Origin: Candidatus Nomurabacteria bacterium | GTDB lineage: Bacteria; Patescibacteriota; Minisyncoccia; Phycocordibacterales; UBA9973 | Length of the DNA: 64,000 nt | Assembly: GCA_023898605.1 (NCBI GenBank) | Contig: CP060230.1 | Span: 321,304-385,303 of the forward strand | Reading direction: 5' to 3' | Made by a program: the position numbers and the translations under genes | Shown: piece by piece, positions 1 through 64,000 of the stretch | Layout: the number at the start of each line of letters is the position of its first letter | Position numbering within the stretch: the stretch's first letter is position 1 | The notes under the pieces: model-generated | Told to the model about the DNA's origin: nothing | Database searches by the model: none | What the model saw: only the letters and a program-made list of their open reading frames with translations

Positions 1-1147
1 GCGGTTGAGAAACCTGAACTTCATACCCTTCTCTTCTCATATTCTCCAAGAGTACCGCGATGTGCATCTCTCCTCTACCGTAAACTTTGTAACCTTCTAT
101 CTGTCTATCTGGATCTGGTTCAAAGTCCACTCTTAGTCCGACATTCATCTCTAATTCTTTTTCTAGTCTTTCTTTTATCTGTCTTGATGTCACAAACTTA
201 CCCTCTCTACCTGCAAACGGTGAATTGTTAACAAGAAAATCTAGTACGATAGTTGGCTCGTCTATAGAAATCATAGGTAGAGATTCTCCACTTTTGTCTA
301 CAAGAATAGTTTCTCCGATAAATATATCTGGAATACCAGCGAGTATAACTATGTCTCCCGCCATTGCCTCTTTTACTTCTTCTCTTTTCATACCAACAAA
401 AGTAAATAGTTTTGTTATCTTCGCAGATCTTGTTTCTCCGTTTTGATTTTTTACAAAAACTGTTTCTCCTGTTTTTGCCACACCTTCATAAACTCTACCG
501 ACAGCAAGTCTTCCTAGGAAGTTATCGTACGCAAGATTGAAAGCCTGCATCTTGAATGGTTTAGTTATGTCGTTTAGAGCAACTGGCACTTTTTCTAAAA
601 TAGTTTCAAAAAGAGGTTCAAGGTCAACCCTAGGATCATCTTCTTTCTTCATGGCAACTCCGTCTCTACCTATGGCGTATATAGTTGTGAAATCAAGTTG
701 TTCTTCTGTGGCACCAAGTTCCATAAATAGTTCAAAAACTTGATCGTGTGCTTCGCTTGGATTAGCACCGGGCTTGTCTATTTTGTTTAGTACAACGATT
801 GGTTTTAATCCGAGTTCTAGAGATTTTTTCAAAACAAACCTAGTCTGTGGCATTGGTCCTTCTTGTGCATCGACAATCAAAAGAACTGAGTCTATAGATC
901 TCAAAACTCTTTCTACTTCACTTCCAAAATCGGCGTGACCTGGTGTATCGACTATGTTTATTTTTGTTCCCTTATATTCTACAGAGGTGTTTTTGGCATA
1001 TATGGTTATACCCCTTTCTTTCTCTAGCTGATTTGAGTCCATAGAAGAACCCTCTTCTAGAGCACCGCAAAAAGACAACATCTTGTCTGTAAGAGTTGTT
1101 TTACCGTGGTCAACGTGAGCAATTATCGCAATGTTTCTAATCTCCAT
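1..1147 (-). CDS. typA: GTP-binding protein TypA/BipA; partial, the C-terminal part lies beyond the window start
   Basis: The minus-strand translation begins MEIRNIAIIAHVDHGKTTLTD...MDSNQLEKERGITI, a translational GTPase G-domain. The ATG is at 1145-1147 and there is no stop before position 1. Confidence 0.8.
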   Translation of the reverse strand, partial: MEIRNIAIIAHVDHGKTTLTDKMLSFCGALEEGSSMDSNQLEKERGITIYAKNTSVEYKGTKINIVDTPGHADFGSEVERVLRSIDSVLLIVDAQEGPMPQTRFVLKKSLELGLKPIVVLNKIDKPGANPSEAHDQVFELFMELGATEEQLDFTTIYAIGRDGVAMKKEDDPRVDLEPLFETILEKVPVALNDITKPFKMQAFNLAYDNFLGRLAVGRVYEGVAKTGETVFVKNQNGETRSAKITKLFTFVGMKREEVKEAMAGDIVILAGIPDIFIGETILVDKSGESLPMISIDEPTIVLDFLVNNSPFAGREGKFVTSRQIKERLEKELEMNVGLRVDFEPDPDRQIEGYKVYGRGEMHIAVLLENMRREGYEVQVSQP

Positions 1148-1467
1148 TTGATTGATATTATTTATATTTCTAACTTTTATGTACGGCCTTTTCTGTACTG
1201 TTTATACTTGCCCTTCCGTAGCTTTATGCGAAGGAGGGTTTCTAATCTCCATATATTTTGTCCAAAAACAAAAAGGCCAAGGCCTTTCTAATCTAGACCC
1301 AAAATATACTACAAAAACAACATTTTATCAATAAAAGGCAGTTTGAATAAAATTAAAAATAATATAGTATAAAAACCAAGGCCTTAAGCCAATGTGGTCC
1401 CAACGTTTTGCAAAGCAAAAGTACGGGACCCCGACTAAAGCGTCGGGGCTCAGTTGGTCCCATTCGA

Positions 1468-1540
1468 GCCGATATAGCTCAGGTAGTAGAGCATTCCCAT
1501 GGTAAGGGAAAGGTCATCAGTGCAAATCTGATTATCGGCT
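1468..1540 (+). tRNA. tRNA-Thr (anticodon GGT)
   Basis: Cloverleaf read by eye: acceptor GCCGATA/TATCGGC, D-arm AGCTCAGGTAGTAGAGC, anticodon loop ATGGTAA, T-arm GGTCATCAGTGCAAATCTGATT. No CCA is encoded. Confidence 0.7.
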
Positions 1541-1699
1541 CGAACGGGATAAATTACGCACCCCAATAAAGGATTGGTTCAACTTGCCCCGTACAAAATT
1601 TATTTTGTTTGGGGTCCCGGCCATTGGCTCAAAAACCTACCAGAGTAAGATAAAGGTTGAAAAATAGACGTAAAAATGCTATTTTTTGTGTTGCACCAT

Positions 1700-1773
1700 C
1701 TCGGGGTAGCTCAGTTGGTTAGAGCGCAGGACTCATAAGCCTGAGGTCGAGGGTTCGACCCCCTCCCCCGAGA
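1700..1773 (+). tRNA. tRNA-Met (anticodon CAT); elongator type, or Ile2
   Basis: Acceptor CTCGGGG/CCCCGAG with a paired 1:72, D-arm GCTCAGTTGGTTAGAGC, anticodon loop CTCATAA, T-arm GAGGGTTCGACCCCCTC. Confidence 0.7.
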
Positions 1774-1937
1774 CAATCCTAGTATTTTCGTACATATTAT
1801 GATAATCTAGGAAAACACAATTTTTATTGTTGCAGAATTGTTTTGCAGCAGTTCAACTTCTGACTAAACTGCAGCGAGCACCCATCAAGGCGCCAAGTTG
1901 TAGTGATAGTTAAAAATTGATTCTGTAAAATATATAT

Positions 1938-2011
1938 GCAGCGGTAGCTCAACTGGTTAGAGCACCCGCCTGTCACGCGGGAGGTTGCGGGTTCAAGTCC
2001 CGTCCGCTGCG
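1938..2011 (+). tRNA. tRNA-Asp (anticodon GTC)
   Basis: Acceptor GCAGCGG/CCGCTGC, anticodon stem-loop CCCGC-CTGTCAC-GCGGG, T-arm GCGGGTTCAAGTCCCGT. Confidence 0.8.
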
Positions 2012-2070
2012 CACAGAGAAGTTTTTCTTCTCTAAAAAAAATATCGATAGTTTAAAAATATATAGATATA

Positions 2071-2128
2071 GCGGGGTAGAGAAATGGTGTCTCCCTAGGA
2101 GACTAATGCGCTCATAACCTTGAGAAGG
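2071..2128 (+). pseudogene. Truncated duplicate of the downstream tRNA(CAT), carrying a 16-nt palindromic insertion and lacking the T-arm
   Basis: 2071-2093 is identical to the 5' part of the tRNA at 2170 (GCGGGGTAGAGAAATGGTGTCTC). It is followed by GTCTCC-CTA-GGAGAC, then GCTCATAACCTTGAGAAGG, then unrelated sequence. Confidence 0.45.
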
Positions 2129-2169
2129 TGTTGAAAGAATTAATAATTGTGATAGTTTAAAAAGTATAT

Positions 2170-2240
2170 AGCGGGGTAGAGAAATGGTGTCTCGCAAGGC
2201 TCATAACCTTGAGAAGGCGGTTCGATTCCGTCCCCCGCAA
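2170..2240 (+). tRNA. tRNA with CAT anticodon (Met, fMet or Ile2). A 1:72 A-A mismatch suggests it may be the initiator.
   Basis: Anticodon stem-loop CAAGG-CTCATAA-CCTTG, T-arm GGCGGTTCGATTCCGTC, acceptor AGCGGGG/CCCCGCA. Confidence 0.65.
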
Positions 2241-2275
2241 CAACAAAAACAAAACCCCCTTTCGGGGGTTTTGTT

Positions 2276-2854
2276 TTATATAAATCCTAGATCTCTGAAA
2301 ACTGCTTCGAAGTTTCTTATGGCTTCATCTGCAGTGTGTCTCGATAGTTCAAAATTCATACCGTCGTGAGCTATCCTGTTTCTGACTTTGTGTGCCTCCC
2401 ACGCGCTATTTAGATATGGAAAGTCTGATGGTTCTATACTCTTGAGCCTCTCACCCAAATTCTCTCCCTTGTAACCCGCTCTTACAATAAGCTCATCTAG
2501 AATTGTATCTGCTTCAACTATAGCAATTCTCCAATCTGTATCTTTGTCACTTTGCATCAAAGTTTTTATTCTCTCCCATCTTTCGTTTTTATGTATTTCT
2601 GAAGGTTTGCTCTTTATCATTGCGTCATCATGCAAGGACTTTTCTTTCTTTTCTTTTTTTCTATTACCTTCATATATTCTGACAAGTGTGTAGCATATAA
2701 CTGTAATAAGAACGAGAAGTATAACCTTGAATATAAACTCGGCTATAGAAAAATCTCTGTTTTTTGTAAATATAGAAACAACCCACTTGAAAAACAAATA
2801 AAGTTTATAAAAAAGGTATTCAAGATTTAGAAAATTTGGAGAAAATCCTTCCAT
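2276..2854 (-). CDS. Hypothetical membrane-anchored protein with a C-terminal HEPN-like Rx4H motif
   Basis: 192-aa ORF with an N-terminal hydrophobic helix (VILLVLITVICYTLV) and a C-terminal ...AHKVRNRIAHDG... that fits the Rx4-6H HEPN signature. Confidence 0.4.
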   Translation of the reverse strand: MEGFSPNFLNLEYLFYKLYLFFKWVVSIFTKNRDFSIAEFIFKVILLVLITVICYTLVRIYEGNRKKEKKEKSLHDDAMIKSKPSEIHKNERWERIKTLMQSDKDTDWRIAIVEADTILDELIVRAGYKGENLGERLKSIEPSDFPYLNSAWEAHKVRNRIAHDGMNFELSRHTADEAIRNFEAVFRDLGFI

Positions 2855-2856
2855 AA

Positions 2857-4296
2857 TTACTTGATAGAAGACTCTAGGTCTTCTGCTATTTCAAATAAAG
2901 CATCATCTTCATACTTTGGTCCCATAAACTGCACGCCCATTGGTAGATCATTCTTGTTTCTCTCAAACGGTATAGATATTGCTGGAACACCTGCGATGTT
3001 TGCAGGTACGGTAAAGAGGTCTGACATCTTGATCGCAACTGGGTCGTCTATTTTTTCACCACTTCTAAACGGAGGAAACGGAGAAGTTGGTGTAAATATG
3101 ACATCAACATAATCTGGATTGGACTTATCAAATACATCTTCCAATTCTTTTGTTATAGCAAACTGCATATCAAGCGCTTTCCTATAGTATGCATCGTAAT
3201 ATCCATGAGAAAGTATATAAGTTCCAAGAAGAACTCTCCTTCTTGTTTCCATACCGAATCCTTCTCCTCTACTTCTCGCATAAATATCGAAAAGTGTATC
3301 TCCGTCCTTTCTCCTACCGTAACGCATACCGTCATATCTAGAAAGGTTACTAGATGCTTCTGCTGGCATAAGTATATAGTAAACAGCCAGAGAGTACTCT
3401 GTCATAGGAAGTGAGATGTTTACTATTTCGTAACCTTTGTCCTCCAATATTTTTACCGCTTTTTCAAAAGACTCTTTTATGTCAGTACTTACACCCTCAC
3501 CGTTTATCCAGTCTTTTGGAACACCGATCTTTTTTATTTTTCTTGGTTTTATATCTTTTGTATATTCTGGAGAAATAGAGTTGGCATCTTGTTTATCGAA
3601 AAAAGAAAGTGCTTTATACAAAACAAAAGCGTCTTTTACATTTTTGGCTATTGGACCAATTTGATCTAGAGAAGAAGCGAGAGACATGAGTCCGTATCTA
3701 GAAACAAACCCATATGTCGGCTTGAATCCTACAAGGTCACAGAATGCTGCCGGCTGTCTTATAGAACCACCGGTGTCTGATCCTAAGGAAACAAGAGCTC
3801 CATCCATGGCAACAGCTGCTGCTGAGCCACCACTAGAGCCTCCTGGTACATAATCTAGGTTTATAGGGTTTTTTGTTCTTCCAAAAGCAGATGTTTCTGT
3901 AGAAGATCCCATGGCAAACTCGTCCATGTTTGTTCTGCCTAGAAATACAGCGCCTTTGTGTCTTAGTCTTGCAACAACAGAAGAATCGTAGTTTGCTCTG
4001 TAGTGTTCTAGTATCTTTGAAGATGCGCTAGAAATTTTACCTTTGAAAAGTATGTTGTCTTTGAGTGCAATCGGTATACCTGTTATAAGTTCAGCTGTTC
4101 CGTCTTCAAACTTTTTGTCAGCATCTTTTGCTTGAGCTAGAACATCGTCATAAACCTCTAGATAAGCGTTTGTGTCTTTGTTTTTTAGTTCTATGTTTTC
4201 AAGATATGCTTGTGCAAGTTTTACTGCTGTAATCTTCCTAGATTTCATCAGTTCATGAGCAGTTTTTATATCTAGATTTCTAAGGTCTATATCCAT
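2857..4296 (-). CDS. gatA: Glutamyl-tRNA(Gln) amidotransferase subunit A
   Basis: Amidase signature GGSSGGSAAAVA and a Ser-cisSer-Lys type core; 479 aa. Confidence 0.9.
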   Translation of the reverse strand: MDIDLRNLDIKTAHELMKSRKITAVKLAQAYLENIELKNKDTNAYLEVYDDVLAQAKDADKKFEDGTAELITGIPIALKDNILFKGKISSASSKILEHYRANYDSSVVARLRHKGAVFLGRTNMDEFAMGSSTETSAFGRTKNPINLDYVPGGSSGGSAAAVAMDGALVSLGSDTGGSIRQPAAFCDLVGFKPTYGFVSRYGLMSLASSLDQIGPIAKNVKDAFVLYKALSFFDKQDANSISPEYTKDIKPRKIKKIGVPKDWINGEGVSTDIKESFEKAVKILEDKGYEIVNISLPMTEYSLAVYYILMPAEASSNLSRYDGMRYGRRKDGDTLFDIYARSRGEGFGMETRRRVLLGTYILSHGYYDAYYRKALDMQFAITKELEDVFDKSNPDYVDVIFTPTSPFPPFRSGEKIDDPVAIKMSDLFTVPANIAGVPAISIPFERNKNDLPMGVQFMGPKYEDDALFEIAEDLESSIK

Positions 4297-4300
4297 ACAA

Positions 4301-4576
4301 TTACAAAACTTTCTTTACAACAAAATAACCGCTCTCCGACTCTGGAGCTTCTCTCAAAATACCTTCTGTGTATTCACCTTTTGGTCTCGGGTCAGTGTCT
4401 TCTCTTCTTATGTTTGTCATAGGAAATTCCTTCTTGAGACCACTTAGATCAACCTCTTGAATCTGATCTACATAAGAAAGAACCTGGCCTAGATCCTTGG
4501 CGATAGATTCTACCTCGTCTGGAGAAAGCTGTATTCTTGCCAAATCAGCCAAATATTTAACCTTTTCTTTGTCCAT
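4301..4576 (-). CDS. gatC: Glutamyl-tRNA(Gln) amidotransferase subunit C
   Basis: 91-aa protein MDKEKVKYLADLARIQLSPDEVE... lying immediately upstream of gatA. Confidence 0.8.
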   Translation of the reverse strand: MDKEKVKYLADLARIQLSPDEVESIAKDLGQVLSYVDQIQEVDLSGLKKEFPMTNIRREDTDPRPKGEYTEGILREAPESESGYFVVKKVL

Positions 4577-4824
4577 AAGAGAAATTATACATTATTTGAA
4601 CCTTTTTTCGAGTATTTGACAAAAAGAAATATCATGATAATGTAAAGAAAAATTGCACCCATTATGAAAATAAATAAAGAACTTGCCTTGAGATATATAG
4701 GCAACCCAAAATTCTGTTCTTCTTCCGAAGCACTTCAGTACGCCAAGGGGGTTGGAGACTCAGATGTCTGGCAAACTGTCCTTGGGAGAGCTGATGTTCA
4801 GGAGTATCTCCAAGAAGATTAGCA

Positions 4825-4847
4825 AAAAGCGGGTAAACCCCGCTTTT
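4825..4847. terminator. Bidirectional rho-independent terminator downstream of ligA
   Basis: AAAAGCGGGTAAACCCCGCTTTTTTT hairpin with a U-run. Confidence 0.5.
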
Positions 4848-4848
4848 T

Positions 4849-6900
4849 TTATTTTACTAATTTCAAAAATTCTGCTTCCGAGATTGTTTTTACACCCAGT
4901 TTTTTTGCGTCATCAAGTTTGCTTCCAGGATTTTCTCCCAAAAGCACAAAGTCAGTTAGTTTAGAAACAGAACTTGTCACCTTGCCACCATTTTTCTTAA
5001 TCAAATCTTTGGCTTCGTCTCTAGAAAGAGTTGGAAGTGTACCGGTTAGAACAAAAGTTTTTCCAGAAAAAGTTTTTGTCGAACCAGAAAACTTTGTTTC
5101 ATCTATAAATATTTCTATTTCAGAAAACAGATCTTTTAGGAATTCTTGGTTTTTTTTATCAGAGAAATACTCAACAAAACTTCTTGCGCCTTCTTCTCCT
5201 ATGCCATATATAGATTCTATGTCTTCAAACGTAAGACTTGTTAGGATTTTATAATAATCATTGGCTTTACTTCCCCACTTTTGGAATATTTCTTTTTCTA
5301 TTATTTCAGCTCCTTCTTCTCCTATGTGGAGTATCCCTATGGCATAAAGAAGGTTATTTAGTTCTATTTTTCTACTTTCATCGATAGACTTTACGAGGTT
5401 CTCTGCGCTTTTTTCTCCAAATCTTTCTAGTACATCTATATCGCCCGTTTTTAGTCTGTATATACTTTCTGGAGTATCAATAAGACCGAGATCATAAAAT
5501 CTTTCTATTTGTTTTTCTCCAAAACCTACGATATTCGCACCCTTTTTGGAAACAAAATGTTTTAGTCTCTCTATTTCTCTCTTGTAGCAATTTTTATTTG
5601 TGCAGTACCAAGCAGCTGAAACCTTGCCAGAAGTGGTATTTTTCTTTTCTAGTAGAGACCCACATATAGGGCAGTTTTTTGGCATTTTGAATGACTTTTC
5701 TTTGCCAGTCCGTAAGTCCTTTAGGACTGAAACTATTTCTGGTATAACATCGCCTGCTTTTCTCAAGATAACAGTGTCGCCTATCTTTACATCTAGTCTT
5801 TCTATTTCTTCTTCGTTGTGAAGAGTTGCCCTAGAAACAAGTGACCCTGCGATTCTGACAGGTCTTAGTTCCGCTACAGGAGTAATGGCTCCAGTTCTAC
5901 CGACTTGGACCGTTATCTTTTCTAGAACTGTTGTAGTTTCTTCTGCTTTGAATTTATAAGCTATCCCAAATCTTGGTGCCTTGGATGTATATCCTAGAGA
6001 ATCATATTTTTCAACTTCAGAAACTTTTATAACTATTCCATCCACGCCATATTCTTTGTCCTCTCTGAGATCATTTTCTTTTTGATAAAACTTTTCTACT
6101 TCGTCTATATTTTTTGCCACATAAAAGTTTTTGTTTATAGGTAATCCTAGGTCAGAAAGTTTTAGTAGTATATCTTTTTGAGTTTTTATATCTTGGAAAT
6201 CATCAAAATTTTCTATCGAATAGAAGAAAACTTGTATATTTCTCGAACGAGTTACAGACGGATCTAGCTGACGTAAACTTCCAGCTGCAGCATTTCTAGT
6301 ATTGGCAAAAAGTGGAAGCTCTTCTTTTTCTCTTTCTTTGTTTAGTTTCAGAAGATCACTTTTCTTCATCCACGCTTCTCCGACAACTGTAACGTCAACT
6401 TTTTGGTTCAATTTTTTTGGGATAGAATCTATAGCCATAACACTATGTGTTATATCTTCTCCGACTTCACCGTCTCCTCTTGTTGCACCAAGTACCAGCT
6501 CTCCTCCTTTGTAAGTAACTATTATTTTCAATCCGTCTATTTTTTCTTCGCAAACATAACTCATGGAAGTATCTAGATCATCTCCAGATAGAATTTTTTT
6601 CAATCTTTCTTCCCATGCTGTAAGCTCATCAAAATCAAAAACGTTATTGTAAGAATACTGAGGATAGATATGTTTTACCTTGGTGAATTTTTCTACTGGA
6701 GCCCCGCCGACTTTTGAAGTTGGCGAGTTTAGCGCCATGTTAGGATATTTCTCTTCCAATGCCAAAAGCTCAGAAACGAGAGCATCATATGCCTCGTCGC
6801 TTATTTCTGGCGAATCTTTTTCGTGATACAACCCTCTATGATAGTCGATTATACTAGAGAGTTTTTTTGCCCTCTCTTTATCCTTTTTCGGTATATCCAT
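4849..6900 (-). CDS. ligA: NAD-dependent DNA ligase
   Basis: 683 aa. Contains the adenylation lysine motif KIDGLKI, an OB fold, a zinc finger CPICGS...C, HhH repeats and a C-terminal BRCT domain. Confidence 0.9.
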   Translation of the reverse strand: MDIPKKDKERAKKLSSIIDYHRGLYHEKDSPEISDEAYDALVSELLALEEKYPNMALNSPTSKVGGAPVEKFTKVKHIYPQYSYNNVFDFDELTAWEERLKKILSGDDLDTSMSYVCEEKIDGLKIIVTYKGGELVLGATRGDGEVGEDITHSVMAIDSIPKKLNQKVDVTVVGEAWMKKSDLLKLNKEREKEELPLFANTRNAAAGSLRQLDPSVTRSRNIQVFFYSIENFDDFQDIKTQKDILLKLSDLGLPINKNFYVAKNIDEVEKFYQKENDLREDKEYGVDGIVIKVSEVEKYDSLGYTSKAPRFGIAYKFKAEETTTVLEKITVQVGRTGAITPVAELRPVRIAGSLVSRATLHNEEEIERLDVKIGDTVILRKAGDVIPEIVSVLKDLRTGKEKSFKMPKNCPICGSLLEKKNTTSGKVSAAWYCTNKNCYKREIERLKHFVSKKGANIVGFGEKQIERFYDLGLIDTPESIYRLKTGDIDVLERFGEKSAENLVKSIDESRKIELNNLLYAIGILHIGEEGAEIIEKEIFQKWGSKANDYYKILTSLTFEDIESIYGIGEEGARSFVEYFSDKKNQEFLKDLFSEIEIFIDETKFSGSTKTFSGKTFVLTGTLPTLSRDEAKDLIKKNGGKVTSSVSKLTDFVLLGENPGSKLDDAKKLGVKTISEAEFLKLVK

Positions 6901-6913
6901 GTATTTTTAGTAC

Positions 6914-7402
6914 TTAAAACGAGAATAGTGGGTATGTGACCCTGAGGGCCCTTTCTACAACAAGCGGAGAGATCCCCACCTCCTCACAAGACTTATTATA
7001 GCCGAAAGACTCGATTTTTGTATAAAGGCCACCTTCGTCCTCAAAACCCTTGTCTATACGGACATCTGCACACCAAGAATCAGCTGCGAGTTTGAACCTA
7101 TACTGTGTATCTCCTGGATCATCTTTGGTTACAGTTCCAGAAACCCCACCGCAAGTGAGAGATGTGGCAAAAGAGGCCGTAGCAGAAACGGGAAAAGCGC
7201 TCTCTGCTCTATCATGATAGAGCGCACATTCTACACCCCTATCTGCCGCAAAGAAAGACAAGTCTGACTCCTGAGCAACTCTAGAAAGAACAATTTCTTT
7301 ATAAGAGATTCGAGTTATACCAACAACCATGAGAAGTATCACAGATGCTAGAAGTACTGTGTAGAGTGCAATGAATCCAGATTGTTTGTTTTTGTTTTTC
7401 AT
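6914..7402 (-). CDS. Hypothetical pilin-like protein; non-canonical prepilin N-terminus
   Basis: N-terminal KQSGFIALYTVLLASVILL hydrophobic helix preceded by G. It is the first gene downstream of the minor pilin set. Confidence 0.35.
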   Translation of the reverse strand: MKNKNKQSGFIALYTVLLASVILLMVVGITRISYKEIVLSRVAQESDLSFFAADRGVECALYHDRAESAFPVSATASFATSLTCGGVSGTVTKDDPGDTQYRFKLAADSWCADVRIDKGFEDEGGLYTKIESFGYNKSCEEVGISPLVVERALRVTYPLFSF

Positions 7403-7405
7403 AAT

Positions 7406-7963
7406 CTAAAATAATGGATCTATCCAGTTCATCAAAAATGTATAATTTTCTTCAGAGTAAACATTTTCTCCTTGCTTCCAATAAACAGTTGAGAAAACTT
7501 CGACTTCTTGATTCCCCGAACCAATATCTTTGACAGTTATAACTCTAGTAAACGGAGAAATTTCTCCTCCAGAACTATATCCATACGCACCGTTATCTAT
7601 ATATAAAGCTTGGCAACCAAGTTCCGCGTCTGCATCACAAGAAATGACATCTTTTGGAAAATATGGATCTACTGCACAACCAGAAGAACATTCACCCATA
7701 AGAGTTGCAAAATCAGACCAACCAAGAGCTGGATCTATAAGATAGCTATCTCTTATGTTTCTTATCATCTCTACTCCTTCACTTGCCAAGTGGCTCGCGA
7801 TGGCTTTGTTCTTGGCATACCTTAGGTTAGATGCGCCAGCAGAAGAAACGATTATCATACCCGCAACAGAAGACATGAGTATAAGTATTGCAACCAAAGT
7901 TTCTATCAAGGTAAATCCTCTTTGTGAGTTTTTATTTATATTTTTGAAAAGTTTATATTTCAT
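7406..7963 (-). CDS. Type IV minor pilin (prepilin-type N-terminal cleavage/methylation domain)
   Basis: N-terminal QRGFTLIETLVAILILM, a class III signal. Confidence 0.65.
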   Translation of the reverse strand: MKYKLFKNINKNSQRGFTLIETLVAILILMSSVAGMIIVSSAGASNLRYAKNKAIASHLASEGVEMIRNIRDSYLIDPALGWSDFATLMGECSSGCAVDPYFPKDVISCDADAELGCQALYIDNGAYGYSSGGEISPFTRVITVKDIGSGNQEVEVFSTVYWKQGENVYSEENYTFLMNWIDPLF

Positions 7964-8606
7964 AATCTATAAATCTAAGTGAGACTGTTGATTGATAAGA
8001 AAACGGTGAAGTGTAATCTTTGTAAGTTGCATAACCAGAAAGTGTGATTGTCACATATGGCTGTATACCATCTACTCCGGTACCGAAAACCAAGAATCTA
8101 GTCTCCTGTGGATCTAGATAAACATTGTTTGGTAGAAGTGGTAGATATGTATTACCACCGTCTCTAGAACGGTATATTTTTGCATTTTCCCCTTTTGTAA
8201 CTATTTTATAAGAGAATTGATCAAAAGGAGTTTCTTCGTCGCCATAAGCAGATTCGAACGATATACCCCAGTTACCAAAATCCGGATCACAATCAGCGGG
8301 ACTTGGAACAGTTTCGCTATCTAGTATCGGATCAGAAAAACTGGCTGGATAGTCTCCTGTTTCTGGGTAAGAAGCTCCGGAATCACATCTTATATAAAGA
8401 GCTGTTCTTGTATTCCTAGTTATGTCTTCAAGTGTATAAGACACAGCATCTAGAGAACTTTTGATAGACTCGGATCTTCTATAGCTGAAGTTTGAACTAA
8501 GCAGCGCACCGATGGCAGAAATCATGATTATGGTAAACAAAGAAACAGCAACTAGCACCTCTGCCAGTGTAAAACCTTTTTGATTTTTGTTTGCATGATT
8601 TATCAT
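7953..8606 (-). CDS. Type IV minor pilin
   Basis: N-terminal QKGFTLAEVLVAVSLFTIIM. Confidence 0.65.
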   Translation of the reverse strand: MINHANKNQKGFTLAEVLVAVSLFTIIMISAIGALLSSNFSYRRSESIKSSLDAVSYTLEDITRNTRTALYIRCDSGASYPETGDYPASFSDPILDSETVPSPADCDPDFGNWGISFESAYGDEETPFDQFSYKIVTKGENAKIYRSRDGGNTYLPLLPNNVYLDPQETRFLVFGTGVDGIQPYVTITLSGYATYKDYTSPFSYQSTVSLRFIDYEI

Positions 8607-9265
8607 ATTTCCAGTTTTTGTGTATTTATTCTACCAACAAGATCTACAGAAGAAGACCAAGAAAGACTCTGATCAGTATTTGATTTAAGTGTTACAACAA
8701 CGCTGTTACAAGGAAGCTCTAGATCGTCTAAAGAAACACAAGAAATTCTGGGCGCTGGGTCAGGCCTTGTAAAAAGGATGGTAACTTCTTTCAATTTGCA
8801 TTCTGGTTCTGCTGTTCCTCCAAAAAATGCACAGATAGAATCTATCTCAATATCTGGATCATCTATGTTTATATAATCTAGACACTCTCCAGACGAACAT
8901 GACCCTATCGCTCCATCTAGGTCAAAAAGTCCGTTTCTTGGGAAGTTGTCTGCAAATTTATAGAAACCTTTTTTATCTTCGCTGTTGAAATATATCCCAT
9001 AAGAAGGTGCAGAAGCAGAATCGTAAGGAAGCCCATAAGAGAACAAATCACTACCCAAAACCCCAGAAACGGCTTGTAGTTGTGTCTCTCTTATATAAAG
9101 AGAGACTTCTTGCGCCAAGTTTTGAAGTGCAACGTTTCTATCAAAAGTTCTGTAACGAAACAAAACAACAAAACTCATAGAGGCAAATATACTTACCACA
9201 ACGATAAGCTCGATAAAGGTCATACCTTTTTCCTCATTTATGTTTTGTTTCAAAAAATTAAACAT
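8603..9265 (-). CDS. Type IV minor pilin
   Basis: N-terminal EKGMTFIELIVVVSIFASM. Confidence 0.6.
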   Translation of the reverse strand: MFNFLKQNINEEKGMTFIELIVVVSIFASMSFVVLFRYRTFDRNVALQNLAQEVSLYIRETQLQAVSGVLGSDLFSYGLPYDSASAPSYGIYFNSEDKKGFYKFADNFPRNGLFDLDGAIGSCSSGECLDYINIDDPDIEIDSICAFFGGTAEPECKLKEVTILFTRPDPAPRISCVSLDDLELPCNSVVVTLKSNTDQSLSWSSSVDLVGRINTQKLEI

Positions 9266-9266
9266 T

Positions 9267-10055
9267 TTATCTAAAGAAGATCGAAGATATTGTCTGGAAG
9301 TCTACCTGGAAAATCAGAACCACTAGTGTTGCAAATACCAAGAATGGGCCAAACGGTACTTCTGTCTTCATGCCAACTCTAGATCTTGAAAATCCCATCA
9401 TCAGGATAGAAACTATAGCTCCAAACCAAAACGATATAAGTAACGCCGAGAAACCTGAAGAAAGCCCCAAGAAAAATCCCATACCGAGCATATACTTCAC
9501 ATCTCCAAACCCCATAAGCCTACCTTTTGAAAGTAGCCAAAGAAGAGCAAACGGTGCGGCAAGAATAGGTCCAGCTAGAATGTTATCCAATATGTCGAAT
9601 CTTTGTGTGAGAAATATTCCGATAAACGAAAGCATGATGAACGAGTAAACCATTTCGTTTGGAATAATCTTGTGCTTCAAGTCATAAAGAGCTATACAGA
9701 TAAGAATAGACACTATCGTTAGATAATAAGAAAGCGCTATAAATAAGTAAAAAGGATCAAACAAGAATCTTCCTGCGATAGAAAGATATACTCCCATAAA
9801 AGTAAGTCCTGTTAGAACTTCTACTAGAAAATACTGTGGTGAAAGATCTGTTTTACAAGTTCTACACTTCCCACCTTGTGCGCAGAAAGAAAATATAGGT
9901 ATAAGTTCATACCAAGACAAAGTTTTGCCACAACTCATACAACAAGATCTACCGCTTCTTCCTCTTCCTGTATTCCATCTTATAACGACTACATTTAGAT
10001 AACTCCCTATAATAGCTCCAAAGATAAATATGATTATGGCTATTAGTGAATTCAT
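9267..10055 (-). CDS. pilD: Prepilin peptidase (A24 family)
   Basis: Tetra-Cys CMSCGK...CRTCK zinc motif, GFGDVKYM catalytic Asp region and multiple TM helices. Confidence 0.85.
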   Translation of the reverse strand: MNSLIAIIIFIFGAIIGSYLNVVVIRWNTGRGRSGRSCCMSCGKTLSWYELIPIFSFCAQGGKCRTCKTDLSPQYFLVEVLTGLTFMGVYLSIAGRFLFDPFYLFIALSYYLTIVSILICIALYDLKHKIIPNEMVYSFIMLSFIGIFLTQRFDILDNILAGPILAAPFALLWLLSKGRLMGFGDVKYMLGMGFFLGLSSGFSALLISFWFGAIVSILMMGFSRSRVGMKTEVPFGPFLVFATLVVLIFQVDFQTISSIFFR

Positions 10056-10056
10056 G

Positions 10057-10563
10057 CTATTTTAGTATTTTATCGTAACATTTGTTACCACTATCTCCAG
10101 CTTGGCAAGCCGCTGTATCAGCTCCCAGTATAGAATAACTGTTGGCGTTACCACATCTATCGATTATGTTGTCACCAGTAGCTGCTATACCAGTAGCAGT
10201 AGAAGTAAAGTCTCCATCTGTTGTTAGAACGGTATTGTCTTGTTCAAGAGAAACTCCAACATGATAGTAACCACAAGCATTTGTTATACCAGAAACTGTA
10301 TTTAATCCTGTATAGTGTATCTCTCCTGGCTGACTTGATATAAAGTTTGGGATAAGTTGATCCATTGTTTTTGGATAATATCCATTTTGAGAGTAGAAGA
10401 TTGCTAGTGCTTTTTCTACCTCTTCCATTTCGCTAACTCTTTTAGCATCACGCCCTCTTGCTCTTGCTGTACTAAGAACAGCCAAAACAATAGACGCAAG
10501 TAATCCTATTATTGCTATAACAACCAGAAGCTCTATTAAAGTAAATCCTTTTTGTTTTTTCAT
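10057..10563 (-). CDS. Type IV pilin (major pilin candidate)
   Basis: N-terminal MKKQKGFTLIELLVVIAIIGLLASIVLA. Confidence 0.8.
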   Translation of the reverse strand: MKKQKGFTLIELLVVIAIIGLLASIVLAVLSTARARGRDAKRVSEMEEVEKALAIFYSQNGYYPKTMDQLIPNFISSQPGEIHYTGLNTVSGITNACGYYHVGVSLEQDNTVLTTDGDFTSTATGIAATGDNIIDRCGNANSYSILGADTAACQAGDSGNKCYDKILK

Positions 10564-10617
10564 AAAAATGAATTAATATTTATTTATATAAATCTAATTA
10601 TACTACAAGTAGTAAAA

Positions 10618-11070
10618 CTATTCACAAGAAGCAACGTTTGATGTAACGCCAGCTATTCCACTTTGCGCAGCTGTACCCTCGCTATCTATACACCAAGTGT
10701 CTCCGTTGTCAGATTTTAGGGGCACAGATATAGCCCAGCTATCAGCGTATGTTCCAGGTCCAGAAGACACGCAGTCAGCGTCTTCTCCTCCGTTTTTCTG
10801 AACAGAGTCTTTTATGGCCTTGTTTATTACTGAGTCAGCAAATATACCAGCATCGCAATCAGAAGATTCGACTTTTGCACCAAAGTGTCCGTAGTCAGAA
10901 AAGTATATGTTGGTTTGAGCCCTCATGTGATTTAGGTTTCCCTTGATAGCAGTGTCAGATGCTTTATCTCTAGCACCATTTAGTGCTGCAATAACAACAC
11001 TAGCCAAAACACCGATTATAGCGATAACTACAAGTAGTTCGACTAAGGTAAAACCTTTGTTTTCTTTCAT
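10618..11070 (-). CDS. Type IV pilin paralog
   Basis: Internal start MKENKGFTLVELLVVIAIIGVLASVV chosen instead of the longer ORF-track start. Confidence 0.7.
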   Translation of the reverse strand: MKENKGFTLVELLVVIAIIGVLASVVIAALNGARDKASDTAIKGNLNHMRAQTNIYFSDYGHFGAKVESSDCDAGIFADSVINKAIKDSVQKNGGEDADCVSSGPGTYADSWAISVPLKSDNGDTWCIDSEGTAAQSGIAGVTSNVASCE

Positions 11071-11156
11071 ATCAATATTAATTCTACAACAAGTCAAAAA
11101 ATAACAAAAGCCACTTTTGAACAAAGTGGCTTTTGTATAAATCAGACTGAGTCTAA

Positions 11157-11576
11157 CTAGTTAGTACAGTCGATATTTGTATCTGAAGTTCCAGATACTG
11201 TAGAACCTGCAGTTGTTGCAGTTCCTGTGTAGTCTACACAGTAGAATGTTCCAGCCTTAAGCTCTATTTCAGCAACCCACTCATCATCGTCAGAAGCACA
11301 AACTGCAGTGTTTCCTGTTGCGTTTCCAGCAGCAGTTATAGCAGCAGCTATAGTTGAGTCTCCTGTACATGCAGAAGCGTAGCTGTTTGAGTTGTTGTCA
11401 TAGTAAAGCTCAAATTGAGGTCTTGCGTTGTTAAGGTTTGATTTTGCAGCAGCATCTGCTCCTTTGTTTCTCGCTGAGTTTAGTGAAGCAAGAACAACTG
11501 AAGCTAGGATACCGATGATTGCAATAACAACCAAGAGTTCTATCAAAGTGAAACCTTTTTCAAAAGTTTTTTTCAT
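11157..11576 (-). CDS. Type IV pilin paralog
   Basis: N-terminal MKKTFEKGFTLIELLVVIAIIGILASVVLA. Confidence 0.8.
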   Translation of the reverse strand: MKKTFEKGFTLIELLVVIAIIGILASVVLASLNSARNKGADAAAKSNLNNARPQFELYYDNNSNSYASACTGDSTIAAAITAAGNATGNTAVCASDDDEWVAEIELKAGTFYCVDYTGTATTAGSTVSGTSDTNIDCTN

Positions 11577-11707
11577 AATAAATTTTATATTACTAGTTTT
11601 ACTTATTAAGGCACTTGATTAACGGCAAGCACCAACCGCTTCTTATAATAACCTTATTCTAGCATAGACGCTTGAAAAATAAGGCAAATCTTCATTGTGG
11701 AAAACTT

Positions 11708-12910
11708 TTAGGCTATTCCACTCGCAATATTATAGATAGGAACAAGTACTGATGTCAAAAGTACACCAACAGCAAGCCCCAAGAAAACAATCATTATAGG
11801 CTCAATCAATCCAACGATAGTATCGACTGCGTCGTCTACCTCTCTTCTGTAGAATCTAGACATTGTTTTTAGTATCTGTCCTATTGAACCAGTTTCTTCA
11901 CCGACTTGAACCATTTGCACCATTATCTCTGGTATAAACTCTTCTCCTTCTAGAGATTTGGACAAGCTATTTCCACCTTTTACTTCTACAACTGCGTTTT
12001 TCATGATTGCTTCATACACTTTGTTCCCTACAACTTCAGCTGTAACTTCTAGAGAACGAACGATTGGGATACCAGAAGAAAGCATTGTTTCTAGGTTGTC
12101 AGATATACGCGCTAGGTATAGTTTTCTAAACAGTCCGCCAAGTATCGGGAATTGTAGTTTTACGTTATCTAGATATTTCTTTCCAGCTTGTGTCCTAGTA
12201 AGCCTAAAGAGCCACAGTCCACCTATGATCACAATAAATAGTACGAAGATTCCGTAGTTTACAAAGAAGTCCGATATACCAATAACTGCTTTTGTATAAA
12301 GTGGTATATCTTGTCCGGACTCTTTTATGATTTCAGAAAGTTTAGGTATAACTGCTGTAAACATCAAAACCATAACGACGATAAATGTGAAAATAACAAA
12401 CGCAGGATATATAAGAGCGTTTCTTGTTTTTGTAGTCAGCGCGTATTGTCTTTCTAGATAGTCAGCTAGGAACAAAAACGTATCAGAAAGTTTTCCAGAC
12501 TCTTCACCCGCTCTAACCATGTTTACATAAAAGTTTGAGAATATACGTGGATGCTTTTCTAGTGCACCAGAAATCTGATAACCAGCCTGAAGGTCATCTA
12601 CTATTTTGTTTAGAGTATTTCTGAGAAGTGTGTTTTTTGCGGTACCTGAAAGAAGAGAGAACGCCTTGAGTGCAGAAACTTGTGCTTCGAAAAGTGTTGC
12701 GATTTGTCTAGAAACGATAACGATATCTTTTAGCGGAACATGCTCGTATATAGAAAGTTCTAGTACATTTTTTTCTTCTTCACTTTTTATACCGGAAACA
12801 ATAAGACCTCTTTTCTGAAGAGCTTGTATAGCAAGATCTTTGTTGATTGCCTCAACTATACCCTCTTTTGTCTTCCCTGTTTGATCTATTGCTTTATATT
12901 TGAAATTCAT
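11708..12910 (-). CDS. pilC: Type IV pilus assembly platform protein PilC (GspF family)
   Basis: 400 aa with two GspF repeats and three TM segments, following pilT and pilB. Confidence 0.8.
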   Translation of the reverse strand: MNFKYKAIDQTGKTKEGIVEAINKDLAIQALQKRGLIVSGIKSEEEKNVLELSIYEHVPLKDIVIVSRQIATLFEAQVSALKAFSLLSGTAKNTLLRNTLNKIVDDLQAGYQISGALEKHPRIFSNFYVNMVRAGEESGKLSDTFLFLADYLERQYALTTKTRNALIYPAFVIFTFIVVMVLMFTAVIPKLSEIIKESGQDIPLYTKAVIGISDFFVNYGIFVLFIVIIGGLWLFRLTRTQAGKKYLDNVKLQFPILGGLFRKLYLARISDNLETMLSSGIPIVRSLEVTAEVVGNKVYEAIMKNAVVEVKGGNSLSKSLEGEEFIPEIMVQMVQVGEETGSIGQILKTMSRFYRREVDDAVDTIVGLIEPIMIVFLGLAVGVLLTSVLVPIYNIASGIA

Positions 12911-12914
12911 ATTT

Positions 12915-13976
12915 TTATACTAGTTGGTCAAATGCTTTTGGATTTGTAGAGTAAAGTCTAGCATTTTCCATTGTTATTTCTCCCCTTCTAACCAAATCTA
13001 GAAGAGATCTGTTCATATCAACCATGCCTTGCTCATATCCTGTTTCGATCAAAACATCTATCTCATGAGTTCTTTTTTCTCTTATTAGGTTTGATACGGC
13101 GTTTGTATTTATAAGAAATTCGTATGCCGGAACTCTACCGCCAGTTATTTTTGGAACGAGTCTTTGAGAAAAGATTCCTAGAAGAGACGATGCTAGTTGT
13201 GTTCTTATCTGATCTTGTTGACCAGCTGGGAATGAGTCTATGATTCTGTCTATTGTTTGAGAGGCATTGTTTGTGTGGAGAGTCGATAGAACAAGGTGAC
13301 CAGTTTCCGCCGCCGTTACAGCTGCTGCCATAGTTTCGTGTGTTCTCATCTCACCAATCATAAGAACATTTACGTCCTGTCTAAACGCACCCTTGAGTGC
13401 TGATTCAAAATCGTGTGTATCTATACCAACCTCTCTTTGGTCGATGATAGATCTTTTTGATTCGAACATATATTCTACTGGATCTTCGATTGTAACTATA
13501 TGCTCTGCTCTTTCGTTGTTTATAAGGTTAACCATAGAGGCAAGAGTTGTAGATTTACCTTGACCAACAGGACCCACTACAAGGAAGAATCCCTGTTTTT
13601 TTCTAGCGTAGTCTTCTATTATCTTTGGAAGTTGAAGCTCTTCTATAGTTTTTACCTTTGGTATAAGTCTAAGAGCAATGCTTATAGCACCCTTCTGAAA
13701 AAATGCATTACCTCTAAGTCTTGCTTCTCCACTTCTAAAGCTATAAGAAAAGTCCATTTCTTGTTTTTCTAGAAACTCTTCTACTCTTTCTTTTATCAAA
13801 AGAGAAGAAAGGAATCCCATCATGTCTTCATCTGTCAGTTCTTTCTCTGCTACAAGTTGTATCAATTCTCCAGAAACTCTGATAGATGGAAAACGCTTTG
13901 CAGAAAGATGCAGGTCTGATCCGTTTTCAGCTATGAGTGTTTCTATTAGACTTTCGAGTTTTTTGCTGTAATCCAT
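12915..13976 (-). CDS. pilT: Twitching-motility / retraction ATPase PilT
   Basis: 353 aa with Walker A GPVGQGKSTT and Asp and His boxes. Lacks the long N-terminal domain of PilB. Confidence 0.8.
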   Translation of the reverse strand: MDYSKKLESLIETLIAENGSDLHLSAKRFPSIRVSGELIQLVAEKELTDEDMMGFLSSLLIKERVEEFLEKQEMDFSYSFRSGEARLRGNAFFQKGAISIALRLIPKVKTIEELQLPKIIEDYARKKQGFFLVVGPVGQGKSTTLASMVNLINNERAEHIVTIEDPVEYMFESKRSIIDQREVGIDTHDFESALKGAFRQDVNVLMIGEMRTHETMAAAVTAAETGHLVLSTLHTNNASQTIDRIIDSFPAGQQDQIRTQLASSLLGIFSQRLVPKITGGRVPAYEFLINTNAVSNLIREKRTHEIDVLIETGYEQGMVDMNRSLLDLVRRGEITMENARLYSTNPKAFDQLV

Positions 13977-14030
13977 AAAATGATTATATCATGTGTTGTT
14001 TTTAAAAATATACCCGCGCTATTCCACAAA

Positions 14031-15767
14031 CTAATTTGTAGCAAAGTTATAAGTTTCTTTATAAGGAATTTTTCCTTCTGCACTTTTTATAAGTGCGTCC
14101 TCATACATCGTAAGCATGCCTTTTGATCTAGCTAACTTATATATTTCTGGCTCTACTGGATTAGACAATATAAGTTTCTCCATTTCTTTATCAACTTCAT
14201 ACATTTCGAAAACTGCCATTCTACCCTTGATACCACTAGGACAATCTGGAGTAGGAACTGCGTCATAAAGACTTCCTCCTAATGGAATTTTATCTTTGTG
14301 TTCTTTTGGAAGATCTTCGAACTGTTTGTCGATCATTAGCTTCATACTTTCATCTATATCTATCTTTTTTGCCCCGCCGTCACATATAGTTCTAGCTAGT
14401 CTCTGTGCGATTGATAAAACGAGTGTTGGAGCAATAAGGTACGGGTCAATTCCCATGTCTACAAGTCTAGGCACAACACCTATTGCGGAGTTGGTGTGGA
14501 GAGTCGATAGCACAAGGTGACCTGTTAGCGCTGCTTGTATTGCAAGTTGTGCAGTTTCTTTGTCACGAATCTCACCGACAAATATGATGTCCGGGTCTTG
14601 TCTCAAGATAGAACGAAGTCCAGATGCAAAAGTGTATCCGATCTCTGGCATAACTTGTGATTGACTAACTCCGTCGATTCTATACTCGACTGGATCTTCT
14701 AGCGACACAACGTTGCTTTCTTCTCTGTTTAGTTCTTTCAGCATAGAGTAAAGAGTTGTAGATTTACCAGAACCAGTTGGACCAGTTATAAGGATAAGTC
14801 CGTATGGTCTTGAAAGTGCTTCTTTGACCATTTTGTAATTTCTCTCTGAAAGCCCAAGTTCACTGAGTGGCTTCACACCCTTCTCCGAGTCTAGTATTCT
14901 CATCACAACTTTTTCTCCGTTTTGTGTCGGGAATGTCGATACACGGAAATCAATCTTTCTACCTTCTATCTTTGTAGAGAAACTTCCGTCCTGAGGTTTT
15001 CTTTTCTCATCTAGTCTCAATTTAGAAAGTATCTTTATTCTAGCTACAACTCCAGAAGAAGTTGTAGGAGGAAGAGTAATAGAAGTATGGAGTATTCCAT
15101 CTATTCTAAATCTTACGTTTACTTTTTCTCCTGTGTTTTCTATGTGTATGTCAGAAGCGTTTCCTTCGACTGCGTACTTTATGATAACTGCTACGATTTT
15201 TATGATTGGAGCTTCTTCAACTATCTTTTCTTCCTCTTCTTTTGAAAGTTGTTTTTTACCTTTTTCTATTATGACGTCGTCTACGTTGGCTTCTTTTATC
15301 TCTGAGTCTAGTTCAGAAAGTGCAGTATCAACCTCACCAGACAGACCCTTGTATATATCAAATATCTTTTCGTATTCAGAATATGTTATGACAAAAAGCC
15401 TAAACGGCATGTTGACCGACGTAGATATAAACTGAAGTGCATCAGTTGCTTCTATGTTGTCTGGATTTAGTATACCTACTTCCAAAACTCCATCAGTGAC
15501 TCCTATCGGTACAAACCTATAGTGTCTAGCTGAATCCTCTGGTATATATTTTGCGATATTTGTAGAAACTTGTTTTGGGTTGATCTCTTTGTATGGTACG
15601 CCGTAAACTTCTGACTTTGCTTTGGCGACAAGCTTTTCGTCTATGCCCATTTCTACCATAGCCTTGTCTACATCACCTCCGAATTTTTCTTCAGAAATAC
15701 GAAGAACCTCCGAAACCTGTGGTTCGGTGATTATTTGTCGCCGAACTAATTCCTCTAAAAAAATCAT
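14031..15767 (-). CDS. pilB: Type IV pilus assembly ATPase PilB (GspE family)
   Basis: 578 aa with an N-terminal GSPII-like domain, Walker A GPTGSGKSTT and a tetra-Cys region. Confidence 0.85.
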   Translation of the reverse strand: MIFLEELVRRQIITEPQVSEVLRISEEKFGGDVDKAMVEMGIDEKLVAKAKSEVYGVPYKEINPKQVSTNIAKYIPEDSARHYRFVPIGVTDGVLEVGILNPDNIEATDALQFISTSVNMPFRLFVITYSEYEKIFDIYKGLSGEVDTALSELDSEIKEANVDDVIIEKGKKQLSKEEEEKIVEEAPIIKIVAVIIKYAVEGNASDIHIENTGEKVNVRFRIDGILHTSITLPPTTSSGVVARIKILSKLRLDEKRKPQDGSFSTKIEGRKIDFRVSTFPTQNGEKVVMRILDSEKGVKPLSELGLSERNYKMVKEALSRPYGLILITGPTGSGKSTTLYSMLKELNREESNVVSLEDPVEYRIDGVSQSQVMPEIGYTFASGLRSILRQDPDIIFVGEIRDKETAQLAIQAALTGHLVLSTLHTNSAIGVVPRLVDMGIDPYLIAPTLVLSIAQRLARTICDGGAKKIDIDESMKLMIDKQFEDLPKEHKDKIPLGGSLYDAVPTPDCPSGIKGRMAVFEMYEVDKEMEKLILSNPVEPEIYKLARSKGMLTMYEDALIKSAEGKIPYKETYNFATN

Positions 15768-15772
15768 AACAA

Positions 15773-16240
15773 TTATAGACCTTCCGGTATTGCTACTGGT
15801 CCAGTCGTTGATCCAGAAGAAGCTCCAGAAGAACTGCCTCCTGTTGTAGTCGGTACTGTAGTTTGTGTTTGTGTGCTAGTTTCTACTTCTGGCAATTCAG
15901 ATCCTGGCAAAACCACTGGTTCGTCATAACCAATAGGTGCAAACGGATTTGGTCTACCCTGACCTGCATCTGGAACTAAAGTTATAGTGAAATCTTGTAG
16001 TGACTGGAAAGAGTTTGAAGAAAAGATTTTGTCGTCTAGTTTTATAGATTGTAGGTTTAGAAGTGTTACAAGGAAATCCTCTCCAACTGCACCGCTATAA
16101 TCAGAAAGTAGTGTGTCTATCTCACCCGCGGTTGTAGACGAAAGACCAGAACCAGAATTTTTCTTGGAAGAACCAGTGTATGCTAGAACAGCAACGATTA
16201 GTATCAATATTACGAATAGTAGAATTATTTTCTTAGTCAT
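15773..16240 (-). CDS. Hypothetical pilus assembly protein; PilP-like position in the operon
   Basis: N-terminal TM anchor and a Ser/Thr/Gly-rich C-terminus. Located between pilO and pilB. Confidence 0.35.
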   Translation of the reverse strand: MTKKIILLFVILILIVAVLAYTGSSKKNSGSGLSSTTAGEIDTLLSDYSGAVGEDFLVTLLNLQSIKLDDKIFSSNSFQSLQDFTITLVPDAGQGRPNPFAPIGYDEPVVLPGSELPEVETSTQTQTTVPTTTGGSSSGASSGSTTGPVAIPEGL

Positions 16241-16243
16241 ATA

Positions 16244-16843
16244 TTAGTTCTTTAGCCAATAAGTTTTTATAGAAAAACTATACTTGTAACTGTCGTTTAC
16301 GACCCCCGCTTGTGTTGTTGTATAAAGTGATGAGAAAGAAACATCTGTCACGTCAACTACTCTCAAGCTACTTTCTAGGTCAGATAGGAATGCTAGGAAG
16401 TTTTCATATGATCCTTCTGTAGAGAAAGAAAGTGTCGACTCAGAATAATCTCGGTTCAGATATGCTAGTTCCGCAGGAGTGATTTTGCCGATTGGTGCAC
16501 CGTTTGCATCTGTCTCTTCTTTGTCTGGAGAAGCATAAGAAACTTCTTTTACAATCATTCCATACTGAGCTGCGATTCTCTCTATTTCTATGATAAGTCT
16601 TATACTATCTACGTTGTCTGGAAGAAGTTTTTCTACTCGATCTAGGTCACTATCGTTGAAGTTGCTGTATTTTTCTGCGAGTGCGTCTCTTATCTCTTGC
16701 AATTCTCTTGCATTTTGGAGTGCTTCATCATATGCCAAAGCTTCGACTTTCATAGTCTTGATTTCTTCGTACATAGGTCTAGTGAACCCGACAAAGGCTA
16801 GCACTGATCCGACTATAAGTAATATTGGTAAAATAAATCTCAT
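16244..16843 (-). CDS. pilO: PilO-like pilus assembly protein
   Basis: Single N-terminal TM, a coiled-coil and a C-terminal domain. Operon position after pilN. Confidence 0.5.
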   Translation of the reverse strand: MRFILPILLIVGSVLAFVGFTRPMYEEIKTMKVEALAYDEALQNARELQEIRDALAEKYSNFNDSDLDRVEKLLPDNVDSIRLIIEIERIAAQYGMIVKEVSYASPDKEETDANGAPIGKITPAELAYLNRDYSESTLSFSTEGSYENFLAFLSDLESSLRVVDVTDVSFSSLYTTTQAGVVNDSYKYSFSIKTYWLKN

Positions 16844-16845
16844 AA

Positions 16846-17517
16846 TTATTGAACTTCAAAGTTAGTTAAGTCTTCTGTTGATCCACTCTCTACTGTTTCT
16901 GTCATAACATCTCCCCCGTCAAGATTTCTTTCGTAAAGCAAGAACTTCGGATCAACTGTAAAGTCGAGGTCGAAAGTAACGCCACCTTTTGAATCAAGAG
17001 TTGGGTTGTAGAAAATCGGGTCAATAAATGCTCTTTCTTCTTTGAGTGCATCGGACTGAAGTGCAATAGAAGTGTAGCTTTTTGCTTTACCTTTGAGTGT
17101 TACAAGTATTGTTCCTGCGTTTCTTTCTGGTACAGAAAACTTGAAGTCAGTAAACTGAACTGATTGTAGAGTAAGTGCTGAAAGAGTTTCCATGATAGGA
17201 CTTACTGTTATGTGGTTTGCCAGAACTTCACCCGCAGCAGATAGTCTCCTGTCTAGGTCTTGTATCTCTTCGATAAATCCTGGTTCGAAAGATTCTTGTG
17301 CTCTTTTCAAACTGTCAGCTTTGCTTGCGATAGAAGAAGCTACTGAACCCTTGTAGAAATATGTACCAACTGCAAGAAGTATAGAAGCAAAAAATATAAT
17401 AGTAGAAATAACATTCAAAACAGGGACCGGCTTCTCGCGAGTCTTCTTACTACTAGGAGTAGTCAGTGGTTGTTTTGGTATGAATGATGTTTGATAATCT
17501 CTCTCTAGTGGAGGCAT
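16846..17517 (-). CDS. pilN: PilN-like pilus assembly protein
   Basis: Single TM helix ISTIIFFASILLAVGTYFY after a short cytoplasmic N-terminus. Follows pilM. Confidence 0.5.
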   Translation of the reverse strand: MPPLERDYQTSFIPKQPLTTPSSKKTREKPVPVLNVISTIIFFASILLAVGTYFYKGSVASSIASKADSLKRAQESFEPGFIEEIQDLDRRLSAAGEVLANHITVSPIMETLSALTLQSVQFTDFKFSVPERNAGTILVTLKGKAKSYTSIALQSDALKEERAFIDPIFYNPTLDSKGGVTFDLDFTVDPKFLLYERNLDGGDVMTETVESGSTEDLTNFEVQ

Positions 17518-17637
17518 ACTAAAATTGAATTGGGTTTCTTAGAAAAACCTTGATATTAAAACCCTTATATAGAAAATTATAGCATGCAAAAAGAGATATT
17601 ATGCAAAACAAATATAAGAGTTATACACAACGCCCTA

Positions 17638-18756
17638 TTATTCTAGTATTCTTAGTGCCAATCCTGTCGCTACTGCGAACTCTGGACCAGCTTCTTTTAG
17701 AACATCTTTGAGAAAAGCTGGAGATTCTACTTTGTCGAACGCTGCGCCGAGCTCTATATCGCTCTTGAAAACAGCTTTTGCGTATTGGTCTAGTCCTTTC
17801 AATAGTGAACCTGCACCAACAAATATGATTTTTGAAATTGGTCTTTGGTATTTTCTTTCGTAAGTAGTTATAACTGTGTTTACTTCTGAGAAGATATAAT
17901 CTATCGATATCTTGGCAACGTCTGAAACTTTTCTATCTTCTCCGATACCAGTTAGTCCTATATCTCTCTTGGCTTTTTCTGCAGATTCGAAGTTCATAGA
18001 AAGACTTGTAGAAATACTGTTTGTTATGTCATGTGATCCACGATTTATAACGTGGAACAATCTAACTATCCCGTACTCAACTATTGTAAGTTTGCTTTTC
18101 ATCGCACCGATATCTACAAGTAGTACAGTCGAAAGTTCATGATTGAGCGAACTCCTGATAGCAGAAAATACTTCTATCTCTAGTAGTTCTGGTGATATGT
18201 TTGCAGTTTTTGCAACGTTGCTATATTTCTCTAGAGTTTCGTTGTGTATCGCTGCAACTAATATATCTTGCTTTGCACCAGAATCTACAAACTCTGAGTC
18301 ACCTCTTTCGGCTTCTCTTTCTGGTATCTGCCAGAAGTCTAGTGCGACTTCACTTATCGAAACCGGTATGTACTTTCTCGCCTCTGTTTCTATAACAGGT
18401 CTTAATTCTTTTTCTCCGATAGTTTTCGGTAGTGACAAAACGAAAATCAAACTCGCTGAACTTGGCACAGCAAGTCCTGCGCGCTTGGTTGTGACGCCAG
18501 ATTCTCTGATCACGTCAGCAAGAGCTTTGGAAAGAGCTTCTTCTGGAAGATTTGTTAGTTTACCGACTTCGGCGCTCGCATACGGACCAAGCGAAAGAGT
18601 CCCATACGTTTCTAGCAGAGCTTTGCCTTTCTTCTTTTTGATCTGAACAACTTTGATAGAAGAAGATCCTATATCTATACCGACAGCGCTTTCTTCTTTT
18701 GGTTTCGAAAAAGCGGCTTTTCCCAAAGAAAAAATTTTATTAAGTGGATTATCCAT
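17638..18756 (-). CDS. pilM: Type IV pilus assembly protein PilM (actin-like ATPase fold)
   Basis: 372 aa with ...GIDIGSSSIKVVQI... and an FtsA/actin-like fold. Confidence 0.8.
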   Translation of the reverse strand: MDNPLNKIFSLGKAAFSKPKEESAVGIDIGSSSIKVVQIKKKKGKALLETYGTLSLGPYASAEVGKLTNLPEEALSKALADVIRESGVTTKRAGLAVPSSASLIFVLSLPKTIGEKELRPVIETEARKYIPVSISEVALDFWQIPEREAERGDSEFVDSGAKQDILVAAIHNETLEKYSNVAKTANISPELLEIEVFSAIRSSLNHELSTVLLVDIGAMKSKLTIVEYGIVRLFHVINRGSHDITNSISTSLSMNFESAEKAKRDIGLTGIGEDRKVSDVAKISIDYIFSEVNTVITTYERKYQRPISKIIFVGAGSLLKGLDQYAKAVFKSDIELGAAFDKVESPAFLKDVLKEAGPEFAVATGLALRILE

Positions 18757-18802
18757 AAAGCCTTTTGTGCTACGATTGTACCATATAAAGGAGAAAAACT
18801 AT

Positions 18803-19444
18803 ATGAAACTAGGAGGATTTTTTGGAAAAATACTTTTTACAAAACGATGCATTTCCTGCGAGAAAGAAGGCTCTTATTTCTGCAAAACCTGTATAGACAA
18901 AGTCCCGAGATCTATACCACTCGGTAGCGACACCTACCCACTCTTTGAATACAGAGACATATATATGACAAAGGCTTTGTGGCAGATGAAGTATCTCTCC
19001 CGCGACAGTATCGCCGAAACTTTCTCGGAATACATACTCGAAGAAATAGAAAACATAATTCTAGAAAAAGCGTTGTTTGAAAAAATCGGCCAAGTAACGA
19101 TAGTACCGATACCGATGTCCGAGAAAAGAAAAAAGAAGCGTGGTAAAAACCACATAAAAACTCTGGCAGACTTTGTTTCAGAAAAAAGTTCCTACCCCGT
19201 TTCGGATATTTTGATAAAACACAAAGAAACAGATCCGCAGGCGAGAATAAAAAACAGGAGCAAAAGGCTCAGAAATGTTTCTGGTTCGATGAGTTACAAA
19301 AAAGATTCTGAAAAAGATATCGTAGGAAAAACTGTCATTCTGATAGATGACATCATCACAACCGGTGCGACGATAAACGAAGCAAAAAGAGTCCTCAAAA
19401 AACTAAAACCAAAGAGTGTGATTACGATAACGATTGCGCATTAA
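18803..19444 (+). CDS. comFC: ComF family protein (ComFC, phosphoribosyltransferase domain)
   Basis: Start moved to ATG 18803, which follows an AAGGAG RBS. N-terminal CxxC...CxxC zinc finger, C-terminal PRTase motif VILIDDIITTGATINEA. Confidence 0.7.
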   Translation: MKLGGFFGKILFTKRCISCEKEGSYFCKTCIDKVPRSIPLGSDTYPLFEYRDIYMTKALWQMKYLSRDSIAETFSEYILEEIENIILEKALFEKIGQVTIVPIPMSEKRKKKRGKNHIKTLADFVSEKSSYPVSDILIKHKETDPQARIKNRSKRLRNVSGSMSYKKDSEKDIVGKTVILIDDIITTGATINEAKRVLKKLKPKSVITITIAH

Positions 19445-19478
19445 AAAAGAGGGGTCTCATGACCCCTCCGGACTTTTG
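19445..19478 (+). terminator. Rho-independent terminator after comFC
   Basis: GAGGGGTCTCATGACCCCTC hairpin followed by a T-run. Confidence 0.55.
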
Positions 19479-19732
19479 TCGTTTGTTTGTTATTTTCCCA
19501 TACGGCTCACTTAGGGAGGATTAATAAACCTTTACGATTGATAAAAAGGACACCCTCCGGCCTATGCATATTGGCAGTATATATACCACCCAAAGAACAA
19601 AAGTCTTTTTCAATATAACAGAACTTTATTCGAGGAACAATTTGTGCTAAAGTCTCAAGTATTCGAGAGAATATGGAGACCTGCCTACCGGCAGGCAGGC
19701 GTGGCTCAGCCACGTTCAATAAAATAAACATT

Positions 19733-19819
19733 GGAGACGTGGCTGAGTGGTCGAAAGCGCCTCACTGCTAACGAGGTGTCCCGTCAAAAGGACCGTGGGT
19801 TCGAATCCCACCGTCTCCG
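19733..19819 (+). tRNA. tRNA-Ser (anticodon GCT), long variable arm
   Basis: Acceptor GGAGACG/CGTCTCC, anticodon loop CTGCTAA, variable arm TGTCCCGTCAAAAGGACCGT, T-arm GGGTTCGAATCCC. Confidence 0.8.
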
Positions 19820-19849
19820 CAATAAATCTGACCGCACCCCGCCACAATT

Positions 19850-19948
19850 TGTCTGGGGAAAATGAGGCGGAGTGCTAATGCGGACTCGCCCGCGCAGACC
19901 CCCCAGACCCCTCCTCCGCGCGGGCTTCACTTTTTGTTTTTTGGACAC
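19850..19948. repeat. Partial copy of the 200-nt repeat family. Contains a GC-rich hairpin plus the left 31-bp inverted repeat of the SDR cassette.
   Basis: CAATTTGTCTGGGG segment; hairpin GCCCGCGC-AGACCCCCCAGACCCCTCCTCC-GCGCGGGC at 19888-19925; GCGCGGGCTTCACTTTTTGTTTTTTGGACAC is inverted at 21231-21261. Confidence 0.6.
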
Positions 19949-20000
19949 AGGCGCAAAACATGAAAAATCACTTTAAAAAATGTTAATATAAGGGCACGAT

Positions 20001-20867
20001 ATGGATTTTCCTAAACAGACAATTTTAATAACTGGCGCAACAGGGGGATTAGGAAAGGTGCTTGCAAGGGAGCTTGCTAATAAAAGCAGTACTTTAATTC
20101 TAACTGCTCGAGAAAAAGAAAAACTTGAGTCTTTAAAAAAAGAACTTGAACCTTTTTATGAAAAAATTATCATTCAGCCAGCAAACCTTTTAGAAGATGA
20201 AGACCGAAGAAAAATTGAAGAATTAGCAAAGGAAACCACTATTCTTATAAATAACGCAGCAATTTTCGGAACAGACATAAAATCAGTTGGCGAACGAGAT
20301 ATAAACGAAGAATCGAATATAAATAAACTAAATGTCCAAGTGCCGGGCCGATTATCATTTTTTGCTCTTTCTAATATGAGAGATAAAAAATACGGAAGAA
20401 TAATAAACGTTGGATCCACTTCTGGTGTATTTAAATACACTGGTAGAAGTTCATACAGCTGTTCAAAAATAGCATTGTTAAGGCAAACTGAAACTGTTAA
20501 CCAAGAAATAATTGAGAGTATTGGTGGTGATTATAAAGATAAAGAAACTGATAAGTATATTGACGTCTTTGCTTTTTATCTAGCCCCAGGTCCAATGGAA
20601 TCAAGTAAAAGCGCTGAAGAAGTAATATTAAAAAGAGCTGAAAGTTTAAACGTATCAAAAGACGAAATGGCAGAAAAATATAAAATGTATGAAAATGCTA
20701 ATACTGGTGAAAAAACAATGCTTGATTCAAAAGCAGTTGTTGAAAAAGTTATCGAAATATTAAAGCCACTAGGGCAACTTGAATATAAACAACGTAAAGA
20801 GATTAATGAGATCATTACAGATTTTCCCCCATACTCTCTTATTAAAAAGACAAAAAGTCAGAAGTAA
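20001..20867 (+). CDS. Short-chain dehydrogenase/reductase (SDR) family oxidoreductase
   Basis: N-terminal TGATGGLG Rossmann motif and a YxxxK-like catalytic region; 288 aa. Confidence 0.7.
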   Translation: MDFPKQTILITGATGGLGKVLARELANKSSTLILTAREKEKLESLKKELEPFYEKIIIQPANLLEDEDRRKIEELAKETTILINNAAIFGTDIKSVGERDINEESNINKLNVQVPGRLSFFALSNMRDKKYGRIINVGSTSGVFKYTGRSSYSCSKIALLRQTETVNQEIIESIGGDYKDKETDKYIDVFAFYLAPGPMESSKSAEEVILKRAESLNVSKDEMAEKYKMYENANTGEKTMLDSKAVVEKVIEILKPLGQLEYKQRKEINEIITDFPPYSLIKKTKSQK

Positions 20868-21230
20868 ATATTTTTTATGTTAAATTTTGAAAAAAAATAA
20901 AATTGAACAGATAAAGAGAGAAGCACAATCAAAAGATGCTCTGTTAGAAGAACTAGAAAACGTCAAATCCTAAGAGTTATTAAAAAATATACTTTTAGAG
21001 CTTATTGAGTTTAAAGAATGGAAATCAGTTATTGAAAATATAGAAAAGTTCTCAATAGATGATCAAAAAGAAGTGGCCATTAAAATAATCGAAAACGGTG
21101 GAGTGGAACATATTGAATTAAATTTGCCAGTGTTTAATTCTCAAATTCAAGGTGAAATTTAAAAAGCTGTCTTAAAAAACCTTGAATCAAAGTGCGTGCT
21201 AAACTCATTAACTTACTTTTGATTGCGTCT

Positions 21231-21415
21231 GTGCCCAAAAAACAAAAAGTGAAGCCCGCGCAGACCCCCCAGACCCCTCCTCCGCGCGGAACACAGCCGA
21301 GGTTTTGCGAATCCGTGTCCCCAGAAAATTGTTTCGCAAAACCGAGTCCATTTTATTAGTTTTAATCATTTGGATTTTGCTCGAAATAGTTTCGAACTTT
21401 GTCTAGTAAGTACCG
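21231..21415. repeat. Copy of the 200-nt repeat family, same orientation as the 52017-52219 copy, including the right 31-bp inverted repeat of the SDR cassette
   Basis: About 85% identical to 52058-52215. Compensatory changes keep both stems paired: GGTTTTGCGAA/TTCGCAAAACC versus GGCAGGGCGAA/TTCGCCCTGCC. Ends on an ACCGCA core at 21407-21411. Confidence 0.65.
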
Positions 21416-21485
21416 CAGTAAGAACTTATTATCGGCGTGACCCACAGGCTTAAGATTGTGGGGCGACCCGAATACATACAATAAA

Positions 21486-21528
21486 ATCAGCCCCATCACG
21501 CCGAAGCATGATGGGGCTGTGACTTTTT
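21486..21528. terminator. Bidirectional terminator hairpin
   Basis: CAGCCCCATCACGCCGAAGCATGATGGGGCTG with T-runs on both sides. Confidence 0.5.
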
Positions 21529-21542
21529 GGTCGCTGAGGCCG

Positions 21543-21887
21543 CTAATCTTCGTATCCTAAGAGTTTGCGCTCCTCAGGGGAAAACTTTGCAACAGCTTTC
21601 TTCTTGATGTCGAGAGCTTCTGCCTCGTCGTCGAAGAGCTTCACCGGATTCTGGTCTTCGATAACGTAACCGATGGTTCCGTCAGTCAACACCAGAGCTT
21701 GCCCTGTCTTGTGCCAGCTTGCGTTCTTTTGTACCCCGGCGAATGCCGATGCGATATTTGGATCCTTGAAGAATCCGAGCGAGCTGGACTTTAGGCCGTC
21801 ATCGTCCACGCGGTAGACCTCGGTCATCTCGACGATCTTGAAATCTCTGAGATCTTTCCCGACCAATTCTTTGATTTTGGTAGCCAT
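21543..21887 (-). CDS. Hypothetical protein; local GC clearly above the surrounding sequence
   Basis: 114-aa ORF in a GC-richer segment (21420-21900) next to the repeat elements. No recognisable motif. Confidence 0.45.
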   Translation of the reverse strand: MATKIKELVGKDLRDFKIVEMTEVYRVDDDGLKSSSLGFFKDPNIASAFAGVQKNASWHKTGQALVLTDGTIGYVIEDQNPVKLFDDEAEALDIKKKAVAKFSPEERKLLGYED

Positions 21888-22095
21888 AATTACCTCCTTT
21901 GTTTAGGTTGACTGTCTGAACGGGATACTACCAGATATATCCCGATAAGTCTAGAATCTAGAGAAAACTGACCTAGACCCGCATACCTATTTCAAGCTCC
22001 AAAAGTCTGCTAAAATGTCCTTATGGGGTCTCGCCAATTTGGTACTGAACCCCACGTGGTCTACGACGGTAAAAAACTGATGCTATACTACCTTA

Positions 22096-22458
22096 ATGGA
22101 AAACTTGACTGACACGATTAAAAAACTAGAACTATCTCTGCTAAAACCAGAAGTTCGGTCTTCAAAAGATATGTTAGACAAACTTATCGCAGATGACTTT
22201 ATTGAATTTGGAACATCGGGAAACAAATACACAAAAAAAGACATTTTGGATAGATTGCCAAATAGTCCAGAAGACGCAAGATACCAGGCAAGCGATTTTT
22301 CTATTGAGATGTCCCCAGAAAATTTTGTAGTTGTAAAATTTAAAACTAAAAAAATAATAAACAAAAAAGAAACAATCTTTTCATCCCGAGTTTCCTACTG
22401 GAGAAAAACTGATTTGGGTTGGCAAATTTTCTACCACAAATCTACTCCTATTATTTAA
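22096..22458 (+). CDS. Hypothetical protein, SnoaL/NTF2-like (DUF4440-like)
   Basis: 120 aa. Starts within a duplicated 26-nt promoter-plus-start motif (see findings). Confidence 0.45.
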   Translation: MENLTDTIKKLELSLLKPEVRSSKDMLDKLIADDFIEFGTSGNKYTKKDILDRLPNSPEDARYQASDFSIEMSPENFVVVKFKTKKIINKKETIFSSRVSYWRKTDLGWQIFYHKSTPII

Positions 22459-22481
22459 TTTGTTGATGCTATACTACCTTA

Positions 22482-23066
22482 ATGGAAAAACCAAAGGTTA
22501 GATTTATATACGCTTATCCTCTAGATGTATCTAGAAGAAACTTAGCAGAAGAAAGAGGTATAGATTATCCTTCTGTAGAAAAAATAATAGAAACAAAAGA
22601 TAACTGGGAGAGGTTATGGGAATCATTCGAAAAAGAAAATAGTGTAATCAATCTTATACAAGAAATTACAAAAAATACTCCAGACAGGAGCCTAGAGTGT
22701 TTTGTTGTAGGCGGCATGATGAGTTCGATGTCTGCCCCGTTTATCGTAACTACACTAAGAAGGGGTGCCGATCGAAGTGATGAAGACTTTATAGATACAA
22801 TGATTCACGAACTTCTTCATATATTTCTATCTAAAAAGAAAAGTTACTTTTCTTTTCTTGGAAATAAATACGAGGCAGAAACAAAACTGACACAAAACCA
22901 TATACCAATATATGCCATGCTAGAAAAAATTTATGAGGAAGTATTTAAATCTAAACCATTAGATTATTCTAGAAATGATATACCGGTTGATTACCAGAAA
23001 GCAGTAGATATAGTAAAAAAGGAGGGTTATAAAAATATATTGGAAGATTATTACCAAAATATATAA
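22482..23066 (+). CDS. Hypothetical protein with an HExxH motif
   Basis: 194 aa containing ...DTMIHELLHIF..., a possible metallopeptidase-like site. Shares the duplicated 26-nt start-region motif. Confidence 0.4.
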   Translation: MEKPKVRFIYAYPLDVSRRNLAEERGIDYPSVEKIIETKDNWERLWESFEKENSVINLIQEITKNTPDRSLECFVVGGMMSSMSAPFIVTTLRRGADRSDEDFIDTMIHELLHIFLSKKKSYFSFLGNKYEAETKLTQNHIPIYAMLEKIYEEVFKSKPLDYSRNDIPVDYQKAVDIVKKEGYKNILEDYYQNI

Positions 23067-23071
23067 TTAAA

Positions 23072-24115
23072 ATGGAAAAAGAATTTGATCAATCTAATAC
23101 AAAAACATGTCCAGCTGGATTAATTGATCTTTTTAATAAAACATATTCTGAAAGATTAGAAAATTGTATACCACTTGAAGCACATGCATCCACAAGAAGA
23201 TATTACATACTAAAATCAAAAAGTTACGAAACATTGGGTGCTACGGGCGATGACCCACAAGAAAACAAGGCCTTTGTAAAACTTGCGAAACATTTAACAA
23301 AAAATGGTGTTAACGTGCCTAGAGTTATTTCACACACCGATGATTATAAATTCTATATACAAGAACTTTGTGATCAAGTAGATTTATTTTCTCTTGTAAC
23401 AAAATATCCAGAAAAACAAATAGAACTTTTAACAAAAGCGATTGATCTTCTTGTAAATTTTCAAAAAAAAGGAACTATTGGATGGGATTATTCTGATTCT
23501 TATCCATTTAAATCTTTTGATTCAAAAGAAATAAATAATAACTTTAAAAGACTAAGTGAATATTTATTGGGAAGCATAAATATAAGTTTCAATAAAAAAA
23601 TCCTTGATGATTTTGAAAAAATCTTAATAAGAGAAATAGAGTCAATACCGAAAAATGAATATGTACTAATGCATAGGGATTTTCAATCTAGAAACATACT
23701 TATAAACAAAGAAATTTATACACTCATAGACTTTCAAGGATCAAGAAGTGGCCCAAAACATTATGATTTGGCATCTTTACTATTCCAGTCTAGAATAAAT
23801 TGGAAAAAAGAAAGTCAGGAATATCTTTTAAATTATTATTTAAATCTTAATAAAGAAATAGACGATCGAGATCTTTTTATTAAAAATTTCTACTTTTTGG
23901 GAGCTGTGAGAATAATACAAGCACTTGGATCATATGGAATAGCAATTTATTTAAACAATAAAAAATCCTTTCTAGCTAGTATAACGCCAGCCTTAAAAAA
24001 CTTAAGGGAAATTACTGAGGTTTTAAATAAAAGATACAAAATAAATACTGATAAAACAGTAGAATTAATAGACGAATTAATAATATTTTTTTCTAAAAAT
24101 GATACATCTATATAG
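23072..24115 (+). CDS. Aminoglycoside phosphotransferase (APH)/choline-kinase-like kinase; possible anomeric sugar kinase, AmgK-like
   Basis: 347 aa with an HRDFQSRNILI catalytic loop (HxDxxxxN) and a downstream IDFQGS (DFG-like) motif. Confidence 0.6.
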   Translation: MEKEFDQSNTKTCPAGLIDLFNKTYSERLENCIPLEAHASTRRYYILKSKSYETLGATGDDPQENKAFVKLAKHLTKNGVNVPRVISHTDDYKFYIQELCDQVDLFSLVTKYPEKQIELLTKAIDLLVNFQKKGTIGWDYSDSYPFKSFDSKEINNNFKRLSEYLLGSINISFNKKILDDFEKILIREIESIPKNEYVLMHRDFQSRNILINKEIYTLIDFQGSRSGPKHYDLASLLFQSRINWKKESQEYLLNYYLNLNKEIDDRDLFIKNFYFLGAVRIIQALGSYGIAIYLNNKKSFLASITPALKNLREITEVLNKRYKINTDKTVELIDELIIFFSKNDTSI

Positions 24116-24488
24116 CTTTTCTTATAAAAAGAGTGCGAGAGTAGAACATGATCCAGAATCATTGCAATATATTTTTGATTGTAGACCTATACTAAACCCA
24201 GGAAGAATACCGGATCTTTTGCCCAAAAATGGAAAAGATAAGGATGTGATAGAATATTTGGAAACAAAAACAAAAATGCCAAAATTTATTGAGTCAATAA
24301 AAGGTATAGTAGAAATAGCCGTTGAAGAATATTTAGAAAAAAAAGAAAGATACAAAGAATTACATATTTATTTTGGTTGTACGGGTGGACAGCATAGATC
24401 TGTTTACTGTGCAGAAAAAATAAAATCTTATATAGAAGAATATTTTAAATTGGAATTATTATTAACCCATAAAGAATTAAAAAGTTAA
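24099..24488 (+). CDS. RapZ/YvcJ C-terminal-domain-like protein
   Basis: 129 aa containing ...IFDCRPILNPGRIPDL... and ...YFGCTGGQHRSVYCAEKI..., resembling the conserved C-terminal region of RapZ-family proteins. Confidence 0.45.
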   Translation: MIHLYSFSYKKSARVEHDPESLQYIFDCRPILNPGRIPDLLPKNGKDKDVIEYLETKTKMPKFIESIKGIVEIAVEEYLEKKERYKELHIYFGCTGGQHRSVYCAEKIKSYIEEYFKLELLLTHKELKS

Positions 24489-24493
24489 AAATT

Positions 24494-25210
24494 ATGAAAT
24501 TAGTTGTATTGGCAGCGGGAAAAGGATCAAGATTTTACCCCATAACAAAAAAAATACCGAAGGGGCTTGTCCCAATATTAGGAAGGCCGATGCTTGAGTA
24601 TGTATTGGCGCCATATATGGATCATATTTCCGAAATAATAATGGTTGTTAATAGTGACCTCGGACACCTTATAAAAAATCATTTTACAAACGAATACAAA
24701 GGAAAACCAATTACGTATATAGTACAACCAAATGAAGGTCCAAAAGGGACTTTTTCTTCTCTAAGTTTATGCAAAGATCATCTGAGTGATAATGATGTTT
24801 TTTGTGTTTCAAACTGCGATGATTTACTCGAGCCAAAACAAATGAAAGAAGCTCTGAAATCAAAAAAGATAGGCCTTGGTGTTACAAAGTCTAAAATGCC
24901 TTGGTACTATCTTGGTATAAAAACTGACAACGGAATAGTAAAAGGTTTTGAAAGATACTCCAAAGAAAATGGTGAATTTATAACAAACGACTTTGCAAAT
25001 GGATTTTATATTTTATCCAAAGGTGTACTTGATTTTAAACCAGTAGAAACAAGAGATGGTGAACATGGTTTGCCGCAAACAATTTTTGAAAATATTAATT
25101 CTTATGAAATGGAAACCCACCAAGTTGATGAGTGGCAGGCAGTAAACGGACCAGATGACCTAGAAAATGCAGAGTTATTTGTGAAAAAACACTTCAGTGG
25201 ATTAAATTAA
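24494..25210 (+). CDS. Sugar-phosphate nucleotidyltransferase (MurU/GlmU-N-like)
   Basis: N-terminal MKLVVLAAGKGSRFYPITKKIPKGLVPILGRPMLEYV, an NTP_transferase signature; 238 aa. Confidence 0.7.
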   Translation: MKLVVLAAGKGSRFYPITKKIPKGLVPILGRPMLEYVLAPYMDHISEIIMVVNSDLGHLIKNHFTNEYKGKPITYIVQPNEGPKGTFSSLSLCKDHLSDNDVFCVSNCDDLLEPKQMKEALKSKKIGLGVTKSKMPWYYLGIKTDNGIVKGFERYSKENGEFITNDFANGFYILSKGVLDFKPVETRDGEHGLPQTIFENINSYEMETHQVDEWQAVNGPDDLENAELFVKKHFSGLN

Positions 25211-25211
25211 A

Positions 25212-26024
25212 ATGGAAAAAGAACCTACCAAAAATAAAATTATAGAAATAGAGCCTCGCGGTTCGTATTTCGAAGTCGATGAAGAAGGATATCTCATAAA
25301 TCCAGCGAGCGAAGAAAAAATCCAAGAAAAATGGCGTCCCGTGATAGATGATGTAGTAGAACTATACAAAGATGCCTATGGTGACAAACTAAAGCAAGTA
25401 TATATAAGAGGCTCTGTTGCAAAGGGTGAAGCAGTAGAAAACGTGTCAGACATAGACACTTTCGCTATTGTAGATTTATCAAAAGAAGACTTGAATGTAG
25501 CAAAAGAAATAAAAGATGCTAGAAAAGAATTAGAGCAAAAATATCCTTTTGTAAACGGTATAGAATTTGAACCAAGGTTAAAATCTAATTTCAATAAAAA
25601 CGATATAATACTTTCTCAATCTCTTTGCATACATGGAGAACCGCTTGAAACACCAAAAAGAAAACCTGGAAAAGAAATGTCTATACATGCAAGCTATATA
25701 AAACAGAATCTAAGCTGGATTAAAAATTTTCTAGAAAAAGATGAGAGTGAAGAAGAAATAAAAAATGCTTGCACTTGGGTCACAAAAGTAATTCTGCGAA
25801 CTGGTTTTGAAATAACAATGGAAAGATCCAAGAGGTATACTCGTGACTTATATAAATGTTACGAAACTTTTAGAGAATACTATCCGGAAAAAGAAGAAGA
25901 GATGCGAGAAGTCCTACACTACGCTCTGAACCCAACAAGTGACAAAGAAAAGATACGAGAAATAGTTGGTGGTATAGGTCAATGGCTCCTAGAAGAGTCC
26001 AAAGAATACTTCGAGGGCAAATAA
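25212..26024 (+). CDS. Nucleotidyltransferase, ANT(3'')/ANT(9)-like (minimal nucleotidyltransferase plus a C-terminal helical domain)
   Basis: hG[GS]...DhD motif in IRGSVAKGEAVENVSDIDTFAIV; 270 aa. Confidence 0.5.
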   Translation: MEKEPTKNKIIEIEPRGSYFEVDEEGYLINPASEEKIQEKWRPVIDDVVELYKDAYGDKLKQVYIRGSVAKGEAVENVSDIDTFAIVDLSKEDLNVAKEIKDARKELEQKYPFVNGIEFEPRLKSNFNKNDIILSQSLCIHGEPLETPKRKPGKEMSIHASYIKQNLSWIKNFLEKDESEEEIKNACTWVTKVILRTGFEITMERSKRYTRDLYKCYETFREYYPEKEEEMREVLHYALNPTSDKEKIREIVGGIGQWLLEESKEYFEGK

Positions 26025-26025
26025 A

Positions 26026-26052
26026 CAAAAAAACCCATATGGGTTTTTTTGT
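26026..26052. terminator. Rho-independent terminator
   Basis: AAACCCATATGGGTTTTTTT. Confidence 0.5.
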
Positions 26053-26076
26053 TGTTCCGTTTCCAGTGCTAAATAA

Positions 26077-26388
26077 TTAATTAATGTTTGAATCTCTTAT
26101 AACCCATACAGGTGAAGCGAGATCCCATCCAACCAAGTCATTACCAAATTTTCTTTTCAGAGAGTCAGAAGTTTTGTCGAAGTACTCATCATAGGCACTT
26201 TCGTGGTCTTTATCTTCAGATAGTTTGTAAGTAAAACCTACCCCCATCTGATCTTTTGATACTTTTCTAATATAGACTTGAAGGTATCTATCGTCTTCAG
26301 AGAAAGATTCTGCAAGCTCTATTAGTTGTTGTTCTGTTATATTACCACCGAACTTCCAAAGTCCCATAGCTACTGTTGTGTTTTTCAT
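26077..26388 (-). CDS. Hypothetical protein
   Basis: 103-aa ORF with clean boundaries and no recognisable motif. Confidence 0.35.
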   Translation of the reverse strand: MKNTTVAMGLWKFGGNITEQQLIELAESFSEDDRYLQVYIRKVSKDQMGVGFTYKLSEDKDHESAYDEYFDKTSDSLKRKFGNDLVGWDLASPVWVIRDSNIN

Positions 26389-26528
26389 AATTGTGAAAGT
26401 AAATTAAAGTTAATAAAAGGAAAGGAACTTTAATATTATACCATATAATAATTACTCTTGTCAAATATATAAAACCCCCTATTTTCTTCAACTTGTACTA
26501 TTTCCCTATTTATTAGATAATAGAAACT

Positions 26529-26888
26529 ATGAGTAAAGTACTTATCGTAGAAGACGACGCATTCCTACAAGGAATCATGGCTACCAAGCTTTCAAAAGAA
26601 GGTTTTGTTATCGTCACAGCAGACTCTGCCGAAGAAGGCAAAAACAAGCTAGAAGAAAGTCCAGACATCATAATCCTAGACCTACTCCTGCCAGAAGGAG
26701 ATGGTTTCCAAGTCATGGAGGTTATGAGAGAGAAAGGCATGAAAACTCCTGTTATCGTCTTCTCCAACCTAAACACAGAAAAAGATTTCAAGAGAGCACA
26801 AGAATTCGACATGATGCGTGAGTATATGGTCAAGAGTAACTTCACACTAGAAGAATTGATCGAGAAAATGCACGCTATCTTGGGATAA
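26529..26888 (+). CDS. Response regulator receiver-domain protein (CheY-like, single domain)
   Basis: VLIVEDD...DIIILDLLLPEGDG...K: phospho-acceptor Asp and Lys pattern; 119 aa. Confidence 0.75.
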   Translation: MSKVLIVEDDAFLQGIMATKLSKEGFVIVTADSAEEGKNKLEESPDIIILDLLLPEGDGFQVMEVMREKGMKTPVIVFSNLNTEKDFKRAQEFDMMREYMVKSNFTLEELIEKMHAILG

Positions 26889-26892
26889 CTTC

Positions 26893-29055
26893 ATGAACCT
26901 CGGTGATAGTATCGAAAAAAACTTTAGACTAACTGAAGCACAAAAGAAAGCGCTCAAAAGATTGAAGATCTCTAGTATAAAAGATCTTCTTTTTTATTTT
27001 CCAGAAAGGTACAGTGCTATATCAGAACTACACTTCATAAACGAACTAACCGAGGGAGAGAACGCCACAATACTCGGCAAAATAATAGACGCCAAAACAA
27101 AAAAATCTTTCAAGTCGAAAATCCCAATGGGCGAAGCAACTCTCGAAGACCCAACAGGAAAAATCAAAATAGTCTGGTTTAACCAAGCATATCTTGCCAA
27201 GATGTTTGTGGCTGGAGACATAGTTCAAGTTTCTGGAAAAGTAAGTCTCGACAAGAAAGGTGAGAAAACTCTGACAAACCCAGAAATCAAGAAAACTCCA
27301 CTTTCTCCTATCGACCTACACTCTACCCTTTTCTACAAAGAAGAATCTCTAGAAGCCGAAGTTCAGTACCCGATATACAGAGAAACACGAGGCATAACTT
27401 CCAAGTGGATATATCACACAATAGAAAAGATAGTTTCTGCCAAAGTCCTAGACGAGATACAAGAATACATACCAGAAGAAATCCTGACTCGGTACAAACT
27501 CCCCTCTCTCAAAACTGCACTTATATGGATACACCTCCCCAAGAAAGAAGCCGACGCTATAGCCGCTAGGAAAAGATTTGCGTTCGAAGAAGTTTTCTTC
27601 ATACAGCTCGGTAGACATATAGATAGAAAGAACTGGCGAGAAAACAAAACATACGAAATAGAGGTAGACCAAGAACTCCAGAAAAAGTTTGAAAAGAACT
27701 TTGGTTTTTCTCTGACAGAAGGTCAGAACAAAGTGATAAACGATATTTTCTCCGACATAGAGAAAGACTCTCCGATGTCTCGCCTTCTCGAAGGAGATGT
27801 AGGCAGCGGAAAGACTGCAGTTGCAGCGAGCATAACAAAACAAGTTGTCTCGACTAGGCCACCTGGACAAAAGTTTGGAAATCTACAAGTCGCATACATG
27901 GCGCCGACAGAGATATTGGCAAGACAGCTTTTTGACAGCTTCACAGAATATTTCAAAAACGATCCGATACAAGTCGGACTCATAACTGGTAGTGGTGCGA
28001 GAAAATTCCCTTCCAAGGTTTATGGTGAGAAATCTACCAATATCTCTCGCCCACAACTCCAGAAATGGGTAAAGAACGGCGAGATACCAGTTCTGATCGG
28101 AACACATACACTTATACAGAAAAGTGTAGAGTTTCGCGATCTTGCTCTTGTGATCATCGATGAACAACATCGTTTCGGTACCAACCAGAGAGCAAGTCTC
28201 GCGAAAAAGTCTGGCTTTGCGCCACACCTGCTTTCTATGACAGCGACACCTATACCCAGAACTCTTGCTCTTACTATATATGGTGACTTGGACCTTTCTG
28301 TTTTGGATCAAATGCCGATGGGAAGGAAAAGTGTCGTAACAGAAATCGTAAAAGAAAACGACAGAGATGAAGCATATGAAAAGATAAAAGAAGAACTAGA
28401 AAACGGAAGACAACTATATGTCATATGTCCGAGGATAGATGAACCAGACGAAACAAAAGAAAAAGCGCTACAAGTAAAAAGTGTGACAACAGAAACAAGA
28501 AGACTCAAAAAAAATGTTTTTCCGGACTACAACATAGAATACCTTCACTCCAAGATGACAAAAGAAAAGAAAGAAAAGACAATGGAAAGATTCTTGAACA
28601 AAGAAATAGACATACTAGTTTCAACTAGTGTTATCGAGGTCGGGATCAATGTTCCGAACGCATCGGTTATGATCATAGAAGGAGCAGAAAGGTTTGGTCT
28701 AGCACAGCTACACCAGCTCCGCGGAAGAATCATGAGAGGAACGCACCAGCCGTACTGCTACCTTTTTGCAGATGTAAAAAGTGACAAGACACTAGAAAGA
28801 ATGAAAGCTATAAAAGAAGCCAAGAACGGTTTCGAACTAGCGGAGATTGATCTCGCTCAACGTGGTATGGGTATGCTTTCTGGAGAAAAACAATGGGGAC
28901 TATCTGACCTCGGAATGGAAGCGATCAAGAATATAAAAATGGTAGAAGCAGCGAGAGAAGAAGCCAAGAAAATAGTTGAAGAAGATAAACTAGAAAGTTA
29001 TACAAAACTAAAAACAGAATTGGAAAAACGAGATCTCAAAATCCACTTCGAATAA
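26893..29055 (+). CDS. recG: ATP-dependent DNA helicase RecG
   Basis: 720 aa with an N-terminal wedge domain, Walker A DVGSGKTAVA, a DEQH box (VIIDEQHRFG) and a C-terminal helicase domain. Confidence 0.85.
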   Translation: MNLGDSIEKNFRLTEAQKKALKRLKISSIKDLLFYFPERYSAISELHFINELTEGENATILGKIIDAKTKKSFKSKIPMGEATLEDPTGKIKIVWFNQAYLAKMFVAGDIVQVSGKVSLDKKGEKTLTNPEIKKTPLSPIDLHSTLFYKEESLEAEVQYPIYRETRGITSKWIYHTIEKIVSAKVLDEIQEYIPEEILTRYKLPSLKTALIWIHLPKKEADAIAARKRFAFEEVFFIQLGRHIDRKNWRENKTYEIEVDQELQKKFEKNFGFSLTEGQNKVINDIFSDIEKDSPMSRLLEGDVGSGKTAVAASITKQVVSTRPPGQKFGNLQVAYMAPTEILARQLFDSFTEYFKNDPIQVGLITGSGARKFPSKVYGEKSTNISRPQLQKWVKNGEIPVLIGTHTLIQKSVEFRDLALVIIDEQHRFGTNQRASLAKKSGFAPHLLSMTATPIPRTLALTIYGDLDLSVLDQMPMGRKSVVTEIVKENDRDEAYEKIKEELENGRQLYVICPRIDEPDETKEKALQVKSVTTETRRLKKNVFPDYNIEYLHSKMTKEKKEKTMERFLNKEIDILVSTSVIEVGINVPNASVMIIEGAERFGLAQLHQLRGRIMRGTHQPYCYLFADVKSDKTLERMKAIKEAKNGFELAEIDLAQRGMGMLSGEKQWGLSDLGMEAIKNIKMVEAAREEAKKIVEEDKLESYTKLKTELEKRDLKIHFE

Positions 29056-29057
29056 AA

Positions 29058-29083
29058 AAGCCGCACATAAAGTGCGGCTTTTG
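29058..29083. terminator. Bidirectional terminator between recG and the hydroxylase gene
   Basis: AAGCCGCACATAAAGTGCGGCTTTTG. Confidence 0.5.
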
Positions 29084-29091
29084 TTAAAAGA

Positions 29092-29997
29092 TCAAAGTTT
29101 AATTCTCTTTTTCATCTTCGCACCAGTTTTCTTTTCCAGATATTCTGGAAGTTTAACGGTGAGAGATTTTTGAAAATCCTTGAAGCTACCAATAACCCAA
29201 AGGTCATCTTGTTTGTGGTAGATCTCTTTTGGTGTCGAAAGCATGTGATCAAATGTCTCGAAGATTTTTTCGATTTTTATCTCATGGTGTCGAACGTTGG
29301 GACTTTCAAGAGAATAAATACACTCTTCTGGTGAAGATAGAATTCCTGGACCCACGATCCAAAGATTGTCATGTTTGTCGAGATTCAAAATGAACTCAAC
29401 CATATACCAGTGGATAAAATCCATTGCCTGCATAACCTTGATATCAAAGTTAAAGCCCTGCTCCACAGCCAAACCCGCCACCTGACTTACATCAGCAAAC
29501 GGCGTAAGGCTAAGAGCGGCTCCATGACCAAAAGGACCCTCGTGGAAATTGTCAGGCTTCGGAGTATAGTCTCTTTCTTCCCATGACCTTAAGTACAAGG
29601 TAGAAGGAAACATTCTCCTGGCATAACCAGCAAAAAGAACATCGTCTGGAGTCACGTCTTCGCTATAGTAATAACGAAAGTTACTTATCTCCTGAAGTCT
29701 TTTACTGAGAACACTTAATCTTGGAATACGATCTTTTTCCGGCCAGATTTTTTCTGATCCTTTTATAATTTCCGGGTGAACACGACCTGGCCAAACCTCA
29801 TCAATTGCTTTGACAAGATAGGCAAAGGTTTTGTGATCTTGCTCAGAATATCTATTTTCATAGTCCTGAACTTCGTCCCAGTCTATAGAAGCGAGTCTCG
29901 AGACTTCTTCTATAGCATTTGATTGTTTTGCCATAACTATTGTCAATTTTTTATCAATATAGTCTATTATGGAGATATAATCAATCAAAAAGCACAA
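29092..29997 (-). CDS. Aromatic amino acid hydroxylase (phenylalanine-4-hydroxylase-like)
   Basis: Contains ...YTPKPDNFHEGPFGHGAAL..., matching the iron-binding TPEPDxxHExxGH region of biopterin-dependent hydroxylases. Confidence 0.5.
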   Translation of the reverse strand: MCFLIDYISIIDYIDKKLTIVMAKQSNAIEEVSRLASIDWDEVQDYENRYSEQDHKTFAYLVKAIDEVWPGRVHPEIIKGSEKIWPEKDRIPRLSVLSKRLQEISNFRYYYSEDVTPDDVLFAGYARRMFPSTLYLRSWEERDYTPKPDNFHEGPFGHGAALSLTPFADVSQVAGLAVEQGFNFDIKVMQAMDFIHWYMVEFILNLDKHDNLWIVGPGILSSPEECIYSLESPNVRHHEIKIEKIFETFDHMLSTPKEIYHKQDDLWVIGSFKDFQKSLTVKLPEYLEKKTGAKMKKRIKL

Positions 29998-30032
29998 AAC
30001 GCCTTAAAATAAGGCGTTTTGTGCTTTTTTGT

Positions 30033-30105
30033 CCACCCTCTTGGACTCGAACCAAGGACCCCAGAGGTATAAGCTCTGTGCTCTAACCAACTGAGCTAAG
30101 GGTGG
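30033..30105 (-). tRNA. tRNA-Ile (anticodon TAT)
   Basis: Minus-strand cloverleaf: acceptor CCACCCT/AGGGTGG, D-arm GCTCAGTTGGTTAGAGC, anticodon stem-loop CAGAG-CTTATAC-CTCTG, T-arm CTTGGTTCGAGTCCAAG. Confidence 0.65.
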
Positions 30106-30326
30106 AAATATCCTTATAATCTCCACCTGGCAACTTGTGCCTCTAACCCCTGCCTGCCCAATTCTGGCAGGAACTTGAAGCTAAGGGTGGAAATGTTGGC
30201 TATATAGATTGATAATATACATCATTTTTTTGTCTTAGACAATACAAACATTTTACTTGCAAAGACTCACCCCTATACTATAATAGAAAGTAGGAGGGGT
30301 TAAAAGTTTAACCTTATTTTTATTTT

Positions 30327-30803
30327 ATGAACGAATTTATTTCAAAAAAAATCGGTGAAGTGCTAGCTTTCTCCGAGATCGGAATAGAGACAATAGAAAA
30401 AACTCGCGATACTCTAAAGCCTGAAGTTGAAGAAACATTTGTTTTGGACATACTAGAAAAAAACCAACTTCACGCAGAAGAGCTTCGAAAAATCGCAAGT
30501 GAAAACAATATAATAGAAACAGTCGAAGCAAAACAAGGTGAAACCGGTGGCAAGCTGAGACAAATGCGAGACATGTATATCGACGAGAAGTGGAATAGTC
30601 CTTCTCATATATTTGAGTGGATGCTTTTCTTCGAAGGAGCAGCTTATGGACACTGGGCTCTTATAAAAGGCGCCGGAGAATCTGCCAACAGAGAAGATCT
30701 AATCCTTCTAGCAGAAGAAGCTATGAACTTCCATCACGAAACACTAGAAAAAGTAGTGAGTGAACTCGAACAAGTCGGGATGGACAAAGGAGACGAGAAT
30801 TAA
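30327..30803 (+). CDS. Hypothetical protein
   Basis: 158-aa acidic helical protein, followed by a terminator. Confidence 0.4.
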   Translation: MNEFISKKIGEVLAFSEIGIETIEKTRDTLKPEVEETFVLDILEKNQLHAEELRKIASENNIIETVEAKQGETGGKLRQMRDMYIDEKWNSPSHIFEWMLFFEGAAYGHWALIKGAGESANREDLILLAEEAMNFHHETLEKVVSELEQVGMDKGDEN

Positions 30804-30831
30804 AAAAACTCCACGATCGTGGAGTTTTTTT
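30803..30831. terminator. Bidirectional terminator
   Basis: AAAAAACTCCACGATCGTGGAGTTTTTTT. Confidence 0.55.
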
Positions 30832-32743
30832 AATTTTCTTTTTCGTCTTTGAATCTTTGTTTTATATTTACACCATTTTGCACCAAAAGTTCTTCGTATT
30901 CTTTTTGTTCTAGTGTTTCTACTTCTATAAGTTTGTCAGCAAGAGTATCCAGGAGTTTTCTGTTTTCTGTTAGAACTTCTTTTGCTTTTTTCATTGCTTC
31001 AGAAAGTATCTTTCTGACTTCGTTGTCTATTTTGGCAGAGATTTCTTCTGAAACATCTCTGTCTGGAAATCTTCCTCCATCTCCTGCAAAAGCAACTGGA
31101 CCGATATCACTACTCATGCCCCACCTAGAAACCATAGCTCTCGCCATATTTGTAGCAACTTGTAAGTCGTTTGATGGACCTGTTGTTACATCACCAAAAA
31201 CTATTTCTTCTGCTGCATATCCACCGAGAGTCATAGTTATATCATCTAGAAATTCTTTTCTTGATTGCAATCTCCTGTCTTCTGTTGGGATCTTGAGTGT
31301 ATAACCACCAGCATGTCCACGAGAAACGATAGAAACCTTGTGTACAGGATCGGCGTCTGGCAGAAGAGATGCAACGAGTGCGTGACCACCCTCGTGATAA
31401 GCAACTATCTTCTTTTCTTTTTTGCTCATGACATGACTTTTTCTTTCTGGACCAAGCATTACTTTTTCTATCGATCTTATGAGATCATTTTGTGCTATTT
31501 TCTTTCTGTCTTCTCTTGCTGCAAGAATCGCTGCTTCGTTCATAAGAGAGTAAAGGTCTGCACCAGAAAATCCAGAAGTTCTTTCTGCAATAACTTTGAG
31601 ATTGATATCTTGGTCAAACGGTTTTTTTCTAGCGTGTATTCTTAGTATTTCTTCTCTATCACTTCTATCTGGAAGCTCTAGCAAAACTCTACGGTCAAAC
31701 CTACCAGGACGAAGAAGTGCTGGATCCAGAACGTCAGACCTGTTTGTAGCAGCCATAACTATAACTTTTTCTGTTGGCTCAAAACCATCCATTTCTACTA
31801 GTATCTGGTTTAGAGTTTGTTCTCTTTCGTCATTTCCGCCACCGATACCTGTACCTCTTATCCTTCCGACTGCATCGATCTCATCGACAAACACAATAGA
31901 AGGAGACGCTTTTTTCGCCATCTGGAACAAATCTCTTACTCTAGAAGCACCAACACCGACAAACATTTCTACAAACTCTGAACCAGATAGGTGGAAAAAT
32001 GGTACTCCAGCTTCTCCTGCAACAGCTCTAGCAAGCAAAGTTTTACCTGTTCCTGGCTCACCAGTTAGAAGCACTCCTTTTGGAATCTGTGCGCCTATAT
32101 CTAGAAACTTTTTTGGATTACGTAGAAAGTCTACTATTTCTGCTAATTCTAGCTTTGCTTCTTTACAACCAGCGACATCAGCAAATGTTACTTTGTTCTT
32201 TTTGTCATTTGGATTTGTGATTTTTGCTTTTGATTGTCCGAAAGAAAACGCTTGCATCCCTGCACCTTTGACTTGTCTAGACAAAAACCAAAAGATCAAA
32301 AGTATAAATATAATCGGTAGTGCGATAGGAAGAATGTTCAGAAGTATGTATCCGAAACCTGACTCGTTTTTGATAGCAAGTTTTACTGTATCTAGATTTT
32401 CTGGAGTAACGCCGTATATAGAAAGAGTTTCAGAAAGTGAGCTCTCTAATTCTTTTTTGGTTTTGTATTCTGTACCATTTGTATCGATAAATGTAACAGT
32501 GCTACCTGCTACAGTTACTTCTGTTACTTCCCCACTCTTTATCCTAGAAGCAAGGTCCGAAATAGCAACGTCTTCTATTTTTTGTTTGTTTTCAGTAAAA
32601 AGTGAGTATAGAGCACTTATTAGAAGAAAAACAAAAAGAACGTTCATGATATAAGAAACCATACTCCTAGGCTTTTTAGGGCCTTTGCCTTTGATAAAAA
32701 CTATCTTTTTATTTGGTTTTTTCTTGGAATCCTTTTTCTCCAT
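30830..32743 (-). CDS. ftsH: ATP-dependent zinc metalloprotease FtsH
   Basis: Two N-terminal TM helices, AAA Walker A GEPGTGKT, SRH region and the HEGGH zinc site. Confidence 0.9.
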   Translation of the reverse strand: MEKKDSKKKPNKKIVFIKGKGPKKPRSMVSYIMNVLFVFLLISALYSLFTENKQKIEDVAISDLASRIKSGEVTEVTVAGSTVTFIDTNGTEYKTKKELESSLSETLSIYGVTPENLDTVKLAIKNESGFGYILLNILPIALPIIFILLIFWFLSRQVKGAGMQAFSFGQSKAKITNPNDKKNKVTFADVAGCKEAKLELAEIVDFLRNPKKFLDIGAQIPKGVLLTGEPGTGKTLLARAVAGEAGVPFFHLSGSEFVEMFVGVGASRVRDLFQMAKKASPSIVFVDEIDAVGRIRGTGIGGGNDEREQTLNQILVEMDGFEPTEKVIVMAATNRSDVLDPALLRPGRFDRRVLLELPDRSDREEILRIHARKKPFDQDINLKVIAERTSGFSGADLYSLMNEAAILAAREDRKKIAQNDLIRSIEKVMLGPERKSHVMSKKEKKIVAYHEGGHALVASLLPDADPVHKVSIVSRGHAGGYTLKIPTEDRRLQSRKEFLDDITMTLGGYAAEEIVFGDVTTGPSNDLQVATNMARAMVSRWGMSSDIGPVAFAGDGGRFPDRDVSEEISAKIDNEVRKILSEAMKKAKEVLTENRKLLDTLADKLIEVETLEQKEYEELLVQNGVNIKQRFKDEKEN

Positions 32744-32823
32744 ATTTGCAAAAACACTATAACATAAAAGCCAGACTTTTTCGATAAATAAAAAACCGCG
32801 GACCTATAAGATCTGCGGATTGT

Positions 32824-33471
32824 TTACTCTGGGTTTCCTTCCTGTTCATCCAGCGTCGGCTTTGTAGTTGACTTAGAGTAACTCTTCTCTGAAGACTCAA
32901 AGAATTCACTAATTGCCTGGATGCTTAAATTTGACTGAAATAGATCAAAGGCCTGTTTGTTTTTTTGCCTTTGAAATAAATCTGACAGGTATATGACCTT
33001 CTGATACTCTTCAATTATCTGCCTTCTTCTCTTAATCATGGAGCCTAGACGAAGTCTGATAAAATCATCTTTATCAAAACAAAGCTTTTCCAGTTGTTCT
33101 GGTGACAATTTTTCCCAAATCAAAAATCTTTCATTGTCCCAACCATCAAGATATCCTCCGTGAAACACGATCTTTTCGATCTTTTCATGAATTAGTGATC
33201 TCAAAAGACCACCAATGTTGAAACTGTCGTATTCGTCAGGAAGGATGAAATTTCTGTCAGGTAAATCGATGTTTGGATGAAATTCTGCACCACCGCCAAA
33301 ACATACGAGAATTGTTCCCTGCTCCAATTCTGCAACAAGGAGAGGATGACGTTCGATTTTAAAGTCTCCCCTTGGTATTACAGAATCATCTTTAATACAA
33401 AGACTTGGTCCGTAGCCAATGAGCTCAACTGCAAGCTCAAAGGGTACCGCTGTATACAGTTCGGTTTTCAT
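32824..33471 (-). CDS. Hypothetical protein
   Basis: 215-aa ORF; no confident motif. Confidence 0.35.
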   Translation of the reverse strand: MKTELYTAVPFELAVELIGYGPSLCIKDDSVIPRGDFKIERHPLLVAELEQGTILVCFGGGAEFHPNIDLPDRNFILPDEYDSFNIGGLLRSLIHEKIEKIVFHGGYLDGWDNERFLIWEKLSPEQLEKLCFDKDDFIRLRLGSMIKRRRQIIEEYQKVIYLSDLFQRQKNKQAFDLFQSNLSIQAISEFFESSEKSYSKSTTKPTLDEQEGNPE

Positions 33472-33642
33472 AAAATTTACAATATTTTTTCATAGATTAA
33501 CAGATGATTTTGATTCTGTCAAATAGATAATGTTCCTACCATATATAGAAAAGTCTAAGTTGTTGAAGAAAAAACCTCATAACACAAAAGCTTTGAAATA
33601 TCGATAAATAAAAAGGAGACGGTTTCCCGTCTCCTATAGCGT

Positions 33643-34173
33643 TTATCCAATAAGGCCGTAGACTTTTATGGCTGCAATTATTATGGATATAATTTGAAGA
33701 ACCACATAATACTTCGCACTCCTTTTCCAGTAAAAGAAAGCCAACATCAAGTGTGAAACTATCAAAGCTATCCACCCACCCACAAAAATCTTGTATCCCA
33801 GCATTAAAAAAGCCGATATCACAGCAACCGTGATTAGACCCTGGATATGTCCCATTAGTCCACCTTTTCTCGATGTCCTTATGTAAACAAATAGCGCAAA
33901 CACGAAAGTTATGCCCAATACTATGTAGTCCCAAAAGAACAACCCGGCGATCTCGTTTGACCATTTATACCAACCAAAGGCAGACATACCAGCTAATCCT
34001 GTTACTGTCACAGCAAGCATAGTATCTTTCCTCAGTAAATTATAGATCGAGATCAGAACATATCCGATCAGAGAAAAAGGCCAACCGACAATCGAATCAA
34101 AAGCCAGTAAAATCTTGGAAAGAAGTGCGCTTACTGAAGATATGACTTCGATTACCTTCAATTGTTTTTTCAT
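33643..34173 (-). CDS. Integral membrane protein, possibly PnuC-like
   Basis: 176 aa with 5-6 predicted TM helices and Trp-rich loops. Confidence 0.35.
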   Translation of the reverse strand: MKKQLKVIEVISSVSALLSKILLAFDSIVGWPFSLIGYVLISIYNLLRKDTMLAVTVTGLAGMSAFGWYKWSNEIAGLFFWDYIVLGITFVFALFVYIRTSRKGGLMGHIQGLITVAVISAFLMLGYKIFVGGWIALIVSHLMLAFFYWKRSAKYYVVLQIISIIIAAIKVYGLIG

Positions 34174-34523
34174 TGTGCAATTTATTTTTCTAGTTATATT
34201 TTATCACAAAATACTTATTTGTCAATAAAAAACCCGCGCACACGTCACAGGTTTTTGTTTAGCATGTCCAGGAAGAGTCCTGAACAAATAAAAGTTGGAA
34301 GTATCATAGAAAAAAGGAATGCTGACTCGATCCCTTCTTCAAAGAACAATATCGCAGAAACGAGACCTAGTGCTCCCAAAATAGGGGTGTAGTATATTCG
34401 TCTTTTTTTCCTTGCCGTTTCTCCCCAGAGTTTATAGTCCAAAGGTTCTTTCATACTGGATTGATTTTTTAGGAGTATAAACAAAAAACTAGCCAGTGGC
34501 TAGTTTTTTTGTATTTTGTGGAA

Positions 34524-34760
34524 TTAAATCAAATGTCTATTCGCAAAAGCAAAACCAGATCCATGCTTTAAGTATTTTTCAAAATCTAATGCTTTATTTT
34601 TATCTTTAAAAGCTGAATAAAAAATTAATTCAAAATCTCCACTTTTCGTTGTTTTAACAGTCTTATGATTATGACTCTTTAATCTAGATTTCAAATCTCT
34701 AGTAAAACCAACATAACGCTCTTTTGATTCTTTATTTTTTAAAATATAAACGTAATACAC
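34524..34760 (-). CDS. Small GIY-YIG nuclease-domain protein (YhbQ/UPF0213-like)
   Basis: MYYVYILKNKESKERYVGFTRDLKSRLKSHNH..., the GIY-(10)-YIG, R and H pattern; 78 aa. Confidence 0.65.
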   Translation of the reverse strand: MYYVYILKNKESKERYVGFTRDLKSRLKSHNHKTVKTTKSGDFELIFYSAFKDKNKALDFEKYLKHGSGFAFANRHLI

Positions 34761-34827
34761 GATAAAATTATATCAATAAGTTCTTCTTCGCTAAAGCTAC
34801 AAAGAACCACTGCTTCTTTTTTATAAA

Positions 34828-34856
34828 ACAAAACACCCTAACTTTAGGGTGTTTTG
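34828..34856. terminator. Bidirectional terminator
   Basis: AAAACACCCTAACTTTAGGGTGTTTT. Confidence 0.5.
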
Positions 34857-34867
34857 TTTTTGCTTAT

Positions 34868-35010
34868 TGTGCCCTCACTGCGTTATCAAGATTATTCAGT
34901 GCGTGCACTGCGAATTTTTATAAGATAAAAGTGCGTGCACTGCGAATTTTTATAAGATAAAAGTGCGTGCACTGCGAATTTTTATAAGATAAAAGTGCGT
35001 GCACTGCGAA
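34868..35010. repeat. Tandem direct repeat, 32-bp unit in about 4.5 copies, with no spacers
   Basis: The unit GTGCGTGCACTGCGAATTTTTATAAGATAAAA occupies 34899-34930, 34931-34962 and 34963-34994. A partial unit spans 34995-35010 and a degenerate copy lies at 34868-34898. Confidence 0.85.
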
Positions 35011-35025
35011 GCTTTAGCGAAGCAG

Positions 35026-35410
35026 TGGAAATGGGGGGAATCGAACCCCCGTGCAACAACTTCTCTACTATTCGTCTACATGTTTATTTCTATTTCGTAT
35101 CTCGATTACAAACTAAAAAATAGAACAAAACCGATTGTAATCTAACTCAAAATTTTTCGTGTCAGAAAGAGAGTGGCTTCCAGACCTTATCTCAGAAAGT
35201 ATTATACCCGTTATATCCACCCTGAGAAAAAGATATAGGGGCAGCTAGCGATTTATACGCGAGCGTAAGCAAAATCGTTCATACTAAAGTATGGAGATTT
35301 TACTGAAAATGCTTTTGCATTTATGTTTTGTGTCAAACTTTTACGAAAATAGGACACTTATTCGACATGCAAAATAACAAAGACGGCTATTGTCGATACC
35401 GATCATTCCC
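35026..35410 (-). ncRNA. ssrA: Candidate tmRNA (ssrA)
   Basis: The minus strand ends ...GGGGGTTCGATTCCCCC-CATTTCC-A (T-arm plus 3' acceptor strand) and begins GGGAATG-ATCGGTATCGAC, whose first 7 nt pair perfectly with CATTTCC. The gene is about 385 nt and lies immediately downstream of smpB. The tag ORF was not resolved. Confidence 0.5.
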
Positions 35411-35437
35411 CTAAATCATTTTGCTTTGCAAAATGAT

Positions 35438-35610
35438 CGGGCGAACATTTGCTTTATCAAGCAAATGTTTTAGCCATAAATCTTATATCACATTGATATA
35501 AGTCGGGCGAACATTTGCTTTATCAAGTAAATGTTTTAGCCATAAATCTTATATCACATTGATATAAGTCGGGCGAACATTTGCTTTATCAAGCAAATGT
35601 TTTAGCCATA
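35438..35610. repeat. Tandem direct repeat, 66-bp unit in about 2.6 copies, each containing two hairpins
   Basis: Units at 35438-35503 and 35504-35569, with a partial unit from 35570. Internal palindromes AACATTTGC-TTTATCAA-GCAAATGTT and ATATCA-CAT-TGATAT. Confidence 0.8.
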
Positions 35611-35621
35611 TAAGTAACTTC

Positions 35622-35885
35622 TTATGAGTTACTTTGTATATAACTTTTCAAAATTTTACTTTTTTCTCTTGCGCCCCAAAGACTTTTTAGAAACCTTTCT
35701 CGTTTGAAGGCCTCTGATTTATTATCAAAAATTTCTTTTTTAATCAAAACAATAGGTCTTCTGTTTTTGGTTGATTCCACAAAACCTGAATTATGTCTAA
35801 TCAATCTTTTTTCTAAATCAGAAGTACAACCAACATAAAGCTTCTTATCTTTTTCACTAAAAAGTATATATACAAAGTAACTCAT
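35622..35885 (-). CDS. Small GIY-YIG nuclease-domain protein
   Basis: MSYFVYILFSEKDKKLYVGCTSDLEKRLIRHNSG...; 87 aa. Confidence 0.65.
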   Translation of the reverse strand: MSYFVYILFSEKDKKLYVGCTSDLEKRLIRHNSGFVESTKNRRPIVLIKKEIFDNKSEAFKRERFLKSLWGAREKSKILKSYIQSNS

Positions 35886-35886
35886 T

Positions 35887-36330
35887 TTACCTTTTCAAGG
35901 TTCTTCCGAGAGCTCTCTCTGTGTCTCTTTTTTTGATAGTTTCGCGTTTATCGTATTTCTTCTTACCACGACAAATACCAATAGACACTTTGATTACTCT
36001 TCCTTTATTATACAACGAAAGTGGCACTATTGTCAAACCTTTGGTTTTTTCTGTGTTTTCTAGTTTCTTGATCTCATCCTTGGATAGAAGAAGCCTTTTT
36101 ACCCTTTCTGGATCATAGTCTTCTGGAGAATTGTTTGGTTGATATGGGTCTATTTTTAGCCCTAAAACGAACGCTTCTCCACCTCTTATGATAACCCTGC
36201 CTCCTACAAGAGAGCACTTACCACTTTTGACAGATTTGACCTCATATCCAAAAAGCTCGATTCCCGCCTCGATTTTCTCCAGTACTTCATAATCGAAGTA
36301 TGCTTTCTTATTTTGGGCAAAATCAGCCAT
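35887..36330 (-). CDS. smpB: SsrA-binding protein SmpB
   Basis: 147 aa, ...KKAYFDYEVLEKIEAGIELFGYEVKS...LLLSKDEIKKL... with a basic C-terminal tail. Confidence 0.85.
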   Translation of the reverse strand: MADFAQNKKAYFDYEVLEKIEAGIELFGYEVKSVKSGKCSLVGGRVIIRGGEAFVLGLKIDPYQPNNSPEDYDPERVKRLLLSKDEIKKLENTEKTKGLTIVPLSLYNKGRVIKVSIGICRGKKKYDKRETIKKRDTERALGRTLKR

Positions 36331-36373
36331 ATTTATAGGGGTAATTATAGCATTTATATAACATTTTTATTAT

Positions 36374-36402
36374 TTGACATAAAGGCCAAAATGGTTTAGA
36401 AT
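36374..36402 (+). promoter_or_regulatory. Sigma-70-like promoter upstream of infC
   Basis: TTGACA at 36374-36379, a 17-nt spacer, then TAGAAT at 36397-36402. Confidence 0.5.
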
Positions 36403-36430
36403 CCCCTAGTACAAATATTGTCACTCCATT

Positions 36431-36955
36431 GTGCGTAAAGATTTCAGAATAAACAAAGAAATACGAGCAAAAGAACTTAGAGTCTTAGATGAAGAGGACA
36501 ATAATTTGGGTACCCTATCTTTTGAGGAGGCCCTAAAAATGGCCGAGGATAGAGAGCTAGATCTCATAGAAATAGCCCCGAAATCAAATCCTCCCGTAGC
36601 AAAAATAGCTGACTATGGTAAGTTTCTCTACCAACAGAACAAAAAGCTAAAGAAGAGCAAGTCGGGAGCAAAACCAACTGAAACAAAGAATATTCAGATC
36701 AAAGTTGGTACGGGAGATCATGACCTATCTATGAAAGCCAAGATGACTTCAGAATGGCTAGGAGAAGGACACAGGGTAAAAGTTGAGCTTTTTACAAGAG
36801 GAAGAATGAACTATATGGAAAAAGACTTTCTCAAGGAAAGACTCGAGAGAATCCTAAGATACATAACCGTACCCTACAAGATATCAGATGAATTCAAGAA
36901 AAGCGCAAAGGGATACTGTGTAACAATAGAAAGAGATACTTCTAAAAAAGAGTAA
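36431..36955 (+). CDS. infC: Translation initiation factor IF-3
   Basis: GTG start. ...RVLDEEDNNLGTLSFEEALKMAEDRELDLIEIAPKSNPPVAKIADYGKF...; 174 aa. Confidence 0.85.
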   Translation: MRKDFRINKEIRAKELRVLDEEDNNLGTLSFEEALKMAEDRELDLIEIAPKSNPPVAKIADYGKFLYQQNKKLKKSKSGAKPTETKNIQIKVGTGDHDLSMKAKMTSEWLGEGHRVKVELFTRGRMNYMEKDFLKERLERILRYITVPYKISDEFKKSAKGYCVTIERDTSKKE

Positions 36956-36961
36956 TTATAT

Positions 36962-37079
36962 CCCGAACGAAATAGCGAACGACTGAAAGGGATTATAAAA
37001 ACAAGGTCAAATTTACAAGATTTAATTATTAAATATCGAACAAAAACTAGAAACTGGTTCGCGTTCGATTTCGTACGGG
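36962..37079 (+). promoter_or_regulatory. Structured infC-rpmI intergenic element (long-range stem ending at the rpmI start codon)
   Basis: ATCCCGAACGAAATAGCGAACG (36964-36985) pairs with CGCGTTCGATTTCGTACGGGAT (37057-37078), enclosing about 70 nt. Confidence 0.35.
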
Positions 37080-37286
37080 ATGAAAACAAACAAATCAATC
37101 CTAAAAAGACTAAAAGTCTCAAAGAACGGTGTTGTTTCTGGAAGAAAATCCGGATTTAACCATTTCAATGCAAAGCAATCTAGATCAGTTCAGCTAGCAG
37201 GAAGAAACGAGGTTGAAGTAACACTTTCTAACAAGGCAAAAAACAATCTTAAAAATTCTATTAAAAGATCTAGCAAACTTTCATAA
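37080..37286 (+). CDS. rpmI: 50S ribosomal protein L35
   Basis: 68-aa basic protein lying between infC and rplT. Its K/R spacing is consistent with L35. Confidence 0.6.
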
Positions 37287-37291
37287 GGCTT

Positions 37292-37636
37292 ATGACAAGA
37301 GTAAAAAGAGGTGTAATAAAAAACAAGAGAAGAAAAAATGTACTATCGCAAGCAAAAGGTTACAGATTTGGTAGAAGCACAAAAGAAGCACAAGCCAAAG
37401 AAGCGATTAGAAAAGCTGGAACACATGCTTTCGCCCACAGAAAAGACAAAAAAAGCGATAGAAGAAGACTGTGGCAAGTTAGAATAAATGCAGCCGTTAG
37501 ACCACTAGGACTTTCTTATAGTAAATTTATAGACGGTCTAAAGAAAAACAATATAGGGGTAGATAGAAAAATACTCGCAGACCTAGCAGAAAACAACCCA
37601 AAAACTTTCGAAAACATCGTTTCAAAAGTTAAATAA
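37292..37636 (+). CDS. rplT: 50S ribosomal protein L20
   Basis: [29 protein letters not shown]...; 114 aa. Confidence 0.9.
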
Positions 37637-37638
37637 CA

Positions 37639-37662
37639 AAAAGCCCCATCTCGGGGCTTTTT
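37639..37662 (+). terminator. Rho-independent terminator after rplT
   Basis: AAAGCCCCATCTCGGGGCTTTTT. Confidence 0.55.
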
Positions 37663-37677
37663 GATTACCTAAAACAC

Positions 37678-37718
37678 ATTCTAAAAACACACCCGGCGAA
37701 AGTCGGGTGTTTTAGTTT
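37678..37718 (+). repeat. 41-bp direct repeat containing a terminator-like hairpin, copy 1
   Basis: ATTCTAAAAACACACCCGGCGAAAGTCGGGTGTTTTAGTTT; an identical copy lies at 38201-38241. Confidence 0.8.
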
Positions 37719-37731
37719 AAAATAGTACAAC

Positions 37732-38205
37732 TTGACTTTTTTATTAAATTATTATACAATAATGAAAAATAAACAAGCTCTTATGAAAAGATTACTGCTT
37801 TTTATATTATTCCTCTTAATTATTGGAATAATATTTGTACTTCCCAAAATGATTCCAGAAAAGAAAAGTGCTAAATTCAAGGAAGTGGCAAGAATTGTGG
37901 GGGTCGACACGTTGGAAGGGTTCTCTAGTCTGACCACTGGCACTCCCCCAAAAATTGTCATACAAATAGACTTCGACGATGACAACATTGAAGATGTACG
38001 GTCTGTATATGATGTTAGTCAAACTCCTGACCACGTCAAAAATGCCATAGAGTGGTACGAACACACAAGGATACTTCCTGAGCACTATCAATACCCCTGT
38101 ATTGTAAAAGTAAGTGCAACAAGAAATTCTGATTTGGTGGTCATTACTGACCACGCAGAAATACTTACCGACATAGACGGGAACTATGTCGGGTACACAT
38201 TCTAA
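37732..38205 (+). CDS. Hypothetical secreted or membrane-anchored protein
   Basis: 157-aa ORF; the likely start is the internal MKNKQALMKRLLLFILFLLIIGIIFV signal-anchor. Flanked by the 41-bp direct repeats. Confidence 0.4.
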   Translation: MTFLLNYYTIMKNKQALMKRLLLFILFLLIIGIIFVLPKMIPEKKSAKFKEVARIVGVDTLEGFSSLTTGTPPKIVIQIDFDDDNIEDVRSVYDVSQTPDHVKNAIEWYEHTRILPEHYQYPCIVKVSATRNSDLVVITDHAEILTDIDGNYVGYTF

Positions 38206-38241
38206 AAACACACCCGGCGAAAGTCGGGTGTTTTAGTTTGC
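38201..38241 (+). repeat. 41-bp direct repeat, copy 2
   Basis: Identical to 37678-37718. Confidence 0.8.
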
Positions 38242-38823
38242 TAGAGAATTTTCTTGTTTCTTTTTAGTTTTTATAACTTCTAGTATTTTGGAGACAAGTT
38301 CTTTTGGATCTGATTCGAAAATAACATTTTTATTATTTCTTATATCTTCTCCCGAAGCCTCTTTGATAAAACTATCTATTTTATTCTCTCCTTCCAATAT
38401 ACCTATTGGTTTTTCTTCTTGTAGCGCAACAAGAAGTTCTCCCAAAGATGGTACCCTACCGCAGCCCATTATAAGGGCGTCGCAAGATCGTATGAGAAGC
38501 AGACTTCTTCCCGTCATGCCAAAACCTGTATAGATATTCATATCAAGATAGTCTATGGGCATTCTGAAAACTTCTACATGTTCTTTTTCACTAGCTGCTG
38601 GAGAAAAGCCTATCGAAAATCCCCTAACCTCTTTGGCACCCATTGCTGCCCACAAAGGAAAACCTCCGGTAGATGGAGAAAGTAATATAGCCCCAGAAGA
38701 CGCTATTGCTCTACCGAGATCTTTTGCTTTATCTAGAGCATCTACACCACAGTGAGTAGTGTCAGAAGCACCTGATACACAAATCTTCGGTATGATATGA
38801 GAATGTTTGGCAGCTTTTTCCAT
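38233..38823 (-). CDS. LOG/TIGR00725-family Rossmann-fold nucleotide-binding protein
   Basis: 196 aa with PSTGGFPLWAAMGAKE...GFGMTGRSLL... glycine-rich segments. Confidence 0.5.
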   Translation of the reverse strand: MEKAAKHSHIIPKICVSGASDTTHCGVDALDKAKDLGRAIASSGAILLSPSTGGFPLWAAMGAKEVRGFSIGFSPAASEKEHVEVFRMPIDYLDMNIYTGFGMTGRSLLLIRSCDALIMGCGRVPSLGELLVALQEEKPIGILEGENKIDSFIKEASGEDIRNNKNVIFESDPKELVSKILEVIKTKKKQENSLAN

Positions 38824-38825
38824 AA

Positions 38826-40211
38826 CTACAATTCTAACATGAAAGTTTCACCCTTATCTGGAGCAACTGCATCGATAGCGAGATTATCTCTTAGTCTCTG
38901 AACTAGATGAAGAGAAGATCCTGGTTCCCCCATGACAACAAAAACTTTTTTTAGATTATCTGCACCCTCAGAAACAAACTTGAAAAGTCCGTCGCTATCT
39001 TTATGTCCAGAGTAACCGCTGATCTTTTCTATCTTTGCTTTTACTGGGACTTCTTCACCAAGGATATTGATTTTCTTTGCTCCATTTTCTATCTCCCTAC
39101 CCAGTGTTCCCTCTGACTGATATCCGATAAGAAGAAGTGTGTTTTTTGGATTTGGAAGATAATTTTTCTCGTGGTGTATAACCCTGCCACCAGAAGACAT
39201 ACCAGAACCAGCAAGTATTATCTTGGGACCATTGTGTTTCAAGATTTGTTTTGACTCTCTAGTTTCTAGCGTCTTTTGAAGGCCCTTGAACATAAATATG
39301 TCATCACCGCTCGCTATCAGATCTTTGACTGAGTCTTTGAAGTACTTGGAATATCTGCTGTATACAGAGGTAAGCCTTATCGCAAGTGGAGAATCTAGAT
39401 ATATAGGCATAGAAGGTATACGCTTGTTCTCAACAAAGTCATTTATTTCAAACAAAAGTTCTTGCGAACGCTCTAGAGAAAATGTCGGTATAACCAGTAT
39501 TCCGCCTCTTGTATAAGTATCCTCTATAACCTTTTCTAGTTTCTTTTTTCTCTCTGCCCTATCTTCATGGTTTCTGTCTCCGTATACACTTTCCATGATT
39601 AGATAATCTATATCTTTTGCTAGTGCCTCTGTATCTTTGAGTATAGGAGATGGTGAGTTCCCTAGGTCTCCAGTAAATACTATTTTCTTGCCATCAAAAA
39701 CAAAAGTTATCATAGCAGAGCCAAGTATGTGTCCTGCGTCTTTGAAATAGAAAGATAATCTGTCTGTTATTTTGACTTCCTGATGATAGTCAGCTGTCTT
39801 CCACAAGGCCATGACTCCACGAAGAGTTTTTTCTGTATATATTTTGTCTATTTCTTTGTCGTGGACCTTCCCCAGAATTACGTTTGTGTCTTCTAGCATT
39901 ATTTGTGCGATATCTTTAGATGGAATAGTAGAATATATCTCTCCTCTAAAACCTTCATAAACAAGCTTTGGTATTCTACCGACATGATCTATGTGTGAGT
40001 GCGTGACAACAAGATAATCTATTTCTAGTGGATCATATGGAAACTTTTCCCAGTTTTCTTCATCGGCAAGAGACGAACCTTGGAGCATACCGCAGTCAAC
40101 AAGTATTTTCTTATAACCATCTCTATCTGGAAATTCGATTAGAAAGTTAGCACCAGTAACACTACCTGCTCCACTGCAAAAAGTTATTTTTGGCTTATTG
40201 TCCTTGTTCAT
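38826..40211 (-). CDS. MBL-fold beta-CASP ribonuclease (RNA-metabolising metallo-beta-lactamase)
   Basis: VTHSHIDHVGRIP (HxHxDH) and a beta-CASP domain; 461 aa. Confidence 0.75.
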   Translation of the reverse strand: MNKDNKPKITFCSGAGSVTGANFLIEFPDRDGYKKILVDCGMLQGSSLADEENWEKFPYDPLEIDYLVVTHSHIDHVGRIPKLVYEGFRGEIYSTIPSKDIAQIMLEDTNVILGKVHDKEIDKIYTEKTLRGVMALWKTADYHQEVKITDRLSFYFKDAGHILGSAMITFVFDGKKIVFTGDLGNSPSPILKDTEALAKDIDYLIMESVYGDRNHEDRAERKKKLEKVIEDTYTRGGILVIPTFSLERSQELLFEINDFVENKRIPSMPIYLDSPLAIRLTSVYSRYSKYFKDSVKDLIASGDDIFMFKGLQKTLETRESKQILKHNGPKIILAGSGMSSGGRVIHHEKNYLPNPKNTLLLIGYQSEGTLGREIENGAKKINILGEEVPVKAKIEKISGYSGHKDSDGLFKFVSEGADNLKKVFVVMGEPGSSLHLVQRLRDNLAIDAVAPDKGETFMLEL

Positions 40212-40599
40212 ATTTTTTTGCTCTTTTTTTCAAGATTGATAAAAGTAGAAGTGCACTCAATGCTCCTGCTGTGTCAAAAAAAACATCAGAAATACTATCA
40301 AGAAGGCTTGTGAGTTCAGATATCTTTACTATCTTTTCTATGCTTACTTCATAAAGCTCCCATAGAAGTCCGATAAGTACAGTCAAAAGTATGGCTTTGT
40401 TTACGGTAAAACCAGAGCGTTTTATCTTGGCCATTATGTAAACGATAAGCAAGAATACAAAAACTCCACCAACAAAGTGCATAGGCATATCAAACCACCA
40501 ATAGTAAAAATACCAAGAGTATTTGGTGGCCAGAATATTTACAACAAAAAGAAGTATTCCGATAATAGAGGTAGTTATAAGAAGTTTTTTTCTGTTCAT
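40195..40599 (-). CDS. Small integral membrane protein (VanZ-like)
   Basis: 134 aa with 4 TM helices. Confidence 0.4.
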   Translation of the reverse strand: MNRKKLLITTSIIGILLFVVNILATKYSWYFYYWWFDMPMHFVGGVFVFLLIVYIMAKIKRSGFTVNKAILLTVLIGLLWELYEVSIEKIVKISELTSLLDSISDVFFDTAGALSALLLLSILKKRAKKYEQGQ

Positions 40600-40639
40600 T
40601 ATATGAGAAATTATATCATGCGACAGAGTCTAAAAAAAC

Positions 40640-40666
40640 AAAAAATCCGAGAAAATCGGATTTTTT
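40640..40666. terminator. Bidirectional terminator
   Basis: AAAAAATCCGAGAAAATCGGATTTTTT. Confidence 0.5.
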
Positions 40667-40870
40667 GTTTAGGACCATTTGACATAGTGTTTGCCCTAGC
40701 TTTATACCAGGTGAGTGCAGGAGAGAGCACCCCACGGAGTACCCTCATGCCACGCTCTCATACACAAGACGTTCTAGGAAACATCTTTTCAAATGATCCT
40801 ATATTAATTTTAGTTTATATTTTTTTATATACAACTAGACAGGTTTTATATTTGTTGCAAATTGGAAAGA

Positions 40871-41482
40871 TTATTCTGTTAGACCATCCAAATTCACATC
40901 GTAAAGCATTGCTTCAGAAACAAGTCTGTAGTTTAGTATTTCTTTTTCAGAAAACCATACAGAAACTTCGTTGTTGTAAGCATCTTCTCCGTCAGCTGGA
41001 TCTGTACAGTGGATCAAGTTTCTCAAACCTCTAGACTCATCTGTATCACAAAGGAAATATGAATCTAGTGCAAAGTCTCCTCTTATAGTTCCAGTGTCTG
41101 CAGTTGTTGGTTCAGTTCCTCCAACGAGTCTTTTTACTACAGCTTGTGCACTATTACCCTCTACAACCATAACAACTACCGGACTAGCACACATATAGTG
41201 AACCATTGTTCTTATTATATCTTTTCCATACTCTATAGCTTCTTTTTCGACAGGTTTACCAAGTTTTTTTCTATTCTCTACGATACCTCTACCCTTTCTT
41301 TCGTACCAAGCATCATCTTTGTTGTAGTGCTTGAATATAGTTTCTTCGTCAGCTTGTATCATTTTCATGGCTACGATTTTTAGTCCGATTCTCTCAAATC
41401 TCTTGATTACTTCACCAACAAGACCTCTTTGTAGTGTGTCCGGTTTTAGTATTACAAATGTTTTTTCTTTCTTTGGATGCAT
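40871..41482 (-). CDS. ndk: Nucleoside diphosphate kinase, with N-terminal and internal extensions
   Basis: ...TFVILKPDTLQRGLVGEVIKRFERIGLKIVAMKM... and NLIHCTD (active-site His) ...VSVWF. Confidence 0.75.
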   Translation of the reverse strand: MHPKKEKTFVILKPDTLQRGLVGEVIKRFERIGLKIVAMKMIQADEETIFKHYNKDDAWYERKGRGIVENRKKLGKPVEKEAIEYGKDIIRTMVHYMCASPVVVMVVEGNSAQAVVKRLVGGTEPTTADTGTIRGDFALDSYFLCDTDESRGLRNLIHCTDPADGEDAYNNEVSVWFSEKEILNYRLVSEAMLYDVNLDGLTE

Positions 41483-41555
41483 ATATTAGTTATTAGCTTT
41501 TAGATTTCTAGTAAAAACCAAAGACACTATAACAGATATCGATTAAAAAACAAAC

Positions 41556-44279
41556 TTATGATTTTCTATATTTTTCCATGATTTCTTTCTCTACAATCTC
41601 TCTTTCTCTACCGTATTTCAAGCTAGAAAGCTCCTTTATTCTCTCCCCCGCCTCTCTGTCGCCGTTTGGATTATCGACAGTTCTGATAGAAAACGGTCTA
41701 TCTGTCGGTGCACCGCGAACAATCATAGACATATATGCATGCCTATTCTCAAGTTTTATAATATCGCTCGCAGAAAAAGTCGGAGCAAACTTTGGTTCTA
41801 GAAACTCTGCATCTTCTGGCGAAACTCGGAATACGGCCATAGAACCAACGTTACCAAATACAGCATTTTTTATATCATCATCCAATTGAGAAATATATTG
41901 GTGAGCAACGTTTAGAGAAAGCTTGTATTTTCTAGCTTCAGAAAGTATAGAAGAGATAGATGGTGTTGTTACGTTTTGGAATTCATCTATATATAGATAG
42001 AAGTTTGGTATATCAGAACCAACAGAATCTACTCTTGAAAGTGCTGCCATCTGGATTTTTCCTACAAGAATAAGTCCGATGAGAGAAGAGTTTATTTCTC
42101 CTAATTTTCCCTTGGAAAGATTTACTAGAAGTATTTTCTTTTCATCCATAATCTTCCTGAAATCAAAAGCCGATTTCTGTTGACCAATAACTGGTCTCAT
42201 GATGTCGTTTGATATAAGTGGATCAAACTTGCTCGAGATATAAGGCACGAAGTTTGAAAGTCCAGCCTCTCCAGTCGTCGCCTCGGCTGCTCTCCAGAAC
42301 TCTTTGATTATAGGATTTTGGCATTTGGATAGTTTGTAATCTCTGTAACTCTTGTCTTGCAAGACTCTAGTTATTTCCATGAGTGTTGAGCCACTTTCTG
42401 GGTCCTCCATAACCAAAAGTGCACTATTTCTGAAGTATTGTTCAAACTGTGGACCTCCAGCAACCTTCATATCATAAAGTTGGTTGAAGATGTTTATCAT
42501 CTCGTTTACAACAAAAGTTTTTTGTTCTGGCTTACTATAATCATACTCGAGCATGTTGAGACCCATAGGTCTAGATATATCACTAGGATCAAAGTATATG
42601 ACGTCATCATATCTTTCTGGCGGAATATAAGAAAGTATATCTAGAACATCTGATCCGTGTGGATCTATAAAGCAGCAACCTTCACCATTTTTAATATCTT
42701 GATAAACTAGATTCTTTAGAATAGAAGTCTTACCAGTACCCGTCTGACCTATAACATAAAGGTGTCTCAATCTATCTTCCGACGACATAAATACAGGTTT
42801 GTTTGTACCACGATAGGTGTTTTCTCCTATCAGGACCCCTTCTTCTGGCATTCCAGTAGGAACGGGCGCTTCGCCAGACTTTGCAGTTTTTAGGTGGGGG
42901 AGCTTCTCCACTCTCTTTGGGAAGTGTATTATGCTAGATATTTCTTTTAGGTTTAGTGGGAAGGATCTATCTTCTTCGTATTCTCGATAAATAAACTTCT
43001 TGATGAAATCTTTCTCTCCCCTATCTGTTATAGAAACAGGAACGAGTCTGTTTGATCCTGCCTCTCCAAACTGATTAAATGCAGATATTATTTCTTCCAA
43101 AATCTGATTTGATCTAGATTTGCTTGAAGAAGAAGCGATTATTCTTATAGAAACACTGCAGAAACTAGATGCCATTTTTTCTATGACTCTTTCTATACCC
43201 TTTTCGTCTATCTTTTTTTCTTCATTTTCTACTTCTTTTTTGGGAGAAGAAAAAATCTTCTTTACTTCTCTTAATGTGTCTTTTGTTTCGGATCCATATT
43301 CTGGCTTTTTGCCATCTCGTAGATTGTCTAGAACTTTTGAAATCTTTTTCAAAACCTTATCCCCTTCTGGTCTTACTAGTATCTGAACTGCTGCTCCTTC
43401 ACCCTCTTTTTTTAGTTTGGAAAAAACATTCAAGATTATATTGAGTGGATCATATTCCATCTTGTCATAAGTTTTGATAGGAAAAGCAGGTATATTGTCG
43501 AGAGACAAAAACGCGGCTTTTGTCTCACCACCTTCTACAAATATATTGTAGTCATCTACCTCTTCTGTTATTTTTGCATCGGGATGTATACCGAGAACCA
43601 TTTTCTCAAGTAGATCTACTTTTTCTCCGGGAACAGCAACGTAGAAAACCACCTCTTCACCAAAAGAAGACTGTGCGATTTCCAAGCTGTAATAATCTTT
43701 GCCTCGATTACTTCTAACTTCACCCACAGAAGACATGCCAGCTAAAAACTGTTCCATCTTGGCGATAATTTCTCTGTGAGATTTTTCTTTGTCCCCATCA
43801 GAAGATGTGTCTGGAATAGTTATTTCAAAAAGTCTCATATTGAGTCTTTTATATAACTCGGCAGTATTCTTGAGTCCTGGAATTTCTTTTCCACTAACAA
43901 GATACTGGACCAAAAACCTATGAAAATCATCGTATACGTGAGGATTGTTTAGCTTCTCAGCAACTGAAATAGCGTTCTTTATACCCTTTGAAAGAAGCAC
44001 TCCTAGAAGCTCCTCCATTACATTGTCATGGGGTTCTGGAGAAAGTCTGAGCACTATCTCATCTTTACTTTTTTCAGGAATAGACATTTTTGGGTGAAGT
44101 ATGTCGCCCTCATCTACCTGTCTGTATTTTTCTACCAAGTCAGAAGCTATGTACTCTTTTTCTTTTGTGATTCCTCTTTCTCGAAGAGCTCTTTCTGCAA
44201 CCTCTATCCTTTCTCTCAAAAAAGCCAGTTCATCTTCTGGATTCTCGAAAGACTCTTTCTTTTGAAGAAATTTTTCCAT
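41556..44279 (-). CDS. Large P-loop ATPase of the HerA/FtsK/VirD4 (DUF87-type) superfamily
   Basis: 907 aa. The C-terminal half has Walker A VIGQTGTGKTS, FIDPHGSD and Walker B YLYIDEFQN. The N-terminal roughly 450 aa has no recognised motif. Confidence 0.5.
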   Translation of the reverse strand: MEKFLQKKESFENPEDELAFLRERIEVAERALRERGITKEKEYIASDLVEKYRQVDEGDILHPKMSIPEKSKDEIVLRLSPEPHDNVMEELLGVLLSKGIKNAISVAEKLNNPHVYDDFHRFLVQYLVSGKEIPGLKNTAELYKRLNMRLFEITIPDTSSDGDKEKSHREIIAKMEQFLAGMSSVGEVRSNRGKDYYSLEIAQSSFGEEVVFYVAVPGEKVDLLEKMVLGIHPDAKITEEVDDYNIFVEGGETKAAFLSLDNIPAFPIKTYDKMEYDPLNIILNVFSKLKKEGEGAAVQILVRPEGDKVLKKISKVLDNLRDGKKPEYGSETKDTLREVKKIFSSPKKEVENEEKKIDEKGIERVIEKMASSFCSVSIRIIASSSSKSRSNQILEEIISAFNQFGEAGSNRLVPVSITDRGEKDFIKKFIYREYEEDRSFPLNLKEISSIIHFPKRVEKLPHLKTAKSGEAPVPTGMPEEGVLIGENTYRGTNKPVFMSSEDRLRHLYVIGQTGTGKTSILKNLVYQDIKNGEGCCFIDPHGSDVLDILSYIPPERYDDVIYFDPSDISRPMGLNMLEYDYSKPEQKTFVVNEMINIFNQLYDMKVAGGPQFEQYFRNSALLVMEDPESGSTLMEITRVLQDKSYRDYKLSKCQNPIIKEFWRAAEATTGEAGLSNFVPYISSKFDPLISNDIMRPVIGQQKSAFDFRKIMDEKKILLVNLSKGKLGEINSSLIGLILVGKIQMAALSRVDSVGSDIPNFYLYIDEFQNVTTPSISSILSEARKYKLSLNVAHQYISQLDDDIKNAVFGNVGSMAVFRVSPEDAEFLEPKFAPTFSASDIIKLENRHAYMSMIVRGAPTDRPFSIRTVDNPNGDREAGERIKELSSLKYGREREIVEKEIMEKYRKS

Positions 44280-44358
44280 ACTATGAATTATACATCATCG
44301 TGACCCCACAAAAAACAAAAACGCCCCAAATTAGGAGCGTTTTTGAAAAAATGTAAAA

Positions 44359-44880
44359 TTACATTCCAGAAGACATATTCTCTGTAGCCATAGACTGCTC
44401 TTCTTTTGGCATATCTTGTGCTGGTGCACCTCCTTTGTCATGAGAACATGATGATCCGCAACAGTTGTCACTTTTGCACATCATACAATGTCCACCACAT
44501 TTACAGTGTTTTGCCACAGAATACTTTCCAGCTCCTAGTGTAGCCAAAGCCACAGCAGAAGTTAGAGCTAGTACATCTACTTCCATTGCCATAAATCCAA
44601 GCTTCATCTTTACAAAGAAAATAGATCCGAGCATGATAGCCACAACACCATAAGCAGCGTATCTTACGAATACACCAAATGTAAATGCTAGTCCTGCTAG
44701 AACCTCGACAATCATAACTATCCAAGCCAAAAATGCTGGAAGGTTAACGCTTTGGAAAAAAGCGATAGTGTCGCCCATGTTCATAGCCTTGCCAACTCCG
44801 TGGAACAAGAAAACAGCAGCCAAACCAAACCTTAGTATCAAAAGGCCTAGATCGCCACAACTGCAAGATTTTTTCATCAT
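44359..44880 (-). CDS. DoxX-family membrane protein with a Cys-rich C-terminal tail
   Basis: DoxX-like 4-TM core (LRFGLAAVFLFHGVGK...) followed by CKCGGHCMMCKSDNCCGSSCSHD. Confidence 0.6.
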   Translation of the reverse strand: MMKKSCSCGDLGLLILRFGLAAVFLFHGVGKAMNMGDTIAFFQSVNLPAFLAWIVMIVEVLAGLAFTFGVFVRYAAYGVVAIMLGSIFFVKMKLGFMAMEVDVLALTSAVALATLGAGKYSVAKHCKCGGHCMMCKSDNCCGSSCSHDKGGAPAQDMPKEEQSMATENMSSGM

Positions 44881-44962
44881 AATAAAACTTTTACCAGGCC
44901 CAAACGGGCCAATATACTATTAATACATTTATTATACTATAAGTTACTTTTACAGAAAAAGA

Positions 44963-45355
44963 TTACTTTTCCTCTTTTTTGTGTTCAAAATCAAGTGAGC
45001 AAGAATTGACACAGAAGTGTTGGCCCGTCTTTGACTCATCGTCTCCAAAAAGATGTCCCAAGTGTGCTCCGCAGTTTTTGCAAACAATTTCTTCTCTAAC
45101 CATACCGAGAGATCTATCTTCTCTTTTTTCTATTGCATCTGGAAGTGCGTTGTCAAAAGCAGGCCAACCGCGTAATCCCATAGGCCCCTTGCTAGAATCC
45201 ATCTTTGTACTTGAGTCAAAAAGTTTGACTCCGCAGTTTTTACAATGATAAAATCCATCATCATTGTAATCCCAGTATTTGCCAGAAAATGGCGCCTCTG
45301 CTGCACCATCGTGAATAACCTTCTTCTCTTCTTCTGTTAGATCTTTGTTTTGCAT
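44963..45355 (-). CDS. msrB: Peptide-methionine (R)-S-oxide reductase MsrB
   Basis: Two CxxC pairs, GWPAF, HLGHLF and RHCVNS-type motifs; 130 aa. Confidence 0.85.
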   Translation of the reverse strand: MQNKDLTEEEKKVIHDGAAEAPFSGKYWDYNDDGFYHCKNCGVKLFDSSTKMDSSKGPMGLRGWPAFDNALPDAIEKREDRSLGMVREEIVCKNCGAHLGHLFGDDESKTGQHFCVNSCSLDFEHKKEEK

Positions 45356-45356
45356 A

Positions 45357-46673
45357 TTAGTGTTTGTGAGGTTTTACGTTCTGGCTCCACTTGTGCGAAG
45401 TCTTTGATATCTTTGTTATATCTCTAGGATAAAAGACGTTGATAGTCCAATCAAGTGCAATCTTGAATTTCTTGGATTTGGAAATAAACTTGAAAAGATA
45501 AACTGTTCTCCAGATAAACCAAGCAAGTGGACCAACTATAGCAAAACCAAACACATCTCCAGCTGCATGCCACTGACCGAGAGAGATAAGCTCGCCTTTT
45601 AGTTTCAAACTAAATTCTCTTCTTTCTTTTTCTCCTTTTTCCATATTGCTTATCTCTTTTGCAACATGTCTCGCTTCTTTTACTGCAACTTGTGCCAAGT
45701 TCGGATAAAAACTACCCTTCTCATCCTGTGCACCAGAAACATCTCCTATTGCAAAAACATCTGTCTCTCCTACGACACGAAGTGTTTTATCTACCTTGAC
45801 CTTGCCGTTGTCATATGCAAAATCTTGTTTATTTTCAAAATCTGGAGTGTTTGGCAAAACTCCTGCGGTCCAAAGTACAGTTCTAGACCAAATCCTCTCT
45901 CCTGTACTCAAGACGACTCCGTGCTCGTCAACCTTGGAAACCATTTTTCCGAGCATGACATCGACGCCAGACTTGGTCAGTGATTTGTGAGCAAATTTCC
46001 TAACCTTTCTTTTGAAGTACGGTATGAGGTCTGTACTAGAAGAGATAAGGGTTACTTTTATATCTTCATAAGAAATACCCTCTCCACCATATAGCTCTAG
46101 AAATGTCCCGAAACAAAGTTCGGCCATTTCTGCTGCCATCTCAACTCCGGTAGCACCACCTCCAACAATAACAAAAGAAAGCATTTCTCTTTTTGCTTCA
46201 ATGTTTTTTGTTTCGGCAGCTTCTTGAAATATAGATATAAATCTATTCTTTAAGTGTTCTCCGTCGCCTAGTGTTTTCAAAACATATGCGTTTTCTTCTA
46301 CGCCAGATATAGCATAAGAACAAGTCTTGGCTCCAGTTGCTACAACTAGATAGTCGTAGTGAACTTCGTTTGAACCAACCATAAGAGTTTTCTTGCTTGT
46401 ATTTATTTGGCCAGCTTCACCTTGAAGAACCTTGGTGGACTCATAATCAGTTATTGTTCTTATTGGCTCAACTATACTATGAGAATCTAGCGACCCAGTC
46501 GCAACTTCGTGAAGTAGTGGCGTAAAAAGAAAATGATTTTCTGGCGAAACAATCGTATATCTAATGCTTCTACCTAGATATTTGAATAATCTTCTATATA
46601 CATATACACCTCCAAATCCAGAACCGAGTATAACTACGTTCTTTCTATTTTCTCTTTTCATTAGCATATTCAT
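45357..46673 (-). CDS. ndh: Type II NADH dehydrogenase / FAD-dependent pyridine nucleotide-disulfide oxidoreductase
   Basis: N-terminal VVILGSGFGGV plus a second GG motif IVGGGATGVE; 438 aa. Confidence 0.7.
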   Translation of the reverse strand: MNMLMKRENRKNVVILGSGFGGVYVYRRLFKYLGRSIRYTIVSPENHFLFTPLLHEVATGSLDSHSIVEPIRTITDYESTKVLQGEAGQINTSKKTLMVGSNEVHYDYLVVATGAKTCSYAISGVEENAYVLKTLGDGEHLKNRFISIFQEAAETKNIEAKREMLSFVIVGGGATGVEMAAEMAELCFGTFLELYGGEGISYEDIKVTLISSSTDLIPYFKRKVRKFAHKSLTKSGVDVMLGKMVSKVDEHGVVLSTGERIWSRTVLWTAGVLPNTPDFENKQDFAYDNGKVKVDKTLRVVGETDVFAIGDVSGAQDEKGSFYPNLAQVAVKEARHVAKEISNMEKGEKERREFSLKLKGELISLGQWHAAGDVFGFAIVGPLAWFIWRTVYLFKFISKSKKFKIALDWTINVFYPRDITKISKTSHKWSQNVKPHKH

Positions 46674-46707
46674 ATAATACTTTATTTATATTTCAAAAAA
46701 TAGTTAT

Positions 46708-47493
46708 TTATATAAGAGAATTGAGACCATCAAATTTGTCAAAAGGAACTACAATCCTCACAACTCCTAGCGAATAAGATCCGATCTGATAAGGGTTAAA
46801 GAAGAACTCAAATCCATCACTAGTTAGTGTAAATATTTCGAAGTTGTAATCATATGGCTTTATACCATTCTTGTCATAAGAAGAATCCATTTCTCTGAAA
46901 TATTTGTCTAATTCTGACTCCAAAACTTTACTCACCTCTAGTAAATATAGCGACCCCGGCCTAAAGAAATCTTTTAATTCTATGGTTCTACCAGAAGATC
47001 TGTCGAAATTGTATGATTCGAAATAATTGTACTCGTGTGTAGCTCCAGCCTCAAATCCAGAAAAAGAAAGTAGTAAACTTATAACGTCGCTATTCATATA
47101 CGGCTCTTCATAAGATATATAGAGCGAACTATTTTCTTCTCCTATTACAGTTCCTCCCTCATAAGAAAGATTATTTTCGATGAAGTTGTCTATCTTTTCT
47201 GTTACAACGGCTTCTATTTTCTGATTTATATTATCTTCAACTTCTTTGTCCAGTCCAGAAAAAGATGGATATTTTACATCTATAACGTAACCGTCTCCGG
47301 AAGACACGGCGACCATTTCTGTCACAAGAACTTCTTGGTCAGAATCTTGTTTTTGGTTATTAGCGTCCTCATGTTCTATCTTATATTCTTCTGTTATGAG
47401 TTTGGTTTTGTAATACAAAAAACCAGCCAAAACAACGAAGAAAGTCGTCAAAAAGGCAATAAAACTATAGATGAATTTAGTTTTCTTGTTCAT
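46708..47493 (-). CDS. Hypothetical membrane-anchored protein (DUF3298/DUF4163-like)
   Basis: Start moved to the internal MNKKTKFIYSFIAFLTTFFVVLAGFLYY signal-anchor to avoid overlap. Paralogous in architecture to the next gene. Confidence 0.4.
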   Translation of the reverse strand: MNKKTKFIYSFIAFLTTFFVVLAGFLYYKTKLITEEYKIEHEDANNQKQDSDQEVLVTEMVAVSSGDGYVIDVKYPSFSGLDKEVEDNINQKIEAVVTEKIDNFIENNLSYEGGTVIGEENSSLYISYEEPYMNSDVISLLLSFSGFEAGATHEYNYFESYNFDRSSGRTIELKDFFRPGSLYLLEVSKVLESELDKYFREMDSSYDKNGIKPYDYNFEIFTLTSDGFEFFFNPYQIGSYSLGVVRIVVPFDKFDGLNSLI

Positions 47494-47545
47494 CAACCAA
47501 ATTATACCACTATTTGTATTTTTGGGATTTTGTTTTGTACAGGTG

Positions 47546-48271
47546 TTATGATCCCCTTTCTTCTTCTGGTACAAGGTACAAGATTTTGACTCCGTTTTCC
47601 TTTGAATACTCAAAAGCAAATGTTGCTTTTTCTCTTATATGTCCATCTTCGTATATAACAGTTCCCACTCTTTCTCTTGGGTCTACAAATGTAGAAACGG
47701 TATAAAACTCTCCTCCCAAAACTCCACTTCCAGCAAGTTCACCTATGTTTTCTTGTATATACTCTGCAACATCTGTTTTTGTATCCAGATCAAAACAATC
47801 TATAGAGTCTAATGACATAGAGTAAGATAGAGTTTCTGGACTTGAATAGAAGTATTCTCCATTTCTTTCTTCCATTTCACCAGCAGCTAGTTCTATATGA
47901 TCATAATACATCTTCATATATAATTCTTCGTCCACATTCATACCCTCGGCAGAAGAGCTCCATACTGATTTTATAAAATCATACGAAGTCGCATCAGAAA
48001 GTGTTCCGCTTATGGATCCCGTTTTTTTATCTTTCTCAGACGGCAAGAAGCTAACTTCTCCAGATATATCACCTTCGTCGTTTGTCAGATCTACTATATA
48101 CCTATCGTACAAATCACCACTCTGTGTTTCGTTCAAGAAACAGTATCTTTGTGGCTGTGGTTTTTCTACAACCTCACTTTGTGGTTCTGGTTTTAGTACA
48201 AAAAACACAACAACCAAAAACGCGATTGCTAAAAATCCTAGAAATATATTGAGTGTTTTTTTATTTTCCAT
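47546..48271 (-). CDS. Hypothetical membrane-anchored or secreted protein
   Basis: 241 aa with an N-terminal anchor LNIFLGFLAIAFLVVVFFVL. Confidence 0.4.
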   Translation of the reverse strand: MENKKTLNIFLGFLAIAFLVVVFFVLKPEPQSEVVEKPQPQRYCFLNETQSGDLYDRYIVDLTNDEGDISGEVSFLPSEKDKKTGSISGTLSDATSYDFIKSVWSSSAEGMNVDEELYMKMYYDHIELAAGEMEERNGEYFYSSPETLSYSMSLDSIDCFDLDTKTDVAEYIQENIGELAGSGVLGGEFYTVSTFVDPRERVGTVIYEDGHIREKATFAFEYSKENGVKILYLVPEEERGS

Positions 48272-48275
48272 AATA

Positions 48276-48845
48276 TTATATAAGCCCTAGAGCTCTAGCT
48301 ACGAAGCTTGCAAAAGGATCAACATCGACTCCGTAAACTATTATACCACCCAATGCTCCTGTTATAGAAACTAAAATAAGTCCTCCTATAGAAAGAAGGG
48401 TCATCAATACACTGTTTGTACCTATAAAAAGTAGTGCTTTATAAACAAAAGAAAATATTTTTTTCAAAAAAGAAAGTCTTCTTTCTAAAAATCCAAATAT
48501 TTGATTCTTGAGCGCGATTCTTTTTTCTATAAAAAGAACTATATATATCACCAAAATAAAAACGAAGAAGCTTGCTGTAAACTCAGCATAATGTTCGTGG
48601 ACTTTTATAAACTCTATCTTATTTTGCAAATCATCAACTGCGTTTATAGCACTCTCGCCACTCATAAGAGCAAGTCTTGTTCCCAAAAAACCAATCAAAA
48701 GTAAAAATGATTTTATATAAAACCAAGTATTCGAGAATTTTAATCTTCTAATTGTGAAAATCTCTGCTAATGCATATATGGTCAAAAATGCTATAGGCAA
48801 GTGGACCAAAATAGGATGTGTATTCATAACGAAAAGATTATACAC
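48276..48845 (-). CDS. Integral membrane protein
   Basis: 189 aa with 5 predicted TM helices. Confidence 0.45.
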   Translation of the reverse strand: MYNLFVMNTHPILVHLPIAFLTIYALAEIFTIRRLKFSNTWFYIKSFLLLIGFLGTRLALMSGESAINAVDDLQNKIEFIKVHEHYAEFTASFFVFILVIYIVLFIEKRIALKNQIFGFLERRLSFLKKIFSFVYKALLFIGTNSVLMTLLSIGGLILVSITGALGGIIVYGVDVDPFASFVARALGLI

Positions 48846-48933
48846 CCAAAATACTAGTTTGGCGAAGTGCGGAGACGGAGGGATAGTTCGACAGGCTCAC
48901 TATTAAAAAGTTCCGATCTCACACCGTCAACAA

Positions 48934-49206
48934 CTAAGTGCTTTTACTTAGTTGAATTAATAAATCTTTATTTCCATCTATCAACGCTTTCTTTTTTGCT
49001 TTTGACCACCCTTTGATTTGTTTTTCTCTTTTTTCAGCCAGATTTCTAGTGTGTAGATTTTCTGTATACACTAGCTCTACTGAGTTAAATTTACTCGTAA
49101 ATTTTGACTGCTTGTTTTTATGCTGAAAAAATCTCCGTTCAAGATTGTCTGTCATTCCTGTATAATACATTTCTTGGTTGCAAAAAAGTATATATACAAA
49201 CCACAT
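48934..49206 (-). CDS. Small GIY-YIG nuclease-domain protein (third paralog in the window)
   Basis: MWFVYILFCNQEMYYTGMTDNLERRFFQHKNK...; 90 aa. Located between junction 1 and junction 2 of the island. Confidence 0.65.
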   Translation of the reverse strand: MWFVYILFCNQEMYYTGMTDNLERRFFQHKNKQSKFTSKFNSVELVYTENLHTRNLAEKREKQIKGWSKAKKKALIDGNKDLLIQLSKST

Positions 49207-49242
49207 GAATCAATTATACGCAAAGCACTGAGCTTGTCGAAG

Positions 49243-49445
49243 TGCGGTGTTTGTTGGACAAAGTTCGAAGCTATTTCGAGCAAAATCCAAACGATTAAAA
49301 CTAATAAAATGGACTCGGCAGGGCGAAACAATTTGTCTGGGGGAATGGATTCGCCCTGCCTCGGCTGATTTCCCGCCCGCAGGAGGGGTCTGGGGAGGAA
49401 TGCGGGCGGGTTTCGGACTGGGGTTTTTCGGAAATTCAGCGGCTA
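49243..49445 (+). repeat. 203-bp inverted-repeat arm of the island (member of the 200-nt repeat family)
   Basis: Near-identical reverse complement of 52017-52219. Begins with the TGCGG core at 49243-49247 and contains the GC-rich hairpin CCCGCCCGCA...TGCGGGCGGG. Confidence 0.85.
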
Positions 49446-50837
49446 TGATTTTGGTATTGCTGGAAAATCAACAATTTTCCCAACACTATTTTTTATAACA
49501 TCTCGGCAACTTTTTGCAAAAACTTTATTGTTTGATTCTTTTATATATTTTGCAACACGAAAAAGGTCAGTTGTTCTTACCAAAGCACAATTTGAAGATT
49601 TTGCTGTAGTTATACATTTGGTTGTAAACTGTTCTGCTCGCTCGGATGGTTTTGTGAGTCGAAAGCCATTTCCAAATAGAATACCGACCGCAGGGTTTTC
49701 CACTTCATCTCTTTGCAAGTCTTCCTGAATATTTACTGCAAGTTGTCTAAACTTATCAATATTGACTGCGGAAGTGTCTTTACCCTCTGCTTCGCCGATA
49801 AAACGATCTCCCTCTGGCGAGGTGATAACATGATCTAATTCAAGATTTCCGTCATTATAATTTTCTGCCTTATAACCTAAAATCTCTAAGGCGGTAGTGA
49901 TTGCAGTTTCAAGCACTTTTCCTTTTTCAAATAGTAAATCTCTTAACTTAATTTCTTCATCAATCTTTGTTAGTAGCTCATTCTTTTGTAAAATCAGTTT
50001 CTCAATTTCTTTTGTTTTCTTTTCAACTTCATTTTTTAAAATCTGCTCTTGTGCTAATTGGTAATCCGTTTCATTCGTCCAATCTGGTGGCGGGGTTTTA
50101 TCTCCTCCTTTACGGAGAGCTTTATCAATATCAACAAGCGCCTTAACTAAAGATTTTCCAAATTGCGTTGCTTCTTTTGTCCAATATTCTTTTTTATCCT
50201 TGCCTTTAATTTCAGTAAACTTTTTCTCATCATAATTTATGTAGGGCAAAACAATTATGTTTCCATTTTTGACTTTATAAATTGCACCTAAAATCTTTGT
50301 TTTATCCTTGCCCGTAAAAAGAACCTGTGCACCTGTTGCGTTTTCTATATAAAGCTGGTACTCCAAACTTTTCTTGAATTTTTCATTAAAATCACTAAAC
50401 ACTGTATTTCCCGAAAATTCAACATGTTTTCCAGAGGCGGAAGTTAATGAGCCAATATTGATCGGCAAAAAAGCGTAGTTGTTATACATTTCCGTATGAA
50501 AAGTATTTTGCCCCTTTCTTTCCGATGAAACGCTACTGGCAAGCTGATATTCTTCTTTATTCGTTAAAAGAATAAAAACATTTTTCCCCGCATTTAAATA
50601 ATCTTCAATCTCTTTTCTTAAACGTGATATTTTTTGTTTGTAAGCTTGCGAAGCCGAAACATTGTAGCAACCTCCATCGCTTGTAGTGAAGCTAACCCAA
50701 TCTCCTCTTGGCACTAATGAATCAGGCGAAATCAATAGAATATCAGCATCCATCAAAGACTTACCATCGTAAAAATCAACGAGATTTGTGTCGAATGTTG
50801 GTATCGTATATCCAATTGTGAATATCTGATTTTCCAT
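49443..50837 (-). CDS. Hypothetical island cargo protein: unknown N-terminal domain, coiled-coil and possible PD-(D/E)xK-like C-terminus
   Basis: Start set at MENQIFTIGY (ATG 50835-50837), two nucleotides after the EamA stop. The central region is K/E-rich and helical. The C-terminus ...ELDHVITSPEGDRFIGEAEGKD... fits a D...ExK pattern. Confidence 0.45.
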   Translation of the reverse strand: MENQIFTIGYTIPTFDTNLVDFYDGKSLMDADILLISPDSLVPRGDWVSFTTSDGGCYNVSASQAYKQKISRLRKEIEDYLNAGKNVFILLTNKEEYQLASSVSSERKGQNTFHTEMYNNYAFLPINIGSLTSASGKHVEFSGNTVFSDFNEKFKKSLEYQLYIENATGAQVLFTGKDKTKILGAIYKVKNGNIIVLPYINYDEKKFTEIKGKDKKEYWTKEATQFGKSLVKALVDIDKALRKGGDKTPPPDWTNETDYQLAQEQILKNEVEKKTKEIEKLILQKNELLTKIDEEIKLRDLLFEKGKVLETAITTALEILGYKAENYNDGNLELDHVITSPEGDRFIGEAEGKDTSAVNIDKFRQLAVNIQEDLQRDEVENPAVGILFGNGFRLTKPSERAEQFTTKCITTAKSSNCALVRTTDLFRVAKYIKESNNKVFAKSCRDVIKNSVGKIVDFPAIPKS

Positions 50838-50839
50838 AG

Positions 50840-51730
50840 CTATACCAGTAAAATATAAACACCTGCAAACATAATTACTGCCCCGATAGATTTCTTTATC
50901 AGCACAGAAGTAGAAATATCCTCTTTGATAATGTGCGGAATAAAGAGTGTTAGTAGTATGCCAATTAGTATTGCGTAAAAGGACTGAACCTGCATAACAA
51001 CAGTAACTAACCCAGCAGATGGAGCTATAGCAAGAGCTTTCTTGATACTCATTTGACCGAAAAAGTCCAAGACATTGTTCCATGAAAACCAAATGTATTT
51101 TCCTGCTCTTGCAGTTCTAATTCCTTCAATGACTTGTTTGCGTATTGACGGAATAATAAACATTGTTAGTCCTGCTAAAGCAGAACCCAAATTGTCGAGC
51201 ATAAAATAATCCCAAAATGACATTTTCGTTAGCCCGTAATCTATGAGCAAAGTCATTATTGACCACATCAAAATCGCTATCAGTATCATCCCGAAACCCT
51301 TTATGAATATGCCTTTACTTTTTTCAAACGAGACAATCGTTGCGCCAACTAGAACAATCACGAATCCCAAAAGTTCATTTGAGGATAGTGTTTGACCCAA
51401 AAAAGTAAAGGCGAGTATTACAGTAATGACAGGAATGAGTTTAAAAAGAATCACAAGGGAAGATGTATCACCTTGTTCGAGAGCTTTTCCATAGAAGCCA
51501 TAGGAATAAATAAGTATCATTCCTGTTGCGATTGATATCAAAGAAAAAATATCGAGTTCTGGTCTTCCTGCAAAAATGAATATTCCCGCAAAGAATATCC
51601 AGCTAGTTATTGTTGAAAAGAAAACGAAATCAAAAATCCCTTTTGTATATTTACCGAGAATATATTTGTCCACAAAATTAGATGAAGCCCAAAATAGTGG
51701 CGCGAGTAGTGAGAGAAAAATCCAGCTCAT
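50840..51730 (-). CDS. EamA/DMT-family transporter
   Basis: 296 aa with 10 TM helices and a duplicated EamA pattern. Confidence 0.7.
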   Translation of the reverse strand: MSWIFLSLLAPLFWASSNFVDKYILGKYTKGIFDFVFFSTITSWIFFAGIFIFAGRPELDIFSLISIATGMILIYSYGFYGKALEQGDTSSLVILFKLIPVITVILAFTFLGQTLSSNELLGFVIVLVGATIVSFEKSKGIFIKGFGMILIAILMWSIMTLLIDYGLTKMSFWDYFMLDNLGSALAGLTMFIIPSIRKQVIEGIRTARAGKYIWFSWNNVLDFFGQMSIKKALAIAPSAGLVTVVMQVQSFYAILIGILLTLFIPHIIKEDISTSVLIKKSIGAVIMFAGVYILLV

Positions 51731-51731
51731 A

Positions 51732-51935
51732 TTATTTAATTAGCTCCTCAATATCAACATTGAGAGCTTTGGCTATTTTACTCACCACAAAAACCGAAGG
51801 TTTTTTGATGACACCTGTTTCGACCTTTGTAAGCGTTGTATAGGGGACATCCGCTTTACGAGCAAAATCGTCTTGAGAAAGACCTAATTTTGTCCGTAGT
51901 TTCTTGATTTTCTGTCCTAGTTGGTTACTTTCCAT
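51732..51935 (-). CDS. XRE-family helix-turn-helix transcriptional regulator
   Basis: ...LGQKIKKLRTKLGLSQDDFARKADVPYTTLTKVETG...; 67 aa. Confidence 0.75.
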   Translation of the reverse strand: MESNQLGQKIKKLRTKLGLSQDDFARKADVPYTTLTKVETGVIKKPSVFVVSKIAKALNVDIEELIK

Positions 51936-52016
51936 ATATTGATAACATAATACTGTTGCTTGTTTTCGCTTGCAGTATTATAATAACAAATATGAGAGAT
52001 TTATTCAATAATTTTG

Positions 52017-52219
52017 TAGCCGCTGAATTTCCGAAAAACCCCAGTCCGAAACCCGCCCGCATTCCTCCCCAGACCCCTCCTGCGGGCGGGAAATCAGCCG
52101 AGGCAGGGCGAATCCATTCCCCCAGACAAATTGTTTCGCCCTGCCGAGTCCATTTTATTAGTTTTAATCGTTTGGATTTTGCTCGAAATAGCTTCGAACT
52201 TTGTCCAACAAACACCGCA
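52017..52219 (-). repeat. 203-bp inverted-repeat arm, the partner of 49243-49445
   Basis: Reverse complement of 49243-49445. Ends on an ACCGCA core at 52214-52219 that is shared with the next repeat. Confidence 0.85.
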
Positions 52220-52333
52220 TCAAATCGGAATTCAAATTTCCGCCCAAAATATGGTCGGCGCGAAGCGCCGTCTGTTCTGAATTCCCCCCAAAAAATCCTG
52301 AATCTGCAAGGATTCGCCACGCTCCGCGTGGCT
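52215..52333 (-). repeat. 120-bp inverted-repeat arm, the partner of 53734-53853
   Basis: Reverse complement of the sequence immediately left of the tRNA-Ser junction. Contains the hairpin GCCACGC-GGAG-CGTGGC. Confidence 0.85.
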
Positions 52334-52353
52334 CCTCGTTTGCCAATACAATT

Positions 52354-53916
52354 ATGAAAAATCAAACCAAAAAGTTTTTTATTTATACTCGCAAGTCTAC
52401 GGACGACAAAGACAGACAAGTTCGCAGTATTTCTGATCAGTTAGCAGAACTGAAAGATTTGGCGTTAAAAGAACAACTGGAAATTGTTGATGTCTTTGTC
52501 GAAAAACAGACCGCCAAAATACCAGGTCGCCCAGTATTTAACGAAATGTTGGAAAGAATGGAAAAAGGCGAAGCATCTGGTATTTTGGCGTGGCACCCCG
52601 ATAGACTTGCAAGAAACAGCGTTGATGGTGGAAAAATTATTTATCTTGTTGATACCGAGATTATTCAAGATTTGAAATTCTCAACTTTTTGGTTTGATCC
52701 GACACCGCAAGGAAAATTCATGCTCTCAATTGCTTTTTCGCAATCCAAGTATTATGTGGACAACTTATCCGAAAACATAAAGCGAGGTCATCGCAACAAA
52801 GTGAAAGATGGAATATGGCCTCAAATGGCTCCACTTGGATATGTAAATAAAAATAGAAAGATTGTTCCCGATGAGAATATTGCACCTTTAATCAAGAAAA
52901 CATTTGAGGCATATTCTTCTGGATCTTTCACTTTGCGACAACTTCGCGACAAATTTAATGAACTTGGATTGAAGCGAAAAAGCGGAAAGGAGCTTGCGGT
53001 GTCGAATTATCAAAAACTTTTGAAAAATCCTATATACACAGGGCTAATGCTTTACAATGGCGAAATCCACGAGGGTAAGCACGAACCGATTATTACAAAG
53101 AAACTTTTTGACTCCGTTCAGGAAGTGATGATGAGAAAATCTAAACCTCACTCGAAAGGTCTAAAACCATTTTTATATAGAGGATTTTTCCGTTGCGGAG
53201 AATGTGGCTGTTTTATCACTACCGAAACACAAAAGGGTCATAACTATTTGCGATGTACCAAACGGAAAAATCCTTGCTCGCAAAAATACACTCGTGAGGA
53301 AATCATCACTTCCGAAATTCAAAAAGAAATCAAAAAAGTTTCTTTGCCAGACAATTGGGCTAAATGGATGTTAGCTGAAAACGAAAAGGATAAATTGGTT
53401 GAAGCCCAATCGTCTACGCTTTTTGCGGATTCAACAAAAGCCGATATTTCTCTTTTGGATTCCAAGATTGAGAAGCTGATGAACGCTTACCTAGAGAACG
53501 CACTTTCACTAGACGAATATCGAGATATGAAAAACAAACTTGTGAACGAAAAACAGCTTCTCAAAGAGAAATTATCAGCTTTTGAGCAAAAAGCGAATAA
53601 TCGGTTCGAACTTACCGAAAAGTTTTTGAAATACAATATAGAATTGGCAAACGAGGGAATAAATGAAGAGAAACTTCATTTATTCAAAAAAGTCGGTTCG
53701 AACTTTATTATTGAAGCTCGAACCGTACTTTTTGAGCCACGCGGAGCGTGGCGAATCCTTGCAGATTCAGGATTTTTTGGGGGGAATTCAGAACAGACGG
53801 CGCTTCGCGCCGACCATATTTTGGGCGGAAATTTGAATTCCGATTTGATGCGGAGACGGAGGGATTCGAACCCTCGAAGGCTTTCACCTTGCCACCTTTC
53901 CAAGATGGTGCACTAG
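52354..53916 (+). CDS. Large serine recombinase (resolvase/invertase N-terminal domain, recombinase domain, zinc ribbon and coiled-coil)
   Basis: Start set at MKNQTKKFFIYTRKSTDDKDRQ... (ATG 52354). ...ILAWHPDRLARN... is the resolvase catalytic domain; CGECGCF...C is the zinc ribbon. The last roughly 60 codons run through the right 120-bp repeat and into the tRNA, so the true C-terminus is uncertain. Confidence 0.75.
   Translation: MKNQTKKFFIYTRKSTDDKDRQVRSISDQLAELKDLALKEQLEIVDVFVEKQTAKIPGRPVFNEMLERMEKGEASGILAWHPDRLARNSVDGGKIIYLVDTEIIQDLKFSTFWFDPTPQGKFMLSIAFSQSKYYVDNLSENIKRGHRNKVKDGIWPQMAPLGYVNKNRKIVPDENIAPLIKKTFEAYSSGSFTLRQLRDKFNELGLKRKSGKELAVSNYQKLLKNPIYTGLMLYNGEIHEGKHEPIITKKLFDSVQEVMMRKSKPHSKGLKPFLYRGFFRCGECGCFITTETQKGHNYLRCTKRKNPCSQKYTREEIITSEIQKEIKKVSLPDNWAKWMLAENEKDKLVEAQSSTLFADSTKADISLLDSKIEKLMNAYLENALSLDEYRDMKNKLVNEKQLLKEKLSAFEQKANNRFELTEKFLKYNIELANEGINEEKLHLFKKVGSNFIIEARTVLFEPRGAWRILADSGFFGGNSEQTALRADHILGGNLNSDLMRRRRDSNPRRLSPCHLSKMVH
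53734..53853 (+). repeat. 120-bp inverted-repeat arm abutting tRNA-Ser(GGA)
   Basis: See 52215-52333. Confidence 0.85.
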
Positions 53917-53935
53917 ACCGCTATGCGACGTCTCC
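53851..53935 (-). tRNA. tRNA-Ser (anticodon GGA), long variable arm
   Basis: Minus strand: acceptor GGAGACG/CGTCTCC, D-arm GCATAGCGGTCTAGTGC, anticodon stem-loop CCATC-TTGGAAA-GGTGG, variable arm, T-arm GAGGGTTCGAATCCCTC. Confidence 0.8.
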
Positions 53936-54110
53936 TAGTCCTGTCCCGAAGGACAGGACAGGCCAATTCTACCCAAAAGGTAGAAAAAACCCGGTATTCC
54001 CTACTATAAAATTTCGAAAATACCAATTTATACCCCACACATAAAAATATGATGGGGTAAAAAAGAACATTCGCACGATACTATACTAGAGTTCTAAATT
54101 ATTTGCAAAA

Positions 54111-54986
54111 TCACTTTCCTAGAAGTGCTTTTATCCTCGCCTCTACTGGTGGATGTGTTGCAAACAAACCTTTTATTTTTGATCCACCAAAAGGATTTGC
54201 GATAAACATATGAGCTGTTGCTTTGTGTGTGACCTTCATGGGACTACTATGCTGACTTATCTTCTGAAGTGCGTTTGCCAAACCTTCTGGATATCTGGTA
54301 AGCAACGCTCCAGATGCATCAGCAAGAAATTCTCTTTTTCTAGATATCGCTAATTGGACTAAAGTAGCAAATATAGGAGCAAGTATAGCTAGTACTATAC
54401 CGATCAGTACTAAGATGTTGCCCTTGCTGTTTCTATCACTTCCACCTCCATATATACGTGACCTTAAAAAAGCATCGGCTATAAGAGAGATAAATCCAGC
54501 CAGTACTACAGCCACAGTGGAAACCAAAATATCTTTGTTACCTATGTGAGAGAGTTCATGAGCAGCCACCCCTTCGAGTTCACTTCTGTCTAAAATAGAA
54601 AGTATTCCTGTAGTAAAAGCTATAGCAGCATGCTCTTTGTTTCTACCAGTAGCAAAAGCGTTGGGAACTGGGTCGTCGATGATGTATATTTTTGGTTTTG
54701 GTAAACCAGCTGTTATTGCTAGATTCTCTATAATATTATGCAGATCACGATACTGAACTTCGTCTGCCAGTCTAGCTCCAGAAACTCTAAGAGCTATGTT
54801 TGCACTATTCCAATATGAAAAAATATTCATAAATAAAGCAAAGATAAAAAATATATACAGTATAGAAGGGTCACCATATATTTGGGAAAAGACAAAACCG
54901 ATAGCTACCACAAGCACAAAAAAAGTACTCATGAGTAGCCATGTCTTTCTTATGTTTTTATCTTGTTGTGTATAGAGTGTGGCCAT
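54111..54986 (-). CDS. htpX: Zinc metalloprotease HtpX (M48 family)
   Basis: Start moved to the internal MATLYTQQD.... Contains HELSHIGNKD (HExxH) and 4 TM helices. Confidence 0.75.
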   Translation of the reverse strand: MATLYTQQDKNIRKTWLLMSTFFVLVVAIGFVFSQIYGDPSILYIFFIFALFMNIFSYWNSANIALRVSGARLADEVQYRDLHNIIENLAITAGLPKPKIYIIDDPVPNAFATGRNKEHAAIAFTTGILSILDRSELEGVAAHELSHIGNKDILVSTVAVVLAGFISLIADAFLRSRIYGGGSDRNSKGNILVLIGIVLAILAPIFATLVQLAISRKREFLADASGALLTRYPEGLANALQKISQHSSPMKVTHKATAHMFIANPFGGSKIKGLFATHPPVEARIKALLGK

Positions 54987-55132
54987 AGTATTATTCAAAA
55001 ATTTCTGTCCCGACAGATGGTAACTCCAAATCCGGTATATCCTTAGCAGCTTTGTTAATAGAATATGCAAAAAACACGAGTACAAAAAGTGATACAACTA
55101 TTAAAACATTCGTTAACCAATTCATGTATGTT

Positions 55133-55666
55133 TTATAAAAATCCAAAGTAGTCTAGATATTCTTGGTTTGTAGTAGATATGTCATACAAAAATCCGTCTA
55201 TCTCAATGATATAGTAATTACTTTCTCCGAATTCACCTGGTAATGTCCAATGTTCAAAAGTAAGATTACCGTTTGAAACTTCACCTATATATGTACGAGA
55301 AGATATAAGTGTTCTCCACTCAGAAGGGTTCCCTGGTATAGTTATAAGCATCTTCTCACTATTCTCATAAATAATTTCATATGACACGGCGGCGTACTTC
55401 CCTGTAGACATTTCTCTTTTTGTAACAGAAATATTGGGTGTATCAACATAAAAACCGTATTCTGAGTTTTCGTATTCCATAGGATGTTCTCCTAAAAAAC
55501 TATCTGAAGCATCTTCGCCTTCTGGCAAATTATATACCGTCTTTTCTTCTTCTAAATTATTTACAATATCGTTTTTAAATAATCTGCAAATATATATACC
55601 TAAAAACACAAAGAATAGTACAAATATAATTAATAATATTTTTTTTGTTTTATTATCCATATACAA
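55133..55666 (-). CDS. Hypothetical secreted protein
   Basis: 177 aa with an N-terminal signal anchor. Confidence 0.4.
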   Translation of the reverse strand: MYMDNKTKKILLIIFVLFFVFLGIYICRLFKNDIVNNLEEEKTVYNLPEGEDASDSFLGEHPMEYENSEYGFYVDTPNISVTKREMSTGKYAAVSYEIIYENSEKMLITIPGNPSEWRTLISSRTYIGEVSNGNLTFEHWTLPGEFGESNYYIIEIDGFLYDISTTNQEYLDYFGFL

Positions 55667-55683
55667 TTAATCTATCCAATAAT

Positions 55684-56241
55684 TTAAAATTTTACTTCTA
55701 CCGGCTGGTTTTCTACTCCATCGTCTGGAATATCAAAGAATTCCATTTTTTTAAAATGAAATATACCTGCAAAAACATTTCCTGGAAACATTTCTATTTT
55801 TGTATTTAGATCACGAACGTTTGTGTTATAGAATCTTCTAGCTGACTGAATCTTGTTCTCTGTGTCAGAAAGTTCACGCTGAAGTTCCAAAAAGTTTGTG
55901 TTGGCTTTTAGTTCTGGGTACGCTTCTGCGATACCAAAAATTCCAGTTATGGCTTGCCCTAGAGCAGCTTCTGTTTTTGCATGTTCGCCTGCTGATCTTG
56001 CACTCATGGCACTAGCTCTAGCTTCTGTAACTTTTTCAAAAGCAGTAGATTCATGAGTAGCGTAACCTTTTACAGTATTTACAAGGTTTGGGATTAGGTC
56101 ATAACGACGCTTTAGCTGGACCTCTATATCTGCCCAAGCCTCCTTGGTTCTGTTTATAAGACGTATAAATCCGTTGTACATACCGATAAAAGTACCGATT
56201 AGCACAACAAGTATGATTAGTGTTATTCCTCCAATTGACAT
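55684..56241 (-). CDS. lemA: LemA-family protein
   Basis: An N-terminal TM helix followed by ...EAWADIEVQLKRRYDLIPNLV...; 185 aa. Confidence 0.75.
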   Translation of the reverse strand: MSIGGITLIILVVLIGTFIGMYNGFIRLINRTKEAWADIEVQLKRRYDLIPNLVNTVKGYATHESTAFEKVTEARASAMSARSAGEHAKTEAALGQAITGIFGIAEAYPELKANTNFLELQRELSDTENKIQSARRFYNTNVRDLNTKIEMFPGNVFAGIFHFKKMEFFDIPDDGVENQPVEVKF

Positions 56242-56582
56242 ATATAAGTGTTACTCCTAAGAGTAAAGTGAGTTAATTACCGACTGATATCAATTATAAC
56301 AAAAAATCGACCCAAAAACCACGAGATTTTTTCTCCTTGACGAGGATTGATGCTGTGATATAAATAAGAAAAATCGCTAGAAAATGGATAAACAAAGGTG
56401 GATTGGTGTTTACATCAACCACAAAAAAGACACCGCTTATCTACGGAGCGGAGAAGACCCTTTTGATCTTCTCCAGAGGCTCACAATTGGCAAAAAAATA
56501 CTCGGGATAACCACAATAAACAAAAGAAGACGAAAAAGACTTCATGATTTGTTGAGGTATCTCAAAGAGATAAGTGAGTAAC

Positions 56583-56612
56583 AAAAAACCCTCCAAGTGG
56601 AGGGTTTTTTTT
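56583..56612. terminator. Rho-independent terminator
   Basis: AAAAAACCCTCCAAGTGGAGGGTTTTTTTT. Confidence 0.5.
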
Positions 56613-56731
56613 ATTTGTTCTTTGCGTTTTTGGCAAACACGACAAGTAGTGGTGATGCAATAAATATAGAAGACCCCAGAACAAAAGAACCGCATGAATT
56701 CATGCGGTTCTTTGTACGGGGCGAGAAGTGA

Positions 56732-57640
56732 TTATTTTTTTATCCTTCCAATTCTTTCCAATGTAACCAATAATGGACTTGCGATAAATATTGAAGAGAA
56801 AGTACCAACTATCATACCAACCATCATGGTCATAGAGAATACTTTTGTAGTTTCTGGACCAAACAGTACGAGTGCAAGAAGAACAAGTACAACAGTAAGA
56901 GATGTACTTATAGATCTTGTGATTGTTTCTTTGATACTTACTCCGACAACTTCGTCAAACTTCTTTGGGAAGTTATTTTGTTCGTTGATAAGCAGGTTCT
57001 CTCTTATCCTGTCGAAGACAACAATAGTGTCGTTTACCGATACACCGAGTACAGTTAGAAGAGCCACAACAAATAGTGTGTTTATCTCGGCTCCGGAGAA
57101 CATAGAAAGTAAGACGTAAAATCCAGAAGTTATAATAACGTCATGAAGAAGAGTTATAACAGCAACAACTCCATATTTCCAAGATGAAACTGGTTTTGAA
57201 ACTTTTCGGAAAACATAAGCGATAAATATAATTATTGCTATAACTACAAGTATAAGTGAGTATATAGACTTGGTTTTGAGTTCTTTACCAATACTAGGGC
57301 CTATTGTTGTAAAACTCTCTAGTACAACTTCCCCATCATAAGAAGAAGCTATAGCGTCTAGAAGCTCTCCCTTTTGGTTTTCGTTTAGAGTATTTGTCTT
57401 GATAGAAACGAAGTCGCCTTGTTTTTGAACAAGAGATGAATCTACAAAATCTAGACCAGAAACAACATCTGAAACTACTAGATAGTCTAGTGGTGCGCTG
57501 TTCCCAGAAATAAGAGCCTGTGATCCACCGGCAAACTCAATACTTTTTGGTATTGGTTTTAGGAAAAATCCAACGATAGAAAGTACAACAAGTGCTATCG
57601 AGATAGAAAAGTATATTTTTTTGTTTTTGATTATATTCAT
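56732..57640 (-). CDS. secF: Protein-export membrane protein SecF
   Basis: 302 aa with 6 TM helices and SecD/F family sequence features. Confidence 0.85.
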   Translation of the reverse strand: MNIIKNKKIYFSISIALVVLSIVGFFLKPIPKSIEFAGGSQALISGNSAPLDYLVVSDVVSGLDFVDSSLVQKQGDFVSIKTNTLNENQKGELLDAIASSYDGEVVLESFTTIGPSIGKELKTKSIYSLILVVIAIIIFIAYVFRKVSKPVSSWKYGVVAVITLLHDVIITSGFYVLLSMFSGAEINTLFVVALLTVLGVSVNDTIVVFDRIRENLLINEQNNFPKKFDEVVGVSIKETITRSISTSLTVVLVLLALVLFGPETTKVFSMTMMVGMIVGTFSSIFIASPLLVTLERIGRIKK

Positions 57641-57644
57641 AGGT

Positions 57645-58949
57645 CTAGTTTTTCTTGTGGCTAAATTTTAAGAATCTCGAACCAAGCTTCTCACTCATTG
57701 CGAAAGAAAGTAGGAAGTGTCTTGTGATAGTTATAGCGGTAAGCATAGATACAAGCACACCTATTCCAAATGTAAGAGCAAATCCCTTGATAACAGAAGT
57801 ACCGAACCAGAAAAGAATTGCAGTAGAGATTATAGTTGAAACGTTTGAGTCTCTTATAGATGTCCATGCTCTCTTGAATCCTTCTTCTAGAGCATCCTTT
57901 GGATTGGATCCTTTCTTGAGCTCCTCTTTTGTTCTTTCAAATATAAGTACATTGGCGTCGACTGCAAGACCTATAGATATAATAAATCCGGCAATACCAG
58001 CAGCTGAAAGTGTAACTGGCATGTACTTAAATATAAACATCATGATAGCTGTATATATGATAAGCGAGATAGAAGCCACTGCTCCAGGAAGTCTGTAGTA
58101 GAAAACGAAGAATAGTGTTATCGCGAGTATTCCAAGTAATCCTGAAAATAGTCCTTGATCAACTGCATCACTTCCTAGGCTTGGACCTATTGTTTCTGTA
58201 GAAACAAGTTCTATAGGTATAGGTAGCGCACCAGCGTTTAGTCTAGAAACAAGTTCTTTTGCTTCTTCCCCAGTAAAGTTTCCAGATATTTCTGCTTGTC
58301 CGCCAGAAATGGCATCTCTTATAACAGGACTAGATACAATATCTCCATCTAGAAAAATAGCCAATGTTTTGCCAATATTGTCTTTTGTGATTTCGTAAAA
58401 TAGTTCACTACCTTCAGAATCAAACTGTAGTCCAACGATGTATCCGTTTAGATTATTGCTATCGAAAAGTAGATTTGATCTCTTCAAGTATCGCCCAGTT
58501 AGTTCAGTTCTCTCATAGTAGTCATCCCAATCTATATTTTCTAGATCCACATCTTCTACATTTAGATTTTCAAAAGCTCCTTCTTTTTCTAGTCGGAACT
58601 CAAGTAGAGGAGTTTCTCCTATTGCCTTTATCGCTTCATCTATATCTGTAACACCGGGCAAGTCTATAGCTATTCTATTTTCATCATTTATACCTTTTGT
58701 TACGTGAACAGTTGGTTCTTTGACACCAAGAACGTTGATTCTTTTTTCTAGCAAATCTCTCAATACAGAAAGTTGGTCATCTATGTCTTGATTCCCTTCT
58801 ATCGAAGAAGTGTCAGCTTGATAAAGAAGGTGTGATCCACCCTTGAGATCAAGTCCAAACGTATAGTCTCTACTCCCTGAAAAAGCCAAAAAGCCGAGAA
58901 ATCCCGACAAAACAAGCACTAACAAAGATATTATGATGTGTTTCTTCAT
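57645..58949 (-). CDS. secD: Protein-export membrane protein SecD
   Basis: 434 aa with a periplasmic domain followed by 6 TM helices. Confidence 0.85.
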   Translation of the reverse strand: MKKHIIISLLVLVLSGFLGFLAFSGSRDYTFGLDLKGGSHLLYQADTSSIEGNQDIDDQLSVLRDLLEKRINVLGVKEPTVHVTKGINDENRIAIDLPGVTDIDEAIKAIGETPLLEFRLEKEGAFENLNVEDVDLENIDWDDYYERTELTGRYLKRSNLLFDSNNLNGYIVGLQFDSEGSELFYEITKDNIGKTLAIFLDGDIVSSPVIRDAISGGQAEISGNFTGEEAKELVSRLNAGALPIPIELVSTETIGPSLGSDAVDQGLFSGLLGILAITLFFVFYYRLPGAVASISLIIYTAIMMFIFKYMPVTLSAAGIAGFIISIGLAVDANVLIFERTKEELKKGSNPKDALEEGFKRAWTSIRDSNVSTIISTAILFWFGTSVIKGFALTFGIGVLVSMLTAITITRHFLLSFAMSEKLGSRFLKFSHKKN

Positions 58950-58960
58950 AGGAAATGATA

Positions 58961-59647
58961 TTACTCCTTATTTGCCCTTTTTGCAATAAAGATTTTGTCT
59001 ATAAAATGATAAGTATATTTTGCAATTAAAATACCCCAAATAGAACCAATTACTACGTCTGAAACAAAGTGAACCCCAGAGACAACCCTAAACAAAGAGA
59101 TCAAAATAGCTAGTACAAAATAAAATCTAGAATACTTGGGATAAAATTTGCTCATCATAAACGCCATAGCAAAGAAAAATACAGCGTGTCCAGAAGGAAA
59201 AGATCCTGAACCTATTTTATCTATAATTGGCTCTATGTTTTGGTTTTGGACAAATGGTCTTTCTCTTAGAAAAGAGATCTTGAGAATTAGCGAACTTGTC
59301 CATGCAAAAAGTGAAACAAATATAATAGAGTATGTTGCTTCTATATCTCTTCGTAGTTTTTTCAAGTTAGAAGATAGAGACTCTCCTTCTTCTTTAAGAA
59401 TTTGATTTATATCCTTTTTTCCAAACAAAGAAAAGAAAAACTTTTTTATATCGAAAGAAAAAATACTTATTCCCATGAAGTTCGTAGCAAAGAAGTCTCG
59501 TATTATGTTCCTTATAAGTAACAACAATGTCACAACTATAATTATCGTTCCTAAATCTCGCGCCAAAAAAACAGCCATGGCACGAGAAAAATCAGTAGAA
59601 AAAACACTTTGGAGATTTATTATTATGTCATTTTCTATGTTTCCCAT
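58961..59647 (-). CDS. PAP2-family phosphatase (undecaprenyl-diphosphatase-like)
   Basis: KxxxxxxRP...PSGH...SRxxxxxHxxxD pattern (ERPF...PSGHAVFFF...SGVHFVSDV). Confidence 0.6.
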   Translation of the reverse strand: MGNIENDIIINLQSVFSTDFSRAMAVFLARDLGTIIIVVTLLLLIRNIIRDFFATNFMGISIFSFDIKKFFFSLFGKKDINQILKEEGESLSSNLKKLRRDIEATYSIIFVSLFAWTSSLILKISFLRERPFVQNQNIEPIIDKIGSGSFPSGHAVFFFAMAFMMSKFYPKYSRFYFVLAILISLFRVVSGVHFVSDVVIGSIWGILIAKYTYHFIDKIFIAKRANKE

Positions 59648-59649
59648 AA

Positions 59650-60777
59650 TTAAACTATACCCTCAATTTCTTGTGAGATTTCTGAACGATGAGAGGGTCT
59701 CTTGTATCGCCCCATAGCCAAAACTATACCAAGTAAAATAGATTCAACCAAAATATGTGATCCACCGTAACTCATAAAAGGCAGTGGAATTCCCGTTACA
59801 GGCATAACTCCGAGGTTCATACCTATGTTTACCAAAATGTGTGAGAAGAAAAGTATGGCGACACCACTACAGAAAAGTATCTCAAAATTCGTCTCCCCTT
59901 TTTCTGCCGTATTTATGATCCGCCACAACAAAAGGAAAAAGAAGAAAAGCAAAACCATTACCCCAACAAAACCCCACTCTTCCGAAAATGCCGCAAAAAC
60001 AAAGTCTGTTTCGTATTCTGGCAAAAACTCTAGTCTAGACTGTGTACCGAAACCAAAACCTTTACCCAAAAACTGACCCGAACCGACTGCGATTATAGAT
60101 TGGTATGTGTTATAACCTGCACCCTGAAGATCAGATAGAGGGTTTATAAAAGTAGAAAGCCTTTCTTTTTGATATGGTTGAAAAACAAAAAACCACATAA
60201 CTATAAATGCTGCGAGACAAATTCCGCCAAGTATAGAAAGGTGTTTTCTTGATATACCAGCGACTAGTGCCATACCAGCCCAGATGAAAAACAGTACCAT
60301 AGCAGAACCGAAATCAGGCTGAAGGAATATAAGTCCAAACGGAACTGCCATATATATAAGAGAGATAAATATATGTTTTAGTCTCTTTATTTCTATGTGT
60401 CTTCTAGAAAAATACTTAGAGAGTATGAGTATAAGTGCAAGTTTCGCCAAGTCAGATGGCTGAAAAGATAAAAATCCAAAATCAAACCAGCTCTTTGACC
60501 CCTTTACTGTTGAACCGAAAATCAAAACTCCCACAAGAAGAAACATAGCGATTCCATATACAGTCAAAACAACTCCAGATCTTTTCAAGAAACGCGTATC
60601 GATAAGTGACACAAGGAACGCAATAGATAGTCCTAGAAAAACCCACATAAGTTGTCTTCCGAAAAAATCTGCCTCCCCTCTTATGGAGTGAAGAACGGAA
60701 AGACTAGAAACCATTATCGGAATAACAGACAAAAAAAGGTATATATCAAAATTTTTCTTAGTTTCTCTAAATGTCAT
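59650..60777 (-). CDS. SEDS-family peptidoglycan glycosyltransferase (RodA/FtsW)
   Basis: 375 aa with 10 TM helices and typical FtsW/RodA loops. Confidence 0.8.
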   Translation of the reverse strand: MTFRETKKNFDIYLFLSVIPIMVSSLSVLHSIRGEADFFGRQLMWVFLGLSIAFLVSLIDTRFLKRSGVVLTVYGIAMFLLVGVLIFGSTVKGSKSWFDFGFLSFQPSDLAKLALILILSKYFSRRHIEIKRLKHIFISLIYMAVPFGLIFLQPDFGSAMVLFFIWAGMALVAGISRKHLSILGGICLAAFIVMWFFVFQPYQKERLSTFINPLSDLQGAGYNTYQSIIAVGSGQFLGKGFGFGTQSRLEFLPEYETDFVFAAFSEEWGFVGVMVLLFFFFLLLWRIINTAEKGETNFEILFCSGVAILFFSHILVNIGMNLGVMPVTGIPLPFMSYGGSHILVESILLGIVLAMGRYKRPSHRSEISQEIEGIV

Positions 60778-60778
60778 T

Positions 60779-61570
60779 TTACTGTGAGTAGTAATACAAG
60801 CTCTCGTCGTACAGAGTATAAATCTCGATTCTAGGTGAAACTACATCGATAGGGTTTTGCCAAGAAAAATATATTTTTCTAGAACCAAAACCTTCTATTG
60901 GGTCAGAGTATGTAGAAGACGCCGCAAGAGCGTTTCCATTTTCATCAAACAAAACTGCAACAAACTTTGTTCTAGGAAGTGTCTCTGCTTTCTGGTTTGT
61001 AACAGTTGCCTCGACTCTCGGTCTTGTGGTTAGATCATAAACTCTTTCGTTATCTATTCTAGTTATAGAAACAAGTGATCCTGGATCTACAATCTTTATC
61101 CAACTAGCAGAGTCGAGCCAGTCAAAAGTCGCGCTTTTTGGTATAGAGTTTCCCGTAGCTATTCCTCCTTCAAAAATAGCGATCTCGGAGTTTGGTGGAA
61201 GGTGTGTGTAACCTTGAACTCGTGTTATGAAAAGATTGTCTTTATCATAAAGTCTAAACTCATAAGGTCTAGAATATCCATAAAGATCCAAGTTTGGATT
61301 CTCAACAAGCGCAGCCACACTATAAACTCCAGGCGCTACTTCAAAAAATCTTGTCCAATAAACTTTTGCAGGAGGAACGAGCTCTTCACACATAAGTCTA
61401 CAAGAACCACCGCAGTCTACTCCTTGTTCTCCGCCATTTTTTATACCGTCAGAACATGTAGGCTCTTTTGAAATCCTGGGCCATGCACTCAAAAAAACAA
61501 AAATGCCAAAAACCATAATTATAAGAAAAAGTATAAGTAGTTGCCTCTTGGCAGCCCAAGCTCTAGCCAT
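60779..61570 (-). CDS. Hypothetical membrane-anchored or secreted protein
   Basis: 263 aa with an N-terminal TM anchor. Confidence 0.4.
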   Translation of the reverse strand: MARAWAAKRQLLILFLIIMVFGIFVFLSAWPRISKEPTCSDGIKNGGEQGVDCGGSCRLMCEELVPPAKVYWTRFFEVAPGVYSVAALVENPNLDLYGYSRPYEFRLYDKDNLFITRVQGYTHLPPNSEIAIFEGGIATGNSIPKSATFDWLDSASWIKIVDPGSLVSITRIDNERVYDLTTRPRVEATVTNQKAETLPRTKFVAVLFDENGNALAASSTYSDPIEGFGSRKIYFSWQNPIDVVSPRIEIYTLYDESLYYYSQ

Positions 61571-61652
61571 AGTAAACTTTATTATAGCATGAAAAAAACC
61601 GTTTTAGATAAACAAAAAACCCTTTAATCTAGAGACTATTCTAAAAAACTTT

Positions 61653-61705
61653 GTGCTGGCGACAACCTACTTTTCCCTAAAAGAGTATCATCGGCTCAAC
61701 AAGGC
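61653..61705 (-). pseudogene. Partial 5S rRNA copy (3' half only), downstream of the intact 5S
   Basis: A 53-nt stretch identical to the 3' half of the intact 5S, after which the sequence diverges. Confidence 0.6.
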
Positions 61706-61764
61706 CCATCCAAACTATGTTTGAATGGGTAAACTTAACCCCGAACGAAAAAATTCATTACTTA

Positions 61765-61874
61765 GTGCTGGCGACAACCTACTTTTCCCTAAAAGAGTAT
61801 CATCGGCTCAACAAGGCTTAACTTCTCTGTTCGAAATGGGAAGAGGTGTGACCCTTGTGACAAATCACCAACAC
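61765..61874 (-). rRNA. rrf: 5S rRNA
   Basis: Minus strand GUGUUGGUGAUUUGUCACAAGGGUCACACC...CCGAUGAUACUC...GGUUGUCGCCAGCAC. Helix I ends pair, and the order of conserved segments matches bacterial 5S. Confidence 0.75.
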
Positions 61875-61918
61875 TAAATAATGAATCTAAAATAAAATGG
61901 ATTTTTCGTTCGGGGCAT

Positions 61919-61992
61919 GCTTCTCTCTTGAAATAAGAGGTGCTGCGTCCCGTACTGAGCTTTGCTCTAGTATGGGATGACCCTTGTGACAA
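61919..61992 (-). pseudogene. Partial 5S rRNA-like copy (5' portion), between the 23S and the intact 5S
   Basis: Begins with the same 26 nt as the intact 5S (GUGUUGGUGAUUUGUCACAAGGGUCA), then is divergent but alignable. Confidence 0.5.
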
Positions 61993-62089
61993 ATCACCAA
62001 CACAAAACTTTCTAAAATCTAATCTCTAGATTAAAAGGTTTGTGTTTTTTGCTTTTGTTTTTGGTAAAAATCGTAAAATTATTTCATCT

Positions 62090-64000
<1,911 letters not shown>

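Follow-up and report, generated by a model that had tools for sequence, protein, structure and literature searches.

Serine integrase elements such as Listeria A118/LI, phiC31, Bxb1, and SPbeta are the described systems that most resemble the DNA considered here, with which they share short recombination sites and a large serine recombinase (LSR) composed of Resolvase, Recombinase, and zinc-ribbon domains. In these elements the distance of the distal, ZD-binding motif from the centre is 5 bp shorter in attB than in attP (PMC3783163), and the element family described below likewise has its element-side distal motif 5 nt further from the centre than the host-side one. The family differs in targeting the 3' end of tRNA genes, and according to a 2014 reference serine integrases are not known to target tRNA genes (PMC4383910). 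It differs further in that the elements examined carry no conjugation or phage genes, that IMG/VR gave no close relative of the LSR, and that an integrated copy keeps an intact, inverted, putative attP bounded by two nested inverted-repeat pairs.

Islander-type tRNA islands, which use tyrosine integrases, are similar in having the tRNA gene at one end and the native flank displaced to the far end, and in accreting in tandem, as one of our loci (L048) does. The integrase of the family is instead a serine recombinase, and in place of a piece of tRNA the distal repeat is a look-alike built from two short motifs at a spacing 5 nt wider. Prochlorococcus tycheposons are also small cargo elements at tRNA genes of streamlined genomes, and a minority of them have large serine recombinases; however, tyrosine recombinases predominate among them, they contain replication modules, their hosts belong to another phylum, and the nested inverted repeats and tRNA-end look-alike of the family are not described for them (10.1101/2020.12.28.424599).

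Two inverted site copies, and a cargo that can be swapped in either orientation as in loci L015 and L018, also recall two systems to which the family bears a resemblance only. In the yeast 2-micron plasmid (Flp/FRT), inverted recombination regions separate the recombinase, a tyrosine recombinase on a plasmid, from a cargo segment. Laboratory recombinase-mediated cassette exchange is an artificial system in which a cassette between inverted sites is swappable in either orientation.

Candidate-phyla-radiation bacteria have tiny genomes, and gene exchange among them is, to our knowledge, poorly understood. In the literature searched, whose coverage is incomplete so that an earlier description is possible, we found no description of a tRNA-Ser LSR element family. 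Here we examine an SDR gene cassette in a Candidatus Nomurabacteria bacterium, an organism represented in the sequencing runs SRR12358675/6 and SRR14234112/5; the window is the whole 64,000-nucleotide stretch of contig CP060230.1 that was analysed, to which all unqualified coordinates refer.

Results

The cassette spans 19821-21417 in the order tRNA-Ser(GCT), truncated inverted repeat R, SDR gene, pseudogene, and full R ending on ACCGCA. As the original prediction stated, the region directly follows the tRNA gene (19733-19820, plus strand; ARAGORN, Rfam 60.3 bits), although the limits 19821 and 21417 revise the bounds that were then given. CCGCA terminates both the tRNA gene and the right R tail in direct orientation. 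Beyond the outer tail lies what appears to be the native flank (21418-21530, plus strand), once 3' of the tRNA gene and displaced by insertion: it is homologous to the flank of four relatives (L103-L106), in which the homology begins with the CCGCA at 21413 and the sequence before it is another island, which ends at the same nucleotide as the cassette. The native flank contains a terminator-like hairpin at 21488-21519, and such hairpins are also present in several outer flanks of other elements.

In full, R measures 203 nt, as in a second island of the window (island 2, 49.2-53.9 kb), where 52017-52219 is identical (100%) to 49243-49445 inverted. The right copy in the cassette (21217-21417, plus strand) is of full length, consisting of an inner arm (21223-21253), hairpin 1 (21254-21289), hairpin 2 (21301-21343), and a tail with ACCGCA at 21412-21417, in keeping with the claim that this end is a full copy of a 200-nt repeat family ending on that core. 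By alignment, the left copy (19821-19956, minus strand) is inverted and without its last ~58 nt, the tail, whose motif is absent from this side; it retains hairpin 2 (~19830-19886), hairpin 1 (19888-19925), and the inner arm (19926-19956). The inverted repeat formed by the two copies (19915-19956 and 21223-21264) is 42 nt long at 93% identity and contains the 31-nt core first reported, and a 23-nt part of it has exactly 2 copies in the window against 0.00 expected from shuffles. The inverted repeat and the repeat family that had been proposed are thus both present, but not as separate entities, as the arms of the former are the inner end of R. Beyond these 42 nt at 93% and the hairpin stems, the arms do not form the near-identical inverted pair with two tails typical of the family, and only the right tail is present.

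The GC-rich hairpin 1, GCCCGCGC-loop-GCGCGG, occurs at 19888-19923 (plus strand) and 21254-21289 as a 36-nt direct repeat with 100% identity, and because the repeat is direct the loop has the same orientation on both sides, as the original prediction described. The apex of the left hairpin 1 is flipped relative to its arm, whereas L092, an intact relative, has both apices in proper inverted orientation. The hairpin 2 subtype differs between the two sides; past hairpin 1, the right copy changes from L092-type to island-2/L066-type sequence, and over its distal 92 nt it shares 88% identity with R. The shared loop motif CCCCAGAC occurs 7 times in the window, each time within an R copy, compared with an expectation of 0.53. 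We considered whether the two CCCCAGAC loops might act in RNA guidance and rejected this, inspection revealing no convincing complementarity to the attachment sites.

Like other family members, the cassette has R heads with two covarying hairpins carrying CCCCAGA loops. Across R hairpins, 96.7% of cells pair versus 75.2% in shuffles (0/500), with compensatory changes in 11 of 19 pairs, and Rfam at gathering thresholds gave no match at R. A simple promoter and terminator scan did not call these hairpins terminators because their loops are too long, and for this reason we go no further than to suggest that R heads may insulate or terminate transcription. The ACCGCA at 19832-19837 was rejected as a second crossover core because it belongs to the hairpin 2 stem, which is conserved in L092.

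Between the repeats, the SDR oxidoreductase gene (20001-20867, plus strand) is intact (Pfam adh_short, 1.2e-24), and its product is 96% identical in amino acid sequence to P0121. It is followed by a pseudogene (20877-21207, plus strand). The corresponding partner ORF of L092 (10876-11205), which encodes 109 aa, is intact, and relative to it the window copy has a 1-nt insertion causing a frameshift and two nonsense changes; the SDR gene differs from that of L092 by scattered single-base changes. The contents foreseen for the cassette, an SDR gene and decayed coding sequence with stop codons, are therefore borne out. Positions 19824-21289 match L092 9819-11292 at 90.6%, a value that also holds for the left R copy from L092 position 9819 onward. 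In L092 the cassette sits between tail' and tail, beside X-LSR-X' and tRNA-Ser(TGA), X and X' being a second pair of inverted repeats. The cassette interior is 93% identical at the nucleotide level to L092-L096, from other metagenomes, where it is accompanied by X-LSR-X' and both tails. L094 and L095 match L092 at every position (100%) for 1761 nt and then diverge right after ACACCGC; an SDR-carrying complete element is hence found, 100% identical, in two chromosomal contexts.

LSR relatives occur in the genomes of at least 268 species, most of which carry the label Patescibacteria, and we fetched 80 loci out of the 268 GTDB species with such a relative, from which the family was defined as R'-cargo-R / X-LSR-X' / tRNA-Ser. 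Read from the tRNA gene, a complete element comprises the tRNA-Ser 3' end (..CCGC), X-LSR (antisense)-X', inverted R (tail', head'), a cargo operon, R (head, tail ..ACCGC), and the native downstream flank of the tRNA gene. X-LSR-X' abuts a tRNA-Ser with anticodon TGA, GCT, GGA, CGA, or ACT in most of the fetched loci, and a paralogous clade (L031) is found at tRNA-Ala. Both repeat pairs are present in 26 loci, with X of ~120 nt at 74-100% identity and R of about 90-280 nt at 95-100%; as most loci are short-read MAGs and the repeats are 120-280 nt long, repeat orientation and perfect identity may be partly shaped by assembly. MAGs bearing the labels of many candidate phyla have LSRs that are 80-96% identical, and the cargo is varied: an AAA_13 ATPase, a UvrD-type helicase, a T5orf172-domain protein, a glycosyltransferase, a cytochrome cd1-like protein, a transporter, and SDR genes. 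L048 contains a second LSR element, joined in tandem accretion to the tail of the inner element, its LSR having the Resolvase, Recombinase, and Zn-ribbon domains also found in island 2.

Cargo and LSR modules have separate histories in two pairs of loci. The cargo modules of L015 and L018 are 99.95% identical and inverted relative to one another while their LSRs are 84.6% identical, and L017 and L020 share cargo at 95.6% with LSRs at 87.9%. By sequence comparison, these pairs show cargo modules to have been exchanged independently of LSR modules, with the module bounded by two inverted tails as an exchangeable unit in its own right. The suggestion of a mobilisable cassette consequently holds at the level of the family, in which the same cassette resides elsewhere inside a complete LSR element and cargo has been swapped between LSR modules.

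Island 2 offers a comparison within the window. Its cargo module (49243-52219, minus strand) consists of R(-) at 49243-49445, genes for a 443-aa protein, an EamA transporter, and an HTH protein, and R(+) at 52017-52219; its recombinase module (52215-53853, plus strand) consists of X (52215-52334), the LSR from 52354 (Pfam Resolvase, Recombinase, and Zn_ribbon_recom), and X' (53734-53853), the X pair being 120 nt long and 100% identical. The attachment point is tRNA-Ser(GGA) (53850-53935, minus strand; ARAGORN, Rfam). Island 2 therefore has the layout of the cassette plus an LSR flanked by its own inverted repeats, and the two agree in being R(-)-cargo-R(+) at a tRNA-Ser with the R tail direct to the tRNA gene, so the cassette is aptly called a recombinase-less counterpart of the 48.9-53.9 kb island. 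Neither a recombinase ORF nor similarity to X was present in 19821-21417. No homolog of the island-2 cargo DNA appeared in any fetched locus. The island-2 LSR lies 31 kb from the SDR cassette.

In its final 26 nt, R is similar to the 3' end of tRNA-Ser, with a T-loop-like motif 5 nt further out: TTCGAA and CCGC are 16 nt apart in the tails versus 11 nt in tRNA-Ser, and the tRNA-Ala paralog in L031 has the same +5 offset. This tail motif is found in most loci and is conserved and paired wherever both ends were found, a lone tail occurring only in the window cassette. There it lies at 21391-21417 (plus strand; TTCGAA..16 nt..CCGC) and, from the motif and the L103-L106 homology, is the attR-like outer boundary, though with a diverged spacer that departs from the consensus at several positions. 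The offset between tail and tRNA is consistent with the 5-bp rule for attP and attB of serine integrases, the motif being a putative ZD-binding site. TTCGAA and CCGC(A) are all that the distal repeat shares with the tRNA gene, and comparison of junctions would place the crossover within CCGC, with the 3' end of tRNA-Ser(GCT) (..CGTCTCCGC) as the likely attachment point and B arm of attB. A crossover inside the T-loop TTCGAA was rejected because junction identity begins at CCGC. A regex search for an intact tRNA end joined to an inverted tail (tail') found none in any locus.

This geometry predicts the empty-site junction CCACCGTCTCCGCAGTAAGAACTTATT, split as ..CCACCGTCTCCGCA / GTAAGAACTTATTATCGG, and a circle junction in which the tail ..GTACCGCA is joined to AATAAATCTGACCGC. 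When an unoccupied tRNA-Ser(GCT) site was sought with the ComF-like gene that lies upstream, exact look-ups gave contigs that ended before or inside the tRNA gene; a metagenome scan with the same gene gave only relatives at 30-37%, and neither the 114-aa flank protein nor P0241, its 100% match, gave any hit in exact look-ups.

Taken together, we consider it very probable that the window copy is a recombinase-less cargo cassette, stranded and in part decayed, belonging to a small tRNA-Ser LSR element, because it is without LSR, X, and inner tail, its arms are mismatched, and one of its genes is dead. The signs of decay are the pseudogene, an inverted repeat reduced to 42 nt, and the diverged tail spacer, and the cassette is probably no longer able to move by standard reactions.

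An alternative with a small chance of being correct is that the cassette is still active as a satellite, excised and re-inserted in trans by the island-2 LSR with the tRNA end and R tail as direct sites. The direct CCGCA at both ends and the independent movement of family cargo modules are in accord with this, and a contig of an independent MAG (L001, GCA_024236335.1) begins exactly at 19821, the tRNA end, and differs from the window by SNPs that cluster just outside the cassette, which could reflect population heterogeneity. However, the left site has no P-type arm, lacking both X and tail', and the off-consensus tail spacer, mismatched arms, and pseudogene also speak against activity.

Less probable still is an invertible, phase-variable segment, in which the island-2 LSR or homologous recombination would flip the cassette to switch SDR expression. 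In its favour are the inverted repeats on either side of the cassette, the LSR gene at a distance of 31 kb, and the inversion of the whole L018 cargo module relative to L015. Yet the last case is better read as module exchange, given the disparity between cargo and LSR identity, and 26 of the 27 HTH-bearing cargo segments in the family face the same way, with 1 of 27 inverted. The arms, at 42 nt and 93%, are short and imperfect, and the orientation of the SDR gene relative to tail and outer flank is the same in the window, L001, and L092-L095, L001 being the sole assembly to cover the two ends of the cassette. Flipping would also leave expression unswitched, as the SDR gene start and its AT-rich upstream region both lie inside the segment and would move with it; the gene is probably expressed from its own promoter. 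The proposal that the window copy is invertible thus finds no support.

Long terminal inverted repeats around variable cargo might suggest a MITE-like or composite transposon whose transposase recognises R, but this is highly improbable given flanks without target-site duplication (CGCA/AATAAA and ACCGCA/GTAAGA), ends that fall at the 3' end of a tRNA and at its look-alike, R copies confined in the window to two tRNA-Ser sites, and, in the loci examined, an adjoining recombinase that is an LSR and no transposase tied to the repeats. Integron gene cassettes are defined by attC sites and an IntI tyrosine integrase with attI; at these loci the recombinase is of the serine type, and R repeats form the ends of the cassette. 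Equally improbable is an artefact in which mis-joining at repeats created the chimeric right R and direct 36-nt repeat: public short-read contigs do break at that repeat (L002, L003) and at the tRNA end (L001), and no independent public contig spanning the junction of tRNA gene and cassette (19760-19821) was found, but L001 covers 19821-25593, a span that takes in the right junction as well as both hairpins, and does not differ from the window anywhere within the cassette.

Discussion

In regard to mechanism, we propose that the LSR would recombine an element site, in which the R tail joined to X serves as attP, with the tRNA-Ser 3' end and flank as attB. Strand crossover would occur within CCGC, these assignments being drawn from sequence comparison. 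The R tail would act as the P arm, presenting the same two motifs as the tRNA gene, TTCGAA and CCGC, 5 nt further apart, while the R heads, with their two covarying hairpins and conserved C-rich loops, may insulate or terminate transcription. The window copy would have kept the cargo module and the attR-like outer end and lost the LSR module and inner tail, so that the tRNA gene now abuts an R head directly; mismatched R arms, a flipped left hairpin 1 apex, and one dead gene of two would be its end state. Because the left junction between tRNA gene and R head is not produced by any standard attP x attB or attL x attR reaction, we assume a secondary deletion of the inner tail. One other locus, L030, is similar to such a loss.

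More speculatively, the family may represent an undescribed design of serine-integrase element, specific to tRNA 3' ends, with a look-alike attP arm, that keeps a second live, inverted attP through its nested perfect repeats; we regard this as a possibility somewhat short of even. If true, each integrated copy would be a landing pad in which cargo is swapped in either orientation and on which further elements are stacked, the chromosome could be rearranged between tRNA-Ser genes, and the window cassette would be the trace left by loss of an LSR module. The family could also provide a ready-made tool for integration into organisms in which genetic manipulation is very hard.

The tRNA-end look-alike with its +5-nt offset offers a natural example of the attP/attB geometry rule, and a recombinase with its putative attP and attB can be read from these sequences as a possible tool for the genetics of these bacteria. 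In practical terms the result for the window itself is a modest one, namely that its SDR gene was acquired as cargo and is now stranded. Because its LSRs are 80-96% identical across many candidate-phylum labels, the family could be a major cross-lineage gene shuttle in episymbionts.

Results

The SDR cassette (19821-21417) lies directly behind the tRNA-Ser(GCT) gene named as its neighbor in the original prediction, whose 3' end is at 19820, and all features listed there were found in the window sequence. The expected oxidoreductase gene is an ORF (20001-20867) encoding a clear adh_short protein. What had been described as decayed coding sequence is a real pseudogene, because a 109-aa ORF with a frameshift and two stop codons in the window is intact in the related element of contigs L092/L093. 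The proposed inverted repeat measures 42 nt at 93% identity (19915-19956 and 21223-21264), with a 23-nt part of its core occurring exactly twice in the window versus 0.00 expected, and the GC-rich hairpin on both sides forms a perfect 36-nt direct repeat (19888-19923 and 21254-21289). We rejected the arms as a feature in their own right; they form the inner end of R, a 203-nt repeat with a two-hairpin head and a tail, present in island 2 at tRNA-Ser(GGA) as 52017-52219 and, inverted, as 49243-49445. The full repeat copy predicted on the right is R at 21217-21417, with its ACCGCA end at 21417, and 19821-19956 is a second, inverted copy without its last ~58 nt. The SDR cassette therefore shares the plan of the 2.6-kb cargo of island 2 (inverted R, cargo, R), bearing out its description as a counterpart of that island. 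In both, the R tail points outward, in direct orientation to a tRNA-Ser gene.

The two R-head hairpins are supported by 13 diverse R copies, in which 96.7% of cells pair; shuffles give 75.2% (0/500) and slid controls no more than 54%, and compensatory changes occur at 11 of 19 pairs. Their loops, TTCCTCCCCAGACCCCTCCT and CCCCAGA(C)AAATTGT, are conserved, a few G-U pairs are present on the R-forward strand, and the apex of hairpin 1 is a mirror-repeat pyrimidine tract that takes either orientation among subtypes. A simple terminator scan of the window did not call these hairpins; a role for R heads as a transcriptional insulator at both cargo ends is plausible.

Other repeats occur elsewhere in the window. 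Tandem repeats stand on either side of the tmRNA gene (35025-35410), at 34866-35016 and 35437-35634 (32 nt x4 and 66 nt x3), a 26-nt perfect direct repeat precedes two successive genes (22078-22103 and 22464-22489), and a 45-nt perfect direct repeat with a terminator-like hairpin recurs 521 nt apart (37674-37718 and 38195-38239).

Island 2 encodes a large serine recombinase (LSR; 52354 onward) that has over 7,500 homologs. The best 120 share 81-96% identity with it, and their source MAGs carry the labels of many different Patescibacteria lineages; no close relative was found in IMG/VR. Among GTDB species genomes, a scan detected relatives in 268 species, from which 80 loci were kept; most are short-read MAGs, some with doubtful taxon labels (Gammaproteobacteria, Bacteroidia). 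Where enough sequence is available, the LSR is in most loci flanked by a ~120-nt inverted repeat, X, whose partner X' directly adjoins a tRNA-Ser gene at its 3' end, with all isoacceptors represented. X itself, on the other side of the LSR, borders on the tail of an R copy. LSR and tRNA are convergent in nearly all loci, with L073 as the exception. The inverted partner of R lies 1.5-6.4 kb away in 26 loci with enough upstream sequence, where R arms are 95-100% and X arms 74-100% identical within a locus (about half of the latter at 100%), although short-read assembly could influence repeat identity and orientation. Both R and X diverge between loci.

In the window, the LSR reading frame is stop-free over 53734-53916, through X' into the tRNA-Ser(GGA) gene, and homologs cover 92-100% of the 520-aa query whose frame crosses X'. 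X thus seems to be both upstream leader and C-terminal coding sequence of the LSR. ARAGORN also found tRNA-Ser genes with the unusual anticodon ACT, which recurs in the genomes of these loci (L034, L053, L055, L061, and L069), several directly beside the LSR module.

In locus L031 this layout recurs with a paralogous LSR at tRNA-Ala(GGC). This element (8632-12062) adjoins the first element and abuts the tRNA gene, with a 154-nt inverted repeat pair flanking a 447-aa membrane protein and another pair, of 132 nt, flanking the second LSR. Its tail resembles the tRNA-Ala 3' end, CCACCA included.

The SDR protein is rare. Its 96% homolog (P0121) occurs in L092/L093, which align with window 19824-21289 at 90.6%. 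There the cassette sits within a complete element: tRNA-Ser(TGA), X, LSR, X', a 53-nt inverted tail, R head, SDR, the intact 109-aa ORF, R head, and tail. In contigs L094/L095, which come from other samples, the 1761 nt from X' to the R end are 100% identical to L092, and divergence sets in immediately past ACACCGC; the same element thus occupies two chromosomal contexts and has a boundary exact to the nucleotide. A relative with 81% nucleotide identity is represented by contigs L103-L106, which match the window flank from CCGCA at 21413 onward and upstream of it carry a different island (DGR reverse transcriptase, methylase, terminase). Taken together, these comparisons make the right end of the cassette a genuine attachment-site boundary. 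Terminator-like hairpins in several outer flanks of the family, including one at 21488-21519, are expected if the flank is displaced native tRNA downstream sequence.

Several further observations concern these flanks. A TATCGG.GTGACCC motif followed by a small hairpin is shared by three otherwise unrelated loci, immediately beyond the outer attachment site (window 21433-21447, the L006 c-site flank, and L103-L106). Compared with L001 (GCA_024236335.1, 5773 nt), all 12 differences fall within 21467-21724 (260 nt), just outside the cassette, with zero in 19821-21466 and 21725-25593; no independent contig crosses the tRNA-cassette junction, L001 beginning at exactly 19821, the tRNA end. The adjacent 114-aa protein (21543-21887) has 76 homologs, mostly on 0.6-3 kb contigs in non-syntenic contexts, and may itself be island-associated; its 100% match, P0241, is labelled Candidatus Nomurabacteria. 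Genes a few kb from the SDR element in L092 (16794-20867) include a second serine recombinase of 460 aa, Transposase_mut, and a reverse transcriptase of the DGR type with bAvd.

Discussion

Our literature searches found no description of this tRNA-Ser LSR element family. The closest concepts are tycheposons (10.1101/2020.12.28.424599) and classical tRNA-gene islands, and the Islander paper stated that targeting of tRNA genes was not known for serine integrases (PMC4383910).

The attachment sites offer a possible mechanism. R ends in a strongly conserved stretch of 26 nt (TTCGAA, 16 nt, CCGC), and the tRNA-Ser 3' end reads T-loop TTCGAA, 11 nt, CCGC; the R tail therefore bears the two tRNA-Ser motifs with exactly 5 nt more between them, and the same +5 offset is seen in the tRNA-Ala paralog. 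In serine integrases, attB has the zinc-ribbon-domain motif 5 bp nearer to the central dinucleotide than attP does (PMC3783163), and because the offset matches this shift, we infer that the tRNA end is the B arm and the R tail the P arm. Tail-X would then be attP, tRNA-X attL, and tail-flank attR, with crossover within CCGC, to which junction comparisons narrow it.

The integrated element still holds this putative attP intact and inverted (X'-tail'). A second LSR element is attached to the first element's tail in L048, and two real, convergent tRNA-Ser genes enclose the LSR module in five loci; these cases suggest that the internal sites are in use. In L034, L053, L055, L073, and L078, a real tRNA-Ser replaces the R tail upstream of X, and in four of them convergent tRNA-Ser genes enclose X-LSR-X'. 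The far side in L073 is an inverted R copy, and its LSR is thus flipped relative to the usual arrangement, which may reflect chromosomal inversions through the internal site.

Between the R arms lies variable cargo, which in 27 of 36 segments surveyed starts with a 64-73 aa HTH gene beside the LSR-proximal R. It includes a cytochrome cd1-like protein, glycosyltransferase, T5orf172 protein, AAA_13 ATPase, UvrD helicase, EamA transporter, and SDR; the cargo modules examined showed neither phage nor transfer genes. Orientation is strongly biased, the LSR and the HTH-led operons (26 of 27 facing the same way) being nearly uniform in direction; free flip-flop is unlikely. L015 and L018 share a whole R-cargo-R module, inverted, at 98.5% identity (interior 99.95%) with break points at the tail ends, whereas their LSR modules are only 84.6% identical; L017 and L020 likewise match at 95.6% in cargo and 87.9% in LSR. 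Cargo is more alike than recombinase in both pairs, and the cargo module between the tails thus moves separately from the recombinase module.

Compared with its intact relative, the window cassette is without X-LSR-X' and the inner tail, and the tRNA consequently abuts the R head directly, near R position 143. The subtype of its right R changes past hairpin 1, the tail spacer has diverged, the left hairpin-1 apex is flipped, and one gene is dead. One possibility for the left junction is that loss of the LSR module would leave a quasi-palindrome of tRNA and inverted tail, later trimmed; no intact intermediate was found among the fetched loci, and a similar truncated inverted tail adjoins a pseudo-tRNA-Ser end in L030. 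Among the cassettes sampled, only that of the window has an unpaired tail. From this sequence organization, we read it as a stranded cargo cassette, a degenerate member of the family.

Follow-up and report, generated by a model that had tools for sequence, protein, structure and literature searches.

Miniature GIY-YIG nuclease cassettes with hairpin modules on both sides of the tmRNA gene of a Nomurabacteria-like CPR bacterium

The window analysed here is a stretch of 64,000 nt from Candidatus Nomurabacteria bacterium (assembly GCA_023898605.1, contig CP060230.1, positions 321,304-385,303; GTDB lineage Bacteria; Patescibacteriota; Minisyncoccia; Phycocordibacterales; UBA9973). On its minus strand, smpB is followed by a first small GIY-YIG gene (GIY-YIG #1, 87 aa), a 66-bp x2.6 array, the tmRNA gene ssrA, a 32-bp x3.5 array, a terminator and a second GIY-YIG gene (GIY-YIG #2, 78 aa). 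A first-pass annotation of this DNA had placed ssrA next to smpB with two small GIY-YIG genes on its flanks, and all four genes were found where it had put them, on the minus strand. It had also described an overlap of 1-2 nt between smpB and GIY-YIG #1; instead, the TAA of smpB and the ATG of GIY-YIG #1 are separated by one base, 35886. The features of the locus are as follows.

35887..36330, minus strand: smpB, 147 aa (Pfam SmpB, E 2.8e-49)
35622..35885, minus strand: type-1 mini GIY-YIG gene (GIY-YIG #1), 87 aa, UPF0213-like, catalytic core only (PF01541, E 1.5e-15)
35867..35885, minus strand: 5' arm ATGAGTTACTTTGTATATA of the ORF-closing inverted repeat, start codon and codons 2-6
35624..35642, minus strand: 3' arm TATATACAAAGTAACTCAT of the ORF-closing inverted repeat, last codons and first base of the stop codon
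35542..35607, minus strand: 5' module copy 1, GGCTAAA-hairpin-TCGCCCGA-hairpin-TTTAT (covariance model R1, 53.6 bits, E 1e-10)
35476..35541, minus strand: 5' module copy 2 (R1, 49.9 bits, E 9e-10)
35411..35475, minus strand: 5' module copy 3 (R1, 74 bits, E 5e-16)
35023..35410, minus strand: ssrA (tmRNA), standard one-piece form (RF00023, 119.8 bits; ARAGORN)
35019..35028, minus strand: left arm CCACTGCTTC, last tmRNA bases and first leader bases; GC follows, giving CTTCGC
34866..35010, minus strand: 32-bp array, 3.5 perfect copies and one degenerate copy of TTCGCAGTGCACGCACT + TTTATCTTATAAAAA
34825..34860, minus strand: intrinsic terminator, 17-bp stem and T run
34807..34816, minus strand: right arm GAAGCAGTGG, exact inverted copy of the left arm, the arm at the tmRNA 3' tail
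34761..34806, minus strand: leader hairpin GTTCTT-TGTAGCTTTAGCGAA-GAAGAAC with the conserved loop motif GTAGCTTTAGCGAAG, read from the sequence
34524..34760, minus strand: type-2 mini GIY-YIG gene (GIY-YIG #2), 78 aa, GTG start (PF01541, E 3.2e-18)
34483..34509, no strand assigned: bidirectional terminator-like hairpin closing the type-2 cassette (inverted-repeat and terminator scan)

Among the neighbours, a Pfam scan found an NMN transporter and ORFs without family match, and the ORF listing together with gene calls on the identical contig gave IF3, L35, L20 and an FtsH-like protease in the remainder of 32.5-38 kb. A promoter scan detected a perfect sigma70-type consensus (TTGACA-18-TATAAT, 36036..36007, minus strand) within smpB, which could act as a promoter for the genes downstream. 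TRF described the first array as a 66-bp unit x2.6 (35437..35610, 98% matches), as had been reported before, and the second as a 32-bp unit x3.5 (34898..35010, 100% matches). Instead of the 4.5 copies counted earlier, the 32-bp array has 3.5 perfect copies and one degenerate copy with 64% identity. A CRISPR array was rejected, in agreement with the first-pass annotation, as both arrays run head-to-tail without spacers. No copy of either unit was found elsewhere within the 64 kb (shuffled expectation ~0). When 34300-36000 was scanned against Rfam 15 with permissive E-values, only chance-level matches were obtained besides tmRNA (at most 30 bits, compared to gathering thresholds of 40-440).

The tmRNA gene itself had been called a candidate, to be checked with a covariance model. 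RF00023 matched it over its full length (model positions 1-374) with 119.8 bits against a gathering threshold of 47 (E 3e-46), and ARAGORN located the tag reading frame, AKAFSVKSPYFSMNDFAYARV*. In the Rfam model alignment GGGAAUG pairs with CAUUUCC in the acceptor stem, and GGGGGUUCGAUUCCCCC forms the T-arm. The gene therefore qualifies as tmRNA both by its full-model score and by a tRNA-like domain combined with a tag frame with resume and stop codons; CCA is not encoded in it.

The 66-bp repeat represents three copies of a ~64-nt module, GGCUAAA-stem-UCGCCCGA-stem-UUUAG, which end exactly at tmRNA nucleotide +1. Each unit thus holds two hairpins, as noted earlier. Copy 3 differs from the others in its second hairpin, TCATTTTGCaaaGCAAAATGA, and its TTTAG end directly abuts nucleotide +1. 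It is also the top match of the covariance model R1 in 913 kb. Additional TCGCCCGA matches in several loci were discarded as chance matches within coding DNA. The order smpB, GIY-YIG gene, one to four modules and tmRNA gene was observed in 78 of the 79 informative metagenomic loci recovered by the type-1 protein profile. Across the 913 kb of control loci, matches of R1 were limited to type-1-positive loci, apart from one solo copy in L016.

The stems of the module covary strongly. Pairing was kept in 97.2% of cells (shuffles, 75.9%; slid controls, 31-52%), and double-sided changes amounted to 250 versus 67. Hairpins 1 and 2 occur with 80 and 82 distinct stem sequences, respectively, and with a mean MFE of -8.7 and -6.4 kcal/mol (shuffles, -1.5 and -0.8). 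The unpaired motifs GGCUAAA and UCGCCCGA are invariant, and a G.U closing pair is kept in 61 of 65 sequences. A three-way junction in which CUAAA/UUUAG would close both hairpins was dropped, as the UCUAG and UUCUAG variants are uncompensated. RNAalifold instead places a putative GGC/GCC pairing around hairpin 1, at positions that are invariant. The module is outside the Rfam families and is undescribed in the literature searched.

The first-pass annotation had suggested that the 66-bp units lie where the ssrA promoter should be. Conserved -35/-10 boxes were not found in the module, where a scan gave one 9-of-12 match, and in relatives without a cassette ssrA begins 4-175 nt past smpB or is preceded, within a few nt, by a promoter of its own, which argues against this suggestion.

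Extra modules occur inside the tmRNA gene in at least 10 loci, seven of them at one common site, and all full internal copies (10/10) are in sense orientation. Their identity to the upstream module of the same genome reaches 98% in L107, 91% in L143, 83% in L092 and 82% in L165. When the internal module was removed in silico, a canonical ARAGORN tmRNA call was regained in four loci, and a clean insertion is visible when L089 is compared with L138. Intragenomic copying has thus placed modules at a specific site in the tmRNA gene. No consistent target-site duplication was found at these elements; their flanks often share GG or GGCT(A/T)A (L111, L016). Standard, intron and permuted genes are the only forms in the most recent tmRNA database paper, which notes that interruptions elsewhere may have escaped detection. 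ARAGORN missed the tmRNA in 23 of 80 relatives, in part because 60-nt modules interrupt the gene; annotation of CPR tmRNAs is affected accordingly.

Both GIY-YIG proteins score well above the PF01541 cut-off of 22.6 bits (57.7 and 66.2 bits). More than 270 type-1 homologues were found at 60-74% identity. The family carries the catalytic Tyr, Tyr-x-Gly, Arg and Glu of the GIY-YIG superfamily, and Y6, Y17, G19, R27, H31 and E63 are invariant across 30 type-1 sequences. In the PDB, the type-1 profile matches 1YWL (E 3.8e-10) and 1ZG2 (E 7.4e-10). No DNA-binding domain was found in either protein (about 78-90 aa, catalytic core only), and searches of NCBIfam and PADLOC gave no named family or defence system beyond weak similarity to homing endonucleases (PADLOC, a homing-endonuclease model and PDC-S14, E 5e-4 or weaker).

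The GIY-YIG #1 ORF is closed by a perfect inverted repeat, which the first-pass annotation does not mention. Its first 19 nt pair 19/19 with its last 19 nt, counted without the closing AA of the stop codon. Long-range complementarity of at least 10 nt, with differing sequences, recurs in 22 of 72 distinct homologous type-1 genes. The start codon would be buried in a stem with the end of the ORF, and translation is therefore probably limited to ribosomes coming from smpB.

On the other side of ssrA, the type-2 gene belongs to a family with 494 homologues. Of the 11 distinct contexts examined, 10 place it 60-135 nt past a tmRNA or tRNA gene that reads in the same direction. Its hosts include Paceibacteria, Doudnabacteria and Peregrinibacteria, where the upstream gene is tmRNA, tRNA-Arg, tRNA-Glu or tRNA-Leu. 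The leader has the same anatomy across these CPR groups and its arms covary; the left and right arms pair with compensatory changes in L002, L033, L054, L055, L169 and L175. The 32-bp array of the window amplifies the TTCGC-palindrome of this leader (CAGTGC-NN-GCACTG), a motif that is single-copy in L168, L054, L055, L002, L033, L092 and L175. A hairpin of the form CCYGCG(T/A)AGC..GCGAAG..GGG precedes the type-2 genes of L054, L055, L002, L033, L168, L175 and L183. The terminator at 34825..34860 probably marks the end of the pre-tmRNA transcript. TATAAT at 34767-34772, 6 nt ahead of the GTG start, suggests that the type-2 mRNA is possibly leaderless. No Rfam family was found in the upstream region of a third GIY-YIG gene. 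The two arrays, which had been considered unrelated, each amplify a conserved non-coding module of the adjacent GIY-YIG cassette.

Comparison with relatives, which the first-pass annotation had proposed, proved an informative test. The 66-bp unit is widely present and varies between one and four copies among genomes, and is thus neither absent nor invariant. The gap between smpB and ssrA is at most 175 nt in 42 of 54 co-oriented relatives, compared to 476 nt in the window, and by this comparison the ancestral state would be a smpB-ssrA pair with a short gap and no cassette. At 82-88% SmpB identity, loci with and without the GIY-YIG gene are intermixed. The filled locus L037 and the empty locus L052 have 44 of 45 nt of the tmRNA 5' end in common, yet differ by a cassette of ~420 bp. 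Both cassette architectures are thus conserved in many genomes, and their presence differs among close relatives. One of the 32-bp units is lacking in strain L082, and L083 carries a single module; repeat number therefore appears to differ among strains of the species, although these are short-read assemblies in which partial collapse is possible. Type-1 identity correlates moderately with SmpB identity (r = 0.48), the type-1 protein is more conserved than SmpB (61% versus 55%), and no clearly discordant high-identity GIY/SmpB pairs were found as a sign of recent horizontal transfer. This pattern would fit either long residence with losses or a role that benefits the host.

From these sequence comparisons we propose, with a probability of about one half, that the locus carries selfish or homing-type miniature, free-standing GIY-YIG cassettes at tRNA-like genes, and that nuclease activity provokes tandem amplification of their hairpin modules. 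The starting point would be the smpB-ssrA pair of a Nomurabacteria-like CPR bacterium, which became occupied by two different cassettes. Cassette 1, between smpB and ssrA, would comprise the 87-aa ORF and at least one ~64-nt module up to tmRNA +1. Cassette 2 would run from the tmRNA 3' end through the CTTCGC arm, the palindrome, the inverted tRNA-like 3' tail, the hairpin and the -10 box to the 78-aa ORF. The nucleases may break or nick DNA at or near tRNA-like genes or hairpin DNA, and recombination repair of the breaks would copy the cassette into empty alleles. Slipped or microhomology repair could then expand the adjacent modules to the 66-bp and 32-bp arrays, and the hairpins may also keep the ends of the host RNA processable. 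The small size of the proteins (78-87 aa, no DNA-binding domain) speaks against homing; all homing GIY-YIG enzymes that we know of require such a domain. The missing sign of recent horizontal transfer and the lack of a consistent target-site duplication also count against this reading. So does the near confinement of the modules to the ssrA region with a strong orientation bias, which sets them apart from ordinary MITEs and would suit a function at the RNA level. The cassettes would form an apparently undescribed family of small elements specialised on tRNA-like genes.

The main rival is a role at the RNA level in tmRNA maturation. The two-hairpin module would be a cis-acting 5' leader of pre-tmRNA and the type-1 protein its dedicated binder or cleaver; together they would control tmRNA 5'-end maturation or smpB/ssrA expression. 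Modules inside the tmRNA would be intervening sequences, and the arrays harmless duplications of the leader. This is consistent with the strict synteny, with the end of the module always lying exactly at tmRNA +1, with the sense orientation of all internal copies and with the invariant unpaired motifs and G.U closing pair. The type-1 protein, moreover, partly co-diverges with SmpB in addition to being the more conserved, and across the 913 kb modules at ssrA never occur without a type-1 gene. Even so, the cassette is missing from close relatives and is therefore dispensable for tmRNA function. The module stems are almost pure Watson-Crick (G.U ~1.5% of pairs), which is unusual for RNA selected across divergent lineages; G.U pairs numbered 22 on the sense strand and 10 on the antisense strand of ~1470, too few for this asymmetry to tell RNA from DNA. 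Solo or partial copies on the opposite strand (L016, L112, L092) and the intragenomic copying, which is a DNA event, also argue against it, and we know of no GIY-YIG enzyme that acts on RNA. We consider an RNA-level role possible but rather doubtful.

Also tentative, and in our view unlikely, is a new nuclease/hairpin-element system in which the type-1 GIY-YIG protein and the module act site- and orientation-specifically on the tmRNA gene. By analogy, such a system might work through DNA transposition or copying, with the GIY-YIG protein in the role that HUH transposases have in REP and IS200/IS605 systems. In another version, the module might be an intervening sequence cut from pre-tmRNA, with protein-dependent 5' maturation and with internal copies giving rise to two-piece tmRNAs. 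The type-2 cassettes would then be a sister system at tRNA and tmRNA 3' ends across CPR phyla. As to mobile hairpin units such as MITE and REP elements, the empty-site comparison and the near-identical intragenomic copies show insertion at new sites, and many dispersed copies in both orientations were not found in the 64-kb window or the flanks of the relatives. The window contains three module copies only, all at ssrA, and in relatives the modules are nearly confined to the ssrA region and strongly biased towards the sense orientation.

A type III (ToxIN)-like toxin-antitoxin or defence system, in which a repeat-RNA antitoxin is processed by the nuclease and inhibits it, is very improbable. 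In the window, the order of tandem 32-nt repeats x3.5, terminator and small nuclease gene (GIY-YIG #2) does mimic ToxI-terminator-ToxN. However, the 32-bp repeat is single-copy in every relative examined, so that tandem repetition is not a conserved feature, and the GIY-YIG proteins are unrelated to the ToxN/AbiQ type and gave only weak PADLOC matches. The arrays had also been suggested to be iterated att-like remnants, here of integrase islands repeatedly entering and leaving the tmRNA 3' end. That tmRNA 3' ends are classic integration sites, as stated in the first-pass annotation, is supported by the literature (PMC11915505). ssrA is a hotspot for foreign DNA, and in some relatives (L033, L165, L040, L026) the tmRNA 3' end is repeated in direct orientation 150-200 nt downstream. 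We nevertheless find this origin hardly credible, as tmRNA 3'-end sequence is absent from the 32-bp and 66-bp units and from beyond the arrays, an integrase was not seen when the adjacent genes were examined by Pfam scan and ORF listing, and the 66-bp array lies 5' of ssrA. That the repeats stem from misassembly or are low-complexity sequence arisen by chance can practically be dismissed. Breaks within the arrays occur in several metagenome contigs, and an N-gap interrupts one scaffold there, but the independent NCBI assembly GCA_020428735.1 is identical across the entire locus, and more than 100 independent loci carry the unit as a conserved, covarying element, frequently as tandem copies.

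Stand-alone GIY-YIG proteins of ~80 aa (UPF0213/COG2827) are widespread, and literature and database searches returned no function for them. Two UPF0213-like families can now be assigned to fixed sites beside tRNA-like genes and linked with conserved, covarying modules, which gives them defined biochemical substrates. If the nucleases drive amplification, the SegB mechanism recently described in phages would also operate on bacterial chromosomes and with far smaller enzymes; if the modules are read as RNA, a new route of tmRNA maturation would be at hand. In the literature on GIY-YIG with tmRNA, on Patescibacteria, on COG2827/UPF0213/YhbQ and on palindromic or intervening elements of tmRNA, the arrangement was not described.

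Among known systems, SegB of phages T4/T6, a protein of ~220 aa with a DNA-binding domain, is the closest precedent. The gene for this GIY-YIG endonuclease lies among the tRNA genes of T-even phages; the enzyme cleaves DNA of tRNA genes at RAWTSGAAC and causes segments to be amplified in tandem (PMC13096335). Like segB, the genes described here lie in intergenic DNA beside tRNA-like genes, vary in presence among close relatives and are linked with tandem amplification of neighbouring DNA. Translation of T4 seg and mob genes is often restrained by RNA structure, and RNA structure is likewise predicted at the type-1 start codon. In contrast to SegB, the proteins of 78-87 aa are putative nucleases that consist of the catalytic core only, and they are encoded on a bacterial chromosome instead of a phage genome. 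Their cassettes contain dedicated conserved hairpin modules, and the amplified units are non-coding modules of 32-66 bp, not gene-sized segments. Of the traits of Seg-type and I-TevI-like enzymes, the intergenic position and the presence/absence polymorphism were found, whereas a C-terminal DNA-binding domain and a full-length match to TIGR01453 were not; this model matched both proteins only at residues ~4-46, with 21-26 bits (cut-off 56).

The stand-alone UPF0213/COG2827 proteins, E. coli YhbQ-like, resemble the two proteins in sequence family, catalytic residues and size (~80-100 aa), as seen for EF2693 (PDB 1YWL) and BH0048 (PDB 1ZG2). Similarity to these solved members and a single-domain size (~80-110 aa) place the proteins in this group. 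While the UPF0213 entries found have no assigned partner or function, both families here are fixed at ssrA or tRNA genes and come with non-coding modules.

The modules share a length of 50-100 nt, hairpin formation and inverted-repeat-like ends (CTAAAAC...GTTTTAG) with Rickettsia palindromic elements (RPE), pneumococcal BOX, Neisseria Correia elements and REP with their RAYT transposases, and their modular make-up and variable tandem number with BOX elements. RPEs have been reported in the Rickettsia tmRNA gene, and module insertion in a structural RNA gene is a further likeness. A nuclease gene in single copy, bordered by its hairpin elements, is reminiscent of REP/RAYT, although the associated enzyme is a GIY-YIG nuclease and not an HUH/Y1 transposase. 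Unlike all of these elements, the modules are not dispersed and show a strong orientation bias. Finally, GIY-YIG ORFs have been described in non-intron insertions of CPR rRNA genes (PMC11270868), with which the cassettes have in common the CPR hosts, the small GIY-YIG ORFs and the structural RNA genes. Those insertions lie inside 16S and 23S genes at scattered and poorly conserved sites, whereas the cassettes described here occupy fixed flanking positions and carry conserved modules.

On the minus strand of the window, smpB is followed in order by a GIY-YIG gene, a 66-bp array, a tmRNA gene, a 32-bp array, a terminator and a second GIY-YIG gene:

35887..36330 (-), smpB (Pfam SmpB, E 2.8e-49)
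35622..35885 (-), GIY-YIG #1, 87 aa (PF01541, E 1.5e-15)
35437..35610 (-), 66-bp tandem array, 2.6 copies, 98% matches
35023..35410 (-), full-length tmRNA gene
34898..35010 (-), perfect part of the 32-bp array, 3.5 copies; one degenerate copy in addition
34825..34860 (-), terminator with a 17-bp stem
34524..34760 (-), GIY-YIG #2, 78 aa, GTG start (E 3.2e-18)

The assignments of tmRNA, smpB and GIY-YIG genes are routine. The tmRNA, a candidate in the first-pass annotation, matched covariance model RF00023 over its full length (119.8 bits; gathering score, 47), and ARAGORN gave the tag AKAFSVKSPYFSMNDFAYARV*. The same annotation had smpB overlapping GIY-YIG #1 and 4.5 copies of the 32-bp unit; one base lies between the genes, and 3.5 copies are perfect. 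Neither repeat unit occurs again in the 64-kb window. GCA_020428735.1, whose annotation is Candidatus Nomurabacteria, has an identical locus. In the 3' third of smpB's coding sequence, a perfect sigma70 consensus (TTGACA-18-TATAAT, 12/12; 36007..36036, minus strand) may serve the GIY-YIG/ssrA transcript as an internal promoter.

We sampled 80 species-level loci of SmpB relatives, all Patescibacteria/CPR, with at most 64% SmpB identity to the window. ARAGORN called a tmRNA in 57 of the 80, and in 54 of these it was co-oriented and downstream of smpB. Since the smpB-tmRNA gap is 4-175 nt in 42 of the 54, the 476-nt gap of the window, occupied by GIY-YIG #1 and the 66-bp array, is an addition to the ancestral smpB-ssrA pair.

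The 66-bp array is a conserved module of two hairpins, present three times, that belongs with the family of GIY-YIG #1 (type 1). This family has more than 270 homologues (83-111 aa, 60-74% identity) with intact catalytic residues and an invariant RERFLKSLW motif. Among 80 metagenomic loci found with the type-1 profile, the gene lay directly 3' of smpB in 78 of the 79 having upstream sequence, followed by 1-4 tandem modules of about 55-70 nt and then the tmRNA. The module reads GGCTAAA - hairpin - TCGCCCGA - hairpin - TTTAG, and the last G adjoins, or equals, the first G of the tmRNA. Across 87 distinct instances, stem one occurs with 80 different hairpin sequences and stem two with 82, and all fold (mean MFE -8.7 and -6.4 kcal/mol; shuffles, -1.5 and -0.8). 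In a 65-sequence alignment, 97.2% of cells were paired, compared to 75.9% when shuffled and 31-52% with slid partners, and double-sided changes numbered 250 versus 67; the stems are nearly pure Watson-Crick (G.U about 1.5%). In a search through 913 kb, made up of smpB-sampled and type-2 loci, the module's covariance model hit only the window (three times) and the three other type-1-positive species loci (L026, L037, L038), with one exception, a solo module in L016 that lies between two protein genes and on the other strand; no modules were found at ssrA without a type-1 gene. Of the type-1 loci, L099 (1128..1453) alone has no smpB match despite more than 1 kb of upstream sequence. Its gene is followed by a module and then by GGCCTGAT, unlike a tmRNA 5' end, and this cassette may lie at a different site.

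Ordered by SmpB similarity, loci with and without the type-1 cassette are interleaved. This presence/absence polymorphism is seen in pairs with 88% (L037 with, L052 without), 88% (L162, L008) and 86% (L167, L001) SmpB identity. At the tmRNA 5' end, L037 agrees with L052 in 44 of 45 nt, and a cassette of about 420 bp in L037 replaces the 26-nt spacer of L052. That spacer (3968..3995, AAAAAGGCTAATACAGCTTTACAAAC) starts module-like with GGCTAA and may have been left behind by a lost cassette or be the native sequence that gave rise to the module. Identity of the type-1 protein correlates with that of SmpB (r = 0.48), its mean is higher (61% versus 55%), and no pair shows obvious recent transfer, all of which argues against rapid spread.

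The first-pass annotation had overlooked a perfect complementarity between the two ends of the GIY-YIG #1 ORF: its opening 19 nt, which include the start codon, are the complement of the last 19 nt before the stop codon's final AA. Such perfect runs of at least 10 nt (maximum 19), differing in sequence, occur in 22 of 72 distinct type-1 genes; internal controls averaged 5 nt and never exceeded 9, and 32 of the 72 surpass their own maximum control. We infer that an mRNA stem hides the ATG, so that translation relies on ribosomes coming from smpB; alternatively, the complementarity may be a DNA-level inverted repeat.

Modules have also been copied within genomes into tmRNA genes. At least ten type-1 loci carry an extra module there, all ten in sense orientation; seven share one site about 190-230 nt into the gene, directly 5' of GGNGTAATAT, and the others lie at +287, +326 and +395. 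Comparison of L089 with the related L138 gives an empty site and a clean insertion of about 60 nt. Deletion of the internal module in silico restored canonical ARAGORN calls in L089, L107, L126 and L165, each tmRNA beginning one nt beyond the upstream module. ARAGORN made no call in 23 of the 80 smpB-adjacent loci and about half of the type-1 loci, and internal insertions account for at least four of these. Internal modules are 98% (L107), 91% (L143), 83% (L092) and 82% (L165) identical to an upstream module of the same genome, and closer to it than to any elsewhere, which shows recent copying or gene conversion within these genomes. Partial or solo modules lie on the other strand in L092, L112 and L016. 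Together with the nearly pure Watson-Crick stems, these observations show the module behaving as copyable DNA.

GIY-YIG #2 belongs to a family (type 2) whose 494 homologues, each 78-79 aa long, come from Paceibacterota, Doudnabacteria, Peregrinibacteria and Gracilibacteria. Of 11 distinct contexts, 10 place the gene 60-135 nt downstream of a co-oriented tRNA-like gene: tmRNA (L168, L169 and, among smpB-sampled loci, L002, L033, L054, L055, L092), tRNA-Arg (L175-181, a cassette of about 360 bp neatly between tRNA-Arg and tRNA-Ala), tRNA-Glu (L182-189) or tRNA-Leu (L191-198). In the eleventh, L190, a tmRNA-3'-like fragment, ATCTCCACCA, precedes the leader. As read from the sequences, the leaders have one anatomy in fixed order. 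An arm that crosses from the 3' end of the tRNA-like gene into CTTCGC comes first, then a hairpin, either small or a terminator, and then TTCGC with one of the palindromes CAGTGC-NN-GCACTG, GGTGC-NN-GCACC and GTGGC-AC-GCCAC. Next, the first arm recurs as an exact inverted copy, compensatory changes included (window, CCACTGCTTC/GAAGCAGTGG; L002, TCCACCACTTCA/TGAAGTGGTGGA; L175, CACACTTCA/TGAAGTGTG). A hairpin whose loop has the motif G(T/A)AGC..GCGAAG follows, and last, shortly 5' of ATG/GTG-TAY-TAY-GT by a few nt, an A/T-rich -10 box. The TTCGC-palindrome is single-copy in every relative examined; in the window three extra copies of it, with 15 A/T-rich nt, form the 32-bp array, an amplified part of the leader.

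Comparison with relatives, proposed in the first-pass annotation, confirmed copy-number variation: genomes carry 1-4 modules, and two other assemblies of the window's species differ, L082 lacking one of the 32-bp units and having an N-gap within the 66-bp array, and L083 having a single module and four SNPs in the tmRNA, although these are short-read assemblies in which repeat collapse may contribute. Several same-species contigs end within the arrays. Given the strain differences and the range across genomes, the arrays look recent and unstable.

Other elements were noted in the window and in relatives. A third mini GIY-YIG gene in the window (48934..49206, minus strand, 90 aa; E 1e-6 against type 1 in tblastn) has a TATAAT about 6 nt 5' of its ATG and is flanked on both sides by CCGCACTTCG(A/C)CAA; upstream (49207..49450), about 180 unusually GC-rich nt form two long hairpins (MFE -67.7 kcal/mol, z -3.55) that match nothing in Rfam. 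Aligned in Rfam with the bacterial model, the 23S rRNA gene (62103..64000, minus strand) shows large insertions, in blocks of 128 and 109 nt, as is typical of insertion sequences in CPR rRNA. An oddity of the tRNA set is a tRNA-Ile gene (30031..30105, minus strand) whose anticodon is TAT (UAU), where CAU modified to lysidine is usual. In many GIY-YIG-free relatives (L003, L007, L015, L024, L034, L057, L068, L073), a terminator 100-200 nt beyond the tmRNA has its stem lengthened by an inverted copy of the acceptor 3' strand, CATCTCCAC...GTGGAGATG, followed by a conserved element, GAG-CAAGCAAACTGCTTTGCTTG-CGTGGGG..GGATCGAA..GCCGCAGC; together they are another unexplained ssrA-associated module. 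Second direct copies of tmRNA or tRNA ends 110-200 nt from the first (L033 ~4790-4965, L165 ~3440-3700, L040, L026, L186, L192/L197), such as CCGCCCATCTCCACCA or, for tRNA-Glu, CCCGTTGGGAGTGCCA, enclose a small conserved insert with GGAATCGAAC...GGGTCGGGAGAACTCTAGGTCTCCCGTGGAGGAAGG; in L192/L197 the 5' part of tRNA-Leu is duplicated. They appear to be yet another class of tiny insertions, one that duplicates the ends of tRNA-like genes.

At about even odds (roughly 0.5), we read both families as selfish, homing-type mini-cassettes residing on the flanks of tRNA-like genes. The nuclease would nick or break tRNA-like genes, or hairpin DNA, and recombinational repair would spread or retain the cassette and expand neighbouring modules. 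The principal rival, which we consider rather unlikely, is that the module acts as RNA in tmRNA 5' maturation with the type-1 protein as its partner, internal modules serving as intervening sequences. It draws on the lack of a DNA-binding domain in type-1 and type-2 proteins, the partial co-divergence of the type-1 protein with SmpB, and the orientation bias of the modules and their restriction to the ssrA region, which all weaken the homing reading. A toxin-antitoxin system of type III, and arrays as att remnants or artefacts, are poorly supported.

The two position-specific mini-cassette families were not found in Rfam or in the literature that could be searched, among it the tmRNA database paper of 2025, where the only gene forms recognised are standard, intron and permuted. 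The module matches no Rfam family, and neither a covarying two-hairpin module multiplying in tandem and entering tmRNA genes nor a conserved leader like that of type 2 at tRNA/tmRNA 3' ends was found in these sources. We class the locus as akin to two known groups, endonuclease genes of the free-standing GIY-YIG type and small palindromic elements; under a minority reading it would be a nuclease/hairpin system of a new kind. GIY-YIG ORFs are found in non-intron insertions of CPR rRNA genes (PMC11270868). The best precedent for the proposed selfish mini-cassettes is phage SegB, a GIY-YIG enzyme encoded among tRNA genes that cleaves tRNA-gene DNA at RAWTSGAAC and drives tandem segmental amplification around its own gene (PMC13096335). 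The complement of this site matches the T-loop of the window's tmRNA, GTTCGATTC, and the cassettes, with a putative nuclease activity, resemble SegB in placing a GIY-YIG gene beside tRNA-like genes in an amplified neighbourhood.

Follow-up and report, generated by a model that had tools for sequence, protein, structure and literature searches.

The stretch from 49243 to 53853 of the DNA analysed here, a 64,000-nt window of the Candidatus Nomurabacteria contig CP060230.1, is a complete integrated copy (~4.6 kb) of a family of conserved small integrative elements of Patescibacteria (CPR bacteria). The family is a widespread and apparently undescribed mobile element of these bacteria whose members always carry an inverted spare copy of their own attachment site. 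The whole is best explained, with a probability that we put at roughly 60%, by a large serine recombinase (LSR) element that would integrate through attP x attB exchange at tRNA-Ser and would have a flippable recombinase segment.

The framework of the element is formed by two inverted repeats of 203 and 120 nt. A repeat search bore out their description in the first-pass annotation, with 100% complementarity in both and with 2571 and 1399 nt, respectively, separating the arms; since the next-longest inverted repeat of the 9-kb region measures only 34 nt at 71%, both lie far beyond chance. The 5 nt in which they overlap (CCGCA) read TGCGG on the opposite strand, the short core common to four junctions (J1 to J4; Table 1). 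Two kinds of left arm and two kinds of right arm meet at these junctions, as the annotation had recognised and as expected for an LSR. Its assignment of J2 as attL, J4 as attR and J3 as an inverted attP is likewise backed, family-wide, by an invariant GCGG and by a 5-nt shift of the motif TTCGAA; J3 holds the recombinase 3' end as well. The J3 core and both its arms make up an inverted copy of attP (L2-TGCGG-R2) of 318 nt in total, whose L2' arm stops 19 nt before the recombinase ATG, and the inversion places the cargo operon between the ~200-nt repeats and the recombinase between the 120-nt repeats. Within R2, nt 1-24 after the core are a P-type half-site (TGTTTGTTGGACAAAGTTCGAAGC), nt 1-51 encode a recombinase tail (CLLDKVRSYFEQNPND) followed by a stop, and the remainder consists of GC-rich hairpins. 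The downstream L2 arm encodes recombinase residues EPRGAW...NSDLMR and includes the hairpin CGGCGCTTCGCGCCG. At J4 the invariant GCGG falls on two terminal bases of the acceptor stem, the discriminator base and a single trailer base of the tRNA, whose 3' end is a B-type half-site (AGACGGAGGGATTCGAAC).

Table 1. Features of the element and its surroundings (positions in the window)
Feature	Position	Strand	Basis
tRNA-Ser(GCT), no element	19733..19823	+	ARAGORN, target-sequence comparison
J1, attB-like remnant: ACTAGTTTGGCGAAG + TGCGG + AGACGGAGGGAT	48851..48884		17-nt exact repeat, 13/16 flank match
GIY-YIG nuclease-family gene, 90 aa, between J1 and J2	48937..49206	-	Pfam GIY-YIG, E 6.7e-16
Core at J2 (attL), TGCGG; invariant GCGG at 49244-49247	49243..49247	+	GCGG in 50/53 family J2
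R2 arm, distal copy, 203 nt	49243..49445	+	inverted-repeat search, family comparison
Cargo gene, 464-aa protein, unknown family	49446..50837	-	ORF
Cargo gene, EamA/DMT-family transporter, 296 aa	50843..51730	-	Pfam EamA, E 4.6e-15
XRE-type HTH regulator, 67 aa	51735..51935	-	Pfam HTH_3, E 1e-16
R2' arm, proximal inverted copy, 203 nt, 100% identical to distal	52017..52219	-	inverted-repeat search
Core at J3, CCGCA	52215..52219	-	GCGG in 113/113 family J3
L2' arm, upstream inverted copy, 120 nt	52215..52334	-	inverted-repeat search
Large serine recombinase ORF, 520 aa	52354..53916	+	Pfam Resolvase + Recombinase + Zn_ribbon_recom
L2 arm, downstream copy, 120 nt	53734..53853	+	inverted-repeat search
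Core at J4 (attR), TGCGG; invariant GCGG at 53850-53853	53849..53853	+	GCGG in 94/94 family J4
tRNA-Ser(GGA), intact	53850..53935	-	ARAGORN; Rfam tRNA, 53.2 bits

The remaining junction, J1, had been taken for a true attB, a reading that we do not uphold. An exact 17-nt direct repeat (TGCGGAGACGGAGGGAT, at 48868-48884 and 53849-53865) does duplicate the tRNA 3' end upstream of the element. However, the right arm of J1 matches the tRNA over 12 nt only, and the part of the half-site that holds TTCGAA is missing; J1 is thus attB-like but incomplete. To its left, CGAAG directly precedes the core at 48863 as it does at 49238, in keeping with the proposed L1 arm, but the similarity is longer than these five bases: read by eye, the flanks ACT-AGTTTGGCGAAG (J1) and ACTGAGCTTGTCGAAG (J2) match at 13/16 positions with one gap. 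The GIY-YIG gene is in fact flanked by an imperfect direct repeat of ~33 nt, of which J1 is the left copy; J1 belongs to the insertion of that gene, outside the recombinase element, and the family layout, as seen in related loci, includes no such junction. Homologues of the GIY-YIG gene adjoin tRNA genes in three related loci (L024, L043 and L065), and the gene looks like an older, separate insertion beside the tRNA.

Pfam confirmed the gene content reported earlier, namely an LSR, an EamA transporter and an XRE-type HTH regulator, and the tRNA-Ser(GGA) was recovered by both ARAGORN and Rfam. The 464-aa cargo protein, which had been left without a family, gave no match in Pfam, NCBIfam, PHROGs or PADLOC. 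The XRE gene heads the cargo operon and is divergent from the recombinase. Promoter-like sites precede the GIY-YIG gene (TCGACA-16-TATAAT at 49240-49213) and the XRE gene (52008-51980), although such matches are not commoner than in shuffled sequence. In the recombinase, which is related to the SPbeta and A118 integrases, a PHROG integrase match covers residues 2-458 and the conserved body spans 52354-53733 (460 aa).

Comparison of the tRNA-Ser locus with relatives, as the annotation had proposed, showed that the same layout recurs. Among 159 related loci (79 from GTDB species genomes and 80 from metagenomes), the common order is X-GCGG-[R2 arm, cargo, R2' arm]-CCGC-[L2' arm, recombinase, L2 arm]-GCGG-tRNA-Ser, and it stands beside tRNA-Ser in more than 100 independent loci from many Patescibacteria lineages. 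A tRNA was called at the L2 end, downstream of the recombinase, in 116 loci; 115 are tRNA-Ser (anticodons GGA, GCT, CGA and TGA, plus 7 called 'act') and one is tRNA-Pro. Several further loci have truncated tRNA ends, and one (L067) lies at tRNA-Asp. R2' abuts L2' upstream of the recombinase in 116 loci, and the two repeats most often overlap by 4 nt. GCGG occupies every J3 and J4 core and nearly every J2 core (Table 1), while the host flank X has zero information content. The recombinases are 76-97% identical at the protein level; the cargo is unrelated. The XRE regulator is a semi-conserved component, present in 44 of 53 cargo modules and adjoining J3 in 40 of these.

This recurrence disposes of the suggestion that the element was captured in a rearranged state: the layout is canonical and is conserved in different lineages. 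A relic of aberrant internal recombination, or an assembly chimera of inverted repeats, had some initial appeal, given that perfect abutting long inverted repeats can come from foldback artefacts or recent rearrangement and that a single arrangement is visible in the window. But over 100 independent contigs, from many studies, assemblers and host lineages, show this very architecture with the core unchanged and the arms homologous, which refutes it. Some of these contigs appear, by their names only, to be long-read assemblies (L065, L076). The recombinase genes, moreover, are undamaged and show purifying selection, and we give this explanation next to no credence.

The half-sites also fit an LSR attachment system. 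In 113/113 R2 arms TTCGAA begins at +17, and in 89/94 tRNA arms at +12, so that the motif of the element half-site R2 (TGTTTGTTGGACAAAGTTCGAA) stands 5 nt farther out than that of the tRNA half-site (AGnnnnnGGGATTCGAAC). By the published rule for LSRs, attB has its DBD2 motif 4-5 bp nearer the centre than attP (PMC11722253), and the shift seen here matches this difference between attP-type and attB-type spacing. The tRNA-Ser(GCT) of the window, 32 kb from the element, carries the same target on its complement (GCGG-AGACGGTGGGATTCGAACC) and is attB-like but unoccupied.

The recombinase ORF has no stop of its own before the core. In 122/123 related loci the frame continues past L2 and the core and stops at a variable distance beyond; in the window the stop comes 63 nt inside the tRNA gene, on its antisense strand. 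When L2, GCGG and R2 are joined, 61 of 63 variants terminate after 15-19 codons with the consensus C(L/V)L(D/N)(K/E)VR.(Y/F)F..NP.D; this conserved tail exists only where the three are contiguous. Its pN/pS is 0.46 in frame versus 0.71 and 1.56 in the other two frames, the conserved body being under strong purifying selection (0.16), and the R2-encoded tail is present in 5/60 database homologues. The 40 residues encoded by L2 are under little constraint at the protein level (0.74 versus 0.91 and 1.29 in control frames) and other frames of the GC-rich arm are likewise often open; the open frame through L2 is thus weak evidence that the tail matters.

Could the arms act mainly in transcription, the inverted duplication being a regulatory device and no recombination substrate? 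R2, rich in hairpins, would then terminate or insulate transcripts of the recombinase and the cargo, and a 120-bp L2/L2' panhandle would silence read-through transcripts of the recombinase. Indeed, beyond ~nt 55 the sequence of R2 is unconserved between subfamilies, yet it always forms long GC-rich hairpins (-62 to -96 kcal/mol for 226 nt), and it is found at the 3' end both of the cargo operon and, when attP is intact, of the recombinase gene. The L2 hairpin GGCGC...GCGCC scores terminator-like and shows compensatory changes (GC 53 / CG 10; CG 54 / GC 9; GC 33 / AU 20 / CG 9). However, this offers no reason for the duplicated block to stop precisely at the element termini and to take in the core and both half-sites, and a terminator between the divergent XRE and recombinase genes has no obvious role. 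No consensus structure emerged from RNAalifold for the block as a whole, and Rfam gave no match; we consider a mainly transcriptional role improbable.

The recombinase segment, and perhaps the cargo too, occurs in either orientation. In L144 the order is tRNA-Ser, L2', recombinase, L2-GCGG-R2, and since its two L2 arms are only 81% identical, this is not an assembly ambiguity; flipped recombinase isomers therefore exist. The tRNA is likewise upstream of the recombinase in L023, L055, L071 and L074, and these five loci fit the earlier, plausible alternative of an invertible switch in which the recombinase may invert its own gene and/or the cargo. Among the XRE-bearing cargo modules, two are flipped (L019 and L102) and two have the XRE gene elsewhere; the arms of the flipped pair are 99.5% and 100% identical and longer than typical k-mers, so a short-read assembler could have set their orientation arbitrarily. 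A resident switch of host or cargo expression of the Hin/Gin type, as opposed to a mobile element, would also account for a recombinase inside its own repeat-bounded segment, with both orientations represented; the Hin recombinase gene lies within such a segment. Against this, the unit is found at four tRNA-Ser isoacceptors, once at tRNA-Asp and once at tRNA-Pro, in many lineages, with related recombinases, unrelated cargo and tandem arrays, and is clearly mobile. The enzyme, moreover, is an LSR and not a small invertase, so that a resident switch is very improbable.

Within an element the arms are kept alike: of 97 loci, 62 have L2 arms that match at 100% and 83 have L2 arms that match at 98% or more, a level that R2 pairs reach in 34/37. 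The arms of different elements diverge by 5-20%. Elements also exchange cargo cassettes. L013 and L019 share a cargo (1 mismatch in ~2300 nt) in opposite orientation, with arms 93% and recombinase genes 85% identical, and the breakpoints lie inside the R2 arms and not at the core, which suggests a homologous exchange rather than a site-specific one. Three more pairs share cargo with recombinase genes 89-91% identical, and L2' and L2 are of unlike subtypes in several elements (L023, 89%; L019, 85%; L144, 81%).

All these exchanges would also fit two cooperating modules in which J3 is never a recombination site and integration and excision use the outer sites only. The long arms would serve RecA-dependent double-crossover swaps of R2-cargo-R2' or L2'-recombinase-L2, for example after natural DNA uptake, with gene conversion maintaining arm identity. 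It would also fit that the free tRNA-Ser(GCT) target has stayed unused by the intact internal attP, a coexistence which implies that either the site or the enzyme is inactive in the present state. Yet direct repeats or any conserved flanks would be equally good homology handles, and neither the inversion of the internal copy nor its exact end at the core is explained. Nor is the strong orientation bias predicted, and L050, which has no cargo and retains just 24 nt of R2 per orientation, the length of a half-site, looks like conservation of a site and not of homology. We therefore regard purely homologous use of the arms as unlikely.

Our preferred reading remains an LSR element with a flippable recombinase segment. 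Integration would take place at the discriminator end of tRNA-Ser, attP and attB recombining within GCGG, and would restore the tRNA and yield attL (J2) and attR (J4). Tandem arrays (L013, L035, L039, L049 and L061) show that L2-GCGG-tRNA can itself be a target; R2 flanks the recombinase on both sides in a few contigs (L083, L087), but with non-identical arms, so that these too look like tandem arrays. More tentatively, integration would sever the native tail and hairpin-rich 3' region from the recombinase gene, and the inverted spare copy might permit the recombinase segment to flip, through the recombinase acting on the cores or through RecA acting on the 120-nt arms. The flipped gene would regain an intact 3' end and would lie downstream of the tRNA gene, both reading the same way. 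In ~95% of loci the recombinase converges on the tRNA; this orientation may then be a parked state and the flipped one active. Equivalent attP copies or free flipping would make both orientations common, and the bias, which the cargo shares in that 40 of 44 XRE-bearing modules have the XRE gene at J3, thus requires an extra assumption, either selection or a trapped state. The conserved arms could double as homology handles for cargo exchange between elements.

No terminal overlap was found in any fetched contig, nor an excised circle, and no empty site of this tRNA-Ser(GGA) was seen. Were J2 and J4 to recombine in excision, the product would be a circle in which two attP copies, inverted relative to one another, lie between two unique segments, a layout that resembles the yeast 2-micron plasmid. 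The candidate roles that we infer for the internal site are an inversion switch and such a circle.

The element occupies about 4.6 kb of the window (49243-53853) and reads, from left to right, as host flank X, GCGG, the cargo between its R2 and R2' arms, CCGC, the large serine recombinase (LSR) gene between its L2' and L2 arms, GCGG and tRNA-Ser. A repeat search bore out exactly the anatomy of inverted repeats (IRs) set out in the first-pass annotation: both pairs of arms, of 203 nt around the cargo and 120 nt around the recombinase gene, are perfectly complementary, and the two pairs overlap by 5 nt (CCGCA, 52215-52219). The runner-up IR in the surrounding 9 kb was 34 nt long at 71%. Additionally, a 17-nt exact direct repeat, TGCGGAGACGGAGGGAT, is present at 48868-48884 and at 53849-53865, where it forms the 3' end of tRNA-Ser(GGA). 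When 48000-55000 was searched against Rfam at a permissive threshold, the tRNA was the sole match and none fell in the arms. Junction J3, between R2' and L2', repeats exactly, in inverted orientation, the attP that joining both ends of the element would create.

Features of the element and its surroundings (window positions)
Feature	Position	Strand	Description	Basis
R2 / R2' inverted repeat	49243-49445 / 52017-52219		203 nt, 100% complementary	repeat search
L2' / L2 inverted repeat	52215-52334 / 53734-53853		120 nt, 100% complementary	repeat search
tRNA-Ser(GGA)	53850-53935	minus		
GIY-YIG gene	48937-49206	minus	90 aa	
Protein without family-library match	49446-50837	minus	464 aa	
EamA transporter gene	50843-51730	minus		
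XRE-type regulator gene	51735-51935	minus		
Large serine recombinase gene	start 52354	plus		
J2	49238-49263		attL	
J4	53840-53865		attR	

Homologues of the recombinase number in the thousands; the best 120 are 81-96% identical, 494-647 aa long and carry names from many Patescibacteria lineages, and across named lineages of this phylum protein identity is 76-97%. The element itself turned up in 195 stretches of GTDB species genomes and in more than 528 of JGI metagenomes. We fetched 159 related loci (L numbers below; 79 from GTDB species genomes and 80 from metagenomes) and read their anatomy by self-comparison, profile searches for both arms and tRNA scans. An inverted R2 abuts an inverted L2 upstream of the recombinase in 116 loci, and 53 contain a complete R2-bounded cargo module, spanning 1.8-6.9 kb in 52 of them and 57 nt, without cargo, in L050. 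Even where the recombinases are 65-72% identical (L070 and L075), IRs likewise surround the gene. Since the architecture recurs in more than 100 loci, we rejected both an assembly artefact and a locus-specific relic. A scan of IMG/VR with the recombinase returned no close relative, the single match being partial and 26% identical, and among annotated plasmid and phage records no recombinase exceeds 29% identity. The window's own protein has no exact entry on record, and a full-text literature search found no description of the element. This is a common small mobile element, apparently undescribed in the literature, that moves between very different lineages of Patescibacteria.

Its target is nearly constant. 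A tRNA was called downstream of the recombinase in 116 loci, its 3' end overlapping the outer end of L2, and 115 of these are tRNA-Ser (GGA 36, GCT 29, CGA 25, TGA 18, 'act' 7); the remaining one is tRNA-Pro. Several further loci have truncated tRNA ends, and at L067 the target is a tRNA-Asp with the same 3' sequence. Direct reading of the window identified the same target in a second tRNA-Ser (GCT, 19733-19823; GCGG-AGACGGTGGGATTCGAACC on the complement), which is unoccupied and lies 32 kb from the intact internal attP. Tandem arrays of two to three complete elements per tRNA-Ser, or elements at several tRNA genes of one genome, were seen at L035, L039, L049, L061, L084 with L093 (one contig) and L063 (19393-21095); L035 and L039 each hold a second recombinase, 77-79% identical.

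When the family's junctions were aligned on the core as L2-core-tRNA (J4), L2-core-R2 (J3) and X-core-R2 (J2), they upheld the attR, inverted attP and attL roles first assigned by eye. GCGG is kept at 94/94, 113/113 and 50/53 of these junctions, respectively, and the overlap of the two IRs is most often exactly 4 nt across the family. The host flank X has zero information content in the alignment. R2 is strongly conserved over its first ~40 nt (TGTTTGTTGGACAAAGTTCGAAacTATTTCGAGCAAAATC), and the tRNA-side sequence after the core reads AGnnnnnGGGATTCGAAC. The motif TTCGAA starts at +17 after the core in all 113 R2 arms and at +12 in 89 of the 94 tRNA arms. A hallmark of LSR sites is that the motif bound by the outer DNA-binding domain (DBD2) lies 4-5 bp further inward in attB than in attP (PMC11722253); because the 5-nt shift of TTCGAA matches this rule, the half-site in R2 is of the P type and that at the tRNA 3' end of the B type. 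The left half-sites fit the spacing rule less cleanly, X being unconserved and the more variable L2 half-site carrying repeated TCGGAA-like motifs at about +6, +13 and +19.

Judged from these alignments, the crossover is predicted to fall within GCGG, that is, the final two bases of the acceptor stem plus the discriminator and one base of the trailer. In many loci these 4 nt are the whole identity common to all site types, which is compatible with crossover at a 2-bp central dinucleotide. The constant polarity of the junctions across the family argues for the non-palindromic GG as this dinucleotide, and on the same ground we rejected a palindromic one (CG or GC). Two independently excising modules were rejected as well, their bounding cores being inverted and the novel cores that would result (CCGG or GCGC) being absent from all collected junctions. 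The cargo-less locus L050 (9804-9860) consists of GCGG, 24 nt of R2, ATAA, 24 nt of R2' and CCGC, followed directly by L2' and the recombinase. Its R2 remnants match the expected half-site length, a minimal inverted pair of half-sites having been kept.

The first-pass annotation had also placed J1 (48863-48884), as attB, among the junctions of this recombinase. The junction is real, its left flank matching that of J2 at 13 of 16 positions with one gap; it nevertheless falls outside the recombinase system, as its right side stops following the tRNA after 12 nt, short of TTCGAA. The copy of the 17-nt tRNA fragment at J1 borders the GIY-YIG gene and is 375 nt away from attL, on its outer side. 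Together, J1 and an attB reconstructed from the left flank of J2 and the right flank of J4 form an imperfect direct repeat of ~33 nt around a 375-bp GIY-YIG segment (48851-49247 with the repeats), and each copy of the flank supplies the -35 element of a promoter-like site, which belongs to the GIY-YIG gene in one case and to a DUF2231 gene in the other. In our reading, J1 is what an older and separate insertion left behind. Small homologous GIY-YIG genes also adjoin tRNA genes at L024 (11592-11864), L043 (16154-16357) and L065 (14601-14816), and such insertions at tRNA flanks may constitute a separate class.

The recombinase has the three LSR domains in Pfam (Resolvase, E 1.4e-19; Recombinase, E 1.1e-14; Zn_ribbon_recom, E 3.7e-07) and a YTRKST motif near its N-terminus; phmmer matched it to the SPbeta and A118 integrases. 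A PHROG integrase profile matched with E 1.4e-77, family profile matches ending at residue 458, and the PHROG 'DNA invertase' match is confined to the first 262 residues. The conserved body ends at residue 460 (nt 53733) and the ORF continues through L2 and the core, running in the window 63 nt past the core into the antisense strand of the tRNA and stopping at 53914-53916. This was general: the ORF is open across L2 and the core in 122 of 123 loci, with a stop 1-478 nt past the core in whatever sequence adjoins. Where L2, core and R2 are contiguous, the stop follows after 15-19 codons in 61 of 63 distinct variants. The peptide thereby encoded by R2 reads C(L/V)L(D/N)(K/E)VR.(Y/F)F..NP.D, with conservative substitutions, and the native tail ends ...WRCLLDKVRSYFEQNPND. 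Among 60 database homologues, five have R2-encoded tails and most others tRNA-antisense ones; in three the tail is translated from a further sequence, 'R3'. A 60-aa ORF with a TTG start (52164-52346, minus strand) lies within the J3 copy and repeats the C-terminal tail of the recombinase (MANE plus EPRGAW...MRCLLDKVRSYFEQNPND).

Selection on the tail was gauged by pN/pS, which is 0.16 in the conserved body. For the R2-encoded tail it is 0.46 in frame versus 0.71 and 1.56 in the other two frames, which is only modest evidence since the same nucleotides form the half-site. We rejected the openness of the ORF through L2 as a strong sign of a functional tail: the 40 residues encoded there have a pN/pS of 0.74, and this GC-rich arm is frequently open in its other frames as well. 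Taken together, the data suggest that the recombinase transcription unit natively ends in L2-core-R2; integration severs this end, and J3 is a spare, inverted copy of it.

The arms themselves have further properties. Beyond about nt 55 the sequence of R2 is unconserved between subfamilies, yet it always forms long GC-rich hairpins, and one hairpin of L2 has compensatory changes. RNAalifold found no convincing consensus for the whole L2-core-R2 block, apart from one short hairpin with covariation, and a scan for promoter and terminator consensus sequences gave counts not above those in shuffled sequence. Within an element the two copies of L2 are 100% identical in 62 of 97 loci and at least 98% identical in 83, and the R2 copies are at least 98% identical in 34 of 37. 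Arms of different elements differ by 5-20%, and the two copies therefore evolve in concert.

A perfect repeat of ~200 nt is expected to break short-read assembly, and contigs of numerous studies indeed stop 20-260 nt inside R2' (L001, L003, L004, L006, L007, L009, L011, L020, L025, L029, L038, L045 and many others). The elements are consequently recurrent breaks in dozens of contigs; they fragment Patescibacteria bins and often leave the cargo on separate small contigs. Four contigs of different assemblies also end inside the recombinase gene, almost at one and the same place (residues 314-328; L071 4397, L073 10985, L074 10986 and L079 10941), which may reflect strain heterogeneity or a repeat common to recombinase copies.

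In about 5% of loci, 'R3', a semi-conserved sequence of ~130 nt (GACACTCGGGTTAAGT...AAGG.ATTTTAGCAT...AATGAGACAAATGAGACA), follows L2-GGCGG in place of the tRNA or R2. It lies downstream of the recombinase at L060 (1600), L064 (11487), L066 (1818), L080 (1752), L081 (3950), L136 (1759) and L150 (1795), and upstream of it at L010 (797). 'R3' has no tRNA match, and in four of these loci Rfam gave no match at the arm.

These comparisons establish an integrated LSR element at tRNA-Ser, with GCGG as its crossover region and a conserved layout of two IRs. Recombination of attL with attR would excise it and restore X-GCGG-tRNA, and the excised circle would carry two inverted copies of attP between the recombinase and cargo segments. 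More speculatively, the spare attP might make the recombinase segment invertible while the element is integrated; a flip would give the gene back its native tail and hairpins and bring it to lie behind the tRNA gene, and the prevailing orientation might then be a parked state. We considered whether the internal attP could accordingly form part of a self-regulating device. Integration would split the recombinase gene at its own attachment site, leaving a parked enzyme with a foreign tail that converges on the tRNA; inversion across the 120-nt arms would restore the native 3' end, put the gene under read-through from the tRNA-Ser promoter and so re-arm excision without a directionality factor, and the circle with its two attP copies would resemble the 2-micron plasmid. 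We think this device unlikely, at perhaps one chance in four. If true, it would be a new form of directionality control for an LSR, family-wide across Patescibacteria. The main rival to excision with an invertible recombinase segment is that the arms serve as homology handles and transcription insulators and that J3 never serves as a site.

Orientation isomers exist in the family. In L023, L055, L071, L074 and L144 the tRNA lies upstream of the recombinase and is co-directional with it, rather than downstream and convergent. L144 has the whole predicted flipped form (tRNA-Ser, L2', recombinase, L2-GCGG-R2), and its orientation cannot be an assembly ambiguity because its L2 arms are only 81% identical. 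In L023 (9780-11584), inverted tRNA-Ser genes flank the recombinase on both sides and the two L2 arms belong to different subtypes (89% identity). This probably arose when the chromosome inverted between two occupied tRNA-Ser sites, or when the internal site recombined with a second tRNA. Against an invertible segment and a two-attP circle, however, the bias in orientation is roughly 95:5, neither a circle nor an empty site occurs among the fetched contigs, and J3 coexists with the unoccupied tRNA-Ser(GCT) target at 19733-19823. A terminal-overlap test for circular contigs in ~160 loci found none. Two candidates were rejected: short contigs flanked by R2 (L083 and L087), whose arms are non-identical, and the start of the L102 contig, which is explicable by a wrong branch taken at the IR during assembly.

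The cargo points the same way, in that the only clear case of exchange went through homology within the arms and not through the core. The cargo of L013 and that of L019 differ by 1 mismatch in ~2300 nt and are oppositely oriented; between the two loci identity falls to 93% in the arms, where the divergence starts, and to 85% in the recombinase genes. On these sequences we interpret the pair as a cassette exchange by homologous recombination, their relative orientation being uncertain, given that each locus has nearly perfect arms exceeding the usual k-mer length. Of the 53 cargo modules, 44 have an XRE-like gene, which is beside J3 and divergent from the recombinase in 40, flipped in two (L019 and L102) and elsewhere in two. 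The tandem arrays (L013, L035, L039, L049 and L061) show that L2-GCGG-tRNA can itself be the target of further insertion, which fits a requirement for the tRNA half only.

The cargo sampled in related loci holds metabolic as well as defence genes and includes HpaII-type and EcoRI-type restriction-modification systems, a SIR2 and HerA pair, a GmrSD-like nuclease and a cytochrome cd1-type protein, so that the family carries defence and accessory genes across Patescibacteria. Cargo at L032 (3621-9269), L155 (3078-5869), L149 (5503-6519) and L013 (7376-8923) includes an HpaII-type restriction enzyme next to a C5 methylase fused to RadC, a type II nuclease alongside an EcoRI-type methylase, SIR2 with HerA, and the cytochrome cd1-type protein. 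The layout is unusual for an LSR element, in that the gene spans its own site, the host site is half-conserved and an inverted spare is always kept. If functional, this spare site would offer a new route to reversible integration. Because its sites are short and well defined (GCGG, the element half-site of 24 nt and the 3' end of tRNA-Ser), the recombinase could also provide an integration tool for a phylum in which genetic manipulation is very difficult.

Several known systems resemble the element in part. Tycheposons are small site-specific cargo elements at tRNA genes that occur in tandem arrays, a minority using LSRs (bioRxiv 10.1101/2020.12.28.424599), and to this extent our element is similar. 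As defined there, tycheposons belong to a tyrosine-integrase lineage with common replication hallmark genes and an inward-facing integrase (bioRxiv 10.1101/2020.12.28.424599); our element has no replication genes, and its recombinase faces outward, toward the tRNA. That paper uses the term 'inverted repeat' once, and its available passages contain no IR architecture (bioRxiv 10.1101/2020.12.28.424599). Classical tRNA islands combine a tyrosine integrase with a displaced tRNA 3' fragment that forms a direct repeat at their far end; the element is not of this kind, the recombinase being of the serine type and the element's own repeat only a 4-5-nt core.

In the Hin, Gin and Cin systems (Salmonella Hin, the Mu G-segment and the P1 C-segment), inverted crossover sites bound the invertible segment, which in Salmonella includes the hin gene. 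The IRs of Mu S/S' lie in coding sequence, so that inversion swaps a protein C-terminus, and those of P1, 0.6 kb long, lie inside the segment. In our family the inverted cores are present, and opposite segment orientations occur between genomes (L144, L023, L055, L071 and L074). A flip of the recombinase segment would likewise exchange a C-terminal tail, and with it the upstream neighbour, but the tail is that of the recombinase itself. The unit is moreover mobile as a whole and targets tRNA genes, and switching is putative. Small serine invertases have ~190 aa, with a catalytic domain and a C-terminal helix-turn-helix, whereas our enzyme is an LSR with the corresponding domains and a conserved body of 460 aa. 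The yeast 2-micron plasmid is a circle in which two long IRs, each with a recombination site, separate two unique regions, one encoding the recombinase FLP, a tyrosine enzyme. The likeness is confined to the predicted excised circle, deduced from J2 x J4 excision; the element lacks replication genes and lives integrated. The resemblance to Hin/Gin segments is one of geometry and that to the 2-micron plasmid one of the predicted free form; the element seems to lack defining features of each.

Mycobacteriophages of the BPs type have attP inside a gene, and integration changes the C-terminus of the protein and hence its stability or activity ('integration-dependent immunity'). There the repressor gene is split, the integrase is of the tyrosine type and there is no inverted spare copy; here it is the 3' end of the recombinase ORF that contains attP, and an effect of the tail is putative. 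SCCmec inserts at the 3' end of a conserved gene, of whose target only the gene-side half is conserved, and forms tandem or composite arrays with variable cargo. The element is alike in its half-conserved target, arrays and variable cargo, and CcrB is the best NCBIfam match to the recombinase, far under the cut-off (101.6 bits versus 900). In contrast, the target is a tRNA gene instead of rlmH, and a single recombinase replaces the CcrA/CcrB pair. To our knowledge, SCCmec/Ccr has no dedicated directionality factor, and we know of no SCC element with long perfect internal IRs or an internal inverted site. LSRs carry out attP x attB in one direction only and need a directionality factor for excision; no candidate for such a factor was identified in our elements, whose cargo differs from one to the next.

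The closest correspondence is with the LSRs of SPbeta (SprA), A118/LI, TP901-1, Bxb1 and phiC31. Common to all are the catalytic, recombinase and zinc-ribbon domains, a very short identity core, a conserved gene as integration neighbour or host, and an outer motif that in the host half-site sits 5 nt nearer the centre than its counterpart in the element. The element differs in its distance from annotated phage and plasmid recombinases (identity of at most 29%), in a recombinase ORF that extends across attP and lacks its own stop codon, and in keeping a second, inverted attP while integrated. By its enzyme and its sites it is a large serine integrase system, from which one fully unconserved half of attB, the left, is a departure.
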